64,000 nt of DNA from contig JBNJGB010000023.1 in the NCBI GenBank assembly GCA_051747385.1, forward strand, positions 16,720 to 80,719, read 5' to 3'. The position numbers and the translations under genes were made by a program. Shown here in pieces: positions 1 to 64,000 of this stretch. A model generated the notes under the pieces. That model was not told where the DNA came from and searched no databases. It saw nothing but the letters and a program-made list of their open reading frames with translations. The DNA is from Myxococcota bacterium. Lineage in GTDB: Bacteria; Myxococcota_A; UBA9042; PHBI01; JACKFB01. Position 1 is the first letter of the stretch. Every line of letters begins with the position of its first letter.

Positions 1-1306
1 TGAGCCAGGCCTGCCGGAGCTGATTCGCGTCGGCGAGGATCACCGGCGGCCCGCCCTCCTCGGCCGGCCGGACGCCCTCGGTGATCAGCTCGACGCCCGC
101 CGCCCCCAGCTCCGGCTCCAGGAAGGCCAGCACCTGACGGAGCAGCGCCCCCACGTCCACCGGGGCCAGATCCGGCCGCGGCAGTCGCGCGTAGGTGAGG
201 TACTCCTCGGTGATCGACTTGAGCCGCTGGACCTCCTGGTGGATCTCCCCGAGCAGGGCGCGCGACTCCGCGCCGTCGTCCAGCTCCTCCAGCTCCTCCT
301 CGAGCATCTCGGCGTTCAGCCCGATGGACGACAGGGGGTTGCGGACCTCGTGGGTGATCTGCGCGGCCAGCTTACCGATGGTCGCGAGGCGGTCGGCTCG
401 GAGCAGCTCCTCGCGCTGGCGCGCCAGCTTCACGTCGCGCACCCGCAGGGCCTCCGCCATCGTGTTGAACTCCTGGGCGAGCTGGCCGATCTCGTCCCGG
501 GATCGCACCGCCACCCGCTCGTCGTAGTCCCCCGCGGCGATCCGCCGGGCGCCCTCCCTCAGCCTCCGGAGCGGCAGGACGGTCCGCTGGATGGCGAAGA
601 GCATCCCCAGGGACAGCAGCAGCGCGCCCGAGGTGATGACCAGCACGGCCAGGGTCGCCGCCTTCTGGTCGGCCGCCGCCCGCGCGTTCAGGTCCCGGAT
701 GGGCTGCGAGACGGCGCGCGACGCCTCGATCACCACCCGGTTGATGGTCCGCAGCGCCCGGACCATGGCGCGCGCCTCCGGCGCCCTCGCGGCGAGCGCC
801 CCCTCGTTGGCCAGGCGGACGGTCCGGCGCACGAGCCACTCGAACAGGGCCTCGGTCTCCATGTCCCCGGACAGATCGGTGAGCAGGCTCATCTCCCGCG
901 CGCCCACGGCCTCCGCGAGCGCGGTCCCCCGACGGAACGCCCGCAGCCGTTGGGCCACCTGCCCCAGGGCGGCGCGATCCTCCTGGGGGATGGCCTCCTC
1001 CCCCTCGAGGCGCTCGAGCCGCACCTCCACGGCCCGGAGCTGCGCGAAGGGCTGCAGGCTGGGCAGGAGCCGGGACAGCCACTGGGCGTCGCTGGGCCGG
1101 CGCAGGTCCAGGAACTCCTCGGGCGCCCGGAGCCTCCGCGACAGCTCCTTGAGCTGCGAGGAGATGGGCATGACCTCCTCCCAGATGAGGTTCACGGACT
1201 CCCGCAGCGTGGTCATGCGCCAGAGCGTGTAGACGTTCGAGGCGCCGAACGCGACGATCACGACCACGAAGCCGAGGAAGATCTTGGTGGAGACGGACAG
1301 CCTCAT
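1..1306 (-). CDS. sensor histidine kinase, C-terminus cut by the window edge (TM - HAMP - HisKA visible)
   Basis: Absent from the supplied track because it runs off the left edge. My minus-strand translation from ATG 1306 gives MRLSVSTKIFLGFVVVIVAFGASNVYTLWRM... It has a second TM (ATLAVLVITSGALLLSLGMLFAI), a HAMP-like segment (RRIAAGDYDERVAVRSRDEIGQLAQEFNTMAEAL) and an H-box (LAAQITHEVRNPLSSIG). The ATG overlaps the upstream stop (ATGA at 1303-1306). Confidence 0.85.
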   Translation of the reverse strand, partial: MRLSVSTKIFLGFVVVIVAFGASNVYTLWRMTTLRESVNLIWEEVMPISSQLKELSRRLRAPEEFLDLRRPSDAQWLSRLLPSLQPFAQLRAVEVRLERLEGEEAIPQEDRAALGQVAQRLRAFRRGTALAEAVGAREMSLLTDLSGDMETEALFEWLVRRTVRLANEGALAARAPEARAMVRALRTINRVVIEASRAVSQPIRDLNARAAADQKAATLAVLVITSGALLLSLGMLFAIQRTVLPLRRLREGARRIAAGDYDERVAVRSRDEIGQLAQEFNTMAEALRVRDVKLARQREELLRADRLATIGKLAAQITHEVRNPLSSIGLNAEMLEEELEELDDGAESRALLGEIHQEVQRLKSITEEYLTYARLPRPDLAPVDVGALLRQVLAFLEPELGAAGVELITEGVRPAEEGGPPVILADANQLRQAWL

Positions 1307-2814
1307 CGGCGCGCCTCCAGCCGGACGATGCGACGGCCCATCCCGGGCAGGTCGCGCGAGGCCACGGACCGCTCCTCGGCCACCGTCGCCAGCCAGGCGT
1401 CCAGCCCCGCCGTGCGGTCCGACGGCGCCACGATCACCACGGGCCCCGGGTTTCGAGCGAGATCGGCGAGGGCCTCGGGCGTGGCGAGGCGGACGGCGTC
1501 GGCGCGGCGCATCATGTCCACGGCCCGCTGAACCTCCCAGAACCGCCGGCTCCGCGTCCAGATGCGCGCCGGGTGATCCGCGTACCAGACCAGCGCCGGG
1601 TCGTAGGACTCCCACACGACGAGCCTCGTGTCCGCGGGGAGGTCCGCCAGCGGACCCTGGCCCAGCCGGCGCGAGGTCGCCGAATAGTCCGGGTCCGTCA
1701 GGTGGGGCACCAGCGGACCCGAGAGGAAGCCGAGGACGGCCAGCCCCCCCAGAGCGGCGGGCACCCAGGGGCGCTCCAGGGTCGACCGCGCGCCGGCCAC
1801 CGTCGCCACGGCCGCCAGCGGCGCGACGGGCATCAGGTAGTGGAACAGCCGCGTGGAGGCCAGGTGGAGCGCCAGGATCGTCACACCCGCCGTGGCGACC
1901 ACGACGCCCAGGGCGTGCGCGTCCTCCCGCCCCCGCCGCGCGATCGCCAGGGCAGTCGCGGCGAGCAGACCCGCCAGGAGCACCAGCGCCACGGCGCCGT
2001 CCAGCTCCCAGGCGGTCTGCAGGTAGTACAGCGGCCCGGCGTCCCCGACGAGGGCGCCCGCGGCCCGGGAGGCCACGTGATAGCCCAGGTAGACGTCCCA
2101 GAAGGCCGCCCCGTGGCGCGCGGTCATCAGGACGTGCCAGGGCGCCGCCACCAGGACCCCGACGCCGACGGCCACGGCCAGAGCCTTCCCGCGCCCCCGG
2201 AGGACCAGGGCGACGGCGGCGACCAGGACCGCCGGGCCGATGGCGACCTGCTTGGCGAGCAGGCCGAGGCCCCCGGCGAGGCCCAGCGCGGCGGCCTGGG
2301 AGAGCCAGCCGGTCAGGGCGGCCCGGTGACCGTGCCACGCCACGGCGAGCACGGCGGCGGTCAGGAGCGGATCGGTCAGGGGCCGCCGGGCGTTCATGGT
2401 GAAGATCACCGTGGCCACGGTCAGGGCCACCGCCACGGCCGGACCCACCGTCCGCCCGAGCGGGAGATCGGCCGGGATCGCGGCGCGCGTCAGCCGCAGC
2501 ACGTAGGCGAGGGAGATCACCCCGGCGAGGACCCCGGGCAGGCGCATGGCACCCTCGCTCCAAGCCAGGAGGCCGCCGGAGCCCCGCAGCAGCCAGAACA
2601 GCAGCGGCGGCTTCTCGAACAGCACGGTGCCCATCCAGACCGTCTCCGCCCAGCGCCCGGTGCGGGCCATCTCGCGCGCCATCTGGGCGTACAGGACGTC
2701 GTCGCTGTTCATGAGGCTGCCGGCGTCGAGGTTCACCCCGAGCGCGGCCGCGCCCAGCGCCAGCGCGAGCAGATCCACCCACCGGGCCGCGCCCCGGCCC
2801 AGGCGGTCACTCAC
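1303..2814 (-). CDS. GT-C fold glycosyltransferase, family 39/83 (ArnT / PMT_2-like) polytopic membrane protein
   Basis: 503-aa ORF that is almost entirely hydrophobic helices. The first loop, SLMNSDDVLYAQMAREMARTGRW...FEKPPLLFWL, resembles the ArnT/PMT_2 N-terminal signature with an acidic DD motif. GTG start 2814 overlaps the upstream gene end by 8 nt, and the stop overlaps the kinase ATG. Confidence 0.75.
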   Translation of the reverse strand: MSDRLGRGAARWVDLLALALGAAALGVNLDAGSLMNSDDVLYAQMAREMARTGRWAETVWMGTVLFEKPPLLFWLLRGSGGLLAWSEGAMRLPGVLAGVISLAYVLRLTRAAIPADLPLGRTVGPAVAVALTVATVIFTMNARRPLTDPLLTAAVLAVAWHGHRAALTGWLSQAAALGLAGGLGLLAKQVAIGPAVLVAAVALVLRGRGKALAVAVGVGVLVAAPWHVLMTARHGAAFWDVYLGYHVASRAAGALVGDAGPLYYLQTAWELDGAVALVLLAGLLAATALAIARRGREDAHALGVVVATAGVTILALHLASTRLFHYLMPVAPLAAVATVAGARSTLERPWVPAALGGLAVLGFLSGPLVPHLTDPDYSATSRRLGQGPLADLPADTRLVVWESYDPALVWYADHPARIWTRSRRFWEVQRAVDMMRRADAVRLATPEALADLARNPGPVVIVAPSDRTAGLDAWLATVAEERSVASRDLPGMGRRIVRLEARR

Positions 2815-5236
2815 AGCCGTCCAACCCGTCGATCCACTCCTCCACGAGGGCGATGGCCTCGTCGTGCCGCAGGCTGGTGGAGATGGGGGGCATCCGGAAG
2901 GGCGGATCCGCCAGGAGCCTCGCGTGGAGCACGCTGCGATCGGCTTCGCCGGGGGCGAGGATGCGGGCGTCGGAGATGCCCAGATCGCCCTGGCCCGGCG
3001 GCACGTCGCATGCGTTCATCTCGCCCAGGTCGAGGTGGTGGCGGAGATCCATGGGCGACCCGGCCGCGCCCCCGGGCAGGTGGCAGTTGGCGCAGTTGGC
3101 GTGCAGCCAGGCCCGGGCCCGATCGCCGGCCGGGGCGGAGTCGTCCTCCACGGGCGGGAAGCGGAGGAGATCCTCCGGGGGACCCGCCGGCGCGCCCTCG
3201 AGGAGATCCCGGGCCTCCAAGGCGTCGATCTGGTTCCACACGGCCCCGCCGCCGTAGTCGAACGCCCCGTTGATCTGTCCGGTCTCCAGGCCCAGGACGC
3301 CGCCGGTGGCCGCGGTATGGCAGGAGTTGCACTGCTGCCGGCTGGGGAAGCGCCACGTGTAGTCGGTCGTCTCCCCACCGGGCAGCGTGAGGGTCAGGTC
3401 CCGCTCGTCGGCGCCCTCGAGGAGGGTCGCCTCGGTGCCCTCCTCGTTCCAGCGGTACGTGTAACCCCGGACACCGTCCGCCTCCTTGACCAGGAAGCGA
3501 GTCTCCAGGCGGGTCCGGGTGGACGGATCGCCGGCGGTGGTGTCGATGGCGAAGTGCTTGATGAGCAGGGTCCCGTCCGGCACGCCCCACTTCCCGGGCG
3601 CGTCGTACGTCAACCGTTCGCCCTCCGGGAGCACGAGGAAGCGGTCCTTGCCGGCCGTGTCCGCCCACAGCGGGACGTGGACCGTGAACGGGAGGACGCC
3701 GTCGGCCGGGTCCAGGGCCTCCACGTCGTCGAAGCACCCCGTCTCGGACAGGGTCTGGGGGAAGTCCGGCGCGGACCCGCCGCCGTCCGTCTCCTGGAAG
3801 CGCCAGATGCGCCCGTCGAACAGGCCGAGGAGGTAGACCTCGCCGGCCGGGTCCTGCCCGAAGCCCGCGATGCGCCCGGGCGTCGACATCAGCGGCTGCT
3901 CGGGCGGCGGCTCCTCGCCGGAGTGCCAGGTGAACAGGACCTCGGTGACGTAGTCCGCGTAGACGTAGGCGCCGAACAGCGACGGGACCTTGCTGCCGCG
4001 ATAGACGTAGCCGCCCGTGATGGATTGACCCACGTCGTGGCCGTACTCCGCCACGGGAAGCTCGAACGGTGACTTGTCGCAGTCCTGGGGCCCGCCCGGC
4101 GGATAGCACGCGCTGCCCTCCATGACGTTCCAGCCGTAGTTGCCGCCGTTGTCGACGACGTTCAGCTCCTCGATGGCGTTCTGGCCGACGTCCGCGAGCC
4201 ACAGCGCGCCGGTGAGGGTGTCGAACGAGAAGCGCCAGGGGTTCCGGAGCCCCCACGCGAAGATCTCGTCCCGCTCGGGTCCGTCGGTGGCCGCGAAGGG
4301 GTTGTCGGCCGGGATGTCGTAGCCCTGGGCGTCGGGGACGTCGACGTCGATGCGCAGCAGGGAGCCGAGGAGCGTCGTGATGTCCTGGCCGGCGCCCAGG
4401 GGATCCCCTCCGCCCCCGCCGTCGCCCAGGCCGATGTACAGGTAGCCGTCCGGCCCGAAGGCGAGCTGGCCGCCGTTGTGGTTGTCGTAGGGCTGATCGA
4501 CGGTGAGCAGGACGTGCTCGCTCGCGGGATCCGCCTGGTCCGGGTCCTCCTGGGAGGCGGTGAAGCGCGAGACCACGGTGGTCGTCTGGCCGTCCGCCCG
4601 GGTCGTGTAGTTCACGAAGAAGTAGCCGTTTTCCGCGTAGTCCGGGTGGAACGCCACCGACAGGAGCCCGCCCTCGCCGCCCGTGTAGACCACGTCGCTC
4701 AGGTCCAGGAAGGTCCCCACCTCCGAGGCGTCCGGCTGGTTGCGGAAGACCCGGATCCGCCCGGGGCGCTCGTTCACGAAGAGGCGATCCGTCCCGTCGT
4801 CCGCCCAGGTGAGCCCGAGGGGCTGCTGGATGGCGCCCTCGGGCAGGTCGGGGAAGGCCTCCACGAGCTCCAGGTCGGGCGCGGGATCGTCCTCGGGCAG
4901 GGCACACGTCGCCGAGTACGTGAACGGCGGCAGCGGCACGTCCTGGTCCACGTCCGGACCGACGTCGGGCGCGACGTCCGGATCGATGGTCTCCGACACG
5001 TCCGTCACGTCCTCGGCAGTGTCCGGGAGCGCGTCCGTCGCGTCTGCCGGGAGGTCCGCCGGCTCTGCGGCGTCCTCGATGTCCGCCGCGTCTGCCGGGA
5101 GGTCCGCCGGCTCTGCGGCGTCCTCGATGTCCGCCGCGTCGAGCGCGTCGAGCGCGTCCGATTTGACCTCGCCGCCATCACCTCCGCCGCCGCAGGCCGC
5201 GAGGAGCAGAGCAAACGCGAGCGCATGCCGTCGCAT
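2807..5236 (-). CDS. lipoprotein: PQQ-dependent sugar (glucose/sorbosone) dehydrogenase beta-propeller fused to a C-terminal domain with two CxxCH haem-c motifs
   Basis: The track ORF is 2807..5383. I prefer ATG 5236, which has GGAGG about 7 nt upstream and gives MRRHALAFALLLAACGGGG (signal peptide plus lipobox). Family motifs: DQPYDNHNGGQLAFGPDGYLYIGLGDGG, FAWGLRNPWRFSFD, GGNYGWNVMEG. The C-terminal ~330 aa contain CNSCH and CANCH. Confidence 0.85.
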   Translation of the reverse strand: MRRHALAFALLLAACGGGGDGGEVKSDALDALDAADIEDAAEPADLPADAADIEDAAEPADLPADATDALPDTAEDVTDVSETIDPDVAPDVGPDVDQDVPLPPFTYSATCALPEDDPAPDLELVEAFPDLPEGAIQQPLGLTWADDGTDRLFVNERPGRIRVFRNQPDASEVGTFLDLSDVVYTGGEGGLLSVAFHPDYAENGYFFVNYTTRADGQTTTVVSRFTASQEDPDQADPASEHVLLTVDQPYDNHNGGQLAFGPDGYLYIGLGDGGGGGDPLGAGQDITTLLGSLLRIDVDVPDAQGYDIPADNPFAATDGPERDEIFAWGLRNPWRFSFDTLTGALWLADVGQNAIEELNVVDNGGNYGWNVMEGSACYPPGGPQDCDKSPFELPVAEYGHDVGQSITGGYVYRGSKVPSLFGAYVYADYVTEVLFTWHSGEEPPPEQPLMSTPGRIAGFGQDPAGEVYLLGLFDGRIWRFQETDGGGSAPDFPQTLSETGCFDDVEALDPADGVLPFTVHVPLWADTAGKDRFLVLPEGERLTYDAPGKWGVPDGTLLIKHFAIDTTAGDPSTRTRLETRFLVKEADGVRGYTYRWNEEGTEATLLEGADERDLTLTLPGGETTDYTWRFPSRQQCNSCHTAATGGVLGLETGQINGAFDYGGGAVWNQIDALEARDLLEGAPAGPPEDLLRFPPVEDDSAPAGDRARAWLHANCANCHLPGGAAGSPMDLRHHLDLGEMNACDVPPGQGDLGISDARILAPGEADRSVLHARLLADPPFRMPPISTSLRHDEAIALVEEWIDGLDGCE
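5042..5137 (-). repeat. perfect 48-bp x2 in-frame tandem duplication inside the dehydrogenase linker
   Basis: gtctgccgggaggtccgccggctctgcggcgtcctcgatgtccgccgc occurs at 5042-5089 and again, identically, at 5090-5137. This duplicates 16 aa (ADAADIEDAAEPADLP). It is followed by a 9-bp x2 repeat, gtcgagcgc, at 5138-5155. Confidence 0.9.
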
Positions 5237-5382
5237 CGGGGGCCTCCTGTGCACCATGGAGTCGAGTATAGCGGACGAGGCGGTCCCGGATACGCGCTGC
5301 CTCGGGAGTGGCGGAGGGGACGCCCGCCGTCCCAGGCGACGCGACCGGTGCGTGGGACGGCGATCAGACTGCATCTGCCCCA

Positions 5383-5434
5383 CACTTTCCGCGCCTTTGC
5401 GGCTTCGCGCCTTCGCGCGAGCCCTCTCGAGCTG
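5383..5434 (+). repeat. copy 1 of a short dispersed hairpin repeat (core GCCTT[TC]GCGCGAGCC)
   Basis: ctgcatctgccccacactttccgcgcctttgcGGCTTCGCGCcttcGCGCGAGCC. The stem is 5411-5420 / 5425-5433 with one bulge. Related copies lie at 47764-47810 and 56801-56843. Confidence 0.6.
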
Positions 5435-5462
5435 CGGCGAAGTGAATGGTCCGGATACGACG

Positions 5463-5492
5463 ACGCCCGCGCCGGAGGACCGACGCGGGCGT
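5463..5492 (-). terminator. GC-rich hairpin downstream of the PPIase gene (possible terminator, no clear U-tract)
   Basis: ACGCCCGCG (5463-5471) and CGCGGGCGT (5484-5492) form a perfect 9-bp inverted repeat with a 12-nt loop, 26 nt beyond the stop at 5518. Confidence 0.35.
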
Positions 5493-5517
5493 CCACGGGT
5501 GGTACCGACTACGCGGC

Positions 5518-6705
5518 TCAGTGCGCGTGGTCGTGGCCCTCCTCCTCGCCGTGGTCGTGGCCCTCGCCGGCGGCCTCGGCGGAGGTGCCCTCGGGGAGGT
5601 TCTTCTCGACCTCGGCGTCCTTCTTCAGGTCCTCGAGGAGCTTGCGGCGCTCCTGGAAGAACTTCTTGTTCCGGAGGCTCTGTTCGATCTGCTCCTTCAC
5701 CTCGTCGAAGCTCTTCTTCCGCTCCTCGCGCTTATCCGTGACCTTGATGACGTGATAGCCGAAGCGGGTGCGAACCGGACCGGAGGTGTCTCCGACCTTC
5801 ATCTTGAAGGCGGTCTCCTCGAACTGCTCGACCATCTGGCCCTTGCCGAAGAAACCCAGGTCGCCGCCCTTCGGGGCCGACGGGCCCTCGGAGTGCTCCT
5901 TGGCCACCTCGGCGAAGTCCTTGCCCTTCTTCAGCTCGGCCTGGACCTCCTTGATCTTGTTCATGGCCGTCTTCTCCTGCTCGGGGGTGGCCTTCTCGGG
6001 CACCTTGACCAGGACGTGACTCGCGCGGACGCCGGCCTTCTCCACGTAGAAGCGCTCGTTCTTCTCGTAGAACTCCCTGGCCTCCTCGTCGGTGACCTCC
6101 AGATCTCCGCGCTCCTCGATGAGCTTCTCTAGAGCCTTCTTCTCCCGGATGCGGCTCTTGATGGACTCCTCGGTCACCCGGCCGTGCTCGAGGTAGTTCT
6201 GGAACTGCTCCTCGGTCTGGAAGCGCTTCTTGTACTCCTCGAAGGCGGCCTTCACCTCGGGGTCCGGCACCTCGATGTCCGCCTCGTCCACGGCCTGCCG
6301 CACGAGCTCCTTCTCGATGAGGCGCTTGAGGATGTTCTGCTCGATGCGCTTCATCCGATCCGCCGGGATCTCCGCGCCGCGGGACGTGATCTTGTCGAGC
6401 TCCGTGTAGAACACCTCGGCGTCGATGGGCACGTCGTTGACCTTGGCGACGGGGCCCTCGATGCGCTCGCGCTTCCCGGCCGCGCCCTCCTCGGCCTTCT
6501 CCTCGTCGCCCTCGTCGGTCTCCGCGGGCTCGGCCTCTTCGGCCGCGCCTTCCTCTTCGGCCGCGCCCTCCTCGGCCGCCGCGCCCTCCTCGGTCTTCTC
6601 GGCGGTGGCCTCTTCGGCGGGCTCGGTGTCCTCGGCCTTCTTGCAGCCGGCCACGCCGGCGGTCAGCGCCACGGCGCAGATCGTCGGGATCAGATAGCGG
6701 ATCAT
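5518..6705 (-). CDS. parvulin-type peptidyl-prolyl isomerase lipoprotein (SurA/PrsA-like) with a His-rich C-terminal tail
   Basis: The track ORF is 5518..6747. I prefer ATG 6705, which has AGGAG upstream and gives MIRYLIPTICAVALTAGVAGC (lipobox). Rotamase motif: GGDLGFFGKGQMVEQFEETAFKMKVGDTSGPVRTRFGYHVIKV. Tail: GEGHDHGEEEGHDHAH. Confidence 0.85.
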   Translation of the reverse strand: MIRYLIPTICAVALTAGVAGCKKAEDTEPAEEATAEKTEEGAAAEEGAAEEEGAAEEAEPAETDEGDEEKAEEGAAGKRERIEGPVAKVNDVPIDAEVFYTELDKITSRGAEIPADRMKRIEQNILKRLIEKELVRQAVDEADIEVPDPEVKAAFEEYKKRFQTEEQFQNYLEHGRVTEESIKSRIREKKALEKLIEERGDLEVTDEEAREFYEKNERFYVEKAGVRASHVLVKVPEKATPEQEKTAMNKIKEVQAELKKGKDFAEVAKEHSEGPSAPKGGDLGFFGKGQMVEQFEETAFKMKVGDTSGPVRTRFGYHVIKVTDKREERKKSFDEVKEQIEQSLRNKKFFQERRKLLEDLKKDAEVEKNLPEGTSAEAAGEGHDHGEEEGHDHAH

Positions 6706-6838
6706 CTCTGCTCTCCTTTCGCGGGGCCTTCGCACGACACGTGGCACCGGCAGTCGTTCGGTGGCGCAATCTTAGTGGGCACCGGTGCGGTGTCAACGGC
6801 CCCGTGGGCTCTCCCCTAACCGGGGACCCGAGGCAACG

Positions 6839-7969
6839 TCAGAACCGGCCGTGCGATTCCCTCGAATCGAGGACGAGCAGATCGTTCCTGTGGACCACGG
6901 GATCCGCGGCGCTCCCGCCGAGGATGTCGCAGACCTCGTCGCTACGGCGCCCGGCGATGCGGCGCAGATCCTCCGCGTCGTACGCCACCAGGCCCCGCCC
7001 GATCTCGCCGCCGTCGGGTCCCACCACACGGACCGCGTCTCCGCGCCGGAAGTGTCCACGCACCCTCCGCACGCCGATGGACAGCAGGCTCGAGCCTTGA
7101 CGCTGCAAGGCCGCAGCGGCGCCGACGTCCACCTCCAGGGTGCCGCGGACCTTGCTGAGGAAGCCGATCCAATGGCGGCGCCTGGCCACGATCCGCGGAG
7201 GCGGCACGAACCGGGTACCGGTGGTCTCGCCGTCGAGGATGCGCCGGAGGATCCCGGGCTCCGAGCCCTTCGCCACGATCAGCGGGATGCCGGCGTTCAC
7301 CGCGAGATCGGCCGCCGCCACCTTGGCCCGCATGCCGCCGGTGCCCACCGCGGATCCGGCCGTCCCCGCCATGGCGCGGATCCGGGCGTCGATGCGCGGG
7401 ACCTCGTGGATCGGGCGGGTGTCCGCGTTCCGGCGGGGATCGGCATCGTACAGGGCGTCCACGTCGCTCAGCAGCACCACCAGATCCGCGTCCATCACGA
7501 TTCCCAGGGCCGCCGCCAGCCGGTCGTTGTCACCGAAGCGAAGCTCCTCGGTGGCCACGGAGTCGTTCTCGTTCACCACGGGGACCAGGCCCATGGTCAG
7601 GGCGGCCTCGAGGGTGTGGCGCACGTTCAGGAAGTGGCGGCGATCGCTCAGGTCCTCGTGGGTCATGAGGATCTGAGCGCACTTCACGCCGTGCCGTCCG
7701 AAGGCCGCGTTCCACCGGCCCATCAGCTCCGCCTGGCCCGCGGCGGCGAGGGCCTGGACGCGGGACAGATCAGCCGGGCGCCGGCTCACGCCCAGCCGGG
7801 ACATCCCCACCGCCACGGCGCCGCTCGAGACCACGGCCGTCGCCGCGCCCCCCTCGCGGAGGGCCTGGATCTCGTCTACGAGGCGCTCCAGGTCGGGCGT
7901 GACCACCGTCGTGCTCCCGACCTTCACCACGAGGCGCCGGACGACGCCCATGTCCTCACGACGGGTCAT
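6839..7969 (-). CDS. proB: glutamate 5-kinase
   Basis: RRLVVKVGSTTV at the N-terminus (amino-acid kinase fold). PUA-like C-terminus: ...RGDAVRVVGPDGGEIGRGLVAYDAEDLRRIAG. 376 aa. Confidence 0.9.
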   Translation of the reverse strand: MTRREDMGVVRRLVVKVGSTTVVTPDLERLVDEIQALREGGAATAVVSSGAVAVGMSRLGVSRRPADLSRVQALAAAGQAELMGRWNAAFGRHGVKCAQILMTHEDLSDRRHFLNVRHTLEAALTMGLVPVVNENDSVATEELRFGDNDRLAAALGIVMDADLVVLLSDVDALYDADPRRNADTRPIHEVPRIDARIRAMAGTAGSAVGTGGMRAKVAAADLAVNAGIPLIVAKGSEPGILRRILDGETTGTRFVPPPRIVARRRHWIGFLSKVRGTLEVDVGAAAALQRQGSSLLSIGVRRVRGHFRRGDAVRVVGPDGGEIGRGLVAYDAEDLRRIAGRRSDEVCDILGGSAADPVVHRNDLLVLDSRESHGRF

Positions 7970-7972
7970 CGT

Positions 7973-9253
7973 CTAGGCGGGCTCGCGGCCGATCGTGGCG
8001 CCGAGGGCGCGCAGCTTCGCGTCGACGCCTTCGTAGCCGCGGTCGATCTGGCGGATGTTGTAGATGGTCGACGTCCCCTTCGCCGCCAGGGCCGCGATGA
8101 GCAGCGCCATGCCGGCGCGGACGTCCGGGCTCTCGAGGGTGGCCCCATAGAGCTGGGACGGCCCGACCACCACGATGCGGTGGGGATCGCAGAGGATGAT
8201 GCTGGCGCCCATGGAGATGAGGGCGTCCGTGAAGAACATCCGGCCCTCGAACATCTTCTCGAAGAACAGCACCGTCCCGTCGCACTGGGTCGCCACGGTG
8301 ATGGCGATGGACATGAGGTCCGTCGGGAAGTGCGGCCAGGGCGCGTCGTCGACGCGCGGGATGGCCCCGTGGAGATCGCGCCGCACGGCCAGGGGCTGAT
8401 CCGGGTGGATGCGCAGGTAGTCGTCGCCCACCTCCGGGGAGATGCCCAGGCGCGCGAAGGTGTGGAGGATCATCCGAAGCTCCCGGGGTCGGACGTCCGC
8501 GATGGTGATGTCCGAGCGGGTCACCGCCGCGAGGCCCATGAAGCTGCCGATCTCCAGGTAGTCCGGCCCGATGCGGTGGGTCGTGCCGTGCAGCCGGCGC
8601 GCCCCGGTGACCCGGAGCGTGTTCGTCCCGATGCCGCTTATCTCCGCGCCCATGGACACCAGCATCCGGCACAGGCCCTGGACGTGGGGCTCGCAGGCGG
8701 CGTTCAGGATGGTCGTGGTGCCCTCGGCGCGGGCGGCGGCCATGACGATGTTCTCGGTGGCCGTCACCGACTGCTCGTCCAGGAAGATCTCCGCACCCTT
8801 CAGGCCGTCCCCCTTCAGGACGTAGGTCTCGCCCACCTCCAGGGCGGCGCCGAGGGCCTCCAGTCCGAGGAAGTGCGTGTCCAGGCGCCGGCGGCCGATC
8901 ACGTCGCCGCCGGGAGGGGGAAGCTCCACCTCGCCCATGCGCCCCAGCATCGGCCCCGCGAACAGGATGGAGGCCCGGATCCGCCGACAGAGCGTCGGAT
9001 CGAGCGTCGTCCCCTTCACCTCCGGCGTGGTGACCCGCACCGTGTCGTCCGCCAGGCGCTCCACCTTGCTGCCCATGGCCTCGAGGACCTGGAGCATGAT
9101 CTGGACGTCCGCGATGTCCGGGAGGTTCTTGAGGATCACCGGCTCCGGCGTCAGCAGGCAGGCCGCCAGGACGGGCAGGGCCTCGTTCTTGCTGCCGCTC
9201 GGGCGCACGGTGCCCTCCAGCGACTTCCCTCCCTCGATGACGAAGCGTTCCAT
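7973..9253 (-). CDS. murA: UDP-N-acetylglucosamine 1-carboxyvinyltransferase
   Basis: MERFVIEGGKSLEGTVRPSGSKNEALPVLAACLLT..., 426 aa. Length and N-terminal signature are typical of MurA. Confidence 0.93.
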   Translation of the reverse strand: MERFVIEGGKSLEGTVRPSGSKNEALPVLAACLLTPEPVILKNLPDIADVQIMLQVLEAMGSKVERLADDTVRVTTPEVKGTTLDPTLCRRIRASILFAGPMLGRMGEVELPPPGGDVIGRRRLDTHFLGLEALGAALEVGETYVLKGDGLKGAEIFLDEQSVTATENIVMAAARAEGTTTILNAACEPHVQGLCRMLVSMGAEISGIGTNTLRVTGARRLHGTTHRIGPDYLEIGSFMGLAAVTRSDITIADVRPRELRMILHTFARLGISPEVGDDYLRIHPDQPLAVRRDLHGAIPRVDDAPWPHFPTDLMSIAITVATQCDGTVLFFEKMFEGRMFFTDALISMGASIILCDPHRIVVVGPSQLYGATLESPDVRAGMALLIAALAAKGTSTIYNIRQIDRGYEGVDAKLRALGATIGREPA

Positions 9254-9293
9254 GGTCTCCCCGAGCCGGCTTGAACGTGGTCGTGATCGACCC

Positions 9294-10418
9294 CTACGCG
9301 GTCGCCTCGTCTACCACCTCGATCGCGCCGCCCGCCACCCGGAAGACCCGGGAGGCCCCCTCCACGCGAATCCAGGCGCGATCGGTCGTGGTGATGAACA
9401 CCTGCCCGCCGGCGTGGTCCAAAAAGCGCATGAGCTGGGCGTTCCGCTCCCGGTCCAGCTCGCTGGAGACGTCGTCCAGCAGGAGGACGGGCGGCCCGCC
9501 GAGGACGGTCTCCGCGAGCTGGAGCTCCGCGATCTTCAGGGCGAGGGCGAAGGCCCGGTGCTGCCCCTGGCTGGCGTGGATCCGCGCCGGGTGGCCGTCC
9601 AGGGTGAACACCAGGTCGTCCACGTGGGGCCCGGAGCCGGTGTAGCCGCGGCGACGATCCCGCTGGAGCGTCCGCTGGGAGCGCTCCCGCAACCGCCCGG
9701 CCAGCGCGGCCTCGTCCAGGCCCTCCTCGACGCCCCGGGCTCCGTCGTAGCGGACGCCGAGCTCGTGATCCCCGCCGGTGATGCGCCGGAACGCCTCCTC
9801 GAAGACGGGCCGGAAGCCGGCGAGGAAGCGGAGGCGACGATCCAGCACCCGCGCGCCGCGCCTCACCAGCTCCTCGTCGAAGCTCTCGAGCACGGACGGG
9901 GCCAGCGCGCCGTCGGGAGCCTCCCGCAGGAGCCGGTTCCGGCTCCGGAGCGCCCGGACGTAGGCCCGCATGTCGTCGAGATAGGCCGGGTAGAGGTTGA
10001 AGATGGCCCGATCGAGGAATCTCCGGCGCTCGCCGGGTCCGCCCTTGGTGAGGGCCAGGTCCTCCGGGCCGAAGATCACCACGTGGAGGTGGCCGAAGTA
10101 CTCGGTCAGGCGCGGGACGGTCTTGCCGTCGACGGCCGCGCGCTTGCCCTTCGGGGTGAGCTCCACCCCCATCTTCCGGACGACGCCGCGGCGCTCCACC
10201 TCGCCCCGGACCCAGGCGGACTCGGCGTCCCAGCGGACGAGCATCCGCGTCTTGGACTCCCGGAAGCTCTGCAGCGTACCCAGGAGATAGATCGCCTCCA
10301 GGAGGTTCGTCTTCCCCTGCCCGTTGTTCCCCTCGAGGATGTTGAAGCGGGGGTGCGGGTCCAGCCTCAGGGGCTCCAGGTTCCGGAAGTTCTCGCACTC
10401 GAGGGCGAGGAGGTGCAC
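9294..10418 (-). CDS. recF: DNA replication/repair protein RecF
   Basis: Track ORF 9294..11183 is an artefactual read-through into dnaN. RecF starts at GTG 10418: (M)HLLALECENFRNLEPLRLDPHPRFNILEGNNGQGKTNLLEAIYLL, with Walker A. The C-terminal LLLDDVSSELD motif is present. Confidence 0.9.
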   Translation of the reverse strand: MHLLALECENFRNLEPLRLDPHPRFNILEGNNGQGKTNLLEAIYLLGTLQSFRESKTRMLVRWDAESAWVRGEVERRGVVRKMGVELTPKGKRAAVDGKTVPRLTEYFGHLHVVIFGPEDLALTKGGPGERRRFLDRAIFNLYPAYLDDMRAYVRALRSRNRLLREAPDGALAPSVLESFDEELVRRGARVLDRRLRFLAGFRPVFEEAFRRITGGDHELGVRYDGARGVEEGLDEAALAGRLRERSQRTLQRDRRRGYTGSGPHVDDLVFTLDGHPARIHASQGQHRAFALALKIAELQLAETVLGGPPVLLLDDVSSELDRERNAQLMRFLDHAGGQVFITTTDRAWIRVEGASRVFRVAGGAIEVVDEATA

Positions 10419-10435
10419 TCGGGCTCCCTGGCTCC

Positions 10436-11569
10436 TCAGATGCGCATGGGCATGACGACGAACAGCGCGCCCGGCTCGTCGGGGGCCGTGACGACCGTCG
10501 GGCTGAACGCGTCGTTGCACTCCAGGAGGACCTTGTCGCCCTTGAGCACGTTCAGGACCTCGAGGAGGTAGACGTAGTTGTAGCCGACCACGAGGCCTTC
10601 GCCGTCGTAGTCCACCTCGATCTCGTCTCGGCCCTCGCCGTAGTCGGGGTTCGACGTGGTGAAGGCCATCTTGCCCGGCCCGAGCTCCATCTTGACGATG
10701 TAGGTCTTGCTGCTCGTCAGGATGGCGATGCGGCGGACCGCCTGGATCATCGCCTTGCGGTCGACCTCCACCTTCACCGGGCTGCTCGGCGGGATGACCC
10801 GCTCGTAGTCCGGGTAGGTGTCCTCGATCTGGCGGACGGTGAACGTGGTTCCACCGGCGCGGAAGAGGATGTAACCCTCCGCGAAGCCGACCTGGACCGT
10901 GTCGTCGTCGCCCTCGAGCAGGCGCCGGACCTCCTGGACGCCCTTCTTGTGGACGATGGCCTGGTGCTGGGAGCCCTCGTAGCCCTCGATCTCCACGTCG
11001 GTCTCCACCTGGGAGAGGCGGTGGCCGTCGGTGGACACCATGGTGAGGCGCGCGCGGCCCTCCTCGCCGGGACCCACCTTGAAGAAGACGCCGTTGAGGT
11101 TCATCCGCGTCTCGTCGTCGGACACCGAGAAGGCGGTCTTCTCCACGAGGTCCTTCAAGGTCCCCCTGGGGATGCCCAACCACTGGACCTCCGTGGGGGC
11201 GGCGATCTCCGGGAAGTCGTCCGGGTTGATGCCCGCGAGCTTGAAGGTGCTCCGGCCGGCGGTCACCTCCACCCAGTGGTTGTCGAGGGTGCGGAGGTGG
11301 ACGGACGGGGAGTCGAGGCTCTTGACCACGTCGAACAGGCTCTTGCCGTTGATGCAGGCGGTCCCACCCTGCAGCACCTTCGCCTTCAGGTCCGCCTGCA
11401 GGACCACGTCGTAGTCCGTACCCGTGATCTTCACCGTGCCGTCTCCGGCCGGCTCCACCAGCAGGTGGCTGAGCACGTTCACCGTGCTCTTGCGGTCGAC
11501 GACGCCCTGGGCCTTGTAGAGGGTGCCCAGGAAGGCGGTTCGGTCGATCTCCATCTCGAGCGTCGCCAT
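10436..11569 (-). CDS. dnaN: DNA polymerase III beta sliding clamp
   Basis: MATLEMEIDRTAFLGTLYKAQGVVDRKSTVNVLSHLLVE..., 377 aa, ending FVVMPMRI. Confidence 0.95.
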   Translation of the reverse strand: MATLEMEIDRTAFLGTLYKAQGVVDRKSTVNVLSHLLVEPAGDGTVKITGTDYDVVLQADLKAKVLQGGTACINGKSLFDVVKSLDSPSVHLRTLDNHWVEVTAGRSTFKLAGINPDDFPEIAAPTEVQWLGIPRGTLKDLVEKTAFSVSDDETRMNLNGVFFKVGPGEEGRARLTMVSTDGHRLSQVETDVEIEGYEGSQHQAIVHKKGVQEVRRLLEGDDDTVQVGFAEGYILFRAGGTTFTVRQIEDTYPDYERVIPPSSPVKVEVDRKAMIQAVRRIAILTSSKTYIVKMELGPGKMAFTTSNPDYGEGRDEIEVDYDGEGLVVGYNYVYLLEVLNVLKGDKVLLECNDAFSPTVVTAPDEPGALFVVMPMRI

Positions 11570-11639
11570 GGCGTGCTCACCTCGTGCCGGGGGATCCGCG
11601 CGCTACGCTACGTTCCGTGGGGAACGGTCTATAGCAGAG

Positions 11640-12010
11640 GGATGGTCAGTCGGGAAAGTAGGCCCTGTGGACGATGTGGATGCCGGCCGCAGGTCACCGG
11701 GATCAAAGTGCATCCTCTGCCTCTGGAGATGTGGACAACCCTGGGGAGGAGTCCGAGCGCTTCTTGTGGATCATTCGGTGGCCCGAGTCGTCCCCAGTCG
11801 ATCCACCGTCTCCCCACAGGCTCTCCACGCGTAATCCACAGGGCCCTGTGGAAAGATCGCAAGTGACCGATTTTCTTGACGCCGCCTCCGGGATCCCGGG
11901 GAGGCCCCCAGACCCGTGAACATGGGACGGAGGGCGGCCGAGTGGGTGCTCGGTCCCCAGCTGGAGGAAATCCACAGGCCTGTGGAAAACCCGTGTGGAG
12001 TGTCCGTCGT
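11640..12010. other. candidate chromosomal replication origin (oriC): cluster of DnaA-box-like 9-mers
   Basis: Nine TGTGGA/TCCACA 9-mers: 11666-11674 TGTGGACGA, 11675-11683 TGTGGATGC, 11730-11738 TGTGGACAA (the complement of TTGTCCACA), 11765-11773 TGTGGATCA, 11832-11840 TAATCCACA, 11847-11855 TGTGGAAAG, 11968-11976 AAATCCACA, 11981-11989 TGTGGAAAA, 11994-12002 TGTGGAGTG. The region is non-coding and lies between dnaA and dnaN. Confidence 0.7.
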
Positions 12011-12264
12011 CCGGAGGGGTTACGGGGGTTTCCAGTCGACGATCCGCTCCCGCCGGGGTATCCGCTGCGCGGACGAGGACGCCCACGGTCCCGGGCACCG
12101 GTCGCGTGTCCTGGGACGGCGGGCTTCCAGCCCGCCAGACGTGCCGTGGCTCACGGCTGGGCTGGGACAGCCTGGGCCCCCTCCGGCTCCCGACGGTCGC
12201 CGGAGAATCAGCAGGTTCGGCGGAGGGTTCTCGAGCGTCGAGATGCGCGGAAGCGGCCGGGAAG

Positions 12265-13446
12265 GATGCAGACACGACCCGGTACCTGGTGATCCACGCA
12301 CACTTCGTTCGGCTGTGTACGGACGAGGGCATCGCTGGCCCGGGTGATGCGGTGTGGGGCACGGACAGCACACCCATGTGGTGCTACGGCGCGGCGCTCG
12401 ACACGGTGCGCCTGCTCGGCGACGGCGTGCGCCGGTTGGCGCGACTGTAGGCACGAGCCCGCAAGGTCGGCGTCCTTGGGGTGGCCGAGGACTGGGCTCT
12501 GGGCGAGCTGGTCGCCGCCAAGAGCACCAAGGGGGGCATCGATGTCGACTGGCACGATCGTGAGGCCCGGGCGGATGTGCTCGATGCCCTCGCTCGGGGT
12601 GTCGTCGGGGCCGTCGAAGACGTGCGGCGTCATGTGATGGAAGTACCCCGCAGCAAGCGAAAGAGGCTGCTCAAGCTCTGCCGCCACCTGCTGATGGTGA
12701 TCGACCAGAACCTCGAAAGCGATGAACAAGGGCGCCTGATCGTGGCCCGGAAAGTGGCTCCAGGTCGCCTCGCGAGCCTGACCGACCCGGAAGCCCGACA
12801 TGGACGGAAGAGCCACGGTCACGCCTCGACTCGTGCGCCGGGCCAAAGAGCTGCTCGACGGGTTCGAGCAACTCCTGGCGGATACGGCCTACGGGGCGCG
12901 CAGCTCCGGCATGAACTCGCACACGTCCCCGGTGTCCACGTCCTGGCCCCGCCTCCGGTCGGCGGCCATCCGAAGGGGCGCCTGGCGAAGCAGGACTTCT
13001 CGATCGACTTCGGCGAGCAGAGAGCGACGTGTCCCCAGGGTGTGGCGGCGACCAGCCGGGACATGATCCGAGACGCCGAGCACAAGCGGCTCGCGTGGCG
13101 CTTCCACTGGAGCCGCGAGGACTGCGATGAGTGCCCACTGCGGGACCTGTGCTTGGCCCGGGGGGCCCGGCGCAAACGCCTGAAGTTCCACGCCTACGAG
13201 CGTGAGCTCCGCCGGGCGAGAGATGACTGGGACGACCCGGAAGTTCGGCGCGCCTACAAGCAACGCAGCCAGCATGAACGCCTGATCAACCGCCTTACCC
13301 GTCATGGGGCCCGCAAGGCCCGCTCTTGGGGTTTATCCCCTGCCAACTGCCAGGCCCATGCGATCGCCATGGCCGGAAACCTCACCCTGCTCGCACGGCG
13401 CCTCGCCGAATTCGACAAGCCTCCGGCCCTTGCTCACGTCGCGTAG
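12265..13446 (+). mobile_element. decayed IS transposase remnant (IS5/IS1182-like DDE transposase; 5'-truncated, in-frame stop, frameshifts, internal deletion)
   Basis: Transposase-like pieces lie in two reading frames. (1) ...VWGTDSTPMWCYGAALDTVRLLGDGVRRLARL, ending at TAG 12448-12450. (2) SLTDPEARHGRKS, then ELLDGFEQLLADTAYGA in another frame (12800-frame). (3) Back to ...DFSIDFGEQRATCPQG...CDECPLRDLC...YKQRSQHERLINRLTRHGARKARSWGL...AGNLTLLARRL. The family assignment is from memory of IS1182-type C-termini. Confidence 0.7.
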
Positions 13447-13583
13447 ACTCCACCACCGACCACGACGACAACGCCAGCCACACACGAAATCGCCGGCCGT
13501 TTCGCCGAGGCGCACAGCTGCGCCCGCTACCAGCCGGATGCAGGCCGTCTCAGGACCCAGGAAACGACAAACGCCGAACGCTG

Positions 13584-14933
13584 CTAGCGCATCAGCTCGT
13601 TGCGCAGGCCGTCGATGCGGCCCCGGAGGTCGGGGTCGGCCGTGCGGAGCTTCTCGATGCGCTTGAGCGCGCTCATGACCGTCGTGTGGTCGCGGCCGCC
13701 GAAGAGCTGGCCGATGTGCGGGAGCGACGAGTCCGTCAGCTCCCGGATGAGGAACATGGCCACCTGGCGGGGCACCGTGATGTGGCGGTGGCGCCGGGGG
13801 CCCTTCAGGTCGCCGATCTTCACCTGGAACTCGCGGGAGGTGGCCTCGATGATGGTCTCGGGCGCCACCTGCTTCATGTTCTGCTCGACCACGTCGCCGA
13901 GCACCGCGTGGGCCATGTCCTCGGTGATGCGCCGCTGGAGGAGCTCCGCGTGGGCGGCCAGGCGCATCAGCGCGCCCTCCAGCTCCCGGACGTTCCGGGT
14001 GATGTGGCGGGCGAGGAGCATGGCCACGTCCTCGTCCATGTCGATCCCGTCCGCCTCGGCCTTGCGCTCCAGGATGGCGACGCGGGTCTCGAAGCCCGGG
14101 GGCTTGATGTCCGCGATGAGCCCCCACTGGAGCCGGGATCGCAGCCGCTCCTCCATGTCGGGGATCGACTGGGGCACCTGATCACTCGTCATCACGATCT
14201 GCTTGTGAGCCGAGTGCAGGGTGTTGAACATGTGAAAGAACTCCTCCTGGGTGCGATCCTTGCCCGCGATGAACTGGATGTCGTCGATGAGCAGCACGTC
14301 GCAGTCGTCGCGGTAGCTCGCCCGGAAGGCGTCCATCTCGTTGTTCCGGATGGCCCCGATGAGGTCGTTCACGTAGCTCTCGGACGTGACGTAGGTCACC
14401 CGGGCCGTGGGATCGGCCTCCAGGACTGCGTGGCCGACCGCGTGCAGCAGGTGCGTCTTGCCCAGGCCCACGCCCCCGTAGATGAACATCGGGTTGTAGC
14501 GGGTCCCCGGGCTCTCTGCGATGGCCCGGGCTGCGGTCTTGGCGAAGCGGCAGTTGGGCCCGTCCACGAACGTCTCGAAGCGATAGCGCGCCACCAGGTC
14601 GGGTTGTCCGGCGGGCGAGGCGGTCCGCGGAGACCCTGGGGACCCCCTCCCGACGAGGTGGAGCGCGGCCTGCTCCGGCTGCGGACCGGGTACGTCCGGG
14701 CTGCGGAAGGTGACGTCGTAGTCCTCCTTCGTCAGCTCCCGAAGCTGGGACCGTATCTCGGGGAGGAAGTTCTCCTCCAGGCAGCGCCCGTGCGAGTCGT
14801 CGGGGACGGACAGGACGATCTCGCAGCGATCGTAGTCCACCTCGTCACAGCGGACGGGCCGGATCCAGTGCATGAAGTCGTATGGGCTGACGGACGCCTG
14901 GAGCGCGCGTACGGCTTTGTCCCACAGGTCCAA
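13584..14933 (-). CDS. dnaA: chromosomal replication initiator protein DnaA
   Basis: Walker A GGVGLGKTHLLHA, Walker B LLIDDIQF, and the C-terminal DNA-binding domain ...HITVPRQVAMFLIRELTDSSLPHIGQLFGGRDHTTVMSALKRIEKL. The track ORF extends to 15467, but the first ~175 aa are R/S/P-rich and unlike DnaA. Domain I begins at (L)DLWDKAVRALQASVSPYDFMHWIRPV, so I place the start at TTG 14933 (GAGG 6 nt upstream). GTG 15017 is an alternative. Confidence 0.9.
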   Translation of the reverse strand: MDLWDKAVRALQASVSPYDFMHWIRPVRCDEVDYDRCEIVLSVPDDSHGRCLEENFLPEIRSQLRELTKEDYDVTFRSPDVPGPQPEQAALHLVGRGSPGSPRTASPAGQPDLVARYRFETFVDGPNCRFAKTAARAIAESPGTRYNPMFIYGGVGLGKTHLLHAVGHAVLEADPTARVTYVTSESYVNDLIGAIRNNEMDAFRASYRDDCDVLLIDDIQFIAGKDRTQEEFFHMFNTLHSAHKQIVMTSDQVPQSIPDMEERLRSRLQWGLIADIKPPGFETRVAILERKAEADGIDMDEDVAMLLARHITRNVRELEGALMRLAAHAELLQRRITEDMAHAVLGDVVEQNMKQVAPETIIEATSREFQVKIGDLKGPRRHRHITVPRQVAMFLIRELTDSSLPHIGQLFGGRDHTTVMSALKRIEKLRTADPDLRGRIDGLRNELMR

Positions 14934-15362
14934 CGGGGGCCTCGATACGTTTTCCGGATGAGTGCAGGAAGGCGCACGTATACACTTCGCGATCCCGGAG
15001 GAATGCGACGGGTGCACACGACTCGGTGGTTGGGGCTCGAACCGGCGGGGCAGTCGGCTGGATCCTGGAGATCGCGCGCCGCGAGGGGTGTCGTCGCCGG
15101 CTCGAGAAGGCGTCGCGTCCCGCGAGAGGAGCGGGGCGCATCGTTTCGAACATCGGAACGGGTAGCAGACGCTTCGTGCAGTGGGCAAGGCCGGCCGGAG
15201 ACCCTCTTCGTACCCCCCGGATGGAACCCCCGGAGATCGGTGTACAAACCCGCGACCAGATCGCGAAACCCTCCCCCGGCGGATCGCCGCTCGGGATCGC
15301 ACTTCTGGATCGCGCTTTGATTCCAGGGAGTTGCAACGGCGGCTCGCGGCCGTGATTGTGGC

Positions 15363-15390
15363 TTGACAGCATCGATCCGCCGTGATTACT
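15363..15390 (+). promoter_or_regulatory. putative sigma-70-type promoter for rpmH
   Basis: Perfect -35 TTGACA at 15363-15368, a 16-nt spacer, then ATTACT at 15385-15390 (3/6 match to TATAAT), about 65 nt upstream of the rpmH start. The -10 is weak. Confidence 0.3.
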
Positions 15391-15456
15391 TCGGCCGCCC
15401 TCCGCGCCAGGGCCATCCGCGGACGCCGACGGCACGGAACGTCGAAGGAGGCAGCT

Positions 15457-15606
15457 TTGAAGCGCACCTACCAGCCCAGGAACCGCAAGCGCGTGAACAA
15501 GCACGGCTATCGTGCACGCAAGGCGACCCACGCCGGTCGCAAGGTGCTCGCCCGCCGCCGCCGGAAGGGCCGCAAGCGGCTGTCTGTCCAGATCCCGCGG
15601 AAGTAG
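15457..15606 (+). CDS. rpmH: 50S ribosomal protein L34
   Basis: TTG start at 15457 with GAAGGAGG 6 nt upstream. It encodes (M)[48 protein letters not shown]. The track ORF 15382..15606 includes an unlikely N-terminal extension. Confidence 0.93.
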
Positions 15607-15622
15607 CGCCCGTCACGCCCTC

Positions 15623-16081
15623 TTGGCCCCGAGCTCCCGCGGCGAGCACGCCCTTCCCCCGGAGAAGCGCCTCAAGGAACGGCGCGACTTCCTGCGGATC
15701 CAGCGTCGCGGCTACCGGGTGTTCGGCCGACGGTTCATCTACTACTTCGCGCGAGGACGCACGGGGCAAAGCCGTATCGGCGTCACGGTCTCGCGGAAGG
15801 TCGGCAACGCCGTCGTCCGGAACCGGATCAAGCGCCTCGTGCGCGAGGTCTTCCGTCAGCACCCCGAGTTCTTCACCGAGCCCACCGACCTGGTGGTCAT
15901 CGCGAAGAAGGGGGTGGACGACTTCAGCTATCACACCATCCGCGACGAGTTCGCTCATGTCATCCCCCGCACCCTCAGGAGGAAGCGCGACGAGAAGCGT
16001 CCTCGGCGCTCCCGTTCGCGCGCTCCGCGGCGCCGATCGGGCCCTGGCCGCGGTGGCTCGCGCGGTGCTGGCGGCGTATAG
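15623..16081 (+). CDS. rnpA: ribonuclease P protein component
   Basis: [65 protein letters not shown] (RNR motif). There is no in-frame ATG after the rpmH stop. TTG 15623 is my proposed start and is uncertain. Confidence 0.85.
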
Positions 16082-16322
16082 CGCCCTCGTCTCTCCGCTC
16101 CTTCCGCCTGCCTGTCGCTTCGCCCCCACCTGCTCCTGCTACGCCCGCGAGGCGTACGCCGTGCACGGGTTCCTCGTCGGGACGTGGCTGACGGTCCGGC
16201 GCCTGGGTCGCTGCCACCCGTGGTGCGAGGGCGGATGGGATCCCGTGCCGGAGGCAGACCCCCTCAAACGAAGATCCGGCCTCCGGGCCCCTGCCGATCC
16301 CCAGGGAATCGAATGTCCATGA
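16053..16322 (+). CDS. yidD: membrane protein insertion efficiency factor YidD
   Basis: [55 protein letters not shown] matches the YidD signature. The proposed GTG 16053 start overlaps the rnpA 3' end, and the 3' end overlaps the yidC start. Confidence 0.85.
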
Positions 16323-18457
16323 GACGAAGCCTCCTGCTCGCCCTCGCGCTGGCGGCGGCGGGGCCGGCCCTGCCGGTCTCCGCCCAGGTCGACGTGGGCG
16401 AGGCGGCCGAAGCCCCCGGCGACTCCGACGAGGCCCTGCTCGACGAGGGGCGCGCGGTGCCGGGGAAGGCGACGCGCACGAAGGTGTCGGGGGGCGCCGG
16501 CGAACCCGTGGTCGCGGAGCGGGTGCGCGTGTCGATGCCCGGCGACGAGCCGGACGTCGTCTACACGTTCACGGAGCGTGGCGCGACGGTGCTCAGCGCG
16601 GAGCTTCAGGCGGAGCGTTACAGGCGTGAGGCCTTCCCGCCGGTCCCGGGGGTCCCGGAGCGGATCCTCGAGGCCGGGCCCATCGATCTCGTGACCACCT
16701 GGTCGCCACGCTTCCTGCCCTTCCGGGCGACCTTCAACGAGTTCGAGGTTCCGGGCGAGGCGACGGTCGTCCTGCGGAAGGCCGACGGGGGCGTGATCCG
16801 CGGCGGTCGGCTAGGGGCGCCCGACGATCGCGACGCCCTCGAGGTGGATCGCCAGGTCGACCCGGGCGACACGGTGGAGATCGAGGCACCCTCCCGGGCC
16901 GCCGGCACGTACGAGATAGACCGGGTGACGGTGACCGGCGCCGTGGAGCTGTCACCGCCCCCCGAGGACGCCGACGACGTGAGCTATCGAGTCGTGCGCC
17001 GGGGCTCCCTGAAGGACCTCTACGACGCCGGGCCGACGTTCCACCGGGTGACCGAGCAGGCCGGCCTCCCGCTCGTCTACGTCTGGCCCGATCCTCGCAC
17101 GGACGAGTCCGACGTCTTCATCGAGAAGCGGTTCGCGCCGGGGGACAACCCCCACGCGCTGAAGCTCACCGTGACGATCCACAACTTCGGCGACGACGAG
17201 GTCCGCCAGCAGATGGGCCTCCGGGTGACCGCCTGGCAGCACCCGGAGATGGTCAGCGGGAGCCTCTTCTCGTTCCCGACGCACATGTTCGGGGCGGGCT
17301 GCTATACGGGCGGGAGCCTGGAGCGCGTGGACTTTCCGGACCTGGTGGAGGAGGCCGAGACCTTCCGCACCGGCGCGCGCTGGGTCGGCGTCGACACGCG
17401 CTACTTCCTCATGGCGGCGGTCCAGGAGAACCTGGAGGGCGCGCAGTGCCACCTCCAGGCGAGCCCGCTCCCGCCGGACGGGATCGGCGTCCTGACCTCG
17501 ACGCTCTGGGCGCCGGCCGTGCAGAAGCTCGAGCCGGGGACCGGCGCCTGCGTCCCGGACTGGCTCTCCCACCGGGAGGGCGTGACGACCTGCCGCGAGG
17601 CGGCCGAGGCGTTGGGACACGACCTGTCCGACTCGTTGAAGGAGATCCGCGCCACCTGGCAGTCGGATCGCCTGGACGTGGAGGGCGCGGCGCGGCAGCG
17701 CCTGGACGACGCGTGGACCTCCCTGCGGAGCCGCCGCCGGGCCATCCACCGGTTCACGCTGTTCACGGGTCCGAAGAGCGACGACCTCCTCAGGGACACC
17801 GGCTACGAGCTGAGCGCCGCCCACGACTTCGGGATCCTGTCGGTCATCGCCGAGCCGCTCCACCTGCTCCTGACCTGGTTCCACGGCATCACGGGCCACT
17901 GGGCCCTCGCCATCATCCTGCTGACCGTGCTCTTGAAGCTGGCGCTCCTGCCGCTCACCAACAAGAGCTTCAAGAACATGCAGAAGATGGCGAAGCTCCG
18001 CCCGGACATGCAGAAGATCCAAGAGGAGTTCAAGGACGATCGCGAGGGGGCCGGCCGCGCGCAGATGGCCCTGTTCAAGCGGGAGAAGGTGAACCCGCTG
18101 AGCGGCTGCCTCCCGATGCTCGTCCAGATGCCCATCTGGTTCGCCCTTTACCGGACGATCCTCAAGAGCGTGGAGCTGTACCACGCCGAGCTGGGCGGGT
18201 GGATCCACGACCTGTCGTCGCCGGATCCATACTTCATCCTGCCGGTCGTCCTGGGGATCCTGATGCTCGTCCAGAGCTTCGTGACCCCGACCGCGGCGGG
18301 CACCGAGGGGGGACAGGCGAAGTTCCTCAAATACGGTATGCCCGTCATGTTCTCGGTGTTCATGGTCGCCTTGCCCTCCGGGCTCGTGCTGTACATCCTC
18401 GTGAACACCGTTCTCACGATTTTTCAGAACCTCATCATTCGGCGGCGCATGGCATGA
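16313..18457 (+). CDS. yidC: membrane protein insertase YidC
   Basis: I prefer ATG 16313 ([25 protein letters not shown]). There is a large periplasmic domain followed by the conserved core ...[48 protein letters not shown]...[18 protein letters not shown]. Confidence 0.93.
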
Positions 18458-19365
18458 GCAAGACGTACTCCGGTCGCAACGTGGAAGTCGCGGTCGCTCA
18501 GGCCGCGAAGGAGCTCGGGGTCGACCCCTCCGAGCTGAACTACGACGTCCTCGCCGGGCAGGCGGGCGGCTTCGCACTCATCCGCATCAAGCGGGGCGCA
18601 GGTGGCGCCGGCAAGGCGGGCAAGGCCCCCGTCGAGAAGCTCTCCGGCGACGCCGTCACGGACGAGGGGGAGCTCGATCTCTCGAGCGCCCCGGAGCCGG
18701 ACGATCGCGAGGAGCGCCGCGAGCGGAAGCCTCGCAGGGACCGTGATCGCGATCGCGGTCGCGGCGGTCGGGGCGACGGCGGTCGCGGTGAGCGCCGCGA
18801 GAAGAAGCAGGAGCGCGGCGGCGGGCGTCGTCGCCGTGTGGACTACGCGGTGCCCCCCGTCCCCACCGACGGCCCCACCGAGGTCGTCATGGAGGTCGAC
18901 GAGGACACCGAGCTGTCCATCATCGGCGAGGACGCCCACGAGGTGATCCGGGATCTCCTCACGGGCATGGGCTTCGGCATGACCGTCCACGTCGAGGAGG
19001 ACGAGGACACCGTCCGGTTCGACCTCGACAGCGGCGAGTACCACGAGGCGCTCATCGCCAACGAGATGCAGCTCCTCGAGTCGCTGCAGTACCTCATCGA
19101 CCGGATCGTCAACTTCGACGCCGAGCACCGGAAGAAGATCATCCTGGACTCCCGGGGCGCCAAGAAGGAGCAGGACGAGGATCTCGGCCGCTCCGCCCTG
19201 GAGCTGGCCGACAAGGCGAAGGAGGACGGGAAGACCTACAAGATGGGTCCCCTCGATCCCCGCGCCCGCCGCGTCGTGCACATGGCGCTCAAGAACGTCG
19301 GCGGCGTCGACACGCGCTCCGAGGGCGAGGGCGTCTTCCGCCGCGTCTGCATCATCCCCAAGTAG
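18454..19365 (+). CDS. jag: Jag/KhpB-type RNA-binding protein (Jag_N - KH - R3H)
   Basis: ATG 18454 overlaps the yidC stop (ATGA). N-terminus: [34 protein letters not shown]3H-like C-terminus: LDPRARRVVHMALKNVGGVDTRSEGEGVFRRVCIIPK. An internal R/G/D/E-rich insert is present (RERKPRRDRDRDRGRGGRGDGGRGERREKKQERGGGRRRR). Confidence 0.9.
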   Translation: MSKTYSGRNVEVAVAQAAKELGVDPSELNYDVLAGQAGGFALIRIKRGAGGAGKAGKAPVEKLSGDAVTDEGELDLSSAPEPDDREERRERKPRRDRDRDRGRGGRGDGGRGERREKKQERGGGRRRRVDYAVPPVPTDGPTEVVMEVDEDTELSIIGEDAHEVIRDLLTGMGFGMTVHVEEDEDTVRFDLDSGEYHEALIANEMQLLESLQYLIDRIVNFDAEHRKKIILDSRGAKKEQDEDLGRSALELADKAKEDGKTYKMGPLDPRARRVVHMALKNVGGVDTRSEGEGVFRRVCIIPK

Positions 19366-19411
19366 CGCTCGGGCGGGCGCCGCTCCCGTCGCCCCGCACG
19401 CGTCCGAACGC

Positions 19412-19453
19412 CGATGCCGGCGTTGTCGATCCTCGACGATGCCTCCGGCATCG
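19412..19453. terminator. long imperfect hairpin between convergent jag and yibQ-like genes (possible bidirectional terminator)
   Basis: CGATGCCGG (19412-19420) pairs with CCGGCATCG (19445-19453). There is an inner GTCGA-tcc-TCGAC stem. No clear U-tract. Confidence 0.35.
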
Positions 19454-19512
19454 CCTCCGGTCTCCGCCTTGGCCTCGACGCCCGCCCACGCGCGCGGCTC
19501 GGTCCGCGTCAC

Positions 19513-20664
19513 CTACCCGAACGCTACGATCCCAATTGCGCCGGCCCTGGGGATCCAAGGGTCTTCCGGGGCGGCGTCACCACTTCCTGGCCCTTTCGGG
19601 GCGCCATCCTCTTCTTCCGGAGCACCGGCGTCCTCGCCGGCGTCGGGTCCACCGGATCCTTCATCGCCGCCGGGGCCGGCGGCGCCCCGATCATCGCCTC
19701 CCGGCTCCGCGCATCGCCGGATCCAGCGGGGATCCAGGGGCGGCTCGGCGATGCGCTCGACGGGGACGATGTGGACCTCGTCGCCGTGCGCCCGGAGGAA
19801 CCGGTGCAGCGCGTGCACCGTCTCGGGGTACGGGTGGCCGATGGCGACGGCGTGGCCGTGCATCCTCGCGTGGTCCAGGGCCTCCTCGAGCCATCCCACG
19901 ATCGCGTCCACGTCCCGGACGTTGTCGATGAACACCGTGCGCTCGGCGACGGCGCGTCCCGCCTCGCGGGCCTCCTCCGCCAGGGCGCTGTCGGCCGCGG
20001 TCCGGCTGTCCACGACCACGAGGTCCGGCGGCAGGGCGGCCACCACCTCGGCCATGATGTCCTCGTCGCGCGTGAGCAGGCTCCCCATGTGGTTGTTGAT
20101 GCCCACGGCGTCCGGGATCTTCTCCAGGGCGTCCTCCACCAGGCGCCGCCGCTCCGCCGCGCCCTGGTCCTCGCGGAGATAGCCGGAAAACGAGATCAGC
20201 TCGGGATCCTCCGGCTCCATCGGCAGGTGCACGAGCGTCGAGGCGCCGTGATCCGTCAGCCACTCCGCGTAGTCCTCCGTGTACGGCGCGTCGGGCAGGA
20301 GCGACCACGTCAGGGGCCGCCCCAGGGACCACAGGCCCAGGAGCTGGCCCTTGTGCAGGCCCAGGTCGTCGATGACCACGGCGAGGCGGGGCCGGGGCTC
20401 CTCGACCCGGACCTGGGCGACGCCGGTCTCGTGGCCTTCGGGCCAGGCCTCCCGGAAGGCGCGCACGCCCTCGTCCCGATCCGGCGTCACCAGGCGGAGC
20501 GCGATCCCGTCCACCCCGGCGGGCATGAGGTCCAGGCGCCCCGGGACGTCCGAGACCGCGCACACGGCGCGCTGCTGACGCTCCTTCAGGCTGGGCCCCG
20601 AGGCGCCGCAGCCGGCGTGCGTCAGGGTCAGCGCGACGACGACCCCGGTGAGCGCGCGGGTCAT
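19513..20664 (-). CDS. divergent polysaccharide deacetylase family protein (YibQ-like)
   Basis: The track ORF runs to 21849. The real start is ATG 20664 (MTRALTGVVVALTLTHAGC), overlapping the upstream stop (ATGA). Family motifs: PRLAVVIDDLGL, GINNHMGS, AIGHPYPET. The C-terminal tail is acidic and G/D/E-rich. Confidence 0.8.
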   Translation of the reverse strand: MTRALTGVVVALTLTHAGCGASGPSLKERQQRAVCAVSDVPGRLDLMPAGVDGIALRLVTPDRDEGVRAFREAWPEGHETGVAQVRVEEPRPRLAVVIDDLGLHKGQLLGLWSLGRPLTWSLLPDAPYTEDYAEWLTDHGASTLVHLPMEPEDPELISFSGYLREDQGAAERRRLVEDALEKIPDAVGINNHMGSLLTRDEDIMAEVVAALPPDLVVVDSRTAADSALAEEAREAGRAVAERTVFIDNVRDVDAIVGWLEEALDHARMHGHAVAIGHPYPETVHALHRFLRAHGDEVHIVPVERIAEPPLDPRWIRRCAEPGGDDRGAAGPGGDEGSGGPDAGEDAGAPEEEDGAPKGPGSGDAAPEDPWIPRAGAIGIVAFG

Positions 20665-21857
20665 TTCAGCCAGGGCGCCGGGTCGATGGCCTCGCCGTCC
20701 TTGCGAAGCTCCAGGTACAGGCGCCGGCCCTTCAGCGAGCCGCTGTCGCCCATGGTGCCGATGGGCTGGCCGGTCTTGACCTTGTCGCCCTCCTCCACCT
20801 TCACGGCCTCCAGATGGGCGTACAGGGACATGTAGCCCCGCGTGTGGTCGATGATGACCGTCTTCCCGAGGCCGCGCAGCCAACCGACGTGGGCGACGTA
20901 GCCCCAGTAGATCGCGCGCACCTTCACGGGGCGATCGTCTCCCCACCCGTCGGGGACGATGTCCACGCCACGGTGGACCGTCTTCGTGCCGAACTCCGGG
21001 TGCACGCGGGTCCCGAACCGCCCCACGATCTCGCCCTTCCAGATGGGCATCATCAGGTTGCCCTTGTGCTGCTCGAACCACAGCCGGCGCCGATCCCCGT
21101 CCCGGAGGGCCTCCAGCTCCTCCTTCAGCTCCACGTCCACGGTCTCCATCTCCTGGGCGAGCTTGCCGTGGAAGGCCGCGCGCTCCCGCACGGCGTCGAG
21201 CAGCGCCTGCTTCTCCTCCCTGTCCCACTTCAGCTGCTGCAGGGTCTGCTCGATGGTGGCGCGGGTCCGGGCCAGGTTCCGCCGGCGGCGGTCCAGGTCC
21301 TCCCGGGAGCGCCGCCAGGTCGCGAGCTGCTCGCGATAGGCCGCCACCCGCTCCCGGTCGGCCTCCAGGAGCGAGGTGAGCGCCCGCAGCCGCCGCAGGA
21401 ACGTCGAGTGGGACTCGGACGCGAAGAGCACCTGGTAGGGCTCGGTCCGCTTGAGCTGGATCATGGCCTTCAGTCGCCGCCGGACCAGGGCCCGGGCCCG
21501 CTCCAGCTCGTCGGTGAGCCGGTCGAAGCGCGCCTCCATCCGGGCGAGGTCCGCCTCGACCACCTCCTCCTGGGCCTCCAGCCGCGCGAGCTGCGAGGTC
21601 CGACGTGAGATGTCCATCTCCAGCGCCTGCATGGCCTCGAGCATGGACAGCTCGGCCCGCAGCAGCTCGTGGATGTCCTCGGAGGGGTTGCGATCCTCCA
21701 GCTCTCCGGGATCCGGCACGTCCAGGATGTCGGGGTCCACCGCGGCGCCCTCGGCCGCCGCGCGCTCCGCAGTCTCCTCTCCCTCCTCCCCGGACTGCGC
21801 CGGGGCGGCGGGGGCGATCCACAGCAGGACCAGCGCCGGCGGGAGCCACACCCTCAC
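20661..21857 (-). CDS. EnvC-like murein hydrolase activator (signal peptide, long coiled coil, C-terminal LytM/M23 domain)
   Basis: MRVWLPPALVLLWIAPAAPAQ, then ~230 aa of heptad-like E/R/L-rich sequence, then the M23 region HRGVDIV...VIIDHTRGYMSLYAHLEAV...TGQPIGTMGDSG. Where M23 enzymes carry HxH this protein reads AHLE, so it may be non-catalytic like E. coli EnvC. Confidence 0.85.
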   Translation of the reverse strand: MRVWLPPALVLLWIAPAAPAQSGEEGEETAERAAAEGAAVDPDILDVPDPGELEDRNPSEDIHELLRAELSMLEAMQALEMDISRRTSQLARLEAQEEVVEADLARMEARFDRLTDELERARALVRRRLKAMIQLKRTEPYQVLFASESHSTFLRRLRALTSLLEADRERVAAYREQLATWRRSREDLDRRRRNLARTRATIEQTLQQLKWDREEKQALLDAVRERAAFHGKLAQEMETVDVELKEELEALRDGDRRRLWFEQHKGNLMMPIWKGEIVGRFGTRVHPEFGTKTVHRGVDIVPDGWGDDRPVKVRAIYWGYVAHVGWLRGLGKTVIIDHTRGYMSLYAHLEAVKVEEGDKVKTGQPIGTMGDSGSLKGRRLYLELRKDGEAIDPAPWLK

Positions 21858-21861
21858 GCGA

Positions 21862-22773
21862 TCACTCCCTGAGGTGGCGGCCGACGCTCAGCCACGAGCC
21901 GGCGATGCCGAGCAGCACCCCGCCCACCATGAGCCAGGCCACCATCCCGGCCGGCATGAGGTCGAGCGAGATGTTCAGGAAGTGCTCCTCCTCCACGAAG
22001 GCCACCAGCCGCGTGTGGATGAAGGCCACGATGAGGAGCGCCGTCACCGACCCGAGGAACCCGGCCGCGGCCCCCTCCAGGAAGAAGGGCGCCTTGATGA
22101 AGCCGTCCGTGGCGCCGACGAGGCGCAGGACCTCGATCTCCTCCCGGCGGGCGTACACGGCCAGCTTGATGGTCGAGAAGATGAAGAAGACGGCCGCGGC
22201 CAGGACGATTCCGCAGATGATGAGGCCGGTGACCTTCACCAGGTCCATCAGAGCGAAGAGGATGCGGATCTTGTCCGCCCCGAACCACATCTCCTGCACC
22301 TCGGCGGCCCCGGACAGCTCCTCGAGCCAGCTCGAGATGCGGGCGAAGTCGTCCTTCGTGCGGCCCCGGGGCTCGAGCTGGACCTCGATGGCGGGCTGGC
22401 CGGGGATGGCCTCCTGGTCGAGGCCCTCGAGGAGCTCCGGGGAGAGCAGCTCCACGTTGCGCTCCCGGTCCTCCTCGGCCGTCAGGAACGTCGTCGAGAC
22501 GACCTCCTCGCGCTCGGCGATGCGCCGCTGCAGGGCGTCGACATTCTCGGGGGTCGCGTCCTCCGACAGGTAGACCGTCACGCGCAGGTCCCGCGCGATG
22601 TGGTCCAGCAGGCGGTCGGCGTTGGCCATGACGAAGCCGAAGAAGCCCACGAGGATGAGGCTCACCGCCACCGTCAGGACGGCGACGAGGGTGAGCAGCG
22701 GGGCGGCGCGGATGTTCTTCCAGGCTTCGCGGACGAACAGCCACAGCCGCGGCGTGGCGAGGTCTGTGCTCAC
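21862..22773 (-). CDS. ftsX: cell division ABC transporter permease-like protein FtsX
   Basis: (M)STDLATPRLWLFVREAWKNIRAAPLLTLVAVLTVAVSLILVG... with an extracytoplasmic loop and 4 TM. The GTG start overlaps the ftsE stop (GTGA). Confidence 0.9.
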   Translation of the reverse strand: MSTDLATPRLWLFVREAWKNIRAAPLLTLVAVLTVAVSLILVGFFGFVMANADRLLDHIARDLRVTVYLSEDATPENVDALQRRIAEREEVVSTTFLTAEEDRERNVELLSPELLEGLDQEAIPGQPAIEVQLEPRGRTKDDFARISSWLEELSGAAEVQEMWFGADKIRILFALMDLVKVTGLIICGIVLAAAVFFIFSTIKLAVYARREEIEVLRLVGATDGFIKAPFFLEGAAAGFLGSVTALLIVAFIHTRLVAFVEEEHFLNISLDLMPAGMVAWLMVGGVLLGIAGSWLSVGRHLRE

Positions 22774-23501
22774 GGGATGGGCTCCGACAGCGCCGCGGTC
22801 TCGTCCACCTGGCCGGGCGCGCCCGGCAGGACGTCGACCGGCTCTCCGTCCTCGATCAGGAAGCCCTTGTTCAGCAGGATGACGCGCTTGCCGAAGCGAT
22901 CCATCAGGGCCCGGTCGTGCGTGGCCACGACGACGGTGGTCCCGCGCTGCTGGACGTCGATGAGCATCTGCATGATGTCCACGGACAGGTCCGGGTCGAG
23001 GTTCCCCGTGGGCTCGTCGGCCACCAGGATGGCGGGGTCGTTGACCAGGGACCGGGCGATGGCCACGCGCTGCTGCTCGCCCCCCGACAGCCAGTGGGGC
23101 ATGGACCGGGCGTAGCGCTCCAGCCCGACCATGTCGAGGACCTGGTCGACGCGGCGTCGGATCTGCCGCCGCGGCAGTCCGAGGATCTCCAGGGCGATGG
23201 CCACGTTGTCGAAGACGTTCCGGTTCGGCAGCAGCTTGAAGTCCTGCCAGACGACGCCCATGTTCCGGCGCAGGTACGGGATGGAGCTTCGCTTGAGGAC
23301 CGCGAGGTTGCGGCCGGCCACCAGCACCTGCCCCTCGCTGGTCCGCTCCAGGGCCATGAGGAGCCTGGTGAAGGTGGTCTTGCCCGCGCCGGACGGCCCC
23401 GACAGGAAGACGAACTCCCCCTCGTGGATGCGCACCGTGACGTCGCGCAACGCCTCGATACCGTTCGGGTAACGCTTGGTGACGTGATACAGCTGGATCA
23501 C
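22770..23501 (-). CDS. ftsE: cell division ATP-binding protein FtsE
   Basis: The track ORF extends to 23888. I start at GTG 23501: (M)IQLYHVTKRYPNGIEALRDVTVRIHEGEFVFLSGPSGAGKTTF. ABC signature LSGGEQQRVAIARSL, Walker B ILVADEPTGNLD. Confidence 0.92.
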   Translation of the reverse strand: MIQLYHVTKRYPNGIEALRDVTVRIHEGEFVFLSGPSGAGKTTFTRLLMALERTSEGQVLVAGRNLAVLKRSSIPYLRRNMGVVWQDFKLLPNRNVFDNVAIALEILGLPRRQIRRRVDQVLDMVGLERYARSMPHWLSGGEQQRVAIARSLVNDPAILVADEPTGNLDPDLSVDIMQMLIDVQQRGTTVVVATHDRALMDRFGKRVILLNKGFLIEDGEPVDVLPGAPGQVDETAALSEPIP

Positions 23502-23691
23502 GGCGGGCAAGCTAGCACGCGGATCCCGGGTCGTCGACAAAGATCCCCCAGCAATTCCGGGCCTCCGGGTGCGCTTGACACCCCCCAGACCCCGTGTTAG
23601 CGACCAGCGCCCCCAAAATGGGGAAAGCCCCGCATCGCGGGGGCTAGAACGCATTCCACACACGGCCACACACACCGAAAGGAGGGGGAGC

Positions 23692-25068
23692 ATGCTCCAC
23701 CGGTTTCTAGCGGTGGCGGCGTGCCTGGGGCTCGTCTCCCAGGTCGGCGTCGCCCACGCGACCCAGGCTCGCATCGACTCGATGGGAGGGGGGCAGAAGG
23801 AGATCACGGTCGAGGACGAGATCAACACGTTCTTCTTCCCGTCGCTCCTCGTCCGCCACGGCAACATGACGTACATCGACAACCTCAACGAGGGGTTCGG
23901 TGGGACGCGCTTCGGTTTCCACTACAGCCTGACCGAGGACATGGTCCTGGGTGTCTACGGCGGCCGCATCAACGCCACGACCCGGCCCTCGGGTGACGGC
24001 TACAACCCGGCCGGCAACACGCTGAACGGCGACTCCGCCCTGGCTCCCGGCGGGCAGGCCAGCCAGGCGCAGAATGCCCAGGGCGGCCCCTCCGGCGCGA
24101 GCCTCCACACGGGCGAGGCGCTGAACAACGTCGACTACAAGATCGGCTTCCTCTACGCGCTGCGCCTCGGCGCCACCGCGCGGCTCGGCTTCATGCTGAA
24201 CATCCTGGGTGACGACGCCGACGTCGAGCAGCCCGACGGAGCGAAGCTCGACCAGGGCGCCTTCCTCATCGACTTCGGGACGAGCATCGGCTTCGACCTC
24301 GCCGCCAGCGAGCTGGAGATCGGCCTCGGCCTCGAGATCGGTGGGCTCGACGACCAGCGGGACGTGGCGGACAACCCCAAGACGCCCCAGACCGTCGACC
24401 AGACGGAGCTGCTGGAGCACTGGAGCGTGGACAGCCACATCGGCTTCCGCCTGAACTCCCGATGGATCTTCGACTTCTTCGACCAGAGCCGCCTGGCCAC
24501 CTACGCGCGCCTGGAGTACGCGACCCAGGAGGTCACCTACAACGCCCTCCAGCCGGGCGGAGTCCAGTCGGGCGACTGGAACGCCTTCGACTTCAAGCTG
24601 GGCGCCGACCTCATCTTCGAGCCCTTCCAGGACGTCTTCGTCGTCCCGGGCCTCGGCCTCCGCTACGCCCAGCAGAGCCTCGAGGGCAGCATGAACGTCG
24701 GCCAGGGCGTCGGCACGCACGTGGACCGCGACGCGGATCGGCTCGTGTCCTTCCCGTTCTACGGCGTCGGCGTGGACGCCAAGGTGTTGGATTGGCTCGA
24801 CTTCCGCTTCGGCGCATCCCAGTCGGTGGACTTCGAGCGGAACTCGACCACCACCACCCAGGGCGTGACGACCGAGGCCCGCCACTCCGACGTGCGGACC
24901 GAGTTCACGACGGGCCTCGGCTTCAACATCCCCGTGGCCGAGTCGACGCTGACCCTCGACCTGAACGTGAACCCGATGTTCTGGGTCAACGGCCCGGACT
25001 TCGTCACCGGCGGCGCGAACAACACGGACGACTTCGGCATCAACGGCGCCATCAAGTACGACTGGTAG
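23692..25068 (+). CDS. secreted protein, probable outer-membrane beta-barrel (function unknown)
   Basis: ATG 23692 is preceded by AAAGGAGGGGGAG. Signal peptide: MLHRFLAVAACLGLVSQVGVAHA. Much of the sequence shows the alternating hydrophobic/polar pattern of beta strands, and it ends ...INGAIKYDW (aromatic terminus). I recognise no family. Confidence 0.6.
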   Translation: MLHRFLAVAACLGLVSQVGVAHATQARIDSMGGGQKEITVEDEINTFFFPSLLVRHGNMTYIDNLNEGFGGTRFGFHYSLTEDMVLGVYGGRINATTRPSGDGYNPAGNTLNGDSALAPGGQASQAQNAQGGPSGASLHTGEALNNVDYKIGFLYALRLGATARLGFMLNILGDDADVEQPDGAKLDQGAFLIDFGTSIGFDLAASELEIGLGLEIGGLDDQRDVADNPKTPQTVDQTELLEHWSVDSHIGFRLNSRWIFDFFDQSRLATYARLEYATQEVTYNALQPGGVQSGDWNAFDFKLGADLIFEPFQDVFVVPGLGLRYAQQSLEGSMNVGQGVGTHVDRDADRLVSFPFYGVGVDAKVLDWLDFRFGASQSVDFERNSTTTTQGVTTEARHSDVRTEFTTGLGFNIPVAESTLTLDLNVNPMFWVNGPDFVTGGANNTDDFGINGAIKYDW

Positions 25069-25095
25069 CCGCGCGCCACGGTTCGCCGTGACAGT

Positions 25096-25135
25096 GGGCC
25101 CGGTGATCGCTCAGGTCGCCGGGCCCTTTCTCGTT
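25096..25135 (+). terminator. rho-independent terminator after the barrel gene
   Basis: GGGCCCGG (25096-25103) and CCGGGCCC (25119-25126), with a 15-nt loop, followed by TTTCTCGTT. Confidence 0.6.
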
Positions 25136-25319
25136 CAGGCCTCGGCCTCCTGCCTCCACGCCGGGCCTGTGGTGGCCGGATTCGAGATGGCGAGCGATAC
25201 TGGGACGGTTCCGACACACCCATCGTGCGACAGACCCACGCCGAGCTCACGCACGGGGTCCGCCCCGAGCGCCACGGGGAGGTGGCGGAGGAGGGCTCGG
25301 AGCCTCCGGGGGGAGTGCC

Positions 25320-28004
25320 ATGTACCGCGTCCCGAGCCCCCACGTCCCGAGCAGCGAGGAGCTCCTCGACCGCCTGGAGAGCGATCAGGACGGGTTGGAG
25401 GAGCACGTCGCGCAGGAGCGGCTCGAGAGCGTGGGCCCCAACCGCCTCCCGAGCGCGCCGCCGGTGTCGCCGTGGGCGGTGCTGCTCCACCAGTTCCAGA
25501 GCCCGCTCATCTACGTCCTGGCGGCCGCGGCGGTCGTGTCGACGGCCATCGGCGAGATGGGGGACGCCGGGTTCATCGCCGCGGTCCTGGCCATCAACGC
25601 GATCATCGGCGGGATCCAGGAGTGGAAGGCGGAGAAGAGCAGCCGCGCCCTGCAGCAGCTCCTCAGGGTGCGCGCCACGGTGCTGCGGGACGGCATCCCG
25701 CGGGAGGTCGACGCCGAGGGGCTGGTCCCGGGCGACGTGGTCTGGCTCGAGTCCGGCAACCGGGTGCCGGCCGACGTCCGGCTGCTGTCGGCGGAGGGGC
25801 TGGAGGTCGACGAGTCCCTGCTGACCGGCGAGTCGCTGCCGGTGACCAAGGACCTGGACTGGCAGGGGTCCGAGGACACCCCGGTCAGCGATCGCCGGAA
25901 CATGGCCTGGGCCGGCAGCGTGGTGGCGAGGGGGAGGGCCCGGGCCGTCGTGACGGCGACCGGCTCCGACACCGAGATGGGCAAGCTGGCCAGGTCCGTC
26001 ACCGTGGGGGGCGGGAAGCCGCCGCTGCTCGTGCGCATGGAGCGCTTCACCCGCGTCATCGGGATCACCGTCCTCGTCGCCGCGCTGCTGGTGGGCGTCT
26101 TCGGCGTCCTCGTCCAGGGCCAGTCCGTGGTGGAGATGTTCCTGTTCGCCGTCGCGCTGGCTGTGTCCGCCATCCCCGAGGGACTCCCCGTGGCCATGAC
26201 GGTCGCCCTGGCCGTCGCGACGAACCGGATGGTCCGCCGCGGCGTCATCGTCCGACGCCTCGCCGCCGTGGAGGGCCTGGGGAGCTGCACCCTGGTGGCC
26301 ACCGACAAGACGGGCACGCTCACCTGCAACGAGCTGACGGTGGTGCGGATCCGCCTGCCCGACGGCTCCGAGTACGAGGTGAGCGGCCAAGGCTATCGCC
26401 CGGAGGGGGAGGTCCTGCTGTCCGACGAGGCGCCGCCTGGCGACCGGGAGCGGATCGCGGACCTCGCGCGGGTCGCGGCCCTGTGCAACGAGGCCACGCT
26501 CCACCGGACGGACGACGACTGGACCTGGCGCGGGGATCCCACGGACGTGGCCCTGCTCGCGTTCGCCTGGAAGGCGGGATGCGTCCGGGAGGAGGCCCTG
26601 GTGCGCTGGCCGGAGGCGAGCCGCATCCCGTTCGAGTCGGAGCGGCGGTTCGCGGCGAGCTTTCACGCCCACGGGCGCGACGAGGGGCCCACGCTGGTGG
26701 TCGCGAAGGGCGGCCCGGAGCGCATCCTGGAGATGTGCGCAGCCGGGCCGGAGGGGGAGCACGACACGGACGCCCTGCTCGCGGATGCCACCGATCTCGC
26801 CTCCCGGGGCTACCGCGTGCTCGGGCTGGCCGAGGCGGAGCTGCCCAGGGCCCCCCCGTCCGAGCGCCCTCCGCCCGAGCCCTCCGGGCTGCGCTTCGTC
26901 GGCTTCGTGGGGATGATCGATCCGCCGCGCCCCGGGGTCCGCGAGGCCATCGCGGAGTGCCACGAGGCGGGGGTCGGGGTCGTGATGGTGACGGGAGACC
27001 ACCCCGTGACGGCCGTGGCCATCGCCCGGGAGCTGGGCATCGCGGGAGAGGACGACGAGGTCATCACCGGCGCGGAGCTGGCGATCACGCCCACCGATCA
27101 GCTCGCGGACAGGCTCACGCGCGCCCCGGTCTACGCCCGGGTGTCGCCCGGGCAGAAGCTGGACATCGTCCGGGCGGCGCGGGAGGCGGGGCACTTCGTC
27201 GCGGTGACCGGCGACGGCGTCAACGACGCCCCGGCCCTCCGCCAGGCCAACATCGGCGTCGCCATGGGTCGGAGCGGCACCGACGTCGCCCGCGAGTCGG
27301 CGGAGCTGGTCCTCACCGACGACGACTTCTCCTCCATCGTCGCGGGCGTGGAGGAGGGGCGCGTCGCCTACGACAACGTGCGCAAGGTCATCTACCTGCT
27401 CATCTCGACGGGCGCGGCGGAAGTTCTGCTCGTCGGCCTGTCCCTGGTGGCCGGCATGCCCCTGCCCCTGCTCCCGGTGCAGCTCCTGTGGCTGAACCTG
27501 GTCACCAACGGCATCCAGGACGTGGCCCTGGCCTTCGAGCCGGCGGAGGAGGACGTGCTCCGGCGCCCGCCCCGACGCCCCGACGAGCCCATCTTCGAGC
27601 GCCTGATGATCGAGCGGACCCTCGTCGGCGCCGGGGTGATGGGCCTCCTCGGGTTCGGGGTCTTCCGGTGGCTCCTGGACAGCGGGTGGGAGGTGGCCGA
27701 GGCGCGGAACGCCCTGCTCCTCCTCATGGTGCTGTTCGAGAACGTCCACATCGGCAACTGCCGCTCCGAGACCCGGTCCCTGTTCAAGATGCCGGTCTTC
27801 CGGAGCCCGATCCTCCTGGCGGCCGTGCTCGTGGCCCTCGGCCTGCACGTGGTGGCCATGTACGCGCCCGGCCTCGGCGACGTCCTGGGCGCGTCGCCCC
27901 TGCCTCTGGAGACGTGGCTGGTGCTGTTCGGCGTGGCGCTCCTGGTGGCCGTGGCCATGGAGATCCACAAGTGGACGTGGGCGCGTCGTTCAGCGGCGGC
28001 GTGA
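25320..28004 (+). CDS. cation-transporting P-type ATPase (P2-type, HAD-IC family)
   Basis: N-terminal Cation_ATPase_N-like EELLDRLESDQDGLEEHVAQERLESVGPNRLP. Phosphorylation site ATDKTGTLT. Also MVTGDHPVTA and hinge VTGDGVNDAPALRQANIGVAMG. About 10 TM, 894 aa. Confidence 0.92.
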   Translation: MYRVPSPHVPSSEELLDRLESDQDGLEEHVAQERLESVGPNRLPSAPPVSPWAVLLHQFQSPLIYVLAAAAVVSTAIGEMGDAGFIAAVLAINAIIGGIQEWKAEKSSRALQQLLRVRATVLRDGIPREVDAEGLVPGDVVWLESGNRVPADVRLLSAEGLEVDESLLTGESLPVTKDLDWQGSEDTPVSDRRNMAWAGSVVARGRARAVVTATGSDTEMGKLARSVTVGGGKPPLLVRMERFTRVIGITVLVAALLVGVFGVLVQGQSVVEMFLFAVALAVSAIPEGLPVAMTVALAVATNRMVRRGVIVRRLAAVEGLGSCTLVATDKTGTLTCNELTVVRIRLPDGSEYEVSGQGYRPEGEVLLSDEAPPGDRERIADLARVAALCNEATLHRTDDDWTWRGDPTDVALLAFAWKAGCVREEALVRWPEASRIPFESERRFAASFHAHGRDEGPTLVVAKGGPERILEMCAAGPEGEHDTDALLADATDLASRGYRVLGLAEAELPRAPPSERPPPEPSGLRFVGFVGMIDPPRPGVREAIAECHEAGVGVVMVTGDHPVTAVAIARELGIAGEDDEVITGAELAITPTDQLADRLTRAPVYARVSPGQKLDIVRAAREAGHFVAVTGDGVNDAPALRQANIGVAMGRSGTDVARESAELVLTDDDFSSIVAGVEEGRVAYDNVRKVIYLLISTGAAEVLLVGLSLVAGMPLPLLPVQLLWLNLVTNGIQDVALAFEPAEEDVLRRPPRRPDEPIFERLMIERTLVGAGVMGLLGFGVFRWLLDSGWEVAEARNALLLLMVLFENVHIGNCRSETRSLFKMPVFRSPILLAAVLVALGLHVVAMYAPGLGDVLGASPLPLETWLVLFGVALLVAVAMEIHKWTWARRSAAA

Positions 28005-28071
28005 CGATCTCCGCCCCGGCCCTTTCCCGCGGTCACCCCGTCCGCTAGGTTCGTCTCAATCGGAGGACAAT

Positions 28072-28923
28072 ATGGTGGATGATCTGATGCTCACGCGAGA
28101 GGCCATCCGGCTGGACGCGCCCGTGGAGAGCGTGCGGGACGTGGCCGGCGTCGCGGCCGCCGCGATCACCTCGATCGCGGGCATGTCGCCGGTGGAGGAC
28201 GTCAAGCAGGCCCTCTTGGACTGCTTCGAGGAGGGCGGCGTGTGCATCGGCCGCGGGGTCGCCATCCCGCACGCCGTGGTGCCCAGCGTCCGGGAGCCGG
28301 TGGTCGGGCTCGTGCGCGCGGCGACGCCCCTCGAGCTCGCCGACGCCCCGGACGGGCACCCCGTGGACCTCTTCTTCTTCGTGCTGGCGGTCGCCGGGAA
28401 GGAGAGGGAGCACCTGCAGGTCGTCGCCCACCTGGCGCGGATCGCGCGCAGCCGCTCGCTGCTGGAGGCGCTCCGCCGGGCCCGGCGGCCCGCGGAGGTC
28501 CTGGCGACGCTCGATGAGCCGACGCGGGCGGCGCCCGCGGAGACGCTCCCGGACTTCTCCCAGGGCGCGACCGAGCTGGTCCTCGTGGAGCTGGAGGGCG
28601 AGGTCGTGTCGGATCGGGTGCTCCTGGAGCTCGCCGAGCAGGGCTACGACGACTCCCTGGTGGTCGAGGGGCAGTCCCTGCGGCGGTCCCTGTCCCGCCA
28701 GCTTCCGCTGTTCGCGAGCTTCCGGGATCTCTTCGGTGATCCGGGCAGCCGCCGCCTCGTCTTCCTGGTCACCCGGGCCGAGGAGGTGGAGATCCTCGTG
28801 CGCCTGGTTCGGCGGGCGTGTCGCGACTCCGACGCCGAGGCCGCCCGCGTCCTCAGCTTCCCCCTGGCCCGGTCCTGGACCTGGAGCCCGGCGGCCGCGC
28901 CCGAGTCGACGGGTCACGGATGA
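28072..28923 (+). CDS. PTS EIIA(Ntr)-type domain protein with an uncharacterised ~130-aa C-terminal domain
   Basis: The N-terminal ~145 aa fit the EIIA type-2 pattern, including the phospho-His motif GRGVAIPHAVV and LFFFVLAV...HLQVVAHLARI. The C-terminal half (ELVLVELEGEVVSDRVLLELAEQG...RLVFLVTRAEEVEILVRLVRRA) looks like a small alpha/beta regulatory fold. GGAGG lies upstream of the ATG. Confidence 0.75.
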   Translation: MVDDLMLTREAIRLDAPVESVRDVAGVAAAAITSIAGMSPVEDVKQALLDCFEEGGVCIGRGVAIPHAVVPSVREPVVGLVRAATPLELADAPDGHPVDLFFFVLAVAGKEREHLQVVAHLARIARSRSLLEALRRARRPAEVLATLDEPTRAAPAETLPDFSQGATELVLVELEGEVVSDRVLLELAEQGYDDSLVVEGQSLRRSLSRQLPLFASFRDLFGDPGSRRLVFLVTRAEEVEILVRLVRRACRDSDAEAARVLSFPLARSWTWSPAAAPESTGHG

Positions 28924-30155
28924 CGACGGTCGCGATCTTCGCGGTGCTGGTGGCTGTGGCGGTCCTGGCCACGTGGCGGCGGCTGGCGCGGTTCAGGAAG
29001 GCCCTCGGGCTGGGCCACCTCGTGGTCACCGGACACCTGTTCCTCGTGATGGGCTACCTGGTCGGGCTCCCCCTGACCTCTTCCCAGCGCGCGGACCTCC
29101 TGCCCGGCCTGACGCCCGTGACCGCCGTCGTCGCCGGCTGGGTGGGCTTCACCGTGGGCATGGCGTTCCACCACCGGGTGCTGCGGCGGGTGTCCGGGGC
29201 GGCGTGCGCGGTGGCCCTGGCGCCCGGGGTGGCCTCCGCCGCCGTCGTCGGCGTCCTGGGCCTGGGGATGCTCGCCCTGGCCGGCGTGGAGGGCCACCGC
29301 GCGGTCGCCGCGGCCCTGGTGCTCGCCGCCGTCGCCTCCGTGAGCGCGCCCACCCTGCCCCGGGCGGCCCGGGATCGCCCCCTGGGCCGCTCGGCGCCCG
29401 TCCGCGGAGCCCTCCGCATGATGGAGTTCGCGGCCGGGCTCGAGAACCTGGTCGCCGTCGCCCTGGCGCTGCTGGCCTTCGCGGTGCTCCGCGGCGCCCC
29501 CGACGGGCTCGGGATCGTGACGTGGTGGCTCGGCTCGGTGGCCCTCGGCGCCATCGCCGGCTTCTGCGGCTGGCTCTTCCTGGGTGGGAAGGCCACGGGG
29601 GACGAGCGCCTCCTCCTGGGCCTCGGCGTCGTGGCCGTGTCGGCCGGCCTCGGGGAGTGGCTGGGCCTGTCGCCCGAGGGGGTCTGCGCCGTGTCCGGGG
29701 CCACCCTCGTGAACCTGCCCGGTGATCGCATGACCCGCCTCCGCCTCACGATGGAGCGGGTCGAGCGGCCGGCCTTCGTGATCCTCATGGCGCTGGTGGG
29801 CTTCTACGCGGCCGGCTTCGGGCACTGGGCGATCCTGCCGCTGCTCGGGCTGCTCACGGTCGTTCGCGGCGCGACCCGGTGGCTCGCGGGGCGGAGCGGC
29901 CGGGCCGCGGAGTTCGAGCAGAGCGACCTCCAGGCGCCCGCCAACTGGGGCCTGGGCCTCGTGACCCAGGGCGGGCTCGGGCTCGTGATCGCCCTGACCT
30001 TCTATCAGGTGTGGCACGCGCCGGCGGCCGGCTGGATCCTGGTCGCCGCGGCGGCGTCCGCGGTGGTGAACGAGGCCGTGGGACCCCGGCTCCTGGCCCG
30101 CGCGCTCGACGCGCCGACGGCGCCGCCTTCCATGCCCAGGGGGAACGGGCCATGA
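28920..30155 (+). CDS. polytopic membrane protein, distant cation:proton antiporter (Na_H_exchanger-like)
   Basis: ATG 28920 overlaps the EIIA stop (ATGA). About 11-12 hydrophobic helices (MTTVAIFAVLVAVAVLATW..., GHLFLVMGYLVGLPL...). Its resemblance to the CPA family is weaker than for the next gene. Confidence 0.5.
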   Translation: MTTVAIFAVLVAVAVLATWRRLARFRKALGLGHLVVTGHLFLVMGYLVGLPLTSSQRADLLPGLTPVTAVVAGWVGFTVGMAFHHRVLRRVSGAACAVALAPGVASAAVVGVLGLGMLALAGVEGHRAVAAALVLAAVASVSAPTLPRAARDRPLGRSAPVRGALRMMEFAAGLENLVAVALALLAFAVLRGAPDGLGIVTWWLGSVALGAIAGFCGWLFLGGKATGDERLLLGLGVVAVSAGLGEWLGLSPEGVCAVSGATLVNLPGDRMTRLRLTMERVERPAFVILMALVGFYAAGFGHWAILPLLGLLTVVRGATRWLAGRSGRAAEFEQSDLQAPANWGLGLVTQGGLGLVIALTFYQVWHAPAAGWILVAAAASAVVNEAVGPRLLARALDAPTAPPSMPRGNGP

Positions 30156-31468
30156 CCGCCGAGCGCCTCCTGTACCGCGCCCTGCCGCTGGCGCTCCTGC
30201 TGCTCGCGCTGGGATTGCTGCGCGCCAGCGATCTGATCGCCGACCCGGGCGGCACTCGGGGCACGGCCGTGGCCCTCGGCTTCCTCCTGGTGGCGTCGTT
30301 CGTGGCCGGCAAGGTCGCCGTGCGCTTCGGGCTGCCGCGCATCACCGGGTATCTCCTGGCCGGGCTGCTCCTGGGCCCGGCCGTGAGCCACCTCCTGACC
30401 GCGGAGATGCTGGCCGGCCGGAAGGTGGTGGGGGGTATCGCCGTGGCCCTCATCGCCCTGACCGCTGGCGGAGAGCTGAAGCTGCCCTGGCTGAAGCGCA
30501 GCCTCCGGAGCGTCTCCGCCATCGCCGTCGTGGAGCTGATGGCCGTGCTCCTGGGCCTGTGGGCCGCCATCCAGGGCCTGCAGCACGCGGTGGGCATCTT
30601 CCCGCCGAACCTGCTCCCGGAGGGCGGCGACGCCATGGGCCTGGTGGCCCTGGTCCTTGCTGCCATCGCGGTCGCCAACTCGCCCGCCGTGGCCATCGCC
30701 GTCATCAACGACAGCCGCGCCGACGGGCCCGTCGCCCGCACGGTGCTCGGCGTCACGATCCTCAAGGACCTCCTGGTGGTCGTCCTCTTCGCGGTGGTGA
30801 TGTCCTTCGCCCGCCACCAGCTCGGCGAGGGCGCCGGCGAGTCCCTGGCGGTGGTCCTGTCGCGGGAGCTGCTGGGCTCCGTCGCCCTGGGCCTCGTGGC
30901 GGGCTGGATCGTGGTCTGGTACCTGCGGCACGTGGGTCGCGAGCTCCCGGTCTTCGTCCTCGTGGTCTGCTTCGCCCTCTACCAGCTCTCTTCGATCCTG
31001 CACCTGGAGCTCATCCTGGCCGCCGTGGCGGCGGGCTTCTACGTGGAGAACTTCTCCGACGGCCTGGGGCACCGGCTGGTGGAGGCCCTGGAGCGCGTCT
31101 CCCTGCCCGTCTACGCGTTGTTCTTCGCCGGCGCCGGCACCAAGGTGGACCTGGGCGTCCTGGCCACCCTGTGGCTGCCCGCCGTGCTCCTGGTGCTGAC
31201 GCGCGCCCTGACGATCTTCGTCGGCACCTGGCTGGGCGCGCGCATGTCGGGGGCCGGGCCGACGGTGCGCCGCTGGGCCTGGACGGGCTTCGTCAGCCAG
31301 GCCGGGGTGTCCCTGGCCCTCGCGGCCATCGTCGCGCGGACGTTCCCCGGCTGGGGCGAGCAGCTCGAGATCCTCCTCATCGCCCTGGTGGCCATCCACG
31401 AGCTGGTGGGCCCGCCGCTGTTCCTCTTCGCCCTCCGCCGCTCCGGCGAGGTGGACAAGCGGGAGTGA
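30152..31468 (+). CDS. cation:proton antiporter (CPA-type, Kef/NhaP-like membrane domain, no RCK/KTN domain)
   Basis: ATG 30152 overlaps the upstream stop (ATGA). VAGKVAVRFGLPRITGYLLAGLLLGPAVSHLL...ALIALTAGGELKL is typical of the Na_H_exchanger family. 438 aa, fully membrane-embedded. Confidence 0.8.
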   Translation: MTAERLLYRALPLALLLLALGLLRASDLIADPGGTRGTAVALGFLLVASFVAGKVAVRFGLPRITGYLLAGLLLGPAVSHLLTAEMLAGRKVVGGIAVALIALTAGGELKLPWLKRSLRSVSAIAVVELMAVLLGLWAAIQGLQHAVGIFPPNLLPEGGDAMGLVALVLAAIAVANSPAVAIAVINDSRADGPVARTVLGVTILKDLLVVVLFAVVMSFARHQLGEGAGESLAVVLSRELLGSVALGLVAGWIVVWYLRHVGRELPVFVLVVCFALYQLSSILHLELILAAVAAGFYVENFSDGLGHRLVEALERVSLPVYALFFAGAGTKVDLGVLATLWLPAVLLVLTRALTIFVGTWLGARMSGAGPTVRRWAWTGFVSQAGVSLALAAIVARTFPGWGEQLEILLIALVAIHELVGPPLFLFALRRSGEVDKRE

Positions 31469-31524
31469 GGCCACGCTCGGGGCCGCCTGTCGATTCCACA
31501 CGAGTCCCGTCGATGCTCCGCCAC

Positions 31525-31658
31525 GTGGCCGTGGTCGCCGGTCGCCGGTCGCCGGTCGTGGCCGTGGTCGCCGGTCGCCGGTCGTGGCCGTGGCCGTCGT
31601 CGTGGCCGTGGTCGTGGCCGTGGCCGTGGCCGTGGTCCTGGTCGCCGGTCGTGGTCGA
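31525..31658. repeat. compound hexanucleotide microsatellite (GTGGCC / GTGGTC / GCCGGT units)
   Basis: gtggccgtggtcgccggtcgccggtcgccggtcgtggccgtggtcgccggtcgccggtcgtggccgtggccgtcgtcgtggccgtggtcgtggccgtggccgtggccgtggtcctggtcgccggtcgtggtc. It lies in the 560-bp gap between the antiporter gene and the lipoprotein cluster. Confidence 0.85.
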
Positions 31659-32030
31659 GACCGGTCGTTCGGCCCGGTGCCATCGCGTCGGAGCCGTCGG
31701 GGCCGGCGCTCGGCTCAAGGCCCATCGCACCTCGGCCGCGGGTGGCCCACCCCCACCCACCCTCCTGTGACGAGGCCGGGCCGGATCGTTGCGCGCAAAG
31801 TGGCGCCGTCCCGCAACCGCGCGGCGTTGAGGTCTCGTGCTCGCCGGCCGGGCTCCCTCCCGCCTCCGAGCGGCGTCTGCGATCGGCCTCCCGGCGGCGT
31901 CCACGCGGGAAGTCGGGCCCCCGGCGTCCGGTTTGACTCCAACGGACCCATCACGGAAACTCGGCTGGGTTGGAATCTCCTTGAAATCGTTGGTCGACCG
32001 CGGGTCGGCGGCGATGCTGCGGGACGAACG

Positions 32031-34106
32031 ATGCGGACGAATCCCAGCCCCCACGTGCTCCTGTACACCCTGGCCGCGGTCCTGCTCGCGACCGCCGTGG
32101 TCCTCGGCGGCTGCTCGGAGGACGGCGGCGACGGTGATACGGCCGACGCTGGCGACGTGTCCTCCGGGGACGTGGAGGAGGACCTCCAGCCGGGCCAGGT
32201 CTGCAAGCCGGGCACGGCCCGCGAGTGCATCGTCGAGGGCGGCAAGCAGGCCGTCATCTGCAACGCCTCGGGCACGGCGTGGGTCGAGGGCATCTGCAAG
32301 GGACCCGACGGCCGCGACAGCAAGTGCGTCGACGGGTCCTGCACCGCCTGCTTCCCGGGCACCATGAAGTGCGACGGCGAGGACAAGGTGCTCCGGTGCT
32401 CCGACGACGGCTCCGAGTGGGAACTCCACCAGGAGTGCAAGGGCGGCACCACCGGCCAGGTGTGCGCCCTGGACCTCACGGGGAACACGTGCGAGAGCCT
32501 CTGCTCCATCAACATCAAGTTCAACAGCTACATCGGCTGCGACTACTGGGGCGTCGACCTGGACAACGCCTTCGTCCCGGGCGGTCGCGGCTACTACGAC
32601 GCCGCCAACGCCCAGTACGCCATCGCCGTCGGGAACCCGCCCGACTCGCCGCTGCCAGCCATCGTCGAGGTCTGGTACCTCGAGGACGGGGTCGCCCAGA
32701 AGGTCCCCAAGCACTACGGGCCGGGCCAGGATCCGGCGAAGGAGGACCCGGCGGAGCCCGTCCCCACGGAGCCGCTCATGCCGGGCGACCTCCGTGTGTT
32801 CCGCCTGCCGCCGCGCAACGTGGAGGGGACGGTCCAGGCGCCCCTGGCCTATCGGATCACCGCGTCCGTGCCGATCTTCGCCTACCAGTTCAACCCGCTC
32901 GAGAACGAGCAGGTCTTCTCCAACGACGCGAGCCTGCTCCTGCCCGCCACCCTGATGGGCAAGGAGTACATCGTGATGACGCGCGAGCAGACCTTCGACA
33001 CCCTGCGGAGCTACCTCACGGTGGTGGCTGTCCTGCCTGGCACGACCACGGTGAGCGTCGACGTGAGCGGCTCCACGCTGTCCGGGGCGATCGACTCGGC
33101 GTCGGGCGAGACGGGGGATATCCCGCACATGGAGCCCGGGACCACGAAGGTCTTCAAGCTCGAGCAGTACGACGTCCTGAACATCGAGACGGACCGGCCC
33201 GGCGAGGACATGACCGGCTCGCGGATCCTGGCGGACAAGCGCGTGGCGGTCTTCGGAGGCTCGGAGGCCTCCAACGCGCCCAACACGGCCCGCTGCATCG
33301 TCGACGAGGACTCGGTGACGGGCGGCGGCGTCTGCGAGTTCGACGGCGAGACCAGCTGCGAGACGCTGATGGACTGCGTGGAAGCCGGCTTCAACACCTG
33401 CTGTGCCGACCACCTAGAGCAGCAGCTCTTCCCGCTGAAGACCTGGGGCACGAGCTACGTGGCCACCAAGAGCTGGGATCGGGGCGAGGAGTCCGACATC
33501 TGGCGCCTCATGGCCGGCGCGGACAACACGAAGGTGGTCCTGGTGCCGCCGCTGACCACGCCCGACGGCGAGAGCATCAAGGTGCCGGTCCTGAACAAGG
33601 GCGAGTGGTTCGAGTTCGAGAGCCGCAAGGACTTCGAGGTCCACTCGGTGGACGGCAAGCCCATCCTCCTGGGCCAGTTCCTCGCCGCGCAGGACGCCCC
33701 GGATCCCAACGTGGCGGGCACCTCGAACACGGGGGACGCCGGGACCGGCGACCCGGCCTTCATGCTCTCCGTGCCCGTGGAGCAGTACCGGCGCGATCTG
33801 GTGGTCTACACGCCCGCCGAGTACCAGGACAGCTACCTGAACATCACCACGGAGACGGGGGCGCAGGTTACGCTCGACGGCGAGCAGATCCCCCCCGGGT
33901 TCTTCGAGGTCATCGGCTCGGGCGACTACAGTGTCCATCGAACCCGCGTCGAGCCCGGCCCCCACACGATCTCCTCCAGCGAGCCCGCCGGGGTGATCGT
34001 CTACGGATACGACCAGTACGTCTCCTACGCCTACACCGGGGGCCTCAGCCTCGAGGAGCTGAACAAGGAGGACCCGTTCACCGGGCCCGCCGTCGAGGAC
34101 GAGTGA
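32031..34106 (+). CDS. lipoprotein with Cys-rich N-terminal region and IgGFc_binding-like domain
   Basis: The track ORF starts at 31584. I prefer ATG 32031: MRTNPSPHVLLYTLAAVLLATAVVLGGCSEDGGDGD (lipobox). The body fits the IgGFc-binding N-terminal domain pattern as I remember it: ...ASLLLPATLMGKEYIVMT..., TGDPAFMLSVPVEQY, YLNITTETGAQVTLDGEQIP, GPHTISSSEPAGVIVYGYDQYVSYAYTGG. Confidence 0.75.
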   Translation: MRTNPSPHVLLYTLAAVLLATAVVLGGCSEDGGDGDTADAGDVSSGDVEEDLQPGQVCKPGTARECIVEGGKQAVICNASGTAWVEGICKGPDGRDSKCVDGSCTACFPGTMKCDGEDKVLRCSDDGSEWELHQECKGGTTGQVCALDLTGNTCESLCSINIKFNSYIGCDYWGVDLDNAFVPGGRGYYDAANAQYAIAVGNPPDSPLPAIVEVWYLEDGVAQKVPKHYGPGQDPAKEDPAEPVPTEPLMPGDLRVFRLPPRNVEGTVQAPLAYRITASVPIFAYQFNPLENEQVFSNDASLLLPATLMGKEYIVMTREQTFDTLRSYLTVVAVLPGTTTVSVDVSGSTLSGAIDSASGETGDIPHMEPGTTKVFKLEQYDVLNIETDRPGEDMTGSRILADKRVAVFGGSEASNAPNTARCIVDEDSVTGGGVCEFDGETSCETLMDCVEAGFNTCCADHLEQQLFPLKTWGTSYVATKSWDRGEESDIWRLMAGADNTKVVLVPPLTTPDGESIKVPVLNKGEWFEFESRKDFEVHSVDGKPILLGQFLAAQDAPDPNVAGTSNTGDAGTGDPAFMLSVPVEQYRRDLVVYTPAEYQDSYLNITTETGAQVTLDGEQIPPGFFEVIGSGDYSVHRTRVEPGPHTISSSEPAGVIVYGYDQYVSYAYTGGLSLEELNKEDPFTGPAVEDE

Positions 34107-34109
34107 GGA

Positions 34110-34272
34110 GACTCCTGTGAAGAAACTCCGGTCCGGCCCACGCCGACGATCCGACGGCGCTGTGGCGTGCCGCAGCTCCTTGAATTGGCGCTACCAGTCC
34201 TGCGTCGTTTCGTCCCACCACAGCTTGCGCCTCGGCGCCGTGGAATCGAACCTCCACTCCTTCCCAGGAGTC
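34110..34272 (+). repeat. copy A of a 163-bp MITE-like intergenic repeat with 8-bp terminal inverted repeats
   Basis: It starts GACTCCTG and ends CAGGAGTC. It aligns without gaps to 46082-46244, with 13 mismatches in 163 nt by my hand alignment. It fills most of the 183-bp gap between two cluster genes. Confidence 0.85.
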
Positions 34273-34289
34273 TAAGGACCAGGTCCCCC

Positions 34290-37200
34290 ATGCACCACGC
34301 CGCCATCGCCCACCGCCTGCTCCTCGTGGTCGCCACGTCGGCGCTGCTCGCCATCGCCGCCTGCAGCGACGACTCGGGCGGGTCCGGCGCGACGCCGGGC
34401 GGGGATGTGCAGGCACCCGACGTGGCGCCGGACACCCGGGGCGACGTCTCCGGGACTCCCGACACCGCGGAGCCGGACGCGAGCCCGGACGACGCGGACG
34501 GCGGGGAGGCCGGGGGCGACGCGGAGGTCGACGGTGAACCGGCGGCGGCGGGCCTCGGCGTGGAATCGGTGGTGCCGGAGCGCGGCCTGGCCAGGGGCGG
34601 CGAGCAGGTCGAGATCCTCGGGCAGGGCTTCGGAGACGGCCTGCAGGTCTTCTTCGGCGAGAGCCTGGCCCAGGACGCCTGGGCGCTGAACGAGGATCGC
34701 ATCGTCGCCGTCACGCCGCCCCGGACGCCCGGGGTGGTGGACGTGCGGGTCGTGGAGCCCGGGAGCGGCGCCGAGGCGGTCCTGGACGACGGCTTCCGCT
34801 TCTACAACCCCGTGGCCGTCGACGCCGTGGACCCGCCCGACGGCCACGTCCTGGGCGGAGACCCCGTGACCGTCACCGGGAGCGGCTTCGTGGCGGGCTC
34901 CCACGTCCTCATCGGGGGACGCGCGGCCCTGGAGGTGGAGATCCTCGACGACGGGACCCTCCTGGCGGTGACTCCCGACGCCCCGGCGGCAGGCCCCGCG
35001 GACGTCCACGTCTCCAACACGGTGGGCGTGGGGCGCCTCGACGACGGCTTCACCTACTTCGACTCGCCGCGGGTGGACGCCGTCGTGCCCCCCGCCGGGC
35101 CCATGGAGGGCGGCACCCCGGTCGACGTGAAGGGGCGCGGCTTCGCGGAGCCCATGGTGGTGACCGTGGCCGGCGCGCCCCTGGAGGACGTGGAGGTCCT
35201 GGACGGCGGGCGCCTCACCGGGCTGGTGCCGGCGGCGGACGTGCCCGGACCGGCCGACGTGAACGTGGCGACGGAGTACGGGACCGCGACGGCCCGGGAT
35301 GCGTACACCTACCTGGAGGACACGGCGCCCGGCGAGGAGGTCGACGTCCTGGCGGTCACCCCGGCGAGCGGCCCGGCCCTGGGCGGCGACGCGGTGACCG
35401 TGGTGGCGAAGGGCCTCACCGTCCGGCAGGACACGACCGTCACCTTCGGGGACGCGGCGGCGGTGGTGAAGGGCGTGGACTCCGCGGCCCACACCGCGCT
35501 GGTGCAGGTCCCGGCCGCGGAGCCCGGCACGGTGGACGTCACGCTCACGAACGCGAACGGCGCCGACACCCTGGCCGGGGGCTACACCTACGAGCCCTAC
35601 GTGCGGGTCTGGGAGGTCCTTCCCAACTACGGGCCCGTGGAGGGCGGCACGCCCGTGACCGTCTCCGGGGAGGGCTTCGAGCCCGGCCTGCAGCTTCGCA
35701 TCGGGGCGCTGCCGGCGGCCGACTTGCAGGTGGTGGACGAGGGCACCGTGACGGCCACGACGCCGCCCGGAAGCCCCGGCCTGGCGAACGTCACCGTGCT
35801 CCAGGGCGGGCTGAAGGACACGCTGGTGGGCGGGTTCTCCTACCAGGCCGAGATGGACCTCTGGGTGGTGGAGCCTCCCCACGGCAGCCAGGCCGGCGGG
35901 ACCTTCGTCACGCTGGCGGGGAGCGGCTTCCCGTCCGACGCGGACGTGCGGGTGGGCGGGACGCCGGCCACCCACGTCATCGTCGAGTCGCCCACGCGGA
36001 TCACCGCCCGGACCCCGCCGGGGGACGTGGGCACCGTGGACGTGAGCGTCGAGTCGCCCACGCGCGGCACCGTGACCCTGCCCCGGTCGTTCACCTACTT
36101 CGACCCGGAGAGCCAGTTCGGCGGCACCTGGGGCGAGGGCGTGGACGGCGCCGTGAACGTGACGGTCCTGAGCGGCCAGGACGGCTCGCCCATCCCGGAC
36201 GCCTTCGTGATGCTGTGGACGGACCCGGCGACGCCCTACCAGGGCTACACGAACCTGGAAGGGCAGATCACCTTCAGCGGCCCGGACGTCGGCGGCGAGC
36301 AGATGGTCTCGGCGTCCAAGGAGGGCTTCGCCTCGTCGTCGGTGGTGGAGTACGACGCCTCGAACATCACCCTGTACCTCAGCCCGAGCGCGTCAGGGTC
36401 CGGTCCGCCGCCCACGCCGCCCCCGGCGCCCACCTTCCACGGGCAGGTGGTGAACGCCACGAAGTACGTCCCGGTGCCCTGGGGCAAGTGCGGACAGAAG
36501 ACCGACGCGCCGGGGACGCTGTGCCAGCCCTGCACGGAGGACGCGGACTGCGAGGGGCTCGCCTGCTCCGACCTGCCGGACCAGGGAAGCTACTGCACCT
36601 CCCACTGCGGGACGGACGACGACTGCCCGGACGGCTTCATGTGCCATCCGGTCAACGGGCAGCCCGAGCACCAGTGCATCCCGGCCACGGGGCGGGTCAC
36701 GGCCTTCTGCGACTTCACGAAGCCGACCATCTTCAGCCAGGACGCCATCCCGCAGCCCGGCCAGGAGGTGCTCCCGGACTTCAGCTTCGAGATGACCGTG
36801 CCCATCGGCGAGTCCGCCGTGTTCTGCTGGGGCGGCATCTACAACGAGGACACGGACGAGTTCACGCCGTACGTCCTGGGCCTGAAGCGCCACGTCTTCG
36901 CCCAGCCCGGCCAGCAGCTCGAGGGCGACGTGGTCCTGAGCCACCCGCTGAACGGGACCATGGACATCCGGCTGGACGACCCGCCCAACAACCCGAACGG
37001 CCCCGACTTCAACACCGCGCTGGTCCACCTGGACCTGGGCAGCGACGGCACGCTGGAGTTCCTGCACCACCCCGTGGACGTCGAGGACACGCTGAAGATG
37101 AAGTGGATCCCGAAGACCCTGAGCGGGAACCTCTACGACGCCAGCTATACGATCCTGGCGGGCGCCTTCAGCTTCGGGGCGGACAACCTCCCCTACTCGG

Positions 37201-38435
37201 TGACGTTCCACCAGGGCATCCGCGAGCTCCGGGACGACGTGTTCTGGGAGTGGGGGACGGCCGGCTGGGAGCCCGACTCGACGGGGATCTCCCAGAACGT
37301 GAACGATCTCTTCGCCCTGGACGCGGAGACGATCTTCGGCGTCGGCACCGACGGCCTGCTCATCCGCAGCGTGGGCCAGGCCTGGGCCGCCCAGGACAAT
37401 CCCCTGAAGGATCACTTCGAGGGCGTGCACGCGGTGTCGGCCGGCGACGCCCTCGCCGTGGGCCAGAACGGGGCGGTCGTGCACTGGGACGGGCTGGCCT
37501 GGACCCCCGAGGAGACGCCCACCACCTCCCACCTGCGCGACGTCTGGATGGCCGACGCCGACGAGGCCTTCGCCGTGGGCTCCTACGTGGTGCTCCACCG
37601 GGAGGACGGGGCCTGGACGCAGATGTCGGGCAACACCAACAAGAACCTCCGGGACGTGTGGGGTTTCGCGGCGGACGACGTGTGGGCCGTGGGCAACTAC
37701 GGCAACGTCATCCACTGGGACGGCGCCTCCTGGAGCACCGTCCAGACCGGGACCACACAGAACTTCCGCGGCGTGTGGGGGCCGAGCCCGGACGACGTCT
37801 TCGTCGTGGGCGAGGCGGGCACCGTCCTCCGCTGGGACGGCGAGGCCCTGAGCCCCATGGAGGTCGACACGACGGAGACCCTGAACGCGGTCTGGGGCAC
37901 CGGGCCCGACGACGTGTACGCCGTCGGCGATCGGGGGATGCTCTTCCGCTGGGACGGCGCCCAGTGGATGGACGAGAGCCCGCCGGGCGAGACCAACGAC
38001 TTCCTGGCCGTGGCCGGTGGCGAGGGCCGCGTGGTGGTCACCGGCACCCACGAGCTCCTCCTGGGGCCGCTCCTCGAGGTGCCGGAGGACATCCAGCCGG
38101 CCGCCGGCGGCACCATGGGCGAGGAGTACGAGATCTCCTGGACCGTGAAGCCGGGCGTCGACCCGCACTTCAGCTACGTGCAGGTGGCCGTGCCGGGTAT
38201 GACCGGCCCGGTGCCCGAGTGGACCATCGTCAACGACTGGGACGTCACGAGCGTGCTCCTGCCCGACTTCCCCAACATCGAGGGGACCCCGGGCATCGCG
38301 CCGGGGGCCAAGATCCTGACGATCATCCGCGTGTACGAGGAGGGGTTCGACATCGACAACTACTCGAACCAGGATCTGAACACCCTCCGCTGGCAGTCCT
38401 GGGCCCAGGACCAGCACACGTTCACCAAGGAGTAG
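34290..38435 (+). CDS. giant lipoprotein: acidic linker, 6x IPT/TIG, CarboxypepD_reg-like domain, Cys-rich module, C-terminal multi-blade beta-propeller
   Basis: ATG 34290: MHHAAIAHRLLLVVATSALLAIAACSDD (lipobox). Six ~85-aa repeats of the form V..V.P..G...GG..V.I.G.GF......V..GG........V.....L....P....G.VDV.V. Then NVTVLSGQDGSPIPDAFVMLW...GYTNLEGQITF and CQPCTEDADCEGLACSD...CTSHCGTDDDCPDGFMC. C-terminal blades look like LRDVWGFAADDVWAVGNYGNVIHWDGASW. Confidence 0.8.
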   Translation: MHHAAIAHRLLLVVATSALLAIAACSDDSGGSGATPGGDVQAPDVAPDTRGDVSGTPDTAEPDASPDDADGGEAGGDAEVDGEPAAAGLGVESVVPERGLARGGEQVEILGQGFGDGLQVFFGESLAQDAWALNEDRIVAVTPPRTPGVVDVRVVEPGSGAEAVLDDGFRFYNPVAVDAVDPPDGHVLGGDPVTVTGSGFVAGSHVLIGGRAALEVEILDDGTLLAVTPDAPAAGPADVHVSNTVGVGRLDDGFTYFDSPRVDAVVPPAGPMEGGTPVDVKGRGFAEPMVVTVAGAPLEDVEVLDGGRLTGLVPAADVPGPADVNVATEYGTATARDAYTYLEDTAPGEEVDVLAVTPASGPALGGDAVTVVAKGLTVRQDTTVTFGDAAAVVKGVDSAAHTALVQVPAAEPGTVDVTLTNANGADTLAGGYTYEPYVRVWEVLPNYGPVEGGTPVTVSGEGFEPGLQLRIGALPAADLQVVDEGTVTATTPPGSPGLANVTVLQGGLKDTLVGGFSYQAEMDLWVVEPPHGSQAGGTFVTLAGSGFPSDADVRVGGTPATHVIVESPTRITARTPPGDVGTVDVSVESPTRGTVTLPRSFTYFDPESQFGGTWGEGVDGAVNVTVLSGQDGSPIPDAFVMLWTDPATPYQGYTNLEGQITFSGPDVGGEQMVSASKEGFASSSVVEYDASNITLYLSPSASGSGPPPTPPPAPTFHGQVVNATKYVPVPWGKCGQKTDAPGTLCQPCTEDADCEGLACSDLPDQGSYCTSHCGTDDDCPDGFMCHPVNGQPEHQCIPATGRVTAFCDFTKPTIFSQDAIPQPGQEVLPDFSFEMTVPIGESAVFCWGGIYNEDTDEFTPYVLGLKRHVFAQPGQQLEGDVVLSHPLNGTMDIRLDDPPNNPNGPDFNTALVHLDLGSDGTLEFLHHPVDVEDTLKMKWIPKTLSGNLYDASYTILAGAFSFGADNLPYSVTFHQGIRELRDDVFWEWGTAGWEPDSTGISQNVNDLFALDAETIFGVGTDGLLIRSVGQAWAAQDNPLKDHFEGVHAVSAGDALAVGQNGAVVHWDGLAWTPEETPTTSHLRDVWMADADEAFAVGSYVVLHREDGAWTQMSGNTNKNLRDVWGFAADDVWAVGNYGNVIHWDGASWSTVQTGTTQNFRGVWGPSPDDVFVVGEAGTVLRWDGEALSPMEVDTTETLNAVWGTGPDDVYAVGDRGMLFRWDGAQWMDESPPGETNDFLAVAGGEGRVVVTGTHELLLGPLLEVPEDIQPAAGGTMGEEYEISWTVKPGVDPHFSYVQVAVPGMTGPVPEWTIVNDWDVTSVLLPDFPNIEGTPGIAPGAKILTIIRVYEEGFDIDNYSNQDLNTLRWQSWAQDQHTFTKE

Positions 38436-38519
38436 GCGGGAGCCGGTGACCGGGGCGGCGCTCCGCACGGCGGCCGGCGCGGAGCCCTCCGGATCCCGAC
38501 AGCGCGCGAAGGACACCGC

Positions 38520-40475
38520 ATGAGGCACTCGACGGGGCTCCGGATCCCCACCCTGGCGTTGGTCACGGTGCTGCTCGTCGCCTGCGACGACGGCGGCGGC
38601 GGCGGCGAGGAGGACACCGGCCCGACGGACGCGACGGAGGACACGACCCTCGACGTCGTGGAGGACTCCGGACCCGCCGACGTGGTGCCGGACGGTGCCG
38701 GCGACGCCGACGCGGCCGACGTCGAGACCGGGGACGCCGATGACGTCGTCGCGCCGCCTTCGCCCTGGACGATCCGCTCCCTGGGCGACCTCGGCACCCT
38801 CTCGGACGTCCACGTGGTCGGCCCCGACGAGGCCTACGCCGTCGGCGGGCCGCGCGTGCTGCGCTTCAACGGCGCCACCTGGGCGGCCTACGGCGAGCCC
38901 ACCGGGGACACGCTGTACGGCGTGTGGGCGGACGAGGGGATCGTCGTCGTCGTGGGCGCCGAGGGCCTGATCGCGCGCCGGACCCCTGCGGACCTGACCT
39001 GGACCGTCGAGGACGCCGGCGTCGGGGTGGACCTCCACGCCGTGGACGGCCGCGGCCCGGACGCGCTGTGGGCCGCCGGGGACGAGAGCACCATCCTGCG
39101 CTACGCGGGCCCCGACCCGGGCTGGGAGGTCGCCCACGACGGCGGCGGCGTCGGCCTGCGGGACCTGTGGGTGCCGCCGAGCGGCGACGGGGACGCCGGC
39201 GTCCTGGCCGTCGGCACGAAGGGCACGCTCTACCGCGTCCAGGGCGGCGAGTGGGTGACCCGGCAGATCGCGTCGAACACCGTGACCCTGCACGCGGTGC
39301 TCGGCGTGGGAGATCGGCGCGTCGCCGCGGGGACGGACACCACGCTCACGGTGAAGGCCGATCCCTCGCAGCCGTGGCAGGGACAGAGCGCCAACCTGGA
39401 CCAGGACCGGGACCTGTTCGCCCTCGCGGGCTCCGAGGCCGACGGGGTCTTCGCCTTCGGGGCGGCCGGCACCGTGCTGCGCTCCGAGGGCCAGGCGTGG
39501 TCCTCCGTGGACGTGGCCGGCCCCAGCGCCGCCAGCGCGGACCTGGTCGCCGCCGCGTGGCACCGCGCCGAGGGCGACGGCGATCCGACCTTCCTCGTGA
39601 TGGGCGCGGAGGGCGGAGGCCTGGTCCTCGACGACGAGGAGTGGGTCGACATGCCCACCCGGCCCCGCGGGGGCCTCGCCGCGTTGGACGGTGCCGACCG
39701 CGACGGCCTCTGGGCCGCCGGTCCCGACGGGCTGGTCATGGCCTCCACGGCGCAGGGGTGGACCGCGGTCCCGGTCCCCACGGAGGTGGACCTGGCGGAC
39801 GTGGCGGCCGGTCCCGACGGGATCGTGTGGGTCGTGGGCGACGACGGCGTCGTCCTCCGCCGGGCCCCCGGTGAGGCGTTCGAGGTGCTGCCCCAGGTCG
39901 TGCCCGCGGCCCTGTCCTCCGTGGCCTCGGACGGCGATCGCGTGGTCGCGGGCGGGAAGGGAGGCACGGTGCTCCGCGGTCCCGTGGACGGGAGCGAGCC
40001 CCTGGCCGCGTGGCCGGTGGACGTCCAGGCGGGCATCCGCGCCGTGGGCGTGGGCGGAGACGGCGCGTGGTGGCTGGCCGGGGACTTCGGCACCCTGCTC
40101 CGCTCCGCGGACGGGGAGGCCGTCGACGCGATCCCCAGCGGCGTGGCCGGCACCCTGCACGACCTGGCGGCCGCGGACGGCGGCGTGCTCGTGGCGGGCG
40201 ACAACGGGGTGCTCCTGGAGGTGGAGGGCGGAGACGAGCCCGAGGCCGAGCAGGTGTACGAGGACCCCGGCCTGTTCCTCTTCGGCGTGGACGTGCTCGG
40301 CGAGGCCGCCCTGGCGGTCGGCTGGAACGGCGGGGTCGTCCGCCGCACGGAGGACGGCTTCGCGCCGGAGGACAGCGGCACCCGCGCGGTGCTCGAGGCC
40401 GTGTGGATCGACGGGGACGGGGCCCTGGCCGTGGGCAGGCTGGGAGCCCTCCTCGAGCGGACGGAGGCTCCATGA
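38520..40475 (+). CDS. lipoprotein, acidic linker plus multi-blade beta-propeller (paralogue of next gene)
   Basis: MRHSTGLRIPTLALVTVLLVACDDGGGGGEED (lipobox). Repeated ~45-50 aa blades, e.g. LSDVHVVGPDEAYAVGGPRVLRFNGATW, LYGVWADEGIVVVVGAEGLIARR, LHAVDGRGPDALWAAGDESTILRY. Confidence 0.75.
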   Translation: MRHSTGLRIPTLALVTVLLVACDDGGGGGEEDTGPTDATEDTTLDVVEDSGPADVVPDGAGDADAADVETGDADDVVAPPSPWTIRSLGDLGTLSDVHVVGPDEAYAVGGPRVLRFNGATWAAYGEPTGDTLYGVWADEGIVVVVGAEGLIARRTPADLTWTVEDAGVGVDLHAVDGRGPDALWAAGDESTILRYAGPDPGWEVAHDGGGVGLRDLWVPPSGDGDAGVLAVGTKGTLYRVQGGEWVTRQIASNTVTLHAVLGVGDRRVAAGTDTTLTVKADPSQPWQGQSANLDQDRDLFALAGSEADGVFAFGAAGTVLRSEGQAWSSVDVAGPSAASADLVAAAWHRAEGDGDPTFLVMGAEGGGLVLDDEEWVDMPTRPRGGLAALDGADRDGLWAAGPDGLVMASTAQGWTAVPVPTEVDLADVAAGPDGIVWVVGDDGVVLRRAPGEAFEVLPQVVPAALSSVASDGDRVVAGGKGGTVLRGPVDGSEPLAAWPVDVQAGIRAVGVGGDGAWWLAGDFGTLLRSADGEAVDAIPSGVAGTLHDLAAADGGVLVAGDNGVLLEVEGGDEPEAEQVYEDPGLFLFGVDVLGEAALAVGWNGGVVRRTEDGFAPEDSGTRAVLEAVWIDGDGALAVGRLGALLERTEAP

Positions 40476-42454
40476 GGCGCGCGGCGTGGCTCATGGCGGC
40501 AGCGGGCCTGCTGGTCGCCTGCGGGGACGGCGGCGGGGACGGATCGCCGGGCGCGGACACGGTCGGGACGGACATCCACGAGGACGCCGCGGACGTCGCG
40601 CCGGACGCGCCGGAAGACGTCCCGGACGACACCGACGTCTCGGACGGTGCGGACACCGCGGACCTCGGGCCGGACGTGTCCCCGGCCGACGCCGACGCGG
40701 CGGGCGACGCCGACGCGACGACGCGGGTGCTGGTCCAGGAGAAGACCGGCCTGGGCAAGGACTTCGTCTTCAAGGGCGTGTGGGCCGGCGAGGCCGGGCG
40801 CGCCGTGGCCGTGGGCAACGACGGGGTCGTGGTGGGCCGGGATCCGGACGGGGCGTGGCAGGTCCTCCAGGAGGGAGAGACCGCCGACCTCCTCAACGCC
40901 GTCACGGGGACCTCGGCCGGGGACCTGTGGGCCGTCGGGAAGGGCGGCACCGTTTTGCGCGGCGGCGTGGGCGACCTGAAGTGCCTGGAGGAGGCCTGCG
41001 GACCCGACGGCGCGCTCCCCACCCTGTTCGGCGCGTGGGCCGCGGCCCCGGACGACCTCTGGGCGGTGGGCCTGCAGGGGACCATCGTCCACCACGACGG
41101 CGAGGTCGGGGAGGCGGCGTCCGGCCCCGACGTGACGGTCCGCTGGCACGGGATGCACGGCCTGGCGGAGGGAGAGGCCGTGCTCGTGGGCACCGAGGGG
41201 CGCCTGGCGCGCTTCGTGGACGGGGCGCTGATCTCTGAGGAGACGCCGACCCAGGTCACGCTCCGGAGCGTCGCCTCGGCCGGCGGGGGCCTCTGGTGGG
41301 CGGTCGGCGACGCCGGGACCCTCCTGCGCGGCGAGGGCGGCGTCTGGACGCCGGTCCCGGTCTCCACGGCCGCGAACCTCCACGACGTCCACGCCGTGTC
41401 GCCCTTCGACGCGTACGCCGTGGGCGATGGCGGGATCGTCCTGCACTGGGACGGGGACCTGTGGACGCCCGTGGTGGACCTGCCGGCCGGCGTGGCGGGC
41501 ACCGACCTCCGCGCCGTGTACGTGGACGCCGAGGGCGAGGCCGTGATCACCGGCGACGGGGGCGCGACCATCCAGGGCACGGCCTCCGGCGGCTTCGACC
41601 TCGTCGGCGACCTCGCCCCGGAGGGGATGCTCACGGCGGCGTGGGGCGGCGGCGGGATCGTGGTCCTCGCCGGAGACCACTCGACCGTCTTCGTGCACCA
41701 GGACGGCGAGTGGACCGAGCAGGCGGTCCCCACCACCCAGCACATCCGAGGGGTCTGGGGCAGCGCGGCCGACGACGTCTGGGCCGTGGGCCTGGCGGGC
41801 CTCATCCTCCACTACGACGGCGAGGAGTGGATCAAGCTGGATCCGCCGTCTGGCGAGGCGATGGAGACCGTCTGGGGCAGCGCGGCCGACGACGTCTGGG
41901 CCGCCGGCGCCGACGGGACCGTCTTCCACTGGGACGGCGTGATGTGGCGGTCGGCGATCAGCCAGACGAGCAAGGCCCTCCGCGCGGTGTTCGTCTTCCC
42001 GGAGGGCCAGGGCTTCGCGGTCGGTAGCGACGGCACCATCATGCAGGGCGGCGGCCTCGCCTGGCGGCAGGTCGAGATCGAACCTCTGGAGACGCCGGAC
42101 GGCGAGGAGGTGCCCGTCACCGACCCCCTCCACGGCGTCTGGGGCGCCTCGCCCGATGACGTGTGGGCCGTGGGAGGCTCCGGCCGGATCGTCCACTGGG
42201 ACGGCGAGGCCTGGACCTCGAAGGACCCGGGCTTCGGCATCACGCTGCGGGCCGTGTGGGGCACCGCCGCGGACGACGTCTGGGCCGTGGGCGGCCAGGG
42301 CCACGTCCTCCACTACGACGGCGAGGTCTGGACCCCCCGGGAGTCCAACTCCGTGGCGACGCTGTACGCCGTCCACGGGGACGGCGGCGACCACGTGGTG
42401 ATCGTGGGCGACCTCGGCACGGTCCTCCGGGTCGTCGAGGAGACGCCCCGCTGA
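40472..42454 (+). CDS. lipoprotein, acidic linker plus multi-blade beta-propeller
   Basis: ATG 40472 overlaps the upstream stop (ATGA). MRRAAWLMAAAGLLVACGDGGGDG (lipobox). Very regular blades: IRGVWGSAADDVWAVGLAGLILHYDGEEW, METVWGSAADDVWAAGADGTVFHWDGVMW, LHGVWGASPDDVWAVGGSGRIVHWDGEAW, LRAVWGTAADDVWAVGGQGHVLHYDGEVW. Confidence 0.78.
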   Translation: MRRAAWLMAAAGLLVACGDGGGDGSPGADTVGTDIHEDAADVAPDAPEDVPDDTDVSDGADTADLGPDVSPADADAAGDADATTRVLVQEKTGLGKDFVFKGVWAGEAGRAVAVGNDGVVVGRDPDGAWQVLQEGETADLLNAVTGTSAGDLWAVGKGGTVLRGGVGDLKCLEEACGPDGALPTLFGAWAAAPDDLWAVGLQGTIVHHDGEVGEAASGPDVTVRWHGMHGLAEGEAVLVGTEGRLARFVDGALISEETPTQVTLRSVASAGGGLWWAVGDAGTLLRGEGGVWTPVPVSTAANLHDVHAVSPFDAYAVGDGGIVLHWDGDLWTPVVDLPAGVAGTDLRAVYVDAEGEAVITGDGGATIQGTASGGFDLVGDLAPEGMLTAAWGGGGIVVLAGDHSTVFVHQDGEWTEQAVPTTQHIRGVWGSAADDVWAVGLAGLILHYDGEEWIKLDPPSGEAMETVWGSAADDVWAAGADGTVFHWDGVMWRSAISQTSKALRAVFVFPEGQGFAVGSDGTIMQGGGLAWRQVEIEPLETPDGEEVPVTDPLHGVWGASPDDVWAVGGSGRIVHWDGEAWTSKDPGFGITLRAVWGTAADDVWAVGGQGHVLHYDGEVWTPRESNSVATLYAVHGDGGDHVVIVGDLGTVLRVVEETPR

Positions 42455-44139
42455 TGGACACGGGCTCGGAGGGACGCGCCGCACGCCTCCGGGACGCGGT
42501 CCGCGAGGGCCCCTCCGCCGGTCCCTGGAGGGCCCGGGACGGCCTCCTCCTGGGCGCCGTCATATGCGTCGCCGCCGCCGTGCGCCTCCCGCGTCTGAGC
42601 GAGGGCCTGTGGATCGACGAGGTGATCTCGCTGGACACGGCCGCCGAGTCCCTGGGCCGGCTCCTGGCGCGGACGGGCTTCGGGGACGTCCACCCCCCGG
42701 GCTGGTACCTGCTCCTGAGCGCCTGGACGAGCCTGATCGGCGACGGCGACGTCGTCGCGCGGACGCTCCCCCTCCTGCTCGGGCTGGCGACGGTGGCCCT
42801 CCTGTTCTCCTGGGCGCGCCGTCGCCTGGGAAGCTGGCCGGCGACGCTCGCCGCGGGCTGGCTCGCCCTGTCCACCTTCCACGCCCACTACTCCGTGGAG
42901 GTGCGCTCCTACGCCCTGCTGGCCCTCGCCGCGCTGGCCCTGCCGGCGGCCTGCGAGCGGTGGCTGGAGGCCCCGGCCCGTCGCGGCCGGCTCGCCTGGA
43001 CCCTGGGCCTGGAGGCCCTGCTGCTGTGGACCCACTACTTCGGCCTGCTGGTCGTGGCCCTGGTGAACCTCCACGTCTTCCTCGCCAGGCCCCGGGACCG
43101 GCGCGTCGTCGACCGCTGGGCCGCGGGACAGCTCGTGGTGCTGGCGGCCTTCGCGCCGTGGGCGCCTCTCCTGATCGTGCAGACCTTCGAGCTTCCCGAG
43201 GCCGTCACCGGCCACCTCCGCGGGAGCCTGCCGGCCGGGGAGGTCCTCGCGGCCCTGGGGCCCGCGACCGCCGTCCCGGTCGCCTGGCTCGCCGCGGCGG
43301 CCGGCGTGGCGACCCTCGCCCTGGCCGCCGCGGGTCTCCGGAGGGTCCCGTCCGAGGCTCCCGCCCCCTCCGACGCCCTGGCGGAGCGACGAGGCCTGCT
43401 GGCGGCCGGCCTCGCGGGTATCCTGCTGCTCCCGCCGATCGGCCTGGCCCTGCTGCCCCTGAGCGACACGACCTTCGACCTGCTGGCCGGGGCGATCCCC
43501 CGCGCCTATGCCCTCCTTGGGGCCGGCGCCGCCGCGGTCGGGCTGGGCGTCCTCCTCCAGCGCCGCCGCGTGGGCCTCCTCCGCTGGTCCGTGGCGTCGT
43601 GGGTGGTGCTGGGTGCCCCCGTCCTGGTGGCGGCGCTCGCGCTGGCGCGGGAGGTGCTGCTGGTCCGGAACCTGCTCCCGTTCCTGGCCCCGCTGCTCCT
43701 CGTGGCCGCCGCCGCTGTCCCCCGCCGGCTCCCGGTGATGGCCGGCGTGTTGGCGGTCGTCGCCGCCCTGGCCGTTCCGTCGCTGCTCCGCGCCCCCGAG
43801 GCGTTCCAGCCGCGCCAGGACCTCCGCGGGGTGGCCGCCGCTATCGCGGAGCGACCGGAGGCGCCCGTCTGGGTCCTCCCGCCCTGGGACGCTCCCGGCC
43901 TGGAGCGCTATCTGCCGGCGGAGCAGGCGCCGCGCACCGCCATGGAGCCCTCGGATCTGCCGACCGCCGATCGGCTCCCGGCAGCAGTCGATGTAGTTCT
44001 CGCCCGGTCGGCGGCAGAACCGGACGACCCCGTCCGGGATCGGGTCGTCGAGCGCCTGGTCCCGCCCTTCGAAATCGTTGAAGAGCATGCCTTCCGCGGG
44101 GTCTCCGGCGGCCTGCGCCTCCTCCGCTTCAGCCGCTGA
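42454..44139 (+). CDS. GT-C fold glycosyltransferase-like membrane protein (family 39 / PMT_2-like)
   Basis: ATG 42454 shares one base with the upstream TGA (TGATG). AVICVAAAVRLPRLSEGLWIDEVISLD has the acidic DE motif in the first loop. FGDVHPPGWYLLLSAW and ~10 further TM helices follow, then a soluble ~130-aa C-terminus. Confidence 0.7.
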   Translation: MDTGSEGRAARLRDAVREGPSAGPWRARDGLLLGAVICVAAAVRLPRLSEGLWIDEVISLDTAAESLGRLLARTGFGDVHPPGWYLLLSAWTSLIGDGDVVARTLPLLLGLATVALLFSWARRRLGSWPATLAAGWLALSTFHAHYSVEVRSYALLALAALALPAACERWLEAPARRGRLAWTLGLEALLLWTHYFGLLVVALVNLHVFLARPRDRRVVDRWAAGQLVVLAAFAPWAPLLIVQTFELPEAVTGHLRGSLPAGEVLAALGPATAVPVAWLAAAAGVATLALAAAGLRRVPSEAPAPSDALAERRGLLAAGLAGILLLPPIGLALLPLSDTTFDLLAGAIPRAYALLGAGAAAVGLGVLLQRRRVGLLRWSVASWVVLGAPVLVAALALAREVLLVRNLLPFLAPLLLVAAAAVPRRLPVMAGVLAVVAALAVPSLLRAPEAFQPRQDLRGVAAAIAERPEAPVWVLPPWDAPGLERYLPAEQAPRTAMEPSDLPTADRLPAAVDVVLARSAAEPDDPVRDRVVERLVPPFEIVEEHAFRGVSGGLRLLRFSR

Positions 44140-44851
44140 TACGCCGCCGTACGGCCAGGGCCAGGAGCAGGAGGACGGCGCCCCACACCGGGGCCCCGCG
44201 CGTGGCCGCGCAGCCGTCCTCGGCCGGCGGAGCGCCCGCCGGGGAGCCCGCCACGCCGCCCCGCTCCACGGACGGGGTCGGCCCGGCGGCGACGCTCGAC
44301 GGTCCGGCGTCCGGCGCGAACCCGGCATCCGGTACCGGGCCTGCGTCGGCGCCACGGGCGGGGCCTGCGTCCCCGGCGCTCGGCACCCCGGCGTCCGAGG
44401 GGGGGCCCGCGTCGGAGTCCTGGGCGGCGTCGGCCTCCTCCGCGTGGGCGGTCGTCATCGGCAGGCAGTCGTAGGCCTCGAGGCCGTCGTCCCAGCCGCA
44501 GACCGCGTCCTCGCCGCAGTCCGCGGTGCGGACGCGCCCCTCGCCGTCGCACCAGACCACGTGGTTGGCGGCGGTGCAGCGGCCCTCGCGCGGGATGTCG
44601 GCGCAGTCCGTGGCCTCGATGGCGACGCAGCCGTAGCCGCCGTCGAAGGCGTCGTGCTGCGTGCACAGCTCCCCGGGTGGGCAGGTGGCGGTCTTCAGCT
44701 CTCCGTCGGCGCACCAGACCAGGGTCCGGCCGTCGACGCACTGGCCGTCCGGGTCGACCTGGCCGCACGTCTCCGCGCGGGCGTCGGTCGCCGCGATCGA
44801 GGCGGCGACGGCCAGCCACACCACCAGCATTCGGGGGAAGCGCACGTCCAT
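44129..44851 (-). CDS. secreted Cys-rich protein with MYXO-CTERM-type C-terminal sorting signal
   Basis: Signal peptide MLVVWLAVAASIAATDARA. Two similar Cys-rich modules (CGQVDPDGQCVDGRTLVWCADGELKTATC / CADIPREGRCTAANHVVWCDGEGRVRTADC). A P/A/G/D linker. Tail: DGCAATRGAPVWGAVLLLLALAVRRR (Cys, TM, basic cluster). The 3' end overlaps the convergent GT-C gene by 11 nt. Confidence 0.75.
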   Translation of the reverse strand: MDVRFPRMLVVWLAVAASIAATDARAETCGQVDPDGQCVDGRTLVWCADGELKTATCPPGELCTQHDAFDGGYGCVAIEATDCADIPREGRCTAANHVVWCDGEGRVRTADCGEDAVCGWDDGLEAYDCLPMTTAHAEEADAAQDSDAGPPSDAGVPSAGDAGPARGADAGPVPDAGFAPDAGPSSVAAGPTPSVERGGVAGSPAGAPPAEDGCAATRGAPVWGAVLLLLALAVRRRISG

Positions 44852-44907
44852 CGCCGGAAGTCTAGCGACGCCGTCGAAGCCGGATCAAAGGAATCCGACG
44901 CGCTGCG

Positions 44908-46077
44908 TCACGCGTTCATGGAGCAGAACGCCTCGTAGTCCACCAGCTCCGTGATCGTGGGCTGTTCGCTGCAGACGGGGCAGCTCGGATCCCGGCGCGT
45001 CTTCAGCTCGCGCACGCTCATCCGGAGGGCGTCGATGGACAGGATCCGGCCCGAGAGCAGGTCGCCCGCGCCCAAGAGGAGTTTGACCACCTCGGCGGCC
45101 TGCAGGGTCCCCACGATGCCGCAGATGGCGCCCAGGACGCCCGCCTCGGCGCAGCTCGGGGCGAGCTCCGGCGGGGGCGGCTCCGGGTACAGGCAGCGAT
45201 AGCACGGCCCGCCGTCCGGGGCGTTGAAGGTCGTGACCTGCCCGTCGAAGTGGAAGATGGAGCCGTGGACGTTGGGGATGCCCAGGAAGACGCACGCGTC
45301 GTTGATGAGATAGCGCGTCGGGAAGTTGTCGGTGCCGTCGACGACCACGTCCCACCCCTCGAAGATCTCGAGGGCGTTCGAGGAGTCCAGCCGCGTGTCG
45401 TAGGCGACCACCTCGATGTCGCTGTTGAGGCGCTTCAGGGTCTCCCGGGCGGACTCGACCTTCGGATCTCCGGCGCGCTCCTCCGTGTGGATGATCTGGC
45501 GCTGGAGGTTGGAGGTGTCCACGCGGTCGTTGTCGATGATGCCCAGGGTCCCCACGCCGGCCGCCGCCAGGTACAGGGCCGTCGGTGAGCCCAGCCCGCC
45601 GGCGCCCACGCAGAGCACGCGGGCGTCCAGGAGCGTCTGCTGCCCTTCCTCCCCCATCTGCGGGAGGATGATCTGCCGGGCGTAGCGCGCCTTCTGCTCG
45701 GTGCTGAGGGTCTTGCGATGCTCCAGGTCGTACCCGGCGCGGCTCCAGGCGCCGACGCCGCCCAGGATGTTCACCACGTCCCGATAGCCCATCTCCTCCA
45801 GGGACTTTGCGCTCAGGGCGCTGCGGAAGCCGCCGGCGCAGTACAGCGCGATGGGGCGATCCCGATCGGGCACCATGGCCTCGATCTTCTGCTCCAGCAG
45901 GCCGCGCGGGACGATCACGGCGCCGGGGATGACGCCGTTCATCGTCTCGTCCGGCTCGCGGATGTCGATGAGCACCGGACGCGGGTTCGCGTCGAGTCGC
46001 TCCTTCAGGTCCTGGACGGAGATCTCCCGGATCTGCGCCTTGGTCCTCGCGAGGATGTCCTCAAAGGTCGGGGCCAT
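44908..46077 (-). CDS. moeB: rhodanese-ThiF/MoeB fusion (sulfur-carrier adenylyltransferase with N-terminal rhodanese domain)
   Basis: N-terminal rhodanese: PVLIDIREPDE...PIALYCAGGFRSALSAKSL. E1-like domain: RYARQIILPQMGEEGQQTLLDARVLCVGAGGLGSPTALYLAAAGVGTLGIIDNDRVDTSNLQRQ. Cys pairs CYRC...C and CPVC. The symbol is tentative; this could equally be a ThiF/MoeZ-type enzyme. Confidence 0.8.
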   Translation of the reverse strand: MAPTFEDILARTKAQIREISVQDLKERLDANPRPVLIDIREPDETMNGVIPGAVIVPRGLLEQKIEAMVPDRDRPIALYCAGGFRSALSAKSLEEMGYRDVVNILGGVGAWSRAGYDLEHRKTLSTEQKARYARQIILPQMGEEGQQTLLDARVLCVGAGGLGSPTALYLAAAGVGTLGIIDNDRVDTSNLQRQIIHTEERAGDPKVESARETLKRLNSDIEVVAYDTRLDSSNALEIFEGWDVVVDGTDNFPTRYLINDACVFLGIPNVHGSIFHFDGQVTTFNAPDGGPCYRCLYPEPPPPELAPSCAEAGVLGAICGIVGTLQAAEVVKLLLGAGDLLSGRILSIDALRMSVRELKTRRDPSCPVCSEQPTITELVDYEAFCSMNA

Positions 46078-46081
46078 TCGT

Positions 46082-46244
46082 GACTCCTGTGGCGAAACTC
46101 CGGCCCGGCCCAGGCCGACGATCCGACGGCGCTGTGGCGTGCCGCAACTCCTTGAATTGGCGCTGCCAGTCCTGCGTCGTTGCGTCCCACCACAGCTTGC
46201 GCCTCGACGCCCTGGACTCGACCCTCCATTCCGTCCCAGGAGTC
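46082..46244 (+). repeat. copy B of the 163-bp MITE-like repeat
   Basis: Same orientation, length and GACTCCTG / CAGGAGTC termini as 34110-34272. It starts 5 nt from the moeB start codon. Confidence 0.85.
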
Positions 46245-46328
46245 ATTCTTGACTCCCCGGGTCCACAATGGAGCGGACAACCCTACGCAGGGCCGTGGGC
46301 CAAGGCAATGAACGGCCTCGTGGGGGCG

Positions 46329-46622
46329 TCAGGCCGACTTCCCCAGCGGCCGCAGCGCCGGCTTTCCGGGCTCGCCCGGTGCAGGGCGCTCGACGTCGGA
46401 CGTGGTGATCACGCGATCGCGGCCCTGGCGCTTGGCCTCGTACATGGCCTGGTCCGCGCGCCGGATCATCTCCGGCAGAGAGGCCTCCGGGCCCGCGGCG
46501 GACGCCACGCCGAAGCTGGCCGTGAACGACGGGCCGGTGTAGCGCTCCACCGCCGTGCACCGGATCACGTGGGGCAGGTCCGTGTATGATGCGCGGCCGT
46601 GGATCCGCCTCACCCCGCCCAT
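46329..46622 (-). pseudogene. 3' remnant of a GGDEF diguanylate cyclase gene
   Basis: Only the last part of a GGDEF domain is readable: ...FTASFGVASAAGPEASLPEMIRRADQAMYEAKRQGRDRV. Upstream in the same frame (track ORF 46329..47768) the sequence is R/G/E-rich antisense junk opposite a real plus-strand gene. Confidence 0.6.
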
Positions 46623-47663
46623 GGACACCTCCGCGCTCCGGCGTGGGCCCGGCAGCGGCCGTCGGAGGAGGACGCCGACGCCTTGGACCTGCGGGGCCTG
46701 GAGCCCCCGTCGGGCCCTCCCTCGGACCTCCGGGAGATCCTCGCCGCCGTCGATCCCTTCGCACACGGCGACCCCGCGGCCTGGCGGCTGCGCGAGGTCC
46801 TGGCGGAGGGCTCGGGAGCGGGGCCGGAGCATGTGATCCCCGGGGGCGACGACCTGGTCGGCCTGGCCTGCCGCGCCGTCCTCGGGCCCGCGGATCGCGT
46901 CGCTCTCGCGGCCCCTGGACGCGCCGCCTTCGAGCGCGAGGTGGCGGCCTGCGGTGCGCGCTACGTGGACGTGGGACGGGATCAGGCCTTCCGCGTCCAG
47001 GAGGAGGCCCTGGACCGGGTCCTCTCCGACGGGGACGTGCGCCTCGTGATCCTGGGCCGCCCGGCGGTCCCGGCCGGCGCCGTCGCCCGCCTCCACCCGG
47101 TCCGGCGCGCCCTCGACGCGGGGGCCTTCGTGCTCGTCGACGAGGCCGACCTCCCCCTCGCGGACGGCCGGAGCGAGAGCGCCCTCTCCCTGCTCCGAGG
47201 CCCGGACGCGCCCGGACGCCTGATCGTGCGGACCCGCGTGGCCCCCGCGCTGGCGATCGGACCGCTCCGGGCCGACGCGCTGTGGGCCGCCCCCGACGTG
47301 GCGGAGCGCCTGTGGGCCCTGCGACCCGAGGTGCCGCTGTCCCGGGCGGCGCAGGTCTCGGCCCTCCACCTCCTCGAGCACCCGGAGGCCGCCGAGGAGG
47401 CCGCGGAGGCCCTCATCCGGACCCGCGAGGCCCTGCGCGAGCGCCTCCTCGCGGCGGGCGGCCTGGACGTGCCACCGTCGGACGGGCCGTGCCTGCTGGT
47501 CCGCCGTCCCGGCACGCCGGGCGAAGACCTCGCCTCGGCGCTGTCCCGCGCCGGCGTCCTGGTGGACTGGAGCTCCCACTGGACCTGGCGCGACGCCGTG
47601 CGCCTCCGAATCCCCGCCCCCGAGCACCTCGACCGGGTCGTCGCCACCTTCTCCGATGCCTGA
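46599..47663 (+). CDS. class I/II aminotransferase-fold protein (HisC/CobD-like) lacking PLP-binding residues
   Basis: It is collinear with the HisC pattern, but key motifs are replaced: NPNNPTG reads GRPAVPAG, DEAY reads DEAD, and TFSKAxGLAGLR reads RTRVAPALAIGPLR (no Schiff-base Lys). The C-terminus, DAVRLRIPAPEHLDRVV, resembles the usual LRItig..e motif. GTG start. Confidence 0.7.
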   Translation: MDPPHPAHGHLRAPAWARQRPSEEDADALDLRGLEPPSGPPSDLREILAAVDPFAHGDPAAWRLREVLAEGSGAGPEHVIPGGDDLVGLACRAVLGPADRVALAAPGRAAFEREVAACGARYVDVGRDQAFRVQEEALDRVLSDGDVRLVILGRPAVPAGAVARLHPVRRALDAGAFVLVDEADLPLADGRSESALSLLRGPDAPGRLIVRTRVAPALAIGPLRADALWAAPDVAERLWALRPEVPLSRAAQVSALHLLEHPEAAEEAAEALIRTREALRERLLAAGGLDVPPSDGPCLLVRRPGTPGEDLASALSRAGVLVDWSSHWTWRDAVRLRIPAPEHLDRVVATFSDA

Positions 47664-47665
47664 TC

Positions 47666-47742
47666 CACAAGTGGGGTCACAAGTGGGGTCAAACCTACGC
47701 GGTGATCCTGGGGTCAAACCTACGCAGTTTTCATTTTTTCGC
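47666..47742 (+). repeat. composite short repeats: (CACAAGTGGGGT)x2 followed by two GGGGTCAAACCTACGC units, the second extended by AGTTTTCATTTTTTCGCC
   Basis: 12-mers at 47666-47677 and 47678-47689. GGGGTCAAACCTACGC at 47685-47700 and 47710-47725, separated by GGTGATCCT. A related copy lies at 59307-59350. Confidence 0.8.
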
Positions 47743-47763
47743 CGCCGGGGCCGGCTGTCCTGC

Positions 47764-47810
47764 TGCATCTTTTTCGTGTGCTTGGCGGCTTGGCGCCTTT
47801 GCGCGAGCCT
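47764..47810 (+). repeat. copy 2 of the dispersed hairpin repeat (core GCCTTTGCGCGAGCC)
   Basis: ctgcatctttttcgtgtgcttggcGGCTTGGCGCctttGCGCGAGCC. The stem is 47787-47796 / 47801-47809. It lies 22 nt beyond the mnmE stop. Confidence 0.6.
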
Positions 47811-47831
47811 ACGAGATCGCGATGAGGACCC

Positions 47832-49151
47832 CTACTTGCCGATGCAGAACTCGCCGAAGAGGCGATCCAGGACGTCCTCGATGGTGCTCAGCCCCACCAG
47901 CTCGCCGAGGGCGTCCGTGGCCTCCTGCACGTCCACCGCGATCAGCTCGGGCGGGGCGTCGGCCGCGAGCTCCTCGGCGGCCTGCTCCAGGGCCTCGGCG
48001 GTGCGCACCAGGGACACGCGGTGGCGCTCCCGGCCGATGGTCAGGCCGTCCCCGGGTGCCGTGGCGCCGCCCAGGCGGTCCACGACGGCCTCGCGGAGGG
48101 TGTCCAGGCCCTCTCCGGTGACGGCGCTCACCGTCAGCGCGCCGTCGACGGGCCGGAACTCCGGGCGATCGGCCTTGGAGGCGACCCGCAGCACGGGGAC
48201 GCGGCCCGCCTCCGGATCCCCGTCCGGTCGTCCGACCTCCACCAGGTGCAGGACCAGGTCGGCCGTGCCCGCCTCGCGGCGCGTACGGTCGATGCCGGCG
48301 GCCTCCACCACGTCCGTCGTGTCCCGGAGGCCGGCCGTGTCCACCAGCACCACCGGCACGCCGAGGAGGTCCACCGTCTCGTCCAGGGTGTCGCGGGTCG
48401 TCCCCGCCACCTCCGTGACGATGGCGCGATCCCGCTCGCAGAGCGCGTTGAACAGGCTCGACTTCCCCGCGTTGGGCGCGCCCGTGAGCGCCACCCGGGC
48501 CCCCTCGCGCCACAGGCGCCCCCGCCTCCACGTGTCTGCGAGACCCCGAGCCTCCGAGGCGATGGCGCGGGCCTCCGCCTCCAGGTCCGAGGCGTCGATC
48601 GGCGGGACGTCCTCCTCCACGAAGTCGATGTTCACCTCGAGGCGGGCGCGGAGGGCCAGGAGGCGCTCGCGCATGTCCTCGGCCACGCGGTACAGCCGTC
48701 CGCCCAGGTGGCTGCGGGCCTGGGCGAGGGCGCGGTCCGTGCGCGCCGTGATCAGGTCCGCGACGGCCTCGGCCCGCGTCAGGTCCAGGCGGCCGTTCAG
48801 GAACGCGCGCCGCGTGAACTCGCCGGGCTCCGCGGGGCGGGCGCCCGAGGGCCACAGAACCTCGAGGCAGCGCCGCAGGTTCAGCGCGCCCCCGTGGAGG
48901 TGCACCTCGACCACGTCGTCGCCCGTGTACGATCGCGGCCCCGGCATGACCACGAGCAGGCCCTCGTCCAGATCACGCCCGGCGCCGTCGTGCCACCATC
49001 CGTGGTACATGCGGCGTGGCTCGGGCTCGTCGGGCAGGCTCCGGAAGTGCCTGCGCGCCAGGGGGACGGCCTCCGGTCCGGCCACGCGGATGACGCCCAC
49101 ACCGCCGCCGGCGGCGGTCGCGATGGCGGCGATGGTATCCTCCGCGTCCAT
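47832..49151 (-). CDS. mnmE: tRNA modification GTPase MnmE
   Basis: MDAEDTIAAIATAAGGGVGVIRVAGPEA..., G-domain GAPNAGKSSLFNAL...DTAGLR, C-terminal FCIGK. Confidence 0.93.
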   Translation of the reverse strand: MDAEDTIAAIATAAGGGVGVIRVAGPEAVPLARRHFRSLPDEPEPRRMYHGWWHDGAGRDLDEGLLVVMPGPRSYTGDDVVEVHLHGGALNLRRCLEVLWPSGARPAEPGEFTRRAFLNGRLDLTRAEAVADLITARTDRALAQARSHLGGRLYRVAEDMRERLLALRARLEVNIDFVEEDVPPIDASDLEAEARAIASEARGLADTWRRGRLWREGARVALTGAPNAGKSSLFNALCERDRAIVTEVAGTTRDTLDETVDLLGVPVVLVDTAGLRDTTDVVEAAGIDRTRREAGTADLVLHLVEVGRPDGDPEAGRVPVLRVASKADRPEFRPVDGALTVSAVTGEGLDTLREAVVDRLGGATAPGDGLTIGRERHRVSLVRTAEALEQAAEELAADAPPELIAVDVQEATDALGELVGLSTIEDVLDRLFGEFCIGK

Positions 49152-49202
49152 GGCCGCGGGAAGCTAGCACCGGGCGTCGGAACGGGACAACACGGGGACG
49201 TG

Positions 49203-49781
49203 ATGGACGAGGCGAGCGATCCGGCGGCGCGGTTCAACGCCGCGCTGGAGGCGACGGACCGGGGCGACGACGAGGCCGCCCGCGGTCACCTGGAGGCCGT
49301 GCTGGCGGCCGATCCCGACGACGAGGAGGCCGTGCTGCTCCTCGCCCAGGTGGAGCGCGACGCCGGGCAGGAGGAGGCTGCCGAGGCCCGCCTCGTGGAG
49401 CACCTCGAGCGCGTGCCGGAGCACGTAGCCGCCATGGTGGAGGTGGCGGACCTGCGCCTGCGCCGCGGCGCTCCGGGGGAGGCGGCGACCCTGCTGCGCG
49501 AGGCCCTCGTCCACGATCCCAACCACTGGGAGGCCCTGTTCCTCATGGGCAACGCCTTCCTGGACGTGGAGGCCTACGAGGAGGCCGTGCGGGCCTATCG
49601 CGGGTGCCTCCAGTCGAACCCCTTCTGCGCGGAGGCCTGGTACAATATGGGCCGGGCCTTCCTGGACGCGGGGGACGCGCCGGGCGCCGCGGCCGCCTGG
49701 AGCACCTACCTCCGCACGGCCCCCGACGCCCCGGACCGGGCGGAGGTGGAGGCGGCCATCGAGCGCCTGCAGACCGCGTAG
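49203..49781 (+). CDS. TPR repeat protein
   Basis: The track ORF starts far upstream, antisense to mnmE. The real start is ATG 49203 (or GTG 49200): MDEASDPAARFNAALEATDRGDDEAARGHLEAVLAADPDDEEAVLLLAQV... with 4-5 TPR-like units (WEALFLMGNAFLDVEAYEEAVRAYRGCLQSNPFCAEAWYNMGRAFLDAGD). Confidence 0.75.
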   Translation: MDEASDPAARFNAALEATDRGDDEAARGHLEAVLAADPDDEEAVLLLAQVERDAGQEEAAEARLVEHLERVPEHVAAMVEVADLRLRRGAPGEAATLLREALVHDPNHWEALFLMGNAFLDVEAYEEAVRAYRGCLQSNPFCAEAWYNMGRAFLDAGDAPGAAAAWSTYLRTAPDAPDRAEVEAAIERLQTA

Positions 49782-49794
49782 CCTCCGGGCCGGC

Positions 49795-50649
49795 TCAGGC
49801 CTCCTCGAGGAGGAAGGCGCGCACCATGCGGTTGAAGCGCTCGGGCTCCTCCTCGTGGGGGCAGTGCCCGGCGTGGGGAAAGGTCACCAGCCGCGCGTCG
49901 GGCATGCGGCGGACGATCTCGGGCGCCGCCCGGGCGCTCAGGAGGAGGTCCTTCGTGCCCCAGGCCACGAGCGTGTGGTGGGGGATCTCGGGAAGGAAGC
50001 CCTCCACCTCCTCCACCATGGCCTCCAGCTTGCGGGCGACCGCCAGGGCCGTCGGGACCGCGTGGCGGCTCTCGAACGGGGGGCGGAAGCCCTCCATGTA
50101 CCGGCTGTCCACCCGGAGCCGGCGATAGGCCAGGGTCTGCAGACCCAGCCGCGCCAGGGTCGGACGCACGAAGGGGCGGTAGAACGGGGCCATCCACGGT
50201 GCCTTGAGGAGCGTGGGCACCCGGGGCAGGGACGACGCGACGGCCAGGCTGTTCACCAGCACCAGGCGATGGACCCGCTCCGGCGCGTTCCGGGCGATCC
50301 AGAGGGCGATCGCCCCGCCGAGGCTGTTGCCGCAGAGGTGCGCGCGCTCCACCTCCAGGCGATCCAGCACGCCGAGGACGAAGCGGCCCAGGCTCTCCAG
50401 GTCGTAGCCGCCGTGGGGCCGCTCGCTCCAGCCGAAGCCCTTCTGGCAGGGCGCGATCACGTCGAAGTCCCGGGACAGGGGCTCCAGGTTGAAGCGCCAC
50501 GAGAAGCTCGAGACCAGAAAGCCGTGCACCAGGACCAGGGCCGGCGCGTCGTCACCGGGCGGCCCCGTCCGCACGTAATGGGCCAGCGCGCCGTCGACCG
50601 CGGTCCATCGGGACCGGGGGTGCCAGCCCCGGCGCGCGCGGCCGCTCAT
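49795..50649 (-). CDS. alpha/beta hydrolase fold protein
   Basis: ATG 50649 overlaps the upstream stop (ATGA). LVLVHGFLVSSFSWRF, nucleophile elbow GNSLGGAIAL, C-terminal FPHAGHCPHEEEPERF. Confidence 0.88.
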   Translation of the reverse strand: MSGRARRGWHPRSRWTAVDGALAHYVRTGPPGDDAPALVLVHGFLVSSFSWRFNLEPLSRDFDVIAPCQKGFGWSERPHGGYDLESLGRFVLGVLDRLEVERAHLCGNSLGGAIALWIARNAPERVHRLVLVNSLAVASSLPRVPTLLKAPWMAPFYRPFVRPTLARLGLQTLAYRRLRVDSRYMEGFRPPFESRHAVPTALAVARKLEAMVEEVEGFLPEIPHHTLVAWGTKDLLLSARAAPEIVRRMPDARLVTFPHAGHCPHEEEPERFNRMVRAFLLEEA

Positions 50650-52100
50650 GGCCCCAGCCGCTTCCTCGCGTCGGCCGCGCGAGAGCCGCCCGGGTACTCG
50701 GCCAGGTACTCGCGGTAGGCCTCCTTGGCCTCGCGGGATCGGCCGGCGGCCTCGTATGCCCGCCCGAGCCAGTAGATGCAGGGGCCGTAGCGCGGCGCGG
50801 CCTTCCGGCACTCCTTGAACTGCAGGATGGCCTTGGACGGGCTGCCGAGGCGTCGGAGGTTCACCTGCCCGACGCGGCTCAGGGCGTCCGGGTGCCCCGG
50901 GCGAAGCTCGAGGGCACGCCGGTACAGCCGGAGGGCTTCCACGGGATCGCTCGAGGCCTCGCGGCGCGCCCGCGCCATGACCTGATCGAAGTCGTCGGCG
51001 TCGTAAGAGGGCTCGGGCCTGGGCTTCGGCTTCCGCTTCGGGCGCTTCCGGGGCTCCTTCGTCTTCGCCTGGGCCTGCTTCCGCTCCTGCTCCTCGTCGG
51101 CCTCCTCGGCCGCCGTGGGCCCGGGGACGTCCTCCTCGGCGTCCGCGTCGGCGTCCGCGTCGGCGTCGTCGGCCTCGTCCTGCTCCCCGGCGTCGGGGTC
51201 CGTGGCGGCTGTGGTCGCCCCGGCGTCGGGTGTCTCCTCGGGTTCGTCCGCGCCGGCGTCGGTCTCCTCTCCCGCCGCCTCCTCGGCGCCGGCGTCGGGC
51301 GCGAGCACGGCGGGCGCGGCGGTGCCCCGCTGCGGGTCGGTCGCCGTGGGCTGCTCGCCCCCCACGTCGGCGTCGAACACGCCCCCGCGCAGCATGGCCC
51401 AGATCGCGAGGCCGGCCGCCGCGCCCATCACCAGCATGGCCAGGAAGACGCGCCTCCGCCTGCGTCGGAGGGTGGCCTCGACCGCCGCGTCGTCCCATCC
51501 CCAGGTGGTGGTCGTCCCGCCGAGGGCGCCGGCGCGCTCGGGCTCTCCCCATGCGGCCGGCCCGGTCTGCGGGCCTCCGCCGTGCGTGATGGGGCGCTCC
51601 GTGGGCGGTCGCTCTGGCGGCGGCGGTGGGGACAGGATCGTGTCCGGCCCTCTCTCCTCACCGCTCGGGGGTGGCGGCGGCGCGAACGACTCGTCGAGAC
51701 TCCGCGGGCGGGGCTCCGCCACGGTCGGAGGCCCCTCGGGCTCGGGCGGGCCCGGGGGGCGGCGTGGACCCTGCGGGCGGGTGTCCGGTTCCGTGGGTCC
51801 GGTGGCAGGACGCTGGCGGGCGCCCTCGGGGAGCGGCGGCGGCGCGGGCGCGCGACTTTCGGGCTCCGGTCGGGCGGGGACCTCGCTCGGCTCTCCGCCG
51901 GCCCGGGCCATGAGGACCGCCAGGTCCGTGACGGCCTCCACGCGGGTCCAGCCGCCCTCCTCGTGCTCGATCCAGTCGCCCTTGACCACGACCCCGTCGC
52001 GGATCCAGCGCTGGAGGACGTCCAGGGACGGGAAGCGGAGGACGGTGCCGTCCGCCTTCCGGACCGCCCACTGACCCTGGCTGTCAGGCGCGTCGCTCAA
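50646..52100 (-). CDS. membrane protein: N-terminal GYF_2-like domain, Pro-rich linker, one TM, acidic region, C-terminal TPR
   Basis: The proposed TTG 52100 start overlaps the upstream stop (TTGA). QWAVRKADGTVLRFPSLDVLQRWIRDGVVVKGDWIEHEEGGWTRVEAVTDL fits the GYF_2 pattern. TM: VFLAMLVMGAAAGLAIWAML. TPR-like: ALRLYRRALELRPGHPDALSRVGQVNL...CIYWLGRAYEAAGRSREAKEAYREYL. The start is uncertain. Confidence 0.6.
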   Translation of the reverse strand: MSDAPDSQGQWAVRKADGTVLRFPSLDVLQRWIRDGVVVKGDWIEHEEGGWTRVEAVTDLAVLMARAGGEPSEVPARPEPESRAPAPPPLPEGARQRPATGPTEPDTRPQGPRRPPGPPEPEGPPTVAEPRPRSLDESFAPPPPPSGEERGPDTILSPPPPPERPPTERPITHGGGPQTGPAAWGEPERAGALGGTTTTWGWDDAAVEATLRRRRRRVFLAMLVMGAAAGLAIWAMLRGGVFDADVGGEQPTATDPQRGTAAPAVLAPDAGAEEAAGEETDAGADEPEETPDAGATTAATDPDAGEQDEADDADADADADAEEDVPGPTAAEEADEEQERKQAQAKTKEPRKRPKRKPKPRPEPSYDADDFDQVMARARREASSDPVEALRLYRRALELRPGHPDALSRVGQVNLRRLGSPSKAILQFKECRKAAPRYGPCIYWLGRAYEAAGRSREAKEAYREYLAEYPGGSRAADARKRLGP

Positions 52101-52984
52101 TAGCGGATCCCCGGCATGACTCCGAGCCACGACAGATAGTAGATCACGCCCCCGCCGAGGAGCAGGCCGGCGGTGAAGAAGAGCAGGCGCCCCGGCCAGG
52201 GGGAGGCGACCTGGGACGTGCGGAAGGTGAAGTCGCCCGTCTTCTGCGAGGTGCTGCGCTTCCGGGCCCCGGGTCGGGCCGTCTCGGAGCCGGGCGTGCG
52301 GGGCTGTCCCTTCTTCTTGGCGGCGGAGCGCTCGGCGGAGCTCGCCGGGGCGGGACGGGGCTTGTTCGACTCGGACCCGGGCGAGGGAGCGGGCATGCCG
52401 TCCGCGGGCGAGGTCGCCTCCAGGGCGTCCACGGGATCCCCCTGGTCCTGGAGGGCCTCCCGGAACGCGGCGTAGTGGCGGAAGGCGCCGTCCCCCCGCG
52501 CGATGCCCAGGCCGCCGCCCTCGTGGCCGGCGGCCCAGCGGCTGGCGGACTCGAAGTCCGGGAAGTGCAGGATCAGGCCCGTGGTCGTGCGGATGCGCCA
52601 GAGAGGCTCCTCCACGGGCAGGGGTGGGGGCCCCGACTGATCGGTGGCGTCGCCTGCCGCCTCGACGCCTAGGTCGTGGGACATCTCGGCGAAGGGATCG
52701 TCCGGCGGGATCTCCTCCGGCGCGGTCGCGGAGCCGGCGCGGGCGGCCTTCGGGGCCGGCGGGTCCGTCGCCCCCCCGTCGGGTACCGGGATCGGCGGCG
52801 GCTTCGTCGGTGGTCGCGGCGGCCCGGCGTCCTTGTCGGTCGCGGGACCGCCCCCGCCCGAGGGTCCCGGCCCCGGCTGGGAGAACCCGCAGTGCGGGCA
52901 CGTCACTTCCGAGGAGGCCTCCTCGAGGGAGGACTCCTCGACCTCGAAGCTGCTCCAACAGCTTATGCAGATGATCTCGGTCAC
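52097..52984 (-). CDS. MJ0042-type zinc-ribbon protein with Pro-rich linker and C-terminal TM anchor
   Basis: MTEIICISCWSSFEVEESSLEEASSEVTCPHCGF (CxxC...CxxC), then long P/G/A-rich low complexity, then the C-terminal helix GRLLFFTAGLLLGGGVIYYLSWLGV. Confidence 0.65.
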   Translation of the reverse strand: MTEIICISCWSSFEVEESSLEEASSEVTCPHCGFSQPGPGPSGGGGPATDKDAGPPRPPTKPPPIPVPDGGATDPPAPKAARAGSATAPEEIPPDDPFAEMSHDLGVEAAGDATDQSGPPPLPVEEPLWRIRTTTGLILHFPDFESASRWAAGHEGGGLGIARGDGAFRHYAAFREALQDQGDPVDALEATSPADGMPAPSPGSESNKPRPAPASSAERSAAKKKGQPRTPGSETARPGARKRSTSQKTGDFTFRTSQVASPWPGRLLFFTAGLLLGGGVIYYLSWLGVMPGIRY

Positions 52985-53187
52985 GGTGTCCGCGCTCGCT
53001 GGTTGCAGCGTGCCCGGTCCCCCTGCGCCCTCGGGGCCCCTCTGCGGGCGTCGGCGGCCCGGGCTCGATGGCCACGGTTTCTAGCACGGCCCTTCGGCCC
53101 CCGGCAACGTGGGCGCGACGCGCGCCCGGGGGGGCCGGCCGGACGACCGCGTGAACCGCGCCGCGGCCGGTGGTACGATGCGCGCCG

Positions 53188-54981
53188 ATGAGCGGCCGCT
53201 TCACCTTCGATCACCTCCTGCAACTGCTCCGGCGTCGCGGCCTGCTCGACGACGAGGTCGCGGAGGATCTCGCCCGCCGGCAGAGCGCCCAGCGCTATCG
53301 CCTGGAGAAGGACCGCGGGATCACCCCCGGCCGCAGCAGCCTCGACGAGGTCACCGCCCCGGAGCTCCTGGCCAGCTTCGAGCCGCGCACCCCGGACGGC
53401 GCGACCCTCACCGAGGACCGCATCATGGAGGTCCTGGCGGAGGAGGAGGCGCTCCCCTACGTCAAGCTCGACCCCCTGGAGCTCGACGCGAACCTCATCA
53501 CGTCGACCCTGTCCAGGCCCTTCGCGCGGAAGCACCGGATGCTCCCCCTGGCGCGGCGGGGCGGCCGCCTGCGCGTGGCCACGGACGACCCCTTCAACCT
53601 GGACGCCCTGGAGTCGGTGCGCTCCATGACCGGGGTGGAGCTGGAGGTGGCGGTCGCCTCCAAGACGGACATCCTGCGCCACATCCGGGAGATCTACGGC
53701 TTCCGCCGCACCCTGGCCGCGGCGGCCCAGGACCTCACCGGCGGGACGGACCTCGGCAACCTCGAGCAGCTGGTCAAGCTGAAGTCCCTCGACGAGATCG
53801 AGGCGACGGATCAGCACATCGTCAACGCCGTGGAGTACCTCCTCCACCACGCGTTCGATCAGCGCGCGAGCGACCTCCACATCGAGCCCAAGCGGGAGTA
53901 CGCCCTGGTCCGGCTGCGCATCGACGGCGTGCTGCACACCGTCCAGCGCGTCCCCAAGGTGGTCCACGCGGCCATGGTGAGCCGCATCAAGACCATGGCG
54001 CGCCTGGACATCGCCGAGAAGCGCCGCCCCCAGGACGGGCGCATCAAGACCCGCCACAAGGACTCGGAGATCGAGCTCCGCGTCTCCACCCTGCCCGTGG
54101 CCTTCGGCGAGAAGATGGTCCTCCGGATCTTCGACCCGGAGGTCCTCCTCCAGGACCTGGACAACCTGGGCTTCACACCCACCGACCTGGAGCGCTTCAA
54201 CGGCTTCATCGGCCGCCCCCACGGCCTGCTCCTGGTCACGGGCCCCACCGGCAGCGGCAAGACGACGACCCTGTACTCCGCGCTCCAGGTGCTCGCCAGC
54301 GACCGCATCAACATCTCCACCATCGAGGACCCCATCGAGATGGTCCTGGAGGAGTTCAACCAGACCGCGGTGAACCCACGGGCGGGCATCACCTTCGCCT
54401 CCTCCCTGCGGACCCTGCTGCGCCAGGACCCCGACGTGATCATGGTCGGCGAGATCCGCGACCAGGACACGGCACGCCACGCCGTGCAGGCGGCGCTGAC
54501 GGGCCACCTCGTCCTGTCCACGCTCCACACCAACGACAGCGCGAGCGCCCTGACCCGCATGGTGGAGCTGGGCGTGGAGCCCTTCCTCGTCGCCTCCACC
54601 GTGGTCGGCGTCATGGCCCAGCGGCTGGTGCGCACCATCTGCCGCGAGTGCAAGGAGCAGACGACCCTGTCCGAGGAGCAGCTCGGCGCCCTGGGGCTGC
54701 CGATCCCCGACGCCGAGGAGGCCCCCCGCCTGCCCGTCTGGTACGGCAAGGGCTGCGTGGAGTGCCGCCACACGGGCCTCCGCGGCCGGAGCGGCGTCTT
54801 CGAGGTCCTGCCGGTGAGCGAGCGCATCCGCCGCCACGTCATCGAGCACGACGCGGCCACGGACATCCTCCGCACCGCGCGCCAGGACGGCATGAAGACC
54901 CTGCGCGAGAACGCCATCAAGAAGCTGGCCCGCGGCGACACCAGCTTCGAGGAGGTGCTCCGCGTGACCGTGGAGCAGTAG
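53188..54981 (+). CDS. GspE/PilB-family secretion ATPase (T2SS/T4P-type), orphan
   Basis: The N-terminal T2SSE_N/MshEN-like region ends ...LRVATDDPFNLDALESVRSMTGVELEVAVASKTDILRHI. Walker A LLLVTGPTGSGKTTTLYSAL. Also DPDVIMVGEIRD, GHLVLSTLHTN and the tetracysteine CRECK...CVECRHTG. ATG 53188 is preferred; GTG 53170 is possible. Confidence 0.9.
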   Translation: MSGRFTFDHLLQLLRRRGLLDDEVAEDLARRQSAQRYRLEKDRGITPGRSSLDEVTAPELLASFEPRTPDGATLTEDRIMEVLAEEEALPYVKLDPLELDANLITSTLSRPFARKHRMLPLARRGGRLRVATDDPFNLDALESVRSMTGVELEVAVASKTDILRHIREIYGFRRTLAAAAQDLTGGTDLGNLEQLVKLKSLDEIEATDQHIVNAVEYLLHHAFDQRASDLHIEPKREYALVRLRIDGVLHTVQRVPKVVHAAMVSRIKTMARLDIAEKRRPQDGRIKTRHKDSEIELRVSTLPVAFGEKMVLRIFDPEVLLQDLDNLGFTPTDLERFNGFIGRPHGLLLVTGPTGSGKTTTLYSALQVLASDRINISTIEDPIEMVLEEFNQTAVNPRAGITFASSLRTLLRQDPDVIMVGEIRDQDTARHAVQAALTGHLVLSTLHTNDSASALTRMVELGVEPFLVASTVVGVMAQRLVRTICRECKEQTTLSEEQLGALGLPIPDAEEAPRLPVWYGKGCVECRHTGLRGRSGVFEVLPVSERIRRHVIEHDAATDILRTARQDGMKTLRENAIKKLARGDTSFEEVLRVTVEQ

Positions 54982-55078
54982 CGCACCGCGAAGGCGCGGA
55001 GAACGTGGGGAGATGAAGTAGGACCGCCGTCCCCGGCGGCGACGGGGGCCGCGGCCGCCGAGAGGTCCGGACCCCTGC

Positions 55079-56392
55079 TCAGCCCGCCGCGCGCCGGAGC
55101 GGGAGGGTCAGGCACCGCGGTCCTCCGCGGCCGCGGACGAGCTCGTGTCCGCCCAGGGCGACCGCGACGCGCCGATCCGGATGGCTCATGTAGAGCATGG
55201 CGTTCGACGCGAAGCGCTCCGGCTCCACGATCTCGTAGCCGACGGCGTTCAGCTCTCGCAGGGTGCGCTCGTTCCGTCCGTAGCTGACGATCACGCCCGG
55301 GGCCAGGGCGAAGGCGTTGGCCCCGTCGGACCACTGCTCGCGCGCCTGGTGGACCGGGTCCTCGCCGCCGCAGGGGATGGCTTCGAGCGAGACGCCCTCC
55401 TCCGCGAGAGCGGCCAGGAGATCCGAGCCGGCGTCCCTCCGGCCCCGCTCGGTGAAGCGGTGCAGGCGCGCGCCGACGGCGTCCGGATCCCGCACCATGG
55501 GCGGATAGACCAGGCAGTGATCCCGGTCGATGCGGGTGAAGAGGGTGTCGATGTGCATGGAGGCCCGCCGCCGCGGCATCTCGCAGGCGAGCACCGTACG
55601 GAAGCCCCGGGCCAGGAGCCTCGGCGCGAGGCGCTCCACGGCCGCCAGGGTGGTGCGGATGCCCACGCCGACGAGCACGACGCCGTCGTCGACGACCTGC
55701 ACGTCGCCGCCCTCGAGGGAGGCGGGAGGGCCGTCCTCCGGCCGGACGGGGCCGTCCTCGGCGATGTCGATCCGGGGCACGTCGCGGAACAGCGGGTGAT
55801 GCCGGGTGATGGTGCGCATGAGGAGCATGTCCCGCCGCCGCGCGGGCTCCGCGCCGTAGGTCAGGACGATGGCGTCCCCGACGGCGGCCGCCAGGTCCCG
55901 CGCGAACAGCGTGTTGGGCAGGGGCCAGCTCAGCACCCGGATCCGCTCGTTGGGCACGTGTCCCTCGATGAGCGCCTCGGCCAGGCGGGTGGCGTCCAGG
56001 CCCTCCAGGACGTCGCGCGAGGCGCGGCACACCTCCTCGGAGGCGTCGTAGGTCTCCCGCTCGAGCGCCAGGGATCCCTCGATGGCCTCCCGGCGTGCCT
56101 CGGGCCTGCCGAGCGTGCTGGCCAGGAGCCAGCGAAAGTCCACGTGCCCGCGCGGGCCGACCACCGCCCGCAGCACCGAGACCAGCTCCGCGTGCTCCCG
56201 CTGCAGGGCGCTCAGCAGCACGAGATCGTCGAACAGCAGGTAGTCGGGGTTTTCCCGCGGCACCCCGTCCGGCCCCGGCCGATAGCGCTCGAGGTTGTCC
56301 GGCACCATGTGGTCGAACTCGCGCCCGGGCGCGCTGGTCACCACCAGCTCCAGGGGATCGATCTCGCTCCGCACGTCGACGGCCACGGTCAT
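55079..56392 (-). CDS. arcA: arginine deiminase family protein
   Basis: VRSEIDPLELVVTSAPGREF...DYLLFDDLVLLSALQREHAELVSVL at the N-terminus. The catalytic Cys context GGPRCLTLPL is near the C-terminus. 437 aa. No arcB/arcC nearby, so the symbol is tentative. Confidence 0.75.
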   Translation of the reverse strand: MTVAVDVRSEIDPLELVVTSAPGREFDHMVPDNLERYRPGPDGVPRENPDYLLFDDLVLLSALQREHAELVSVLRAVVGPRGHVDFRWLLASTLGRPEARREAIEGSLALERETYDASEEVCRASRDVLEGLDATRLAEALIEGHVPNERIRVLSWPLPNTLFARDLAAAVGDAIVLTYGAEPARRRDMLLMRTITRHHPLFRDVPRIDIAEDGPVRPEDGPPASLEGGDVQVVDDGVVLVGVGIRTTLAAVERLAPRLLARGFRTVLACEMPRRRASMHIDTLFTRIDRDHCLVYPPMVRDPDAVGARLHRFTERGRRDAGSDLLAALAEEGVSLEAIPCGGEDPVHQAREQWSDGANAFALAPGVIVSYGRNERTLRELNAVGYEIVEPERFASNAMLYMSHPDRRVAVALGGHELVRGRGGPRCLTLPLRRAAG

Positions 56393-56483
56393 GCTTCACC
56401 TCCCGCGGGAGAGTCTAGCAGGCGGTGTGACGCCGGCGAGGCCGCCTTTCGATGGGTCACCACTCGCCGAGAGCCCGCGAAAC

Positions 56484-56507
56484 GTGGACGTGGACGTGGA
56501 CGTGGAC
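56484..56507. repeat. (GTGGAC)x4 hexanucleotide microsatellite
   Basis: acGTGGACGTGGACGTGGACGTGGACgag, in the arcA-slt intergenic region. Confidence 0.9.
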
Positions 56508-56667
56508 GAGGTCGGGCGCAGCGGGCCCGGCGCTTCGCCCCCATCGGGAGTGGGCTCCGGGCCGTCCCGGGGCGTGCCGCCGGTGCAGGCGGATCGGGGA
56601 GGGACCGCCGGGGACGGCTTACAGTCCTACGCATCTCGGGATGCCGCGGTCTCGCGGACAATCGCGC

Positions 56668-56715
56668 GCCAAGCCGCCAAGCCGCCAAGCCGCCAAGCCG
56701 CCAAGCCGCCAAGAC
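56668..56715. repeat. (GCCAAGCC)x5 plus partial unit, octanucleotide microsatellite
   Basis: gccaagcc repeated at 56668, 56676, 56684, 56692 and 56700, then gccaagac. The 8-nt period cannot be coding. The complement CTTGGCGGCTTGGCG also occurs at 47781-47795. Confidence 0.9.
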
Positions 56716-56800
56716 CCAAAGGCCAGCGAACCGCTTGCACACCGGTTCGGCTGAGACTGTCGGGTCACCGGCAGGCCCACAGCGAGCACACGGGACCGAA

Positions 56801-56843
56801 GCATGCCGCCTTCCTTTGCGTCTTCGTGCCTTTGCGCGAGCCC
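56801..56843 (+). repeat. copy 3 of the dispersed hairpin repeat (core GCCTTTGCGCGAGCC)
   Basis: gcatgccgccttcctttgcGTCTTCGTGCctttGCGCGAGCCc. The stem is 56820-56829 / 56834-56842. It lies 46 nt beyond the slt stop. Confidence 0.6.
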
Positions 56844-56888
56844 TTCGTCTTGCGATATGTGACGAACTGTGAGCCGGGGACGGCGGTC

Positions 56889-59249
56889 CTACTCCATGAA
56901 GGGGCCGAGGGCCAGGGGCAGCTCCCTGGGGACGGTCACGGGGGAGCCGGAGACGTCGTGGAGGCGGCGGTAGATCTCGGAGACGGACACGACGCGCATC
57001 ACATAGCGCCGGGTCTGCATGAAGGGGATCGTCTCCACCCAGGCGTCCGTGTCCATGTGGCCGCGCTCGCGGAGCCACCGGCGCGCGCGGCCCCGTCCCG
57101 CGTTGTAGGCGGCCAGGGCCGGGGCGGGGTTGTCCCGGAAGTGGGTCATGAGCTGCCCGAGCAGGGCCGCGCCCACCGTGAGGTTCGTCTCGGGATCGTG
57201 GAGGGCCCGGCGGCCGACGCGCTTGCCGAGCACCCGGCGGGCCACCCAGCGCGCGGTGGCGGGGAGGAGCTGGGTCAGGCCCACCGCGCCGGCGCCGCTG
57301 GTGGCGCGGTTCCGATAGCGGGACTCCACGTGGACGAGCCCGGCCAGGAGCGGCGCGGGGATGTCGTGGTCCCGGGCCGCCCGCTCCATGACCTTCCCGT
57401 GCTCGAAGGGGAAGGTCTTCACGTAGGTCGGATCCTCCGCGTGCGGGATCTCGGCCAGGACGGCCCCCCGGCGGAGGACCCTCGCGGCCTCGACCTCGTC
57501 GCCGAGCAGGCGCAGCGCGGTGGCCAGCATGGCGCGCCCGCTGCCCGGGAGCCGTTCTCCCGCGTAAAGGGAGCGGAGCTCGTCCGTCGCGTCGGGGATC
57601 TCTCCCAGGCGAAGCCACGCCACGGCCAGGTCCAGCACGGGTCGCCGCACCGCGCGGAGGGCCTCCAGGGGCTGCGGAGGCTCCAGAGGGAGAAGCTCGT
57701 TGGCCGCCATCCGCGGCCCGTGGGGGAGGTGCGTGAAGGCCATCAGGGGCATGTCCGGCCGTGCCAGCAGCCCGTCCCGGCGCTGGGTCGCCAGGATGGC
57801 GTACCAGCCCAGGGGGAAGCGCACGGCCAGGTCGGTGTAGATCCGCACGGCGTCCGCGAGGCGGCCCTGGGCCTCGAGGGCGCGGGCCAGCCAGTAGCTC
57901 CCGCGCTCGCTCCACGTCACTCCGAGGCCGTCCCGATCGCCGCCGTAGCGCTCGACCAGACGCATCAGGTGGACGGTCGCGTCCGCGTGCTCGCCCCGGA
58001 GCCAGGCGGAGAAGCCCACCTCCCACAGGGCCTCGCGCTCGGCGTCGCCCGGTCGTCGCGCGCCCACCGCTCGCCGGAACAGGGCGTCGGCCTCCGCCGG
58101 CATCCCCTCGTGGGCCATGAGGCCGCCGGCCTCCACCAGCGACTCCACGGCCAGCACGTGATCCGGCCACCGGTCGGCCACCTGCTGGTACATCGCCGCC
58201 GCCTCCACGTCCCGCTGCTGGTGGCGGAGGACCAGGGCGTGCCCGACGAGCAGGAACGGCTCGGCCGGCGTCCCCTCCAGGTGCGGGGCCAGGGCCTTCA
58301 GCCGCGCGTCCGACCGCTCCAGGTCGTCGTCGTCCCACCGGGCCAGCACCGCCCGGCCCCAGCGCAGCATGCGGCGCTCCAGCTTGCCGGACGGCTGCCA
58401 GCCCGCCAGCTCCTCGCGGGCCTGGCGCGTGCGCCATCTCGGCGCCTTCAGCACGATCCGGCCGATGCGCTCCACCGGGGACACGGCGCGGTCCAGGTCG
58501 TCCAGCCGCTTCGCGGCGCGCTGTGTGAGCTCGTCGGCCTCCGACTCCCACCACACCTCGCGGAGGAGGCGCGTCGCGGCGTCCCGGTCGTCCGCGGCCT
58601 CCCAGGCCTCGGCGGCCAGAAACGAGATCTCGGCCCGTGACCACCCGTCCATCGGCCGCGCTCGGAGCGACTCCAGGGCGGCGGCCGCGCGGCGGGGCTC
58701 TCCGGCCTCGCGGAGCACGCGAGCCGCCAGGCGGCAGGCCTCCAGGTGCCGAGAGCTGGCCGGCGTCACGTCCAGGAGCACGCGCGCGGCCTCCAGGGGC
58801 TTGCCGACCTCCGCCAGGGCGCGGCCGCGCTCAAGGCGCAGCGGGTCGGCCACGGCGCTGCCGCTGGCGAGCACGGCTTCCTCGTCCTCCCGGGCGCGCT
58901 CGTCCTCCCCGGCCAGCCGGAGCAGGCGGCCGCGAAGCCAGCGCGCCACGACGACGGTGTGGGGATCGCGCCAGGTGAGGCTGGCGGGCTCCGACAGGGC
59001 CGCCTCGAGGGCTGCGATGACCTCGTCCCGAGCCTCCTCGCCCGTCGCCTCCTCGCCCGTCGCCTCCTCGCGCAGGGCCTCCCAGGCCCGCTGGATCTCG
59101 GGCGCCGCCTGCTCGTAGGGCGTCAGATCCCACGTCAGCGACACGTCCGCCTCGTCCGGCAGCGGCACGGCACGCGACGGCCCCACGACGACGAGCGTCG
59201 CGCACACGATGAGCAGGACGAGCAGGGGCTGGAGCGCTGGACGGAACAT
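56889..59249 (-). CDS. slt: soluble lytic murein transglycosylase (Slt70-like: superhelical repeat domain plus SLT domain)
   Basis: Signal peptide MFRPALQPLLVLLIVCATLVVVG, then a long alpha-helical repeat region. The SLT catalytic motif is LLAGLVHVESRYRNRATSGAGAVGLTQLLPATA...AYNAGRGRARRW. Confidence 0.88.
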   Translation of the reverse strand: MFRPALQPLLVLLIVCATLVVVGPSRAVPLPDEADVSLTWDLTPYEQAAPEIQRAWEALREEATGEEATGEEARDEVIAALEAALSEPASLTWRDPHTVVVARWLRGRLLRLAGEDERAREDEEAVLASGSAVADPLRLERGRALAEVGKPLEAARVLLDVTPASSRHLEACRLAARVLREAGEPRRAAAALESLRARPMDGWSRAEISFLAAEAWEAADDRDAATRLLREVWWESEADELTQRAAKRLDDLDRAVSPVERIGRIVLKAPRWRTRQAREELAGWQPSGKLERRMLRWGRAVLARWDDDDLERSDARLKALAPHLEGTPAEPFLLVGHALVLRHQQRDVEAAAMYQQVADRWPDHVLAVESLVEAGGLMAHEGMPAEADALFRRAVGARRPGDAEREALWEVGFSAWLRGEHADATVHLMRLVERYGGDRDGLGVTWSERGSYWLARALEAQGRLADAVRIYTDLAVRFPLGWYAILATQRRDGLLARPDMPLMAFTHLPHGPRMAANELLPLEPPQPLEALRAVRRPVLDLAVAWLRLGEIPDATDELRSLYAGERLPGSGRAMLATALRLLGDEVEAARVLRRGAVLAEIPHAEDPTYVKTFPFEHGKVMERAARDHDIPAPLLAGLVHVESRYRNRATSGAGAVGLTQLLPATARWVARRVLGKRVGRRALHDPETNLTVGAALLGQLMTHFRDNPAPALAAYNAGRGRARRWLRERGHMDTDAWVETIPFMQTRRYVMRVVSVSEIYRRLHDVSGSPVTVPRELPLALGPFME

Positions 59250-59306
59250 GGGGATCGAACCGTATCCCCCGCCGATCCGGATGACAACCTTTGCCGCCCC
59301 GCGCCT

Positions 59307-59350
59307 GGGGTCAAACCTACTCAGTTTTCACTTTTCCGGTGATCCCGGGG
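59307..59350 (+). repeat. copy of the GGGGTCAAACCTAC-type repeat, overlapping the rsmG stop codon
   Basis: GGGGTCAAACCTACTCAGTTTTCACTTTTCCGGTGATCCCGGGG, compared with GGGGTCAAACCTACGCAGTTTTCATTTTTTCGCC and GGTGATCCTGGGG at 47701-47742. The rsmG stop (TGA, 59328-59330) and its last codons lie inside it. Confidence 0.75.
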
Positions 59351-59975
59351 CGCGGTGGACGGCGTTGATGCGCAGCGCGCCGGACAGGGGCAGGCGGAAG
59401 CGGTCCACCAGCCAGGCGTCGCGCACCACCGCGTCGGGGGCGCCCTGGCCCATCATCACCAGGACCAGGCCGCCGGGGGCGACGCGCTCCAGGCCGCGGG
59501 CCAGCCACTCCTCCGGCGGGAACGTGGCCCGGCTGGTCATGGCGCGCGGGCGGAGGTCGTCCATGTCCTCCAGGCGGCCCTCGCGCACCTCCACGCCGTC
59601 CAGGCCCAGGGTCGCCACGGCCTCGCGCATGAAGGCGACCCGCTTGCCGATGGGCTCCAGCAGGGTCAGGCGCAGCGCCGGGCGCGCCGTCGCGAGCACC
59701 AGGCCGGGCAGCCCCGCCCCGGCGCCCACGTCCCACCACGAGGGCGCCAGCGTCTGCACCTCCGGGCGGTCCAGGAGGCGGAGCAGACCCAGGCCGTCGT
59801 GGACGTGGCGATCCACGGCCTGCCGGGCGTCGCAGCGCCCGACGAGGTTCATCCGCCGGTTCCAGCGTAGCAGCAGGGCCACCAGCCGGGAGAGGCGGTC
59901 CGCGGCCCGCGGCTCCAGGGGGACCTCCAGGGCCTCGGCGCCCTCGGCGATCCAGCGCGCGACGTCGTCGCTCAC
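59328..59975 (-). CDS. rsmG: 16S rRNA (guanine527-N7)-methyltransferase RsmG (GidB)
   Basis: RLVALLLRWNRRMNLVGRCDARQAVDRHVHDGLGLL...WWDVGAGAGLPGLVLA (SAM motif). 215 aa. The GTG start overlaps the upstream stop (GTGA). Confidence 0.9.
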   Translation of the reverse strand: MSDDVARWIAEGAEALEVPLEPRAADRLSRLVALLLRWNRRMNLVGRCDARQAVDRHVHDGLGLLRLLDRPEVQTLAPSWWDVGAGAGLPGLVLATARPALRLTLLEPIGKRVAFMREAVATLGLDGVEVREGRLEDMDDLRPRAMTSRATFPPEEWLARGLERVAPGGLVLVMMGQGAPDAVVRDAWLVDRFRLPLSGALRINAVHRAPGSPEK

Positions 59976-62080
59976 GGCGTCTCCGGCGGGTTCGGGAGCT
60001 CGTCCACGGGAAGCTCGGGGGCCAGGCCCTCCTCCTCGAGGACCTCGCGGCGCGCCTCGCGGGCCTGGCGGAACGCCGCGTCGAACTGCTGCTCCAGGGC
60101 GTCCCGGGCGTCCTCGTCCGCGACCCGGGCCAGGACGCGATCGCGCAGGGCCTCGGCCTCCTCCGTGCGCTCCCGGCCCACCAGGACCATGGCCAGCAGC
60201 ACCGGCGCCATGCCGTCCTCCGGCTCCTCCTCCATGGCCTCGCGAAGGAGCGCCTCGCCCTCCTCCAGGAGGCCCTGCTCCAGGAGCACGGCCGCCAGGT
60301 TCGAGCGCTTCTCCACGGCCTCGATGGCCCGGGCGCGGGCCTCGGGCGCGTCCTCGCCCCGCTGCAGCGCCAGGACGTAGCGCAGGACGGCCGCGTCCGG
60401 GTGGTCACGGTCGTCCTCCAGCACGCGGTCGATCTGGGCCGCGGCCTCCTCGGTGTGGCCGGCGTCGGCCTCGAGCTGGGCCAGGAGGAGGCGCGTGCGG
60501 TGATCGTCCGGCGCCAGGTCCAGGTGCTGCTCCAGCAGGTGCCGGGCGTCGTCCACGTCTCCCTGCGCCTTGCGGATCTGGGCGAGCTGGGGACGGAGAT
60601 CGGCGTCCGCCGGGTCCTCCTCGAGGGCGTGGGCGAGGGCCTCGCCCGCCTCTCCGAGCCGCCCCACCTGGGCGAGCATGGCCCCGAGCGCCTTGTAGAT
60701 GCCGGGGCCCTCCACGCCGCGATCGGCCGCCTCGCGGAGCGCCTCCAGGGCCTCGCGCTCCCGCCCGGCCTGGCGCAGGAACTGGGCCAGCACCAGCCAG
60801 CCCTGGGGATCGTCCGGGTGGAGCCGCGTCTCCTCCCTCAGCCTCTCCTCCGCCGCGTCCAGGTCGCCGGCCAGGGCCTGGAGCTGGGCTTCGATGGTCC
60901 GGACTCCACGCGCGTCCGGATCGATGGCCTTCGCCGCGGCGACGTGCTCGCGCACCTGGTCGAGCAGCGCCTCCCGGCCCGTCTTCGGCGTGAGCTCCAG
61001 GCGCTCCAGGGTGAGCTGGGCCAGGAGCACGTGGGGATCGGCCAGCGTGGGATCTCCCTCGGCGGCGCGGAGGAGGTACTGTCGGGCCTTCGCCGGCTGC
61101 TGAACGGCCATCGCGGCCAGCCCCAGCACGTACCAGGTCCGGGCGTCGGCCCGGCGCTTCGCGGCGCCCTCCATGGCGGACAGGCCCATCTCGGGGACCC
61201 CGGTCGAGAGCTGGACCTGTCCCGCGACGAAGGCCAGGGCCGCGTCGCCGGGCCAGAGGGCGCGCGCCTGCTCCGCGGCCCGGGCGGCCAGGTCGTCCTC
61301 TCCGGCGTGGACGGCGCCCAGGGCCTTCCAGGCCAGGACGTGGGCGAGGCGCTGCTCCCCCTCGAGCGGGGTGACGCCGTCCGGGTCCACGGGGCCGCCG
61401 TCGGGCGCGAGCCAGGAGCCCTCGCTCACCCGCAGCAGATAGCGCCGGTTCAGCAGGTCCGTCGCCGCGCCCTTCCCGGTGTCGTCCATGCCCCAGCGGA
61501 CGTCCTCGAAGCCCGCCGCCTCCAGCAGGGACTCGGCGAGGATCGCCAGCTCCAGGCTCCCGGCCGGGCCGACCTCCTTGCCCTGGAGGGCCGGCGCCAG
61601 CTCCGACGCGGACCGCGGGGCCTCGGCGAACTCGTCGTCCGCCGGGCGGTGGCGGATGCGGCCCGCCTCCCAGGCTTCCGCGACGGCGCCCACCAGCCGG
61701 GCCGGCTCCTGCTCGCGCTCCTCGGCGGCCAGCCGGACGGCGCCGGTGATCTTCTCCGGCTCCAGGCGGAGGCGCTTCGGCACGTCCTCGAGGTCGGCGC
61801 CCTCTTCGGTCAGGGTCGAGGTGTCCGCCAGGTCCGGCGCCTCCTCGGAGGAGGCCGTCAGATACCAGAACGCCGCTGCGGCCCCGAGGATCAGCGCCAG
61901 GACCAGGAGGGCGAGCCATCGGCGGCGGCTGTCCATGCTCCCGGAGGACTCCGGGGCGTCGACGACCACGAGTCCGGAGGCGCGCAGGCAGCGGGGACAG
62001 CGTCGCGAGTCGTCGGCGTGGAGCACGAACGCCGCGCCGCAGCTCGAGCAGGTGTACTCCGTGGCGTCGGCATCGCTCAC
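59972..62080 (-). CDS. membrane-anchored TPR repeat protein with N-terminal zinc ribbon
   Basis: YTCSSCGAAFVLHADDSRRCPRCL, TM WLALLVLALILGAAAAFWYL, then more than 10 TPR-like units over ~550 aa. Confidence 0.75.
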   Translation of the reverse strand: MSDADATEYTCSSCGAAFVLHADDSRRCPRCLRASGLVVVDAPESSGSMDSRRRWLALLVLALILGAAAAFWYLTASSEEAPDLADTSTLTEEGADLEDVPKRLRLEPEKITGAVRLAAEEREQEPARLVGAVAEAWEAGRIRHRPADDEFAEAPRSASELAPALQGKEVGPAGSLELAILAESLLEAAGFEDVRWGMDDTGKGAATDLLNRRYLLRVSEGSWLAPDGGPVDPDGVTPLEGEQRLAHVLAWKALGAVHAGEDDLAARAAEQARALWPGDAALAFVAGQVQLSTGVPEMGLSAMEGAAKRRADARTWYVLGLAAMAVQQPAKARQYLLRAAEGDPTLADPHVLLAQLTLERLELTPKTGREALLDQVREHVAAAKAIDPDARGVRTIEAQLQALAGDLDAAEERLREETRLHPDDPQGWLVLAQFLRQAGREREALEALREAADRGVEGPGIYKALGAMLAQVGRLGEAGEALAHALEEDPADADLRPQLAQIRKAQGDVDDARHLLEQHLDLAPDDHRTRLLLAQLEADAGHTEEAAAQIDRVLEDDRDHPDAAVLRYVLALQRGEDAPEARARAIEAVEKRSNLAAVLLEQGLLEEGEALLREAMEEEPEDGMAPVLLAMVLVGRERTEEAEALRDRVLARVADEDARDALEQQFDAAFRQAREARREVLEEEGLAPELPVDELPNPPETP

Positions 62081-62820
62081 CGGCGGGCCTCCTTCAGCTC
62101 TTGGGGACGGTTCGTGATGATGGCGGCCACGCCCAGGGACTCCAAGGCCGCCGCACGCGCCGGGTCGTCGACGGTCCAGGCCCGCAACGCCGCGCCCTCC
62201 TGGCCGTATTCCTCCCGCAGGAGGGTGAGGTGCGCCGCGTCCAGCAGGCGGTGGTCGGCGTGCAGGTCGATCGAGCCCGGCGGGCCCAGGTGCTCCAGGA
62301 AGCCCAGGGCGGTCGGGTCATCGTAGATCAGCGCAAGGCGCCAGGGGGCCCCGTCGTCGAGGGCCGCTCGCAGGACGCGGGCGTCGAAGCTGGAGACCAC
62401 GAGGCGCACGGCGGGATCGGCCGCGAGCGGGTCGAGGAGCGGCCGACAGGCCTGCACGGGGCGCCGTCCGTCGCCGGTGGGCTTCAGCTCCACGTTCAGG
62501 AGGCCGCCGGGGCGCGCGGCGAGCAGCGGCCGCGTGGCCTCCAGCGCCTGCTCGAGGGTGGGGACGGGCTCGTCGTCCACGCGGAGGTCTCGCACGTCGG
62601 TCAGCGTGCGCGCCTCGATCGAGCCGGGGACCCCCGTGAGGCGCGTGGTGTCCCGGTCGTGGAAGACGATCGGCACGCCGTCGGCCCCGAGGCGGACGTC
62701 GCACTCCACGCCGTCCGCCGGAGGGTCGTCGCGGAGGGCGGCCACCAGGGCCCGGACGGTGTTCTCCGGGTGACGCGCGCTGGCGCCCCGGTGGGCGAGG
62801 ATGGCGGGGGGGGCGGCCAT
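62077..62820 (-). CDS. glycerophosphodiester phosphodiesterase family protein
   Basis: ILAHRGASARHPENTVRALVAAL...GVECDVRLGADGVPIVFHDRD is the GDPD signature. 247 aa. The stop overlaps the next gene's start by 4 nt. Confidence 0.88.
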   Translation of the reverse strand: MAAPPAILAHRGASARHPENTVRALVAALRDDPPADGVECDVRLGADGVPIVFHDRDTTRLTGVPGSIEARTLTDVRDLRVDDEPVPTLEQALEATRPLLAARPGGLLNVELKPTGDGRRPVQACRPLLDPLAADPAVRLVVSSFDARVLRAALDDGAPWRLALIYDDPTALGFLEHLGPPGSIDLHADHRLLDAAHLTLLREEYGQEGAALRAWTVDDPARAAALESLGVAAIITNRPQELKEARR

Positions 62821-62824
62821 CGGG

Positions 62825-64000
62825 TCAGGCCGGGTGGATGGGGGCCTGCGGGGTGGTGAGGGTCAGCAGGTCCGTCTGGTGCAGGACGAAGACGACCTGC
62901 AGCAGCGTGAGGCACTCGTCCTCGGTCCGGCCGAACCGCGCGACGGCCTCCCGGAGGGACATGCCGTCCTCCAGGTAGGTGTAGAAGCGGAGCTCGCGCG
63001 AGTTGAAGCGCAGGTTGTTGTGGGTGATGTGGGGGTTCGCCTCGAGCCGGATGGTCTGGTCCAGGAAGTCTTCGAAGGTCTCCCGCATCGTGGGGAGGTC
63101 GTACTGGGTGCGCACGCCCACCGTCAGGAGCTGCACGGTGTCGTGGCCCATCCAGACCATGTCGTCCGGGGGCTGGTGGCCCTCGAAGAACTGGTACCAG
63201 CCGCGTCGCCAGCGGAAGATCTCGAGAAACTTCTGGCGGAACTGGAGCTCCAGCACCCGGAAGAGGTCGTGGGGCTCGAGGATGCCCAGACGCACCAGGG
63301 AGTCGCCGAGGCGTCCGCCGTGGCTCTTCGTCGAGGCGACGGCGCGGTCGAGGTCCTCCTCCTGGATGAGCGATCGCTCGAGCATGAAGGCGCCCAGGAG
63401 CTCCTCCTTGATGTTGGAGGTGATGTGCACGGGCACGCCGTTCTGGAAGTAGATCTCCTTGAGGAGGCTGCCGCGGGTCAGCTTGAGCCGGCCGGCGAGC
63501 CGCGAGATGGACAGCTTGTAGAGCAGACGGGGCGTCAGCAGGTTGCTGATGGGCCCCTCGTACAGCGCGGCCTCCTCCTCCTCCTCGAACAGCGTCGGCT
63601 CGAGCTCTCGCAGCGCGGGAAGCTCCCGGACCGGGATCCAGTCCCGGCCGTCCACGCTCACCTCCTCCCGCGCGCTGATGGAGCGGTTCGTCAGGAGGTT
63701 CATGAGGTTCGTGAACGTCACGGGGCCGAACGTGGCCCCGTCCCGGTGCCGGAGACGGAACAGGGCCTTCGTGAGATCCTGGCGCTCCGCGGGCGTGTGT
63801 CGCTCGGCATACTCCAGGGCGGCGTGCGTCGCGTCCGTCGACGAGGAGCGCTCGATCTGCACGGGGATCTCGCGCTCGCCGGACTCCTCCGTCGGGGCGG
63901 CGGCCTCCGCCTCCTCGGGTCCTCCGGCCTCGGCCTCGGCCGCAGTCTCCTTCGCGTCGCGGGGCTCCGCGGCCTCCTCGGAGGGGGCTTCGTCGGCCTG
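62825..64000 (-). CDS. GYF_2 / DUF4388-domain protein, probably 5'-partial (reading frame stays open to the window edge)
   Basis: FRLRHRDGATFGPVTFTNLMNLLTNRSISAREEVSVDGRDWIPVRELPAL is GYF_2-like. LAGRLKLTRGSLLKEIYFQNGVPVHITSNIKEELLGAFMLERSLIQEEDLDRAV...LGDSLVRLGILEPHDLFRVLELQ fits the DUF4388 pattern. The track start GTG 63862 is only the first start codon in the window. Upstream codons encode an acidic A/E-rich segment with no stop. Confidence 0.7.
   Translation of the reverse strand, partial: QADEAPSEEAAEPRDAKETAAEAEAGGPEEAEAAAPTEESGEREIPVQIERSSSTDATHAALEYAERHTPAERQDLTKALFRLRHRDGATFGPVTFTNLMNLLTNRSISAREEVSVDGRDWIPVRELPALRELEPTLFEEEEEAALYEGPISNLLTPRLLYKLSISRLAGRLKLTRGSLLKEIYFQNGVPVHITSNIKEELLGAFMLERSLIQEEDLDRAVASTKSHGGRLGDSLVRLGILEPHDLFRVLELQFRQKFLEIFRWRRGWYQFFEGHQPPDDMVWMGHDTVQLLTVGVRTQYDLPTMRETFEDFLDQTIRLEANPHITHNNLRFNSRELRFYTYLEDGMSLREAVARFGRTEDECLTLLQVVFVLHQTDLLTLTTPQAPIHPA

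Follow-up and report, generated by a model that had tools for sequence, protein, structure and literature searches.

A conserved cluster of tethered lipoprotein genes in uncultured Myxococcota and its clade-restricted GT-C glycosyltransferase gene

The DNA analysed here ("the window") is a 64,000-nucleotide stretch of contig JBNJGB010000023.1 from a Myxococcota bacterium, and at its positions 32031-44139 five co-directional genes, here called g1 to g5, lie on the + strand. The features of the locus are as follows:

31933..31961, + strand: probable sigma-70-type promoter (-35 TTGACT at 31933-31938, 17-nt spacer, -10-like GAAACT at 31956-31961)
32031..34106, + strand: g1, 691-aa lipoprotein; lipobox LGGC with Cys28; short acidic tether; N-terminal region rich in Cys; all-beta IgGFc_binding domain
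34290..38435, + strand: g2, 1381-aa lipoprotein with lipobox IAAC, an acidic tether of ~70-80 aa and six IPT/TIG domains
38520..40475, + strand: g3, 651-aa lipoprotein; lipobox LVAC; acidic tether, ~60 aa; propeller repeats, degenerate
40472..42454, + strand: g4, 660-aa lipoprotein; lipobox LVAC; disordered acidic tether, ~65 aa; 14 modelled four-stranded blades
42454..44139, + strand: g5, 561-aa polytopic GT-C glycosyltransferase (PMT_2 class), whose start overlaps the g4 stop
44129..44851, - strand: convergent neighbour, 240-aa secreted Cys-rich protein with a MYXO-CTERM-like C-terminus (…DGCAATRGAPVWGAVLLLLALAVRRR)

Genes g3 and g4 overlap in the ATGA at 40472-40475 and g4 and g5 in the TGATG at 42452-42456, exactly as an initial annotation of these five co-directional genes had read them, and the junctions in relatives are similarly tight (a 1-nt overlap and a 3-nt gap in locus L085, an overlap and a 3-nt gap in L001). 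The ATG at 34290, which is preceded by AAGGA, was taken as the g2 start; an alternative GTG at 34167 is less likely. The TTGACT at 31933-31938 had been put forward as a possible -35, and relatives support it: of 19 related module loci, 14 carry a TTGAC[TCA]-N17/18-(GATCAT/TAnnnT) element 5' of g1, compared with 5 of 721 control windows. A generic consensus scan did not call the promoter at 31933-31961 because its -10 is weak. Judged from these motifs the operon promoter is probably of the housekeeping type, and it would leave a 5' UTR of roughly 60 nt. What had been described as a 560-bp repeat-containing leader is a mostly untranscribed 562-bp spacer 5' of g1 that holds a hexamer microsatellite (31524-31657). 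Given the co-directional genes, the g3/g4 and g4/g5 overlaps, the tight gaps in relatives and the conserved promoter element upstream of g1, we conclude that the locus is a real operon, encoding four membrane-anchored envelope proteins and a GT-C enzyme that was added in one sub-lineage.

The first four products all have the signal peptide, lipobox and acidic linker that had been ascribed to them. The linkers that follow the lipoboxes (LGGC, IAAC, LVAC and LVAC in g1, g2, g3 and g4, respectively) are ~20-80 residues long and contain 25-37% D+E and ~0-4% K+R. Lipoboxes are present in 85 of 120 g1-family and 62 of 69 g4-family proteins, and the acidic tethers are family-wide; together with conserved Cys clusters and the disordered N-terminus of the g4 model, these features lead us to read the proteins as extracytoplasmic and lipid-anchored.

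Residues 299-659 of g1 match the full-length Pfam PF17517 (IgGFc_binding) model (215.8 bits, 1.1e-63), so the profile search bears out its earlier description as IgGFc_binding-like; its N-terminal region contains 13 conserved Cys. The AF2 model is all-beta (pLDDT 73.6), no PDB structure matches it, and no structural or functional analogue of g1 was found. The domain is shared with the N-terminal domain of the animal IgGFc-binding protein (FCGBP), but g1, a lipoprotein, has a Cys-rich N-terminal region of its own and lacks VWD repeats. To our knowledge, no function has been established for the IgGFc_binding domain in bacteria. Full-length homologues 60-72% identical to g1 occur in many Myxococcota MAGs, and many solo paralogues lie in unrelated contexts (e.g. 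L083 and L039-L082). Between the window and L003, g1 is 70% identical where ThiF, FtsE and M23 are 75%, 68% and 62% identical, respectively; by this sequence comparison g1 is conserved about as well as neighbouring housekeeping genes and is under strong constraint.

In g2 the TIG profile matched six stretches (3.1e-60), as expected of the giant protein with six IPT/TIG domains that had been proposed, and the protein also scores 99 bits on the NCBIfam choice-of-anchor Z repeat (cut-off 30). After the TIG domains come a CarboxypepD_reg-like domain (its score of 27.1 bits is below the 32.3 threshold, so that the profile named in the initial annotation does not formally match), a Cys-rich segment, a propeller of ~7 blades (residues ~990-1260) and a C-terminal domain. 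Aligned with g4, this propeller is 35% identical (E 2e-35). Plexin/Met-type ectodomains (Sema propeller, Cys-rich PSI, IPT/TIG) likewise unite IPT/TIG domains, a Cys-rich segment and a beta-propeller, but the order in g2 is reversed, with TIG first, and the resemblance is architectural only; the domain search gave no Sema or PSI family match in g2.

Length and homology make a tandem propeller the probable fold of g3. Its identity to g2 and g4 in alignments is only 27-30% (E 1e-7 to 1e-9), and its Ycf48/PSII_BNR and F510_1955 matches are weak and under cut-off. Cyanobacterial Ycf48/HCF136, with seven blades, is also a propeller lipoprotein, and g2 and g3 match PF14870 and NF010237 weakly, but with scores far under the cut-offs (15.8 bits against 27, and 20 against 326) and in an organism that has no photosynthetic context. 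The AF2 model of g4 (pLDDT 86.7) has 56 strands, with residues 1-81 disordered, and its best Foldseek matches are tandem seven-bladed propellers. The earlier description of g3 and g4 as two beta-propellers needs correcting: g4 is not a single propeller, since its model has 14 blades and its best matches are proteins with pairs of seven-bladed ones. These matches include the GH74 xyloglucanases 5jwz, 6p2o and 7kn8 and the sensor BT4663 (E ~1e-13), at 11-15% identity and with TM-scores that are all ~0.2; eukaryotic tandem WD40 propellers match equally well, and the propeller fold of g4, as modelled, is generic. Although g4 is alike in modelled fold and blade number to tandem glycan binders of this kind (GH74 xyloglucanases and the Bacteroides hybrid two-component sensors BT4663 and BT4673), it lacks a glycoside hydrolase or Y_Y_Y family signature. 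The blade motif said to be common to g2, g3 and g4 is strong in g4 (the strict pattern twice, the relaxed one seven times) and clear in g2 (~990-1260), but degenerate in g3 (two relaxed matches). The window's g4 is a short variant in a family that ranges from 660 to ~900 aa; most orthologues have 850-900 aa and an extra Cys-rich/MAM-like insert. Elsewhere, g4-type propellers are found in fusions with Ser/Thr kinases and with Big, EGF and CarboxypepD_reg domains. Myxococcota also use propeller modules of the g3/g4 type as extracellular parts of Ser/Thr kinases.

At least 15 further species-level MAGs of uncultured Myxococcota have the gene order g1-g2-g3-g4, with different flanks (loci L001, L004, L005, L008-L013, L017, L018, L026, L029, L036 and L038), and this order, with junctions that are tight or overlap, persists at g1 identities as low as 39%. 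The g1-TIG-protein adjacency is found in ~35 distinct loci (38 ids). At least 15 loci have a g3 orthologue at the same position, while the relatives L002, L003 and L049 have none, and in seven loci a different fifth lipoprotein follows g4. Such plasticity (g3 loss, the g4 length range, an optional fifth lipoprotein) fits a loose co-regulated set as well as it fits a fixed machine. The synteny foreseen in the initial annotation is therefore real for g1 to g4 but does not extend to the GT-C gene, which is absent from most module loci; from gene order, the conserved unit is g1-g2-g3-g4 and not all five genes. We found no description of this module in the literature, and the proposal of a dedicated extracytoplasmic lipoprotein cluster that belongs to no named pathway is upheld.

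The g5 product itself is what it had been taken for, a polytopic GT-C protein with a WIDEV motif: it scores 35.5 bits against the PMT_2 cut-off of 26.1, has ~10-12 hydrophobic segments by hydropathy, and D55-E56 of WIDEV, in the first loop after TM1, are invariant in 40 of 40 homologues. PMT_2-type GT-C enzymes use polyprenyl-phosphate-sugar donors at the periplasmic face. With the PMT enzymes (GT39) of Actinobacteria and fungi and the PMT_2 (PF13231) group that includes ArnT (GT83), g5 shares its polytopic architecture and an Asp-Glu after the first transmembrane helix, and like them it is encoded with secreted proteins bearing long disordered linkers. It differs from PMT in having no PF02366 match and no MIR domain, from ArnT in lacking linkage to arn or lipid A genes, and from both in that its family has its own conserved C-terminal soluble domain; the family profile matched no solved structure by sequence. 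A lead, by analogy only, is TfpW of Pseudomonas aeruginosa group IV pili, reportedly a GT-C arabinosyltransferase encoded beside its pilin substrate. There too the GT-C gene would lie immediately downstream of, and be co-transcribed with, the gene for the glycosylated extracytoplasmic protein, but the substrates here would be lipoproteins and not pilins.

Does the GT-C gene belong to the conserved unit? Searched with a family-specific profile, all 86 g1-anchored loci lacked a g5 relative, and the GT-C gene is missing after g4 in 16 module loci with readable downstream sequence, so that the initial annotation's view of it as a dedicated cluster member needs revision. A one-off insertion was ruled out as well, since the order g4, GT-C, convergent Cys-rich gene is present on five other distinct contigs (L088, L091, L169, L174/L175 and L176), where the GT-C start overlaps g4 (L176) or lies 5-77 nt from it. 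In a g4 tree the GT-C-positive loci that were placed form one clade with the window, which suggests one GT-C gain and one later loss in that clade, and, since g5 is 35-48% identical across these contigs, that the g4-GT-C linkage has been kept over a long divergence. By its distribution among the sequenced loci, the GT-C gene is a clade-restricted accessory and not a core member, and is dispensable to the module in most lineages. The lipoprotein cluster, its synteny and the -35 thus survive from the overall reading first given to this locus, and the GT-C gene as a core component does not. Homologues of the convergent Cys-rich protein, which has a long Pro/Ala/Gly/Ser/Asp-rich linker, are encoded immediately 3' of g4 in L002 and L003 and 3' of the GT-C gene in L088, L091, L169, L174 and L176; the gene flanks the module in the window's clade with or without GT-C. 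Two of the nearest g5 relatives are in an unrelated context (SLT, DUF2179, GT-C, carbamoyltransferase), and this proximity to a lytic transglycosylase and a carbamoyltransferase raises the possibility of a non-protein glycan as substrate.

The GT-C enzyme could then be unrelated to the lipoproteins, modifying a lipid, a polysaccharide or the adjacent MYXO-CTERM protein while it rides on the operon promoter. We regard this as somewhat unlikely. Its absence from most module loci and the glycan-type setting of its relatives are as this would predict, linkers in GT-C-positive loci are no richer in Ser/Thr than those in GT-C-negative loci, and the Cys-rich MYXO-CTERM-like protein is always its other neighbour; however, that gene is present without GT-C in L002 and L003, and the place right after g4 has been kept on six contigs, the window's included, with overlapping or close starts despite the g5 divergence. 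It is a little less likely still that the products are a co-regulated set of lipoproteins, adhesins or binding proteins of the surface or periplasm, which act independently and form no defined complex, so that the cluster would be conserved just as a unit of expression. The plasticity noted above, the solo g1 paralogues and the wide reuse of the propeller domain would all suit such a set, but a g1-g4 order and junctions maintained at such low g1 identity and across different flanks would not, and housekeeping-like conservation of g1 is unusual for free-standing adhesins.

Improbable, in our estimate, is a glycan harvesting or remodelling system in which g3 and g4 would be GH74-like hydrolases, g2 and g1 would supply carbohydrate binding and spacing, and the GT-C enzyme would act on the same envelope or extracellular polysaccharide. 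The Foldseek pairing of g4 with GH74 xyloglucanases and the glycan-sensing BT4663 domain, the weak F510_1955 glycosylhydrolase match of g3, the CarboxypepD_reg-like domain of g2, the frequency of TIG in carbohydrate-active enzymes and the neighbours of the GT-C relatives point that way. Against it, no glycoside hydrolase family reaches threshold (g3 has 26 bits where 175 are required, and g4 has no family match), the WD40 matches to g4 are just as good, and in none of the loci are genes for a transporter, a TonB-dependent receptor or sugar catabolism linked to the module. Least credible is a periplasmic envelope or cell-division accessory whose tethers would reach across the periplasm or peptidoglycan like LpoA/LpoB, tied to the neighbouring FtsEX-M23 (EnvC-like) genes near the origin. 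The module of the closest clade does have ftsE, ftsX and genes for an M23 peptidase and a probable outer-membrane beta-barrel as neighbours, with dnaA, rnpA and yidC nearby, and the long disordered tethers and the constraint on g1 would suit this role, but the FtsEX neighbourhood is restricted to a single clade: g1-g4 of L085 and L010 lie between hisHF/poly(A) polymerase and HU, and in the window itself three transporter genes part the module from the ftsEX-M23 block. At 1381 aa, with six TIG domains and a tether, g2 would also be large for the periplasm.

The reading that we tentatively prefer, and to which we would give not quite an even chance, is a tethered extracytoplasmic assembly of ligand-binding lipoproteins, probably at the surface and, in one clade, probably linked to glycosylation. 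The choice-of-anchor repeat in g2, the fusions of g4-type propellers and the likeness of the g4 fold to glycan-binding tandem propellers give it its surface and ligand-binding character. In such an assembly each component would hang from the membrane by its long acidic disordered tether; g1, with its Cys-rich region and IgGFc_binding beta domain, and g2, as a rod of six Ig-like TIG domains bearing a propeller head, would make up a conserved core pair, to which g3 and g4 would add propeller modules. Its most likely role would be to bind, at the cell surface, a macromolecule or particle from outside (a glycan or the surface of another cell), for adhesion or capture and not for catalysis. In the one clade that includes this genome, the GT-C enzyme added at the 3' end of the operon would most likely glycosylate a component of, or next to, the assembly.

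The window is about 72% G+C, and third-position G+C marks five consecutive forward-strand genes in it between positions 32031 and 44139, as follows:

32031-34106, + strand: g1, lipoprotein, 691 aa by translation
34290-38435, + strand: g2, lipoprotein, 1381 aa when started at the ATG preceded by AAGGA
38520-40475, + strand: g3, lipoprotein, 651 aa by translation
40472-42454, + strand: g4, lipoprotein, 660 aa by translation
42454-44139, + strand: g5, GT-C glycosyltransferase, 561 aa by translation

The nucleotides shared at the last two junctions, ATGA (40472-40475) and TGATG (42452-42456), lie exactly where the initial annotation placed them, and when the genes, junctions, lipoboxes and family matches were re-read its five-gene set of lipoproteins and a GT-C enzyme stood with small corrections. 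The signal peptides of g1, g2, g3 and g4 end in LGGC, IAAC, LVAC and LVAC, respectively, and on these lipoboxes (consensus [LVI][ASTVI][GAS]C) the four proteins are predicted to be bacterial lipoproteins processed by signal peptidase II. Of the wider families, 85 of 120 g1-family and 62 of 69 g4-family proteins likewise carry a lipobox. The linkers that follow the lipobox cysteine in g1-g4 (the tethers) are 25-37% Asp+Glu and contain nearly no Lys or Arg.

Pfam profile searches bore out the families that had been proposed for g1, g2 and g5. The g1 protein matches IgGFc_binding (PF17517) over the whole model (positions 1-297 of 297) at 215.8 bits (threshold 25.6; E 1.1e-63), g2 matches IPT/TIG (PF01833) in 6 stretches at 200.6 bits (threshold 20.9; E 3.1e-60), and g5 matches PMT_2 (PF13231) at 35.5 bits (threshold 26.1; model positions 2-157 of 160). 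The CarboxypepD_reg domain (PF13620) expected in g2 fell short, its residues ~622-685 reaching only a sub-threshold 27.1 bits against 32.3 (E 5e-6), though such a fold there is plausible. The NCBIfam repeat CoaZ_rpt_PGGG of "choice-of-anchor Z" surface proteins is matched by g2 at 99 bits (cut-off 30). The propeller-blade motif that had been attributed to g2, g3 and g4 alike is strong in g4, clear in g2 towards its C-terminus (35% identity to g4 there, E 2e-35), and degenerate in g3. In these family searches the Ycf48-type matches of g3 were all below threshold (15.8 bits against a cut-off of 27 for Ycf48/PSII_BNR, PF14870; ~20 bits, as for g2, against 326 for NF010237), g4 matched neither Ycf48 model, and no hydrolase family match was found.

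An AlphaFold2 model of g4, built with 35 homologues, has a mean pLDDT of 86.7 and consists of a disordered stretch (residues 1-81) followed by 56 strands that make up 14 four-stranded blades. The fold is clear in this model, and we infer that the blades are partitioned 7+7. Foldseek matched g4 to proteins with two seven-bladed propellers. Among them are GH74 xyloglucanases, a family marked by a catalytic Asp pair in the cleft between the propellers, and the periplasmic domain with which BT4663 senses glycans, but WD40 tandems of eukaryotes match g4 just as well, and all of these TM-scores are ~0.2. The all-beta model of g1 has a pLDDT of 73.6; Foldseek against the PDB gave nothing meaningful (TM-scores of ~0.1 only), the g1 profile matched no PDB sequence, and among the BFVD viral models just one protein, an uncharacterised one from a phaeovirus, is a real match. 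Structural search was rejected as a functional lead for g1, since the PDB and BFVD results point nowhere.

Full-length homologues of g1 with 60-72% identity occur in many metagenome-assembled Myxococcota genomes. Scanning one genome per GTDB species with the g1 alignment gave 590 relatives, the best 80 of which, all from metagenome-assembled genomes (MAGs), were kept and examined; gene order in the relatives, many of whose contigs are short, was scored by tblastn and gene clustering. The arrangement g1-g2-g3-g4 (the module) is present in one order on one strand in the related loci L001, L004, L005, L008-L013, L017, L018, L026, L029, L036 and L038; the L006 contig is cut inside g3, and the close relatives L002, L003 and L049 have g1-g2-g4 without g3. 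The module adjoins ftsEX-M23 near dnaA, rnpA and yidC in the closest clade, and at L085 the same four genes lie between hisHF/poly(A) polymerase and HU. Since the flanks vary between lineages, g1-g2-g3-g4 is the conserved unit, and the synteny that the initial annotation had left to be checked does hold across the relatives. The g1-g4 junctions are tight in relatives too, and g1 is followed by a TIG protein at ~35 distinct loci (38 locus ids, of which three are duplicate contigs), down to ~35% g1 identity. Between the window and L003 g1 is 70% identical, compared with 75% for ThiF, 68% for FtsE and 62% for M23, so by sequence identity its conservation is close to that of the housekeeping genes around it. 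Invariant loops of g1 lie at residues 179-192, 290-298, 408-418 and 457-465.

The composition of the module varies in several ways. An extra lipoprotein follows g4 in seven loci of a different sub-lineage (L011, L012, L013, L017, L018, L026 and L036); it is at least 330-400 aa long, carries a lipobox and an acidic linker, and stands where the window has the GT-C gene. Most g4 orthologues are 850-900 aa long and contain a Cys-rich/MAM-like insert (~210-250 aa, between blades 2 and 3) that the g4 of the window lacks; a short C…C remnant of it is seen at residues ~165-185, where model confidence is lower. Fusions of g4-type propellers with Ser/Thr kinases and with Big, EGF and CarboxypepD_reg domains are also seen, and such propellers are a general extracellular module of Myxococcota. 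At least three IgGFc_binding lipoprotein paralogues are present in each of two MAGs (L012/L043/L078 in one, L038/L058/L077 in the other), and only one per MAG is attached to a TIG/propeller module; the others lie in unrelated contexts, some beside Cys-rich repeat lipoproteins or Ser/Thr kinases. The neighbour families of the g1 paralogues (F2-F22: kinases, PlsX, SmpB, CoA-transferase, etc.) were set aside as uninformative, being unrelated genes of a housekeeping or generic kind.

The hexamer TTGACT (31933-31938), noted earlier as a possible -35, sits in an element that is conserved upstream of g1 in relatives: TTGAC[TCA]-17-18 nt-GATCAT or TAnnnT is found there in 14 of 19 module loci, as against 5 of 721 control windows, and the -10-like hexamer of the window is GAAACT (31956-31961). 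A generic sigma-70 scan called no promoter, the comparative search alone having found the element, and terminator-like sites were at chance level. Because this element occupies 31933-31961, most of the 562-bp "leader" previously assigned to g1 is untranscribed spacer upstream of a conserved promoter and not a leader. It is also not a known riboswitch, since an Rfam scan of 30000-46000 returned nothing meaningful (one snoRNA match at E 0.3). Behind the Na+/H+ exchanger gene, the spacer contains an imperfect hexamer/heptamer microsatellite, (CGTGGT/GGTCGCC)n, of ~21 copies (31524-31657), which is not present in the aligned regions upstream of g1 in relatives. Since g1-g5 run in one direction, join with short gaps or overlaps, keep a conserved order and share a promoter, they are predicted to form an operon.

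The genes that flank the cluster are unrelated to it: a P-type ATPase, an unknown gene and a Na+/H+ exchanger upstream, ThiF/rhodanese and MnmE downstream and, further upstream on the other strand, M23 peptidase and FtsE. Those given with coordinates are as follows:

23488-25068, + strand: conserved protein with a signal peptide, ending …AIKYDW, divergent from ftsE; probably an outer-membrane beta-barrel
25107-31468: P-type cation ATPase, ~470-aa unknown protein and Na+/H+ exchanger, between the probable outer-membrane protein gene and g1
44129-44851, - strand: directly after g5, 240-aa secreted Cys-rich protein with a MYXO-CTERM-like tail (…DGCAATRGAPVWGAVLLLLALAVRRR)
53155-54981, + strand: ~9 kb downstream, type II/IV secretion ATPase (T2SSE with MshEN domain)

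Only in the closest clade does a homologue of the 23488-25068 gene directly precede g1. Because that gene and g1 are neighbours in the nearest relatives (L001-L004, L008 and L049), with no three-gene block between them, the three transporter-type genes at 25107-31468 look like a lineage-specific insertion. The Cys-rich gene is convergent with g5, their 3' ends overlapping by 11 nt. Homologues of it adjoin the module in L002, L003, L088, L091, L169, L174 and L176, whether the GT-C gene is there or not.

The assignment of g5 to the PMT_2 class of GT-C enzymes holds also in its hydropathy (~10-12 hydrophobic segments) and in the acidic first-loop motif WIDEV just after TM1, whose D55-E56 stays unchanged across 40 of 40 homologues; W53-I54-D55-E56-V57 is common to the nearest six family members. 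GT39 enzymes take mannose from polyprenyl-phosphate-mannose and attach it to Ser/Thr in secreted proteins. The protein O-mannosyltransferases proper of GT39 carry PF02366 (PMT) and a lumenal/periplasmic MIR domain, whereas g5 matches neither at E <= 0.01; the g5 family profile also has no match among PDB sequences at E <= 1. A word-index search with g5 returned partial, distant matches only, the best of which (P0002) is in an unrelated context, and a profile made from them found no GT-C gene beside the module in 86 loci. Exhaustive search then gave a small full-length family of 28 representatives at E <= 1e-30 (best 48% identical). Contexts came from seven relatives looked up and from a metagenome scan, one further contig being too short to place. 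At L088, L091, L169, L174/L175 and L176 a g4 homologue is followed by the GT-C gene and then the convergent Cys-rich gene (with the GT-C start overlapping g4 in the L176 gene calls), and where contigs reach further ThiF, a 357-aa unknown and MnmE come next as in the window. These full-length relatives and the conserved g4-to-GT-C linkage overturned the idea that g5 is an orphan one-off insertion.

None of the 86 loci anchored on g1 contains a match to the family-specific profile, and 16 module loci whose sequence can be read beyond g4 have no GT-C gene. It is kept after g4 in one clade, and is therefore accessory and clade-restricted, yet stably linked there. In a neighbour-joining tree of the C-terminal 480 residues of g4, the GT-C-positive window, L169 and L088 cluster with L002, L003 and L049, all three without g3; L002 and L003 have no GT-C gene, and the L049 contig ends at g4. 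This distribution fits one gain of g5 and then one loss. At L170 (2823-4514) and L172 (4283-6031), GT-C relatives with ~37-41% identity to g5 lie between an SLT lytic transglycosylase with TPR repeats/DUF2179 pair and a NodU/CmcH-type carbamoyltransferase, a context that hints that the family may act on envelope glycan.

The locus is thus a conserved, promoter-equipped predicted operon for four lipoproteins with acidic, disordered tethers, but what do these proteins do? The lead protein, g1, is strongly constrained, the Ig-like rods and propeller heads are of types used elsewhere in extracellular and surface proteins, and the GT-C gene is kept at the operon's 3' end in one clade. We rate the cluster as an envelope lipoprotein operon with an optional dedicated GT-C. 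The four lipoproteins would together bind an external macromolecule or another cell at the cell surface, and the GT-C enzyme would glycosylate a component of this assembly or something next to it. The size of g2 together with its tether, the choice-of-anchor match and the existence of kinase-sensor relatives speak for exposure outside the cell. That the role is instead periplasmic or tied to division, as the ftsEX-M23 neighbours might suggest, is highly improbable, and those neighbours change between lineages. A GH74-like glycan-processing system would account for the 14 blades and GH74 matches of g4, but non-enzymatic tandem propellers match equally well, and we consider it very unlikely. That g1-g4 are co-regulated independent adhesins that form no defined complex would agree with the varying composition of the module; with their order kept among differing flanks, it seems rather doubtful.

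For the GT-C enzyme, action on an unrelated substrate is somewhat unlikely. In its favour, the tethers of GT-C-positive loci show no Ser/Thr enrichment relative to GT-C-negative ones and the L170/L172 relatives lie in another gene context; against it, the g4-to-GT-C linkage is conserved in its clade. The fullest form of the surface-binding reading is quite a long shot, namely that g1-g4 are a fixed-stoichiometry, vertically inherited surface machine around g1 for prey or particle contact or capture, specific to a large uncultured aquatic Myxococcota lineage, and that one clade's GT-C O-glycosylates the tethers. If true, a Gram-negative phylum would have a PMT-like glycosylation system directed at lipoproteins.

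Literature searches on PF17517, or on IgGFc-binding combined with Myxococcota, lipoprotein or T9SS, turned up nothing about the cluster. The carriers are marine, lake, groundwater and activated-sludge MAGs and are probably predatory or particle-associated. Because every domain of the cluster belongs to an already known family and all carriers are uncultured, the immediate payoff of the module is not a new principle but a defined target for structural prediction and heterologous work. Comparison of sister lineages with and without the GT-C gene could tell whether PMT_2-type enzymes glycosylate lipoproteins, or the neighbours of these, in Gram-negative bacteria. Among gene sets other than housekeeping ones, the module is one of the better conserved in a widespread uncultured Myxococcota branch, and the constraint on g1, at the level of division and cofactor genes, suggests a central role in the envelope of these bacteria.
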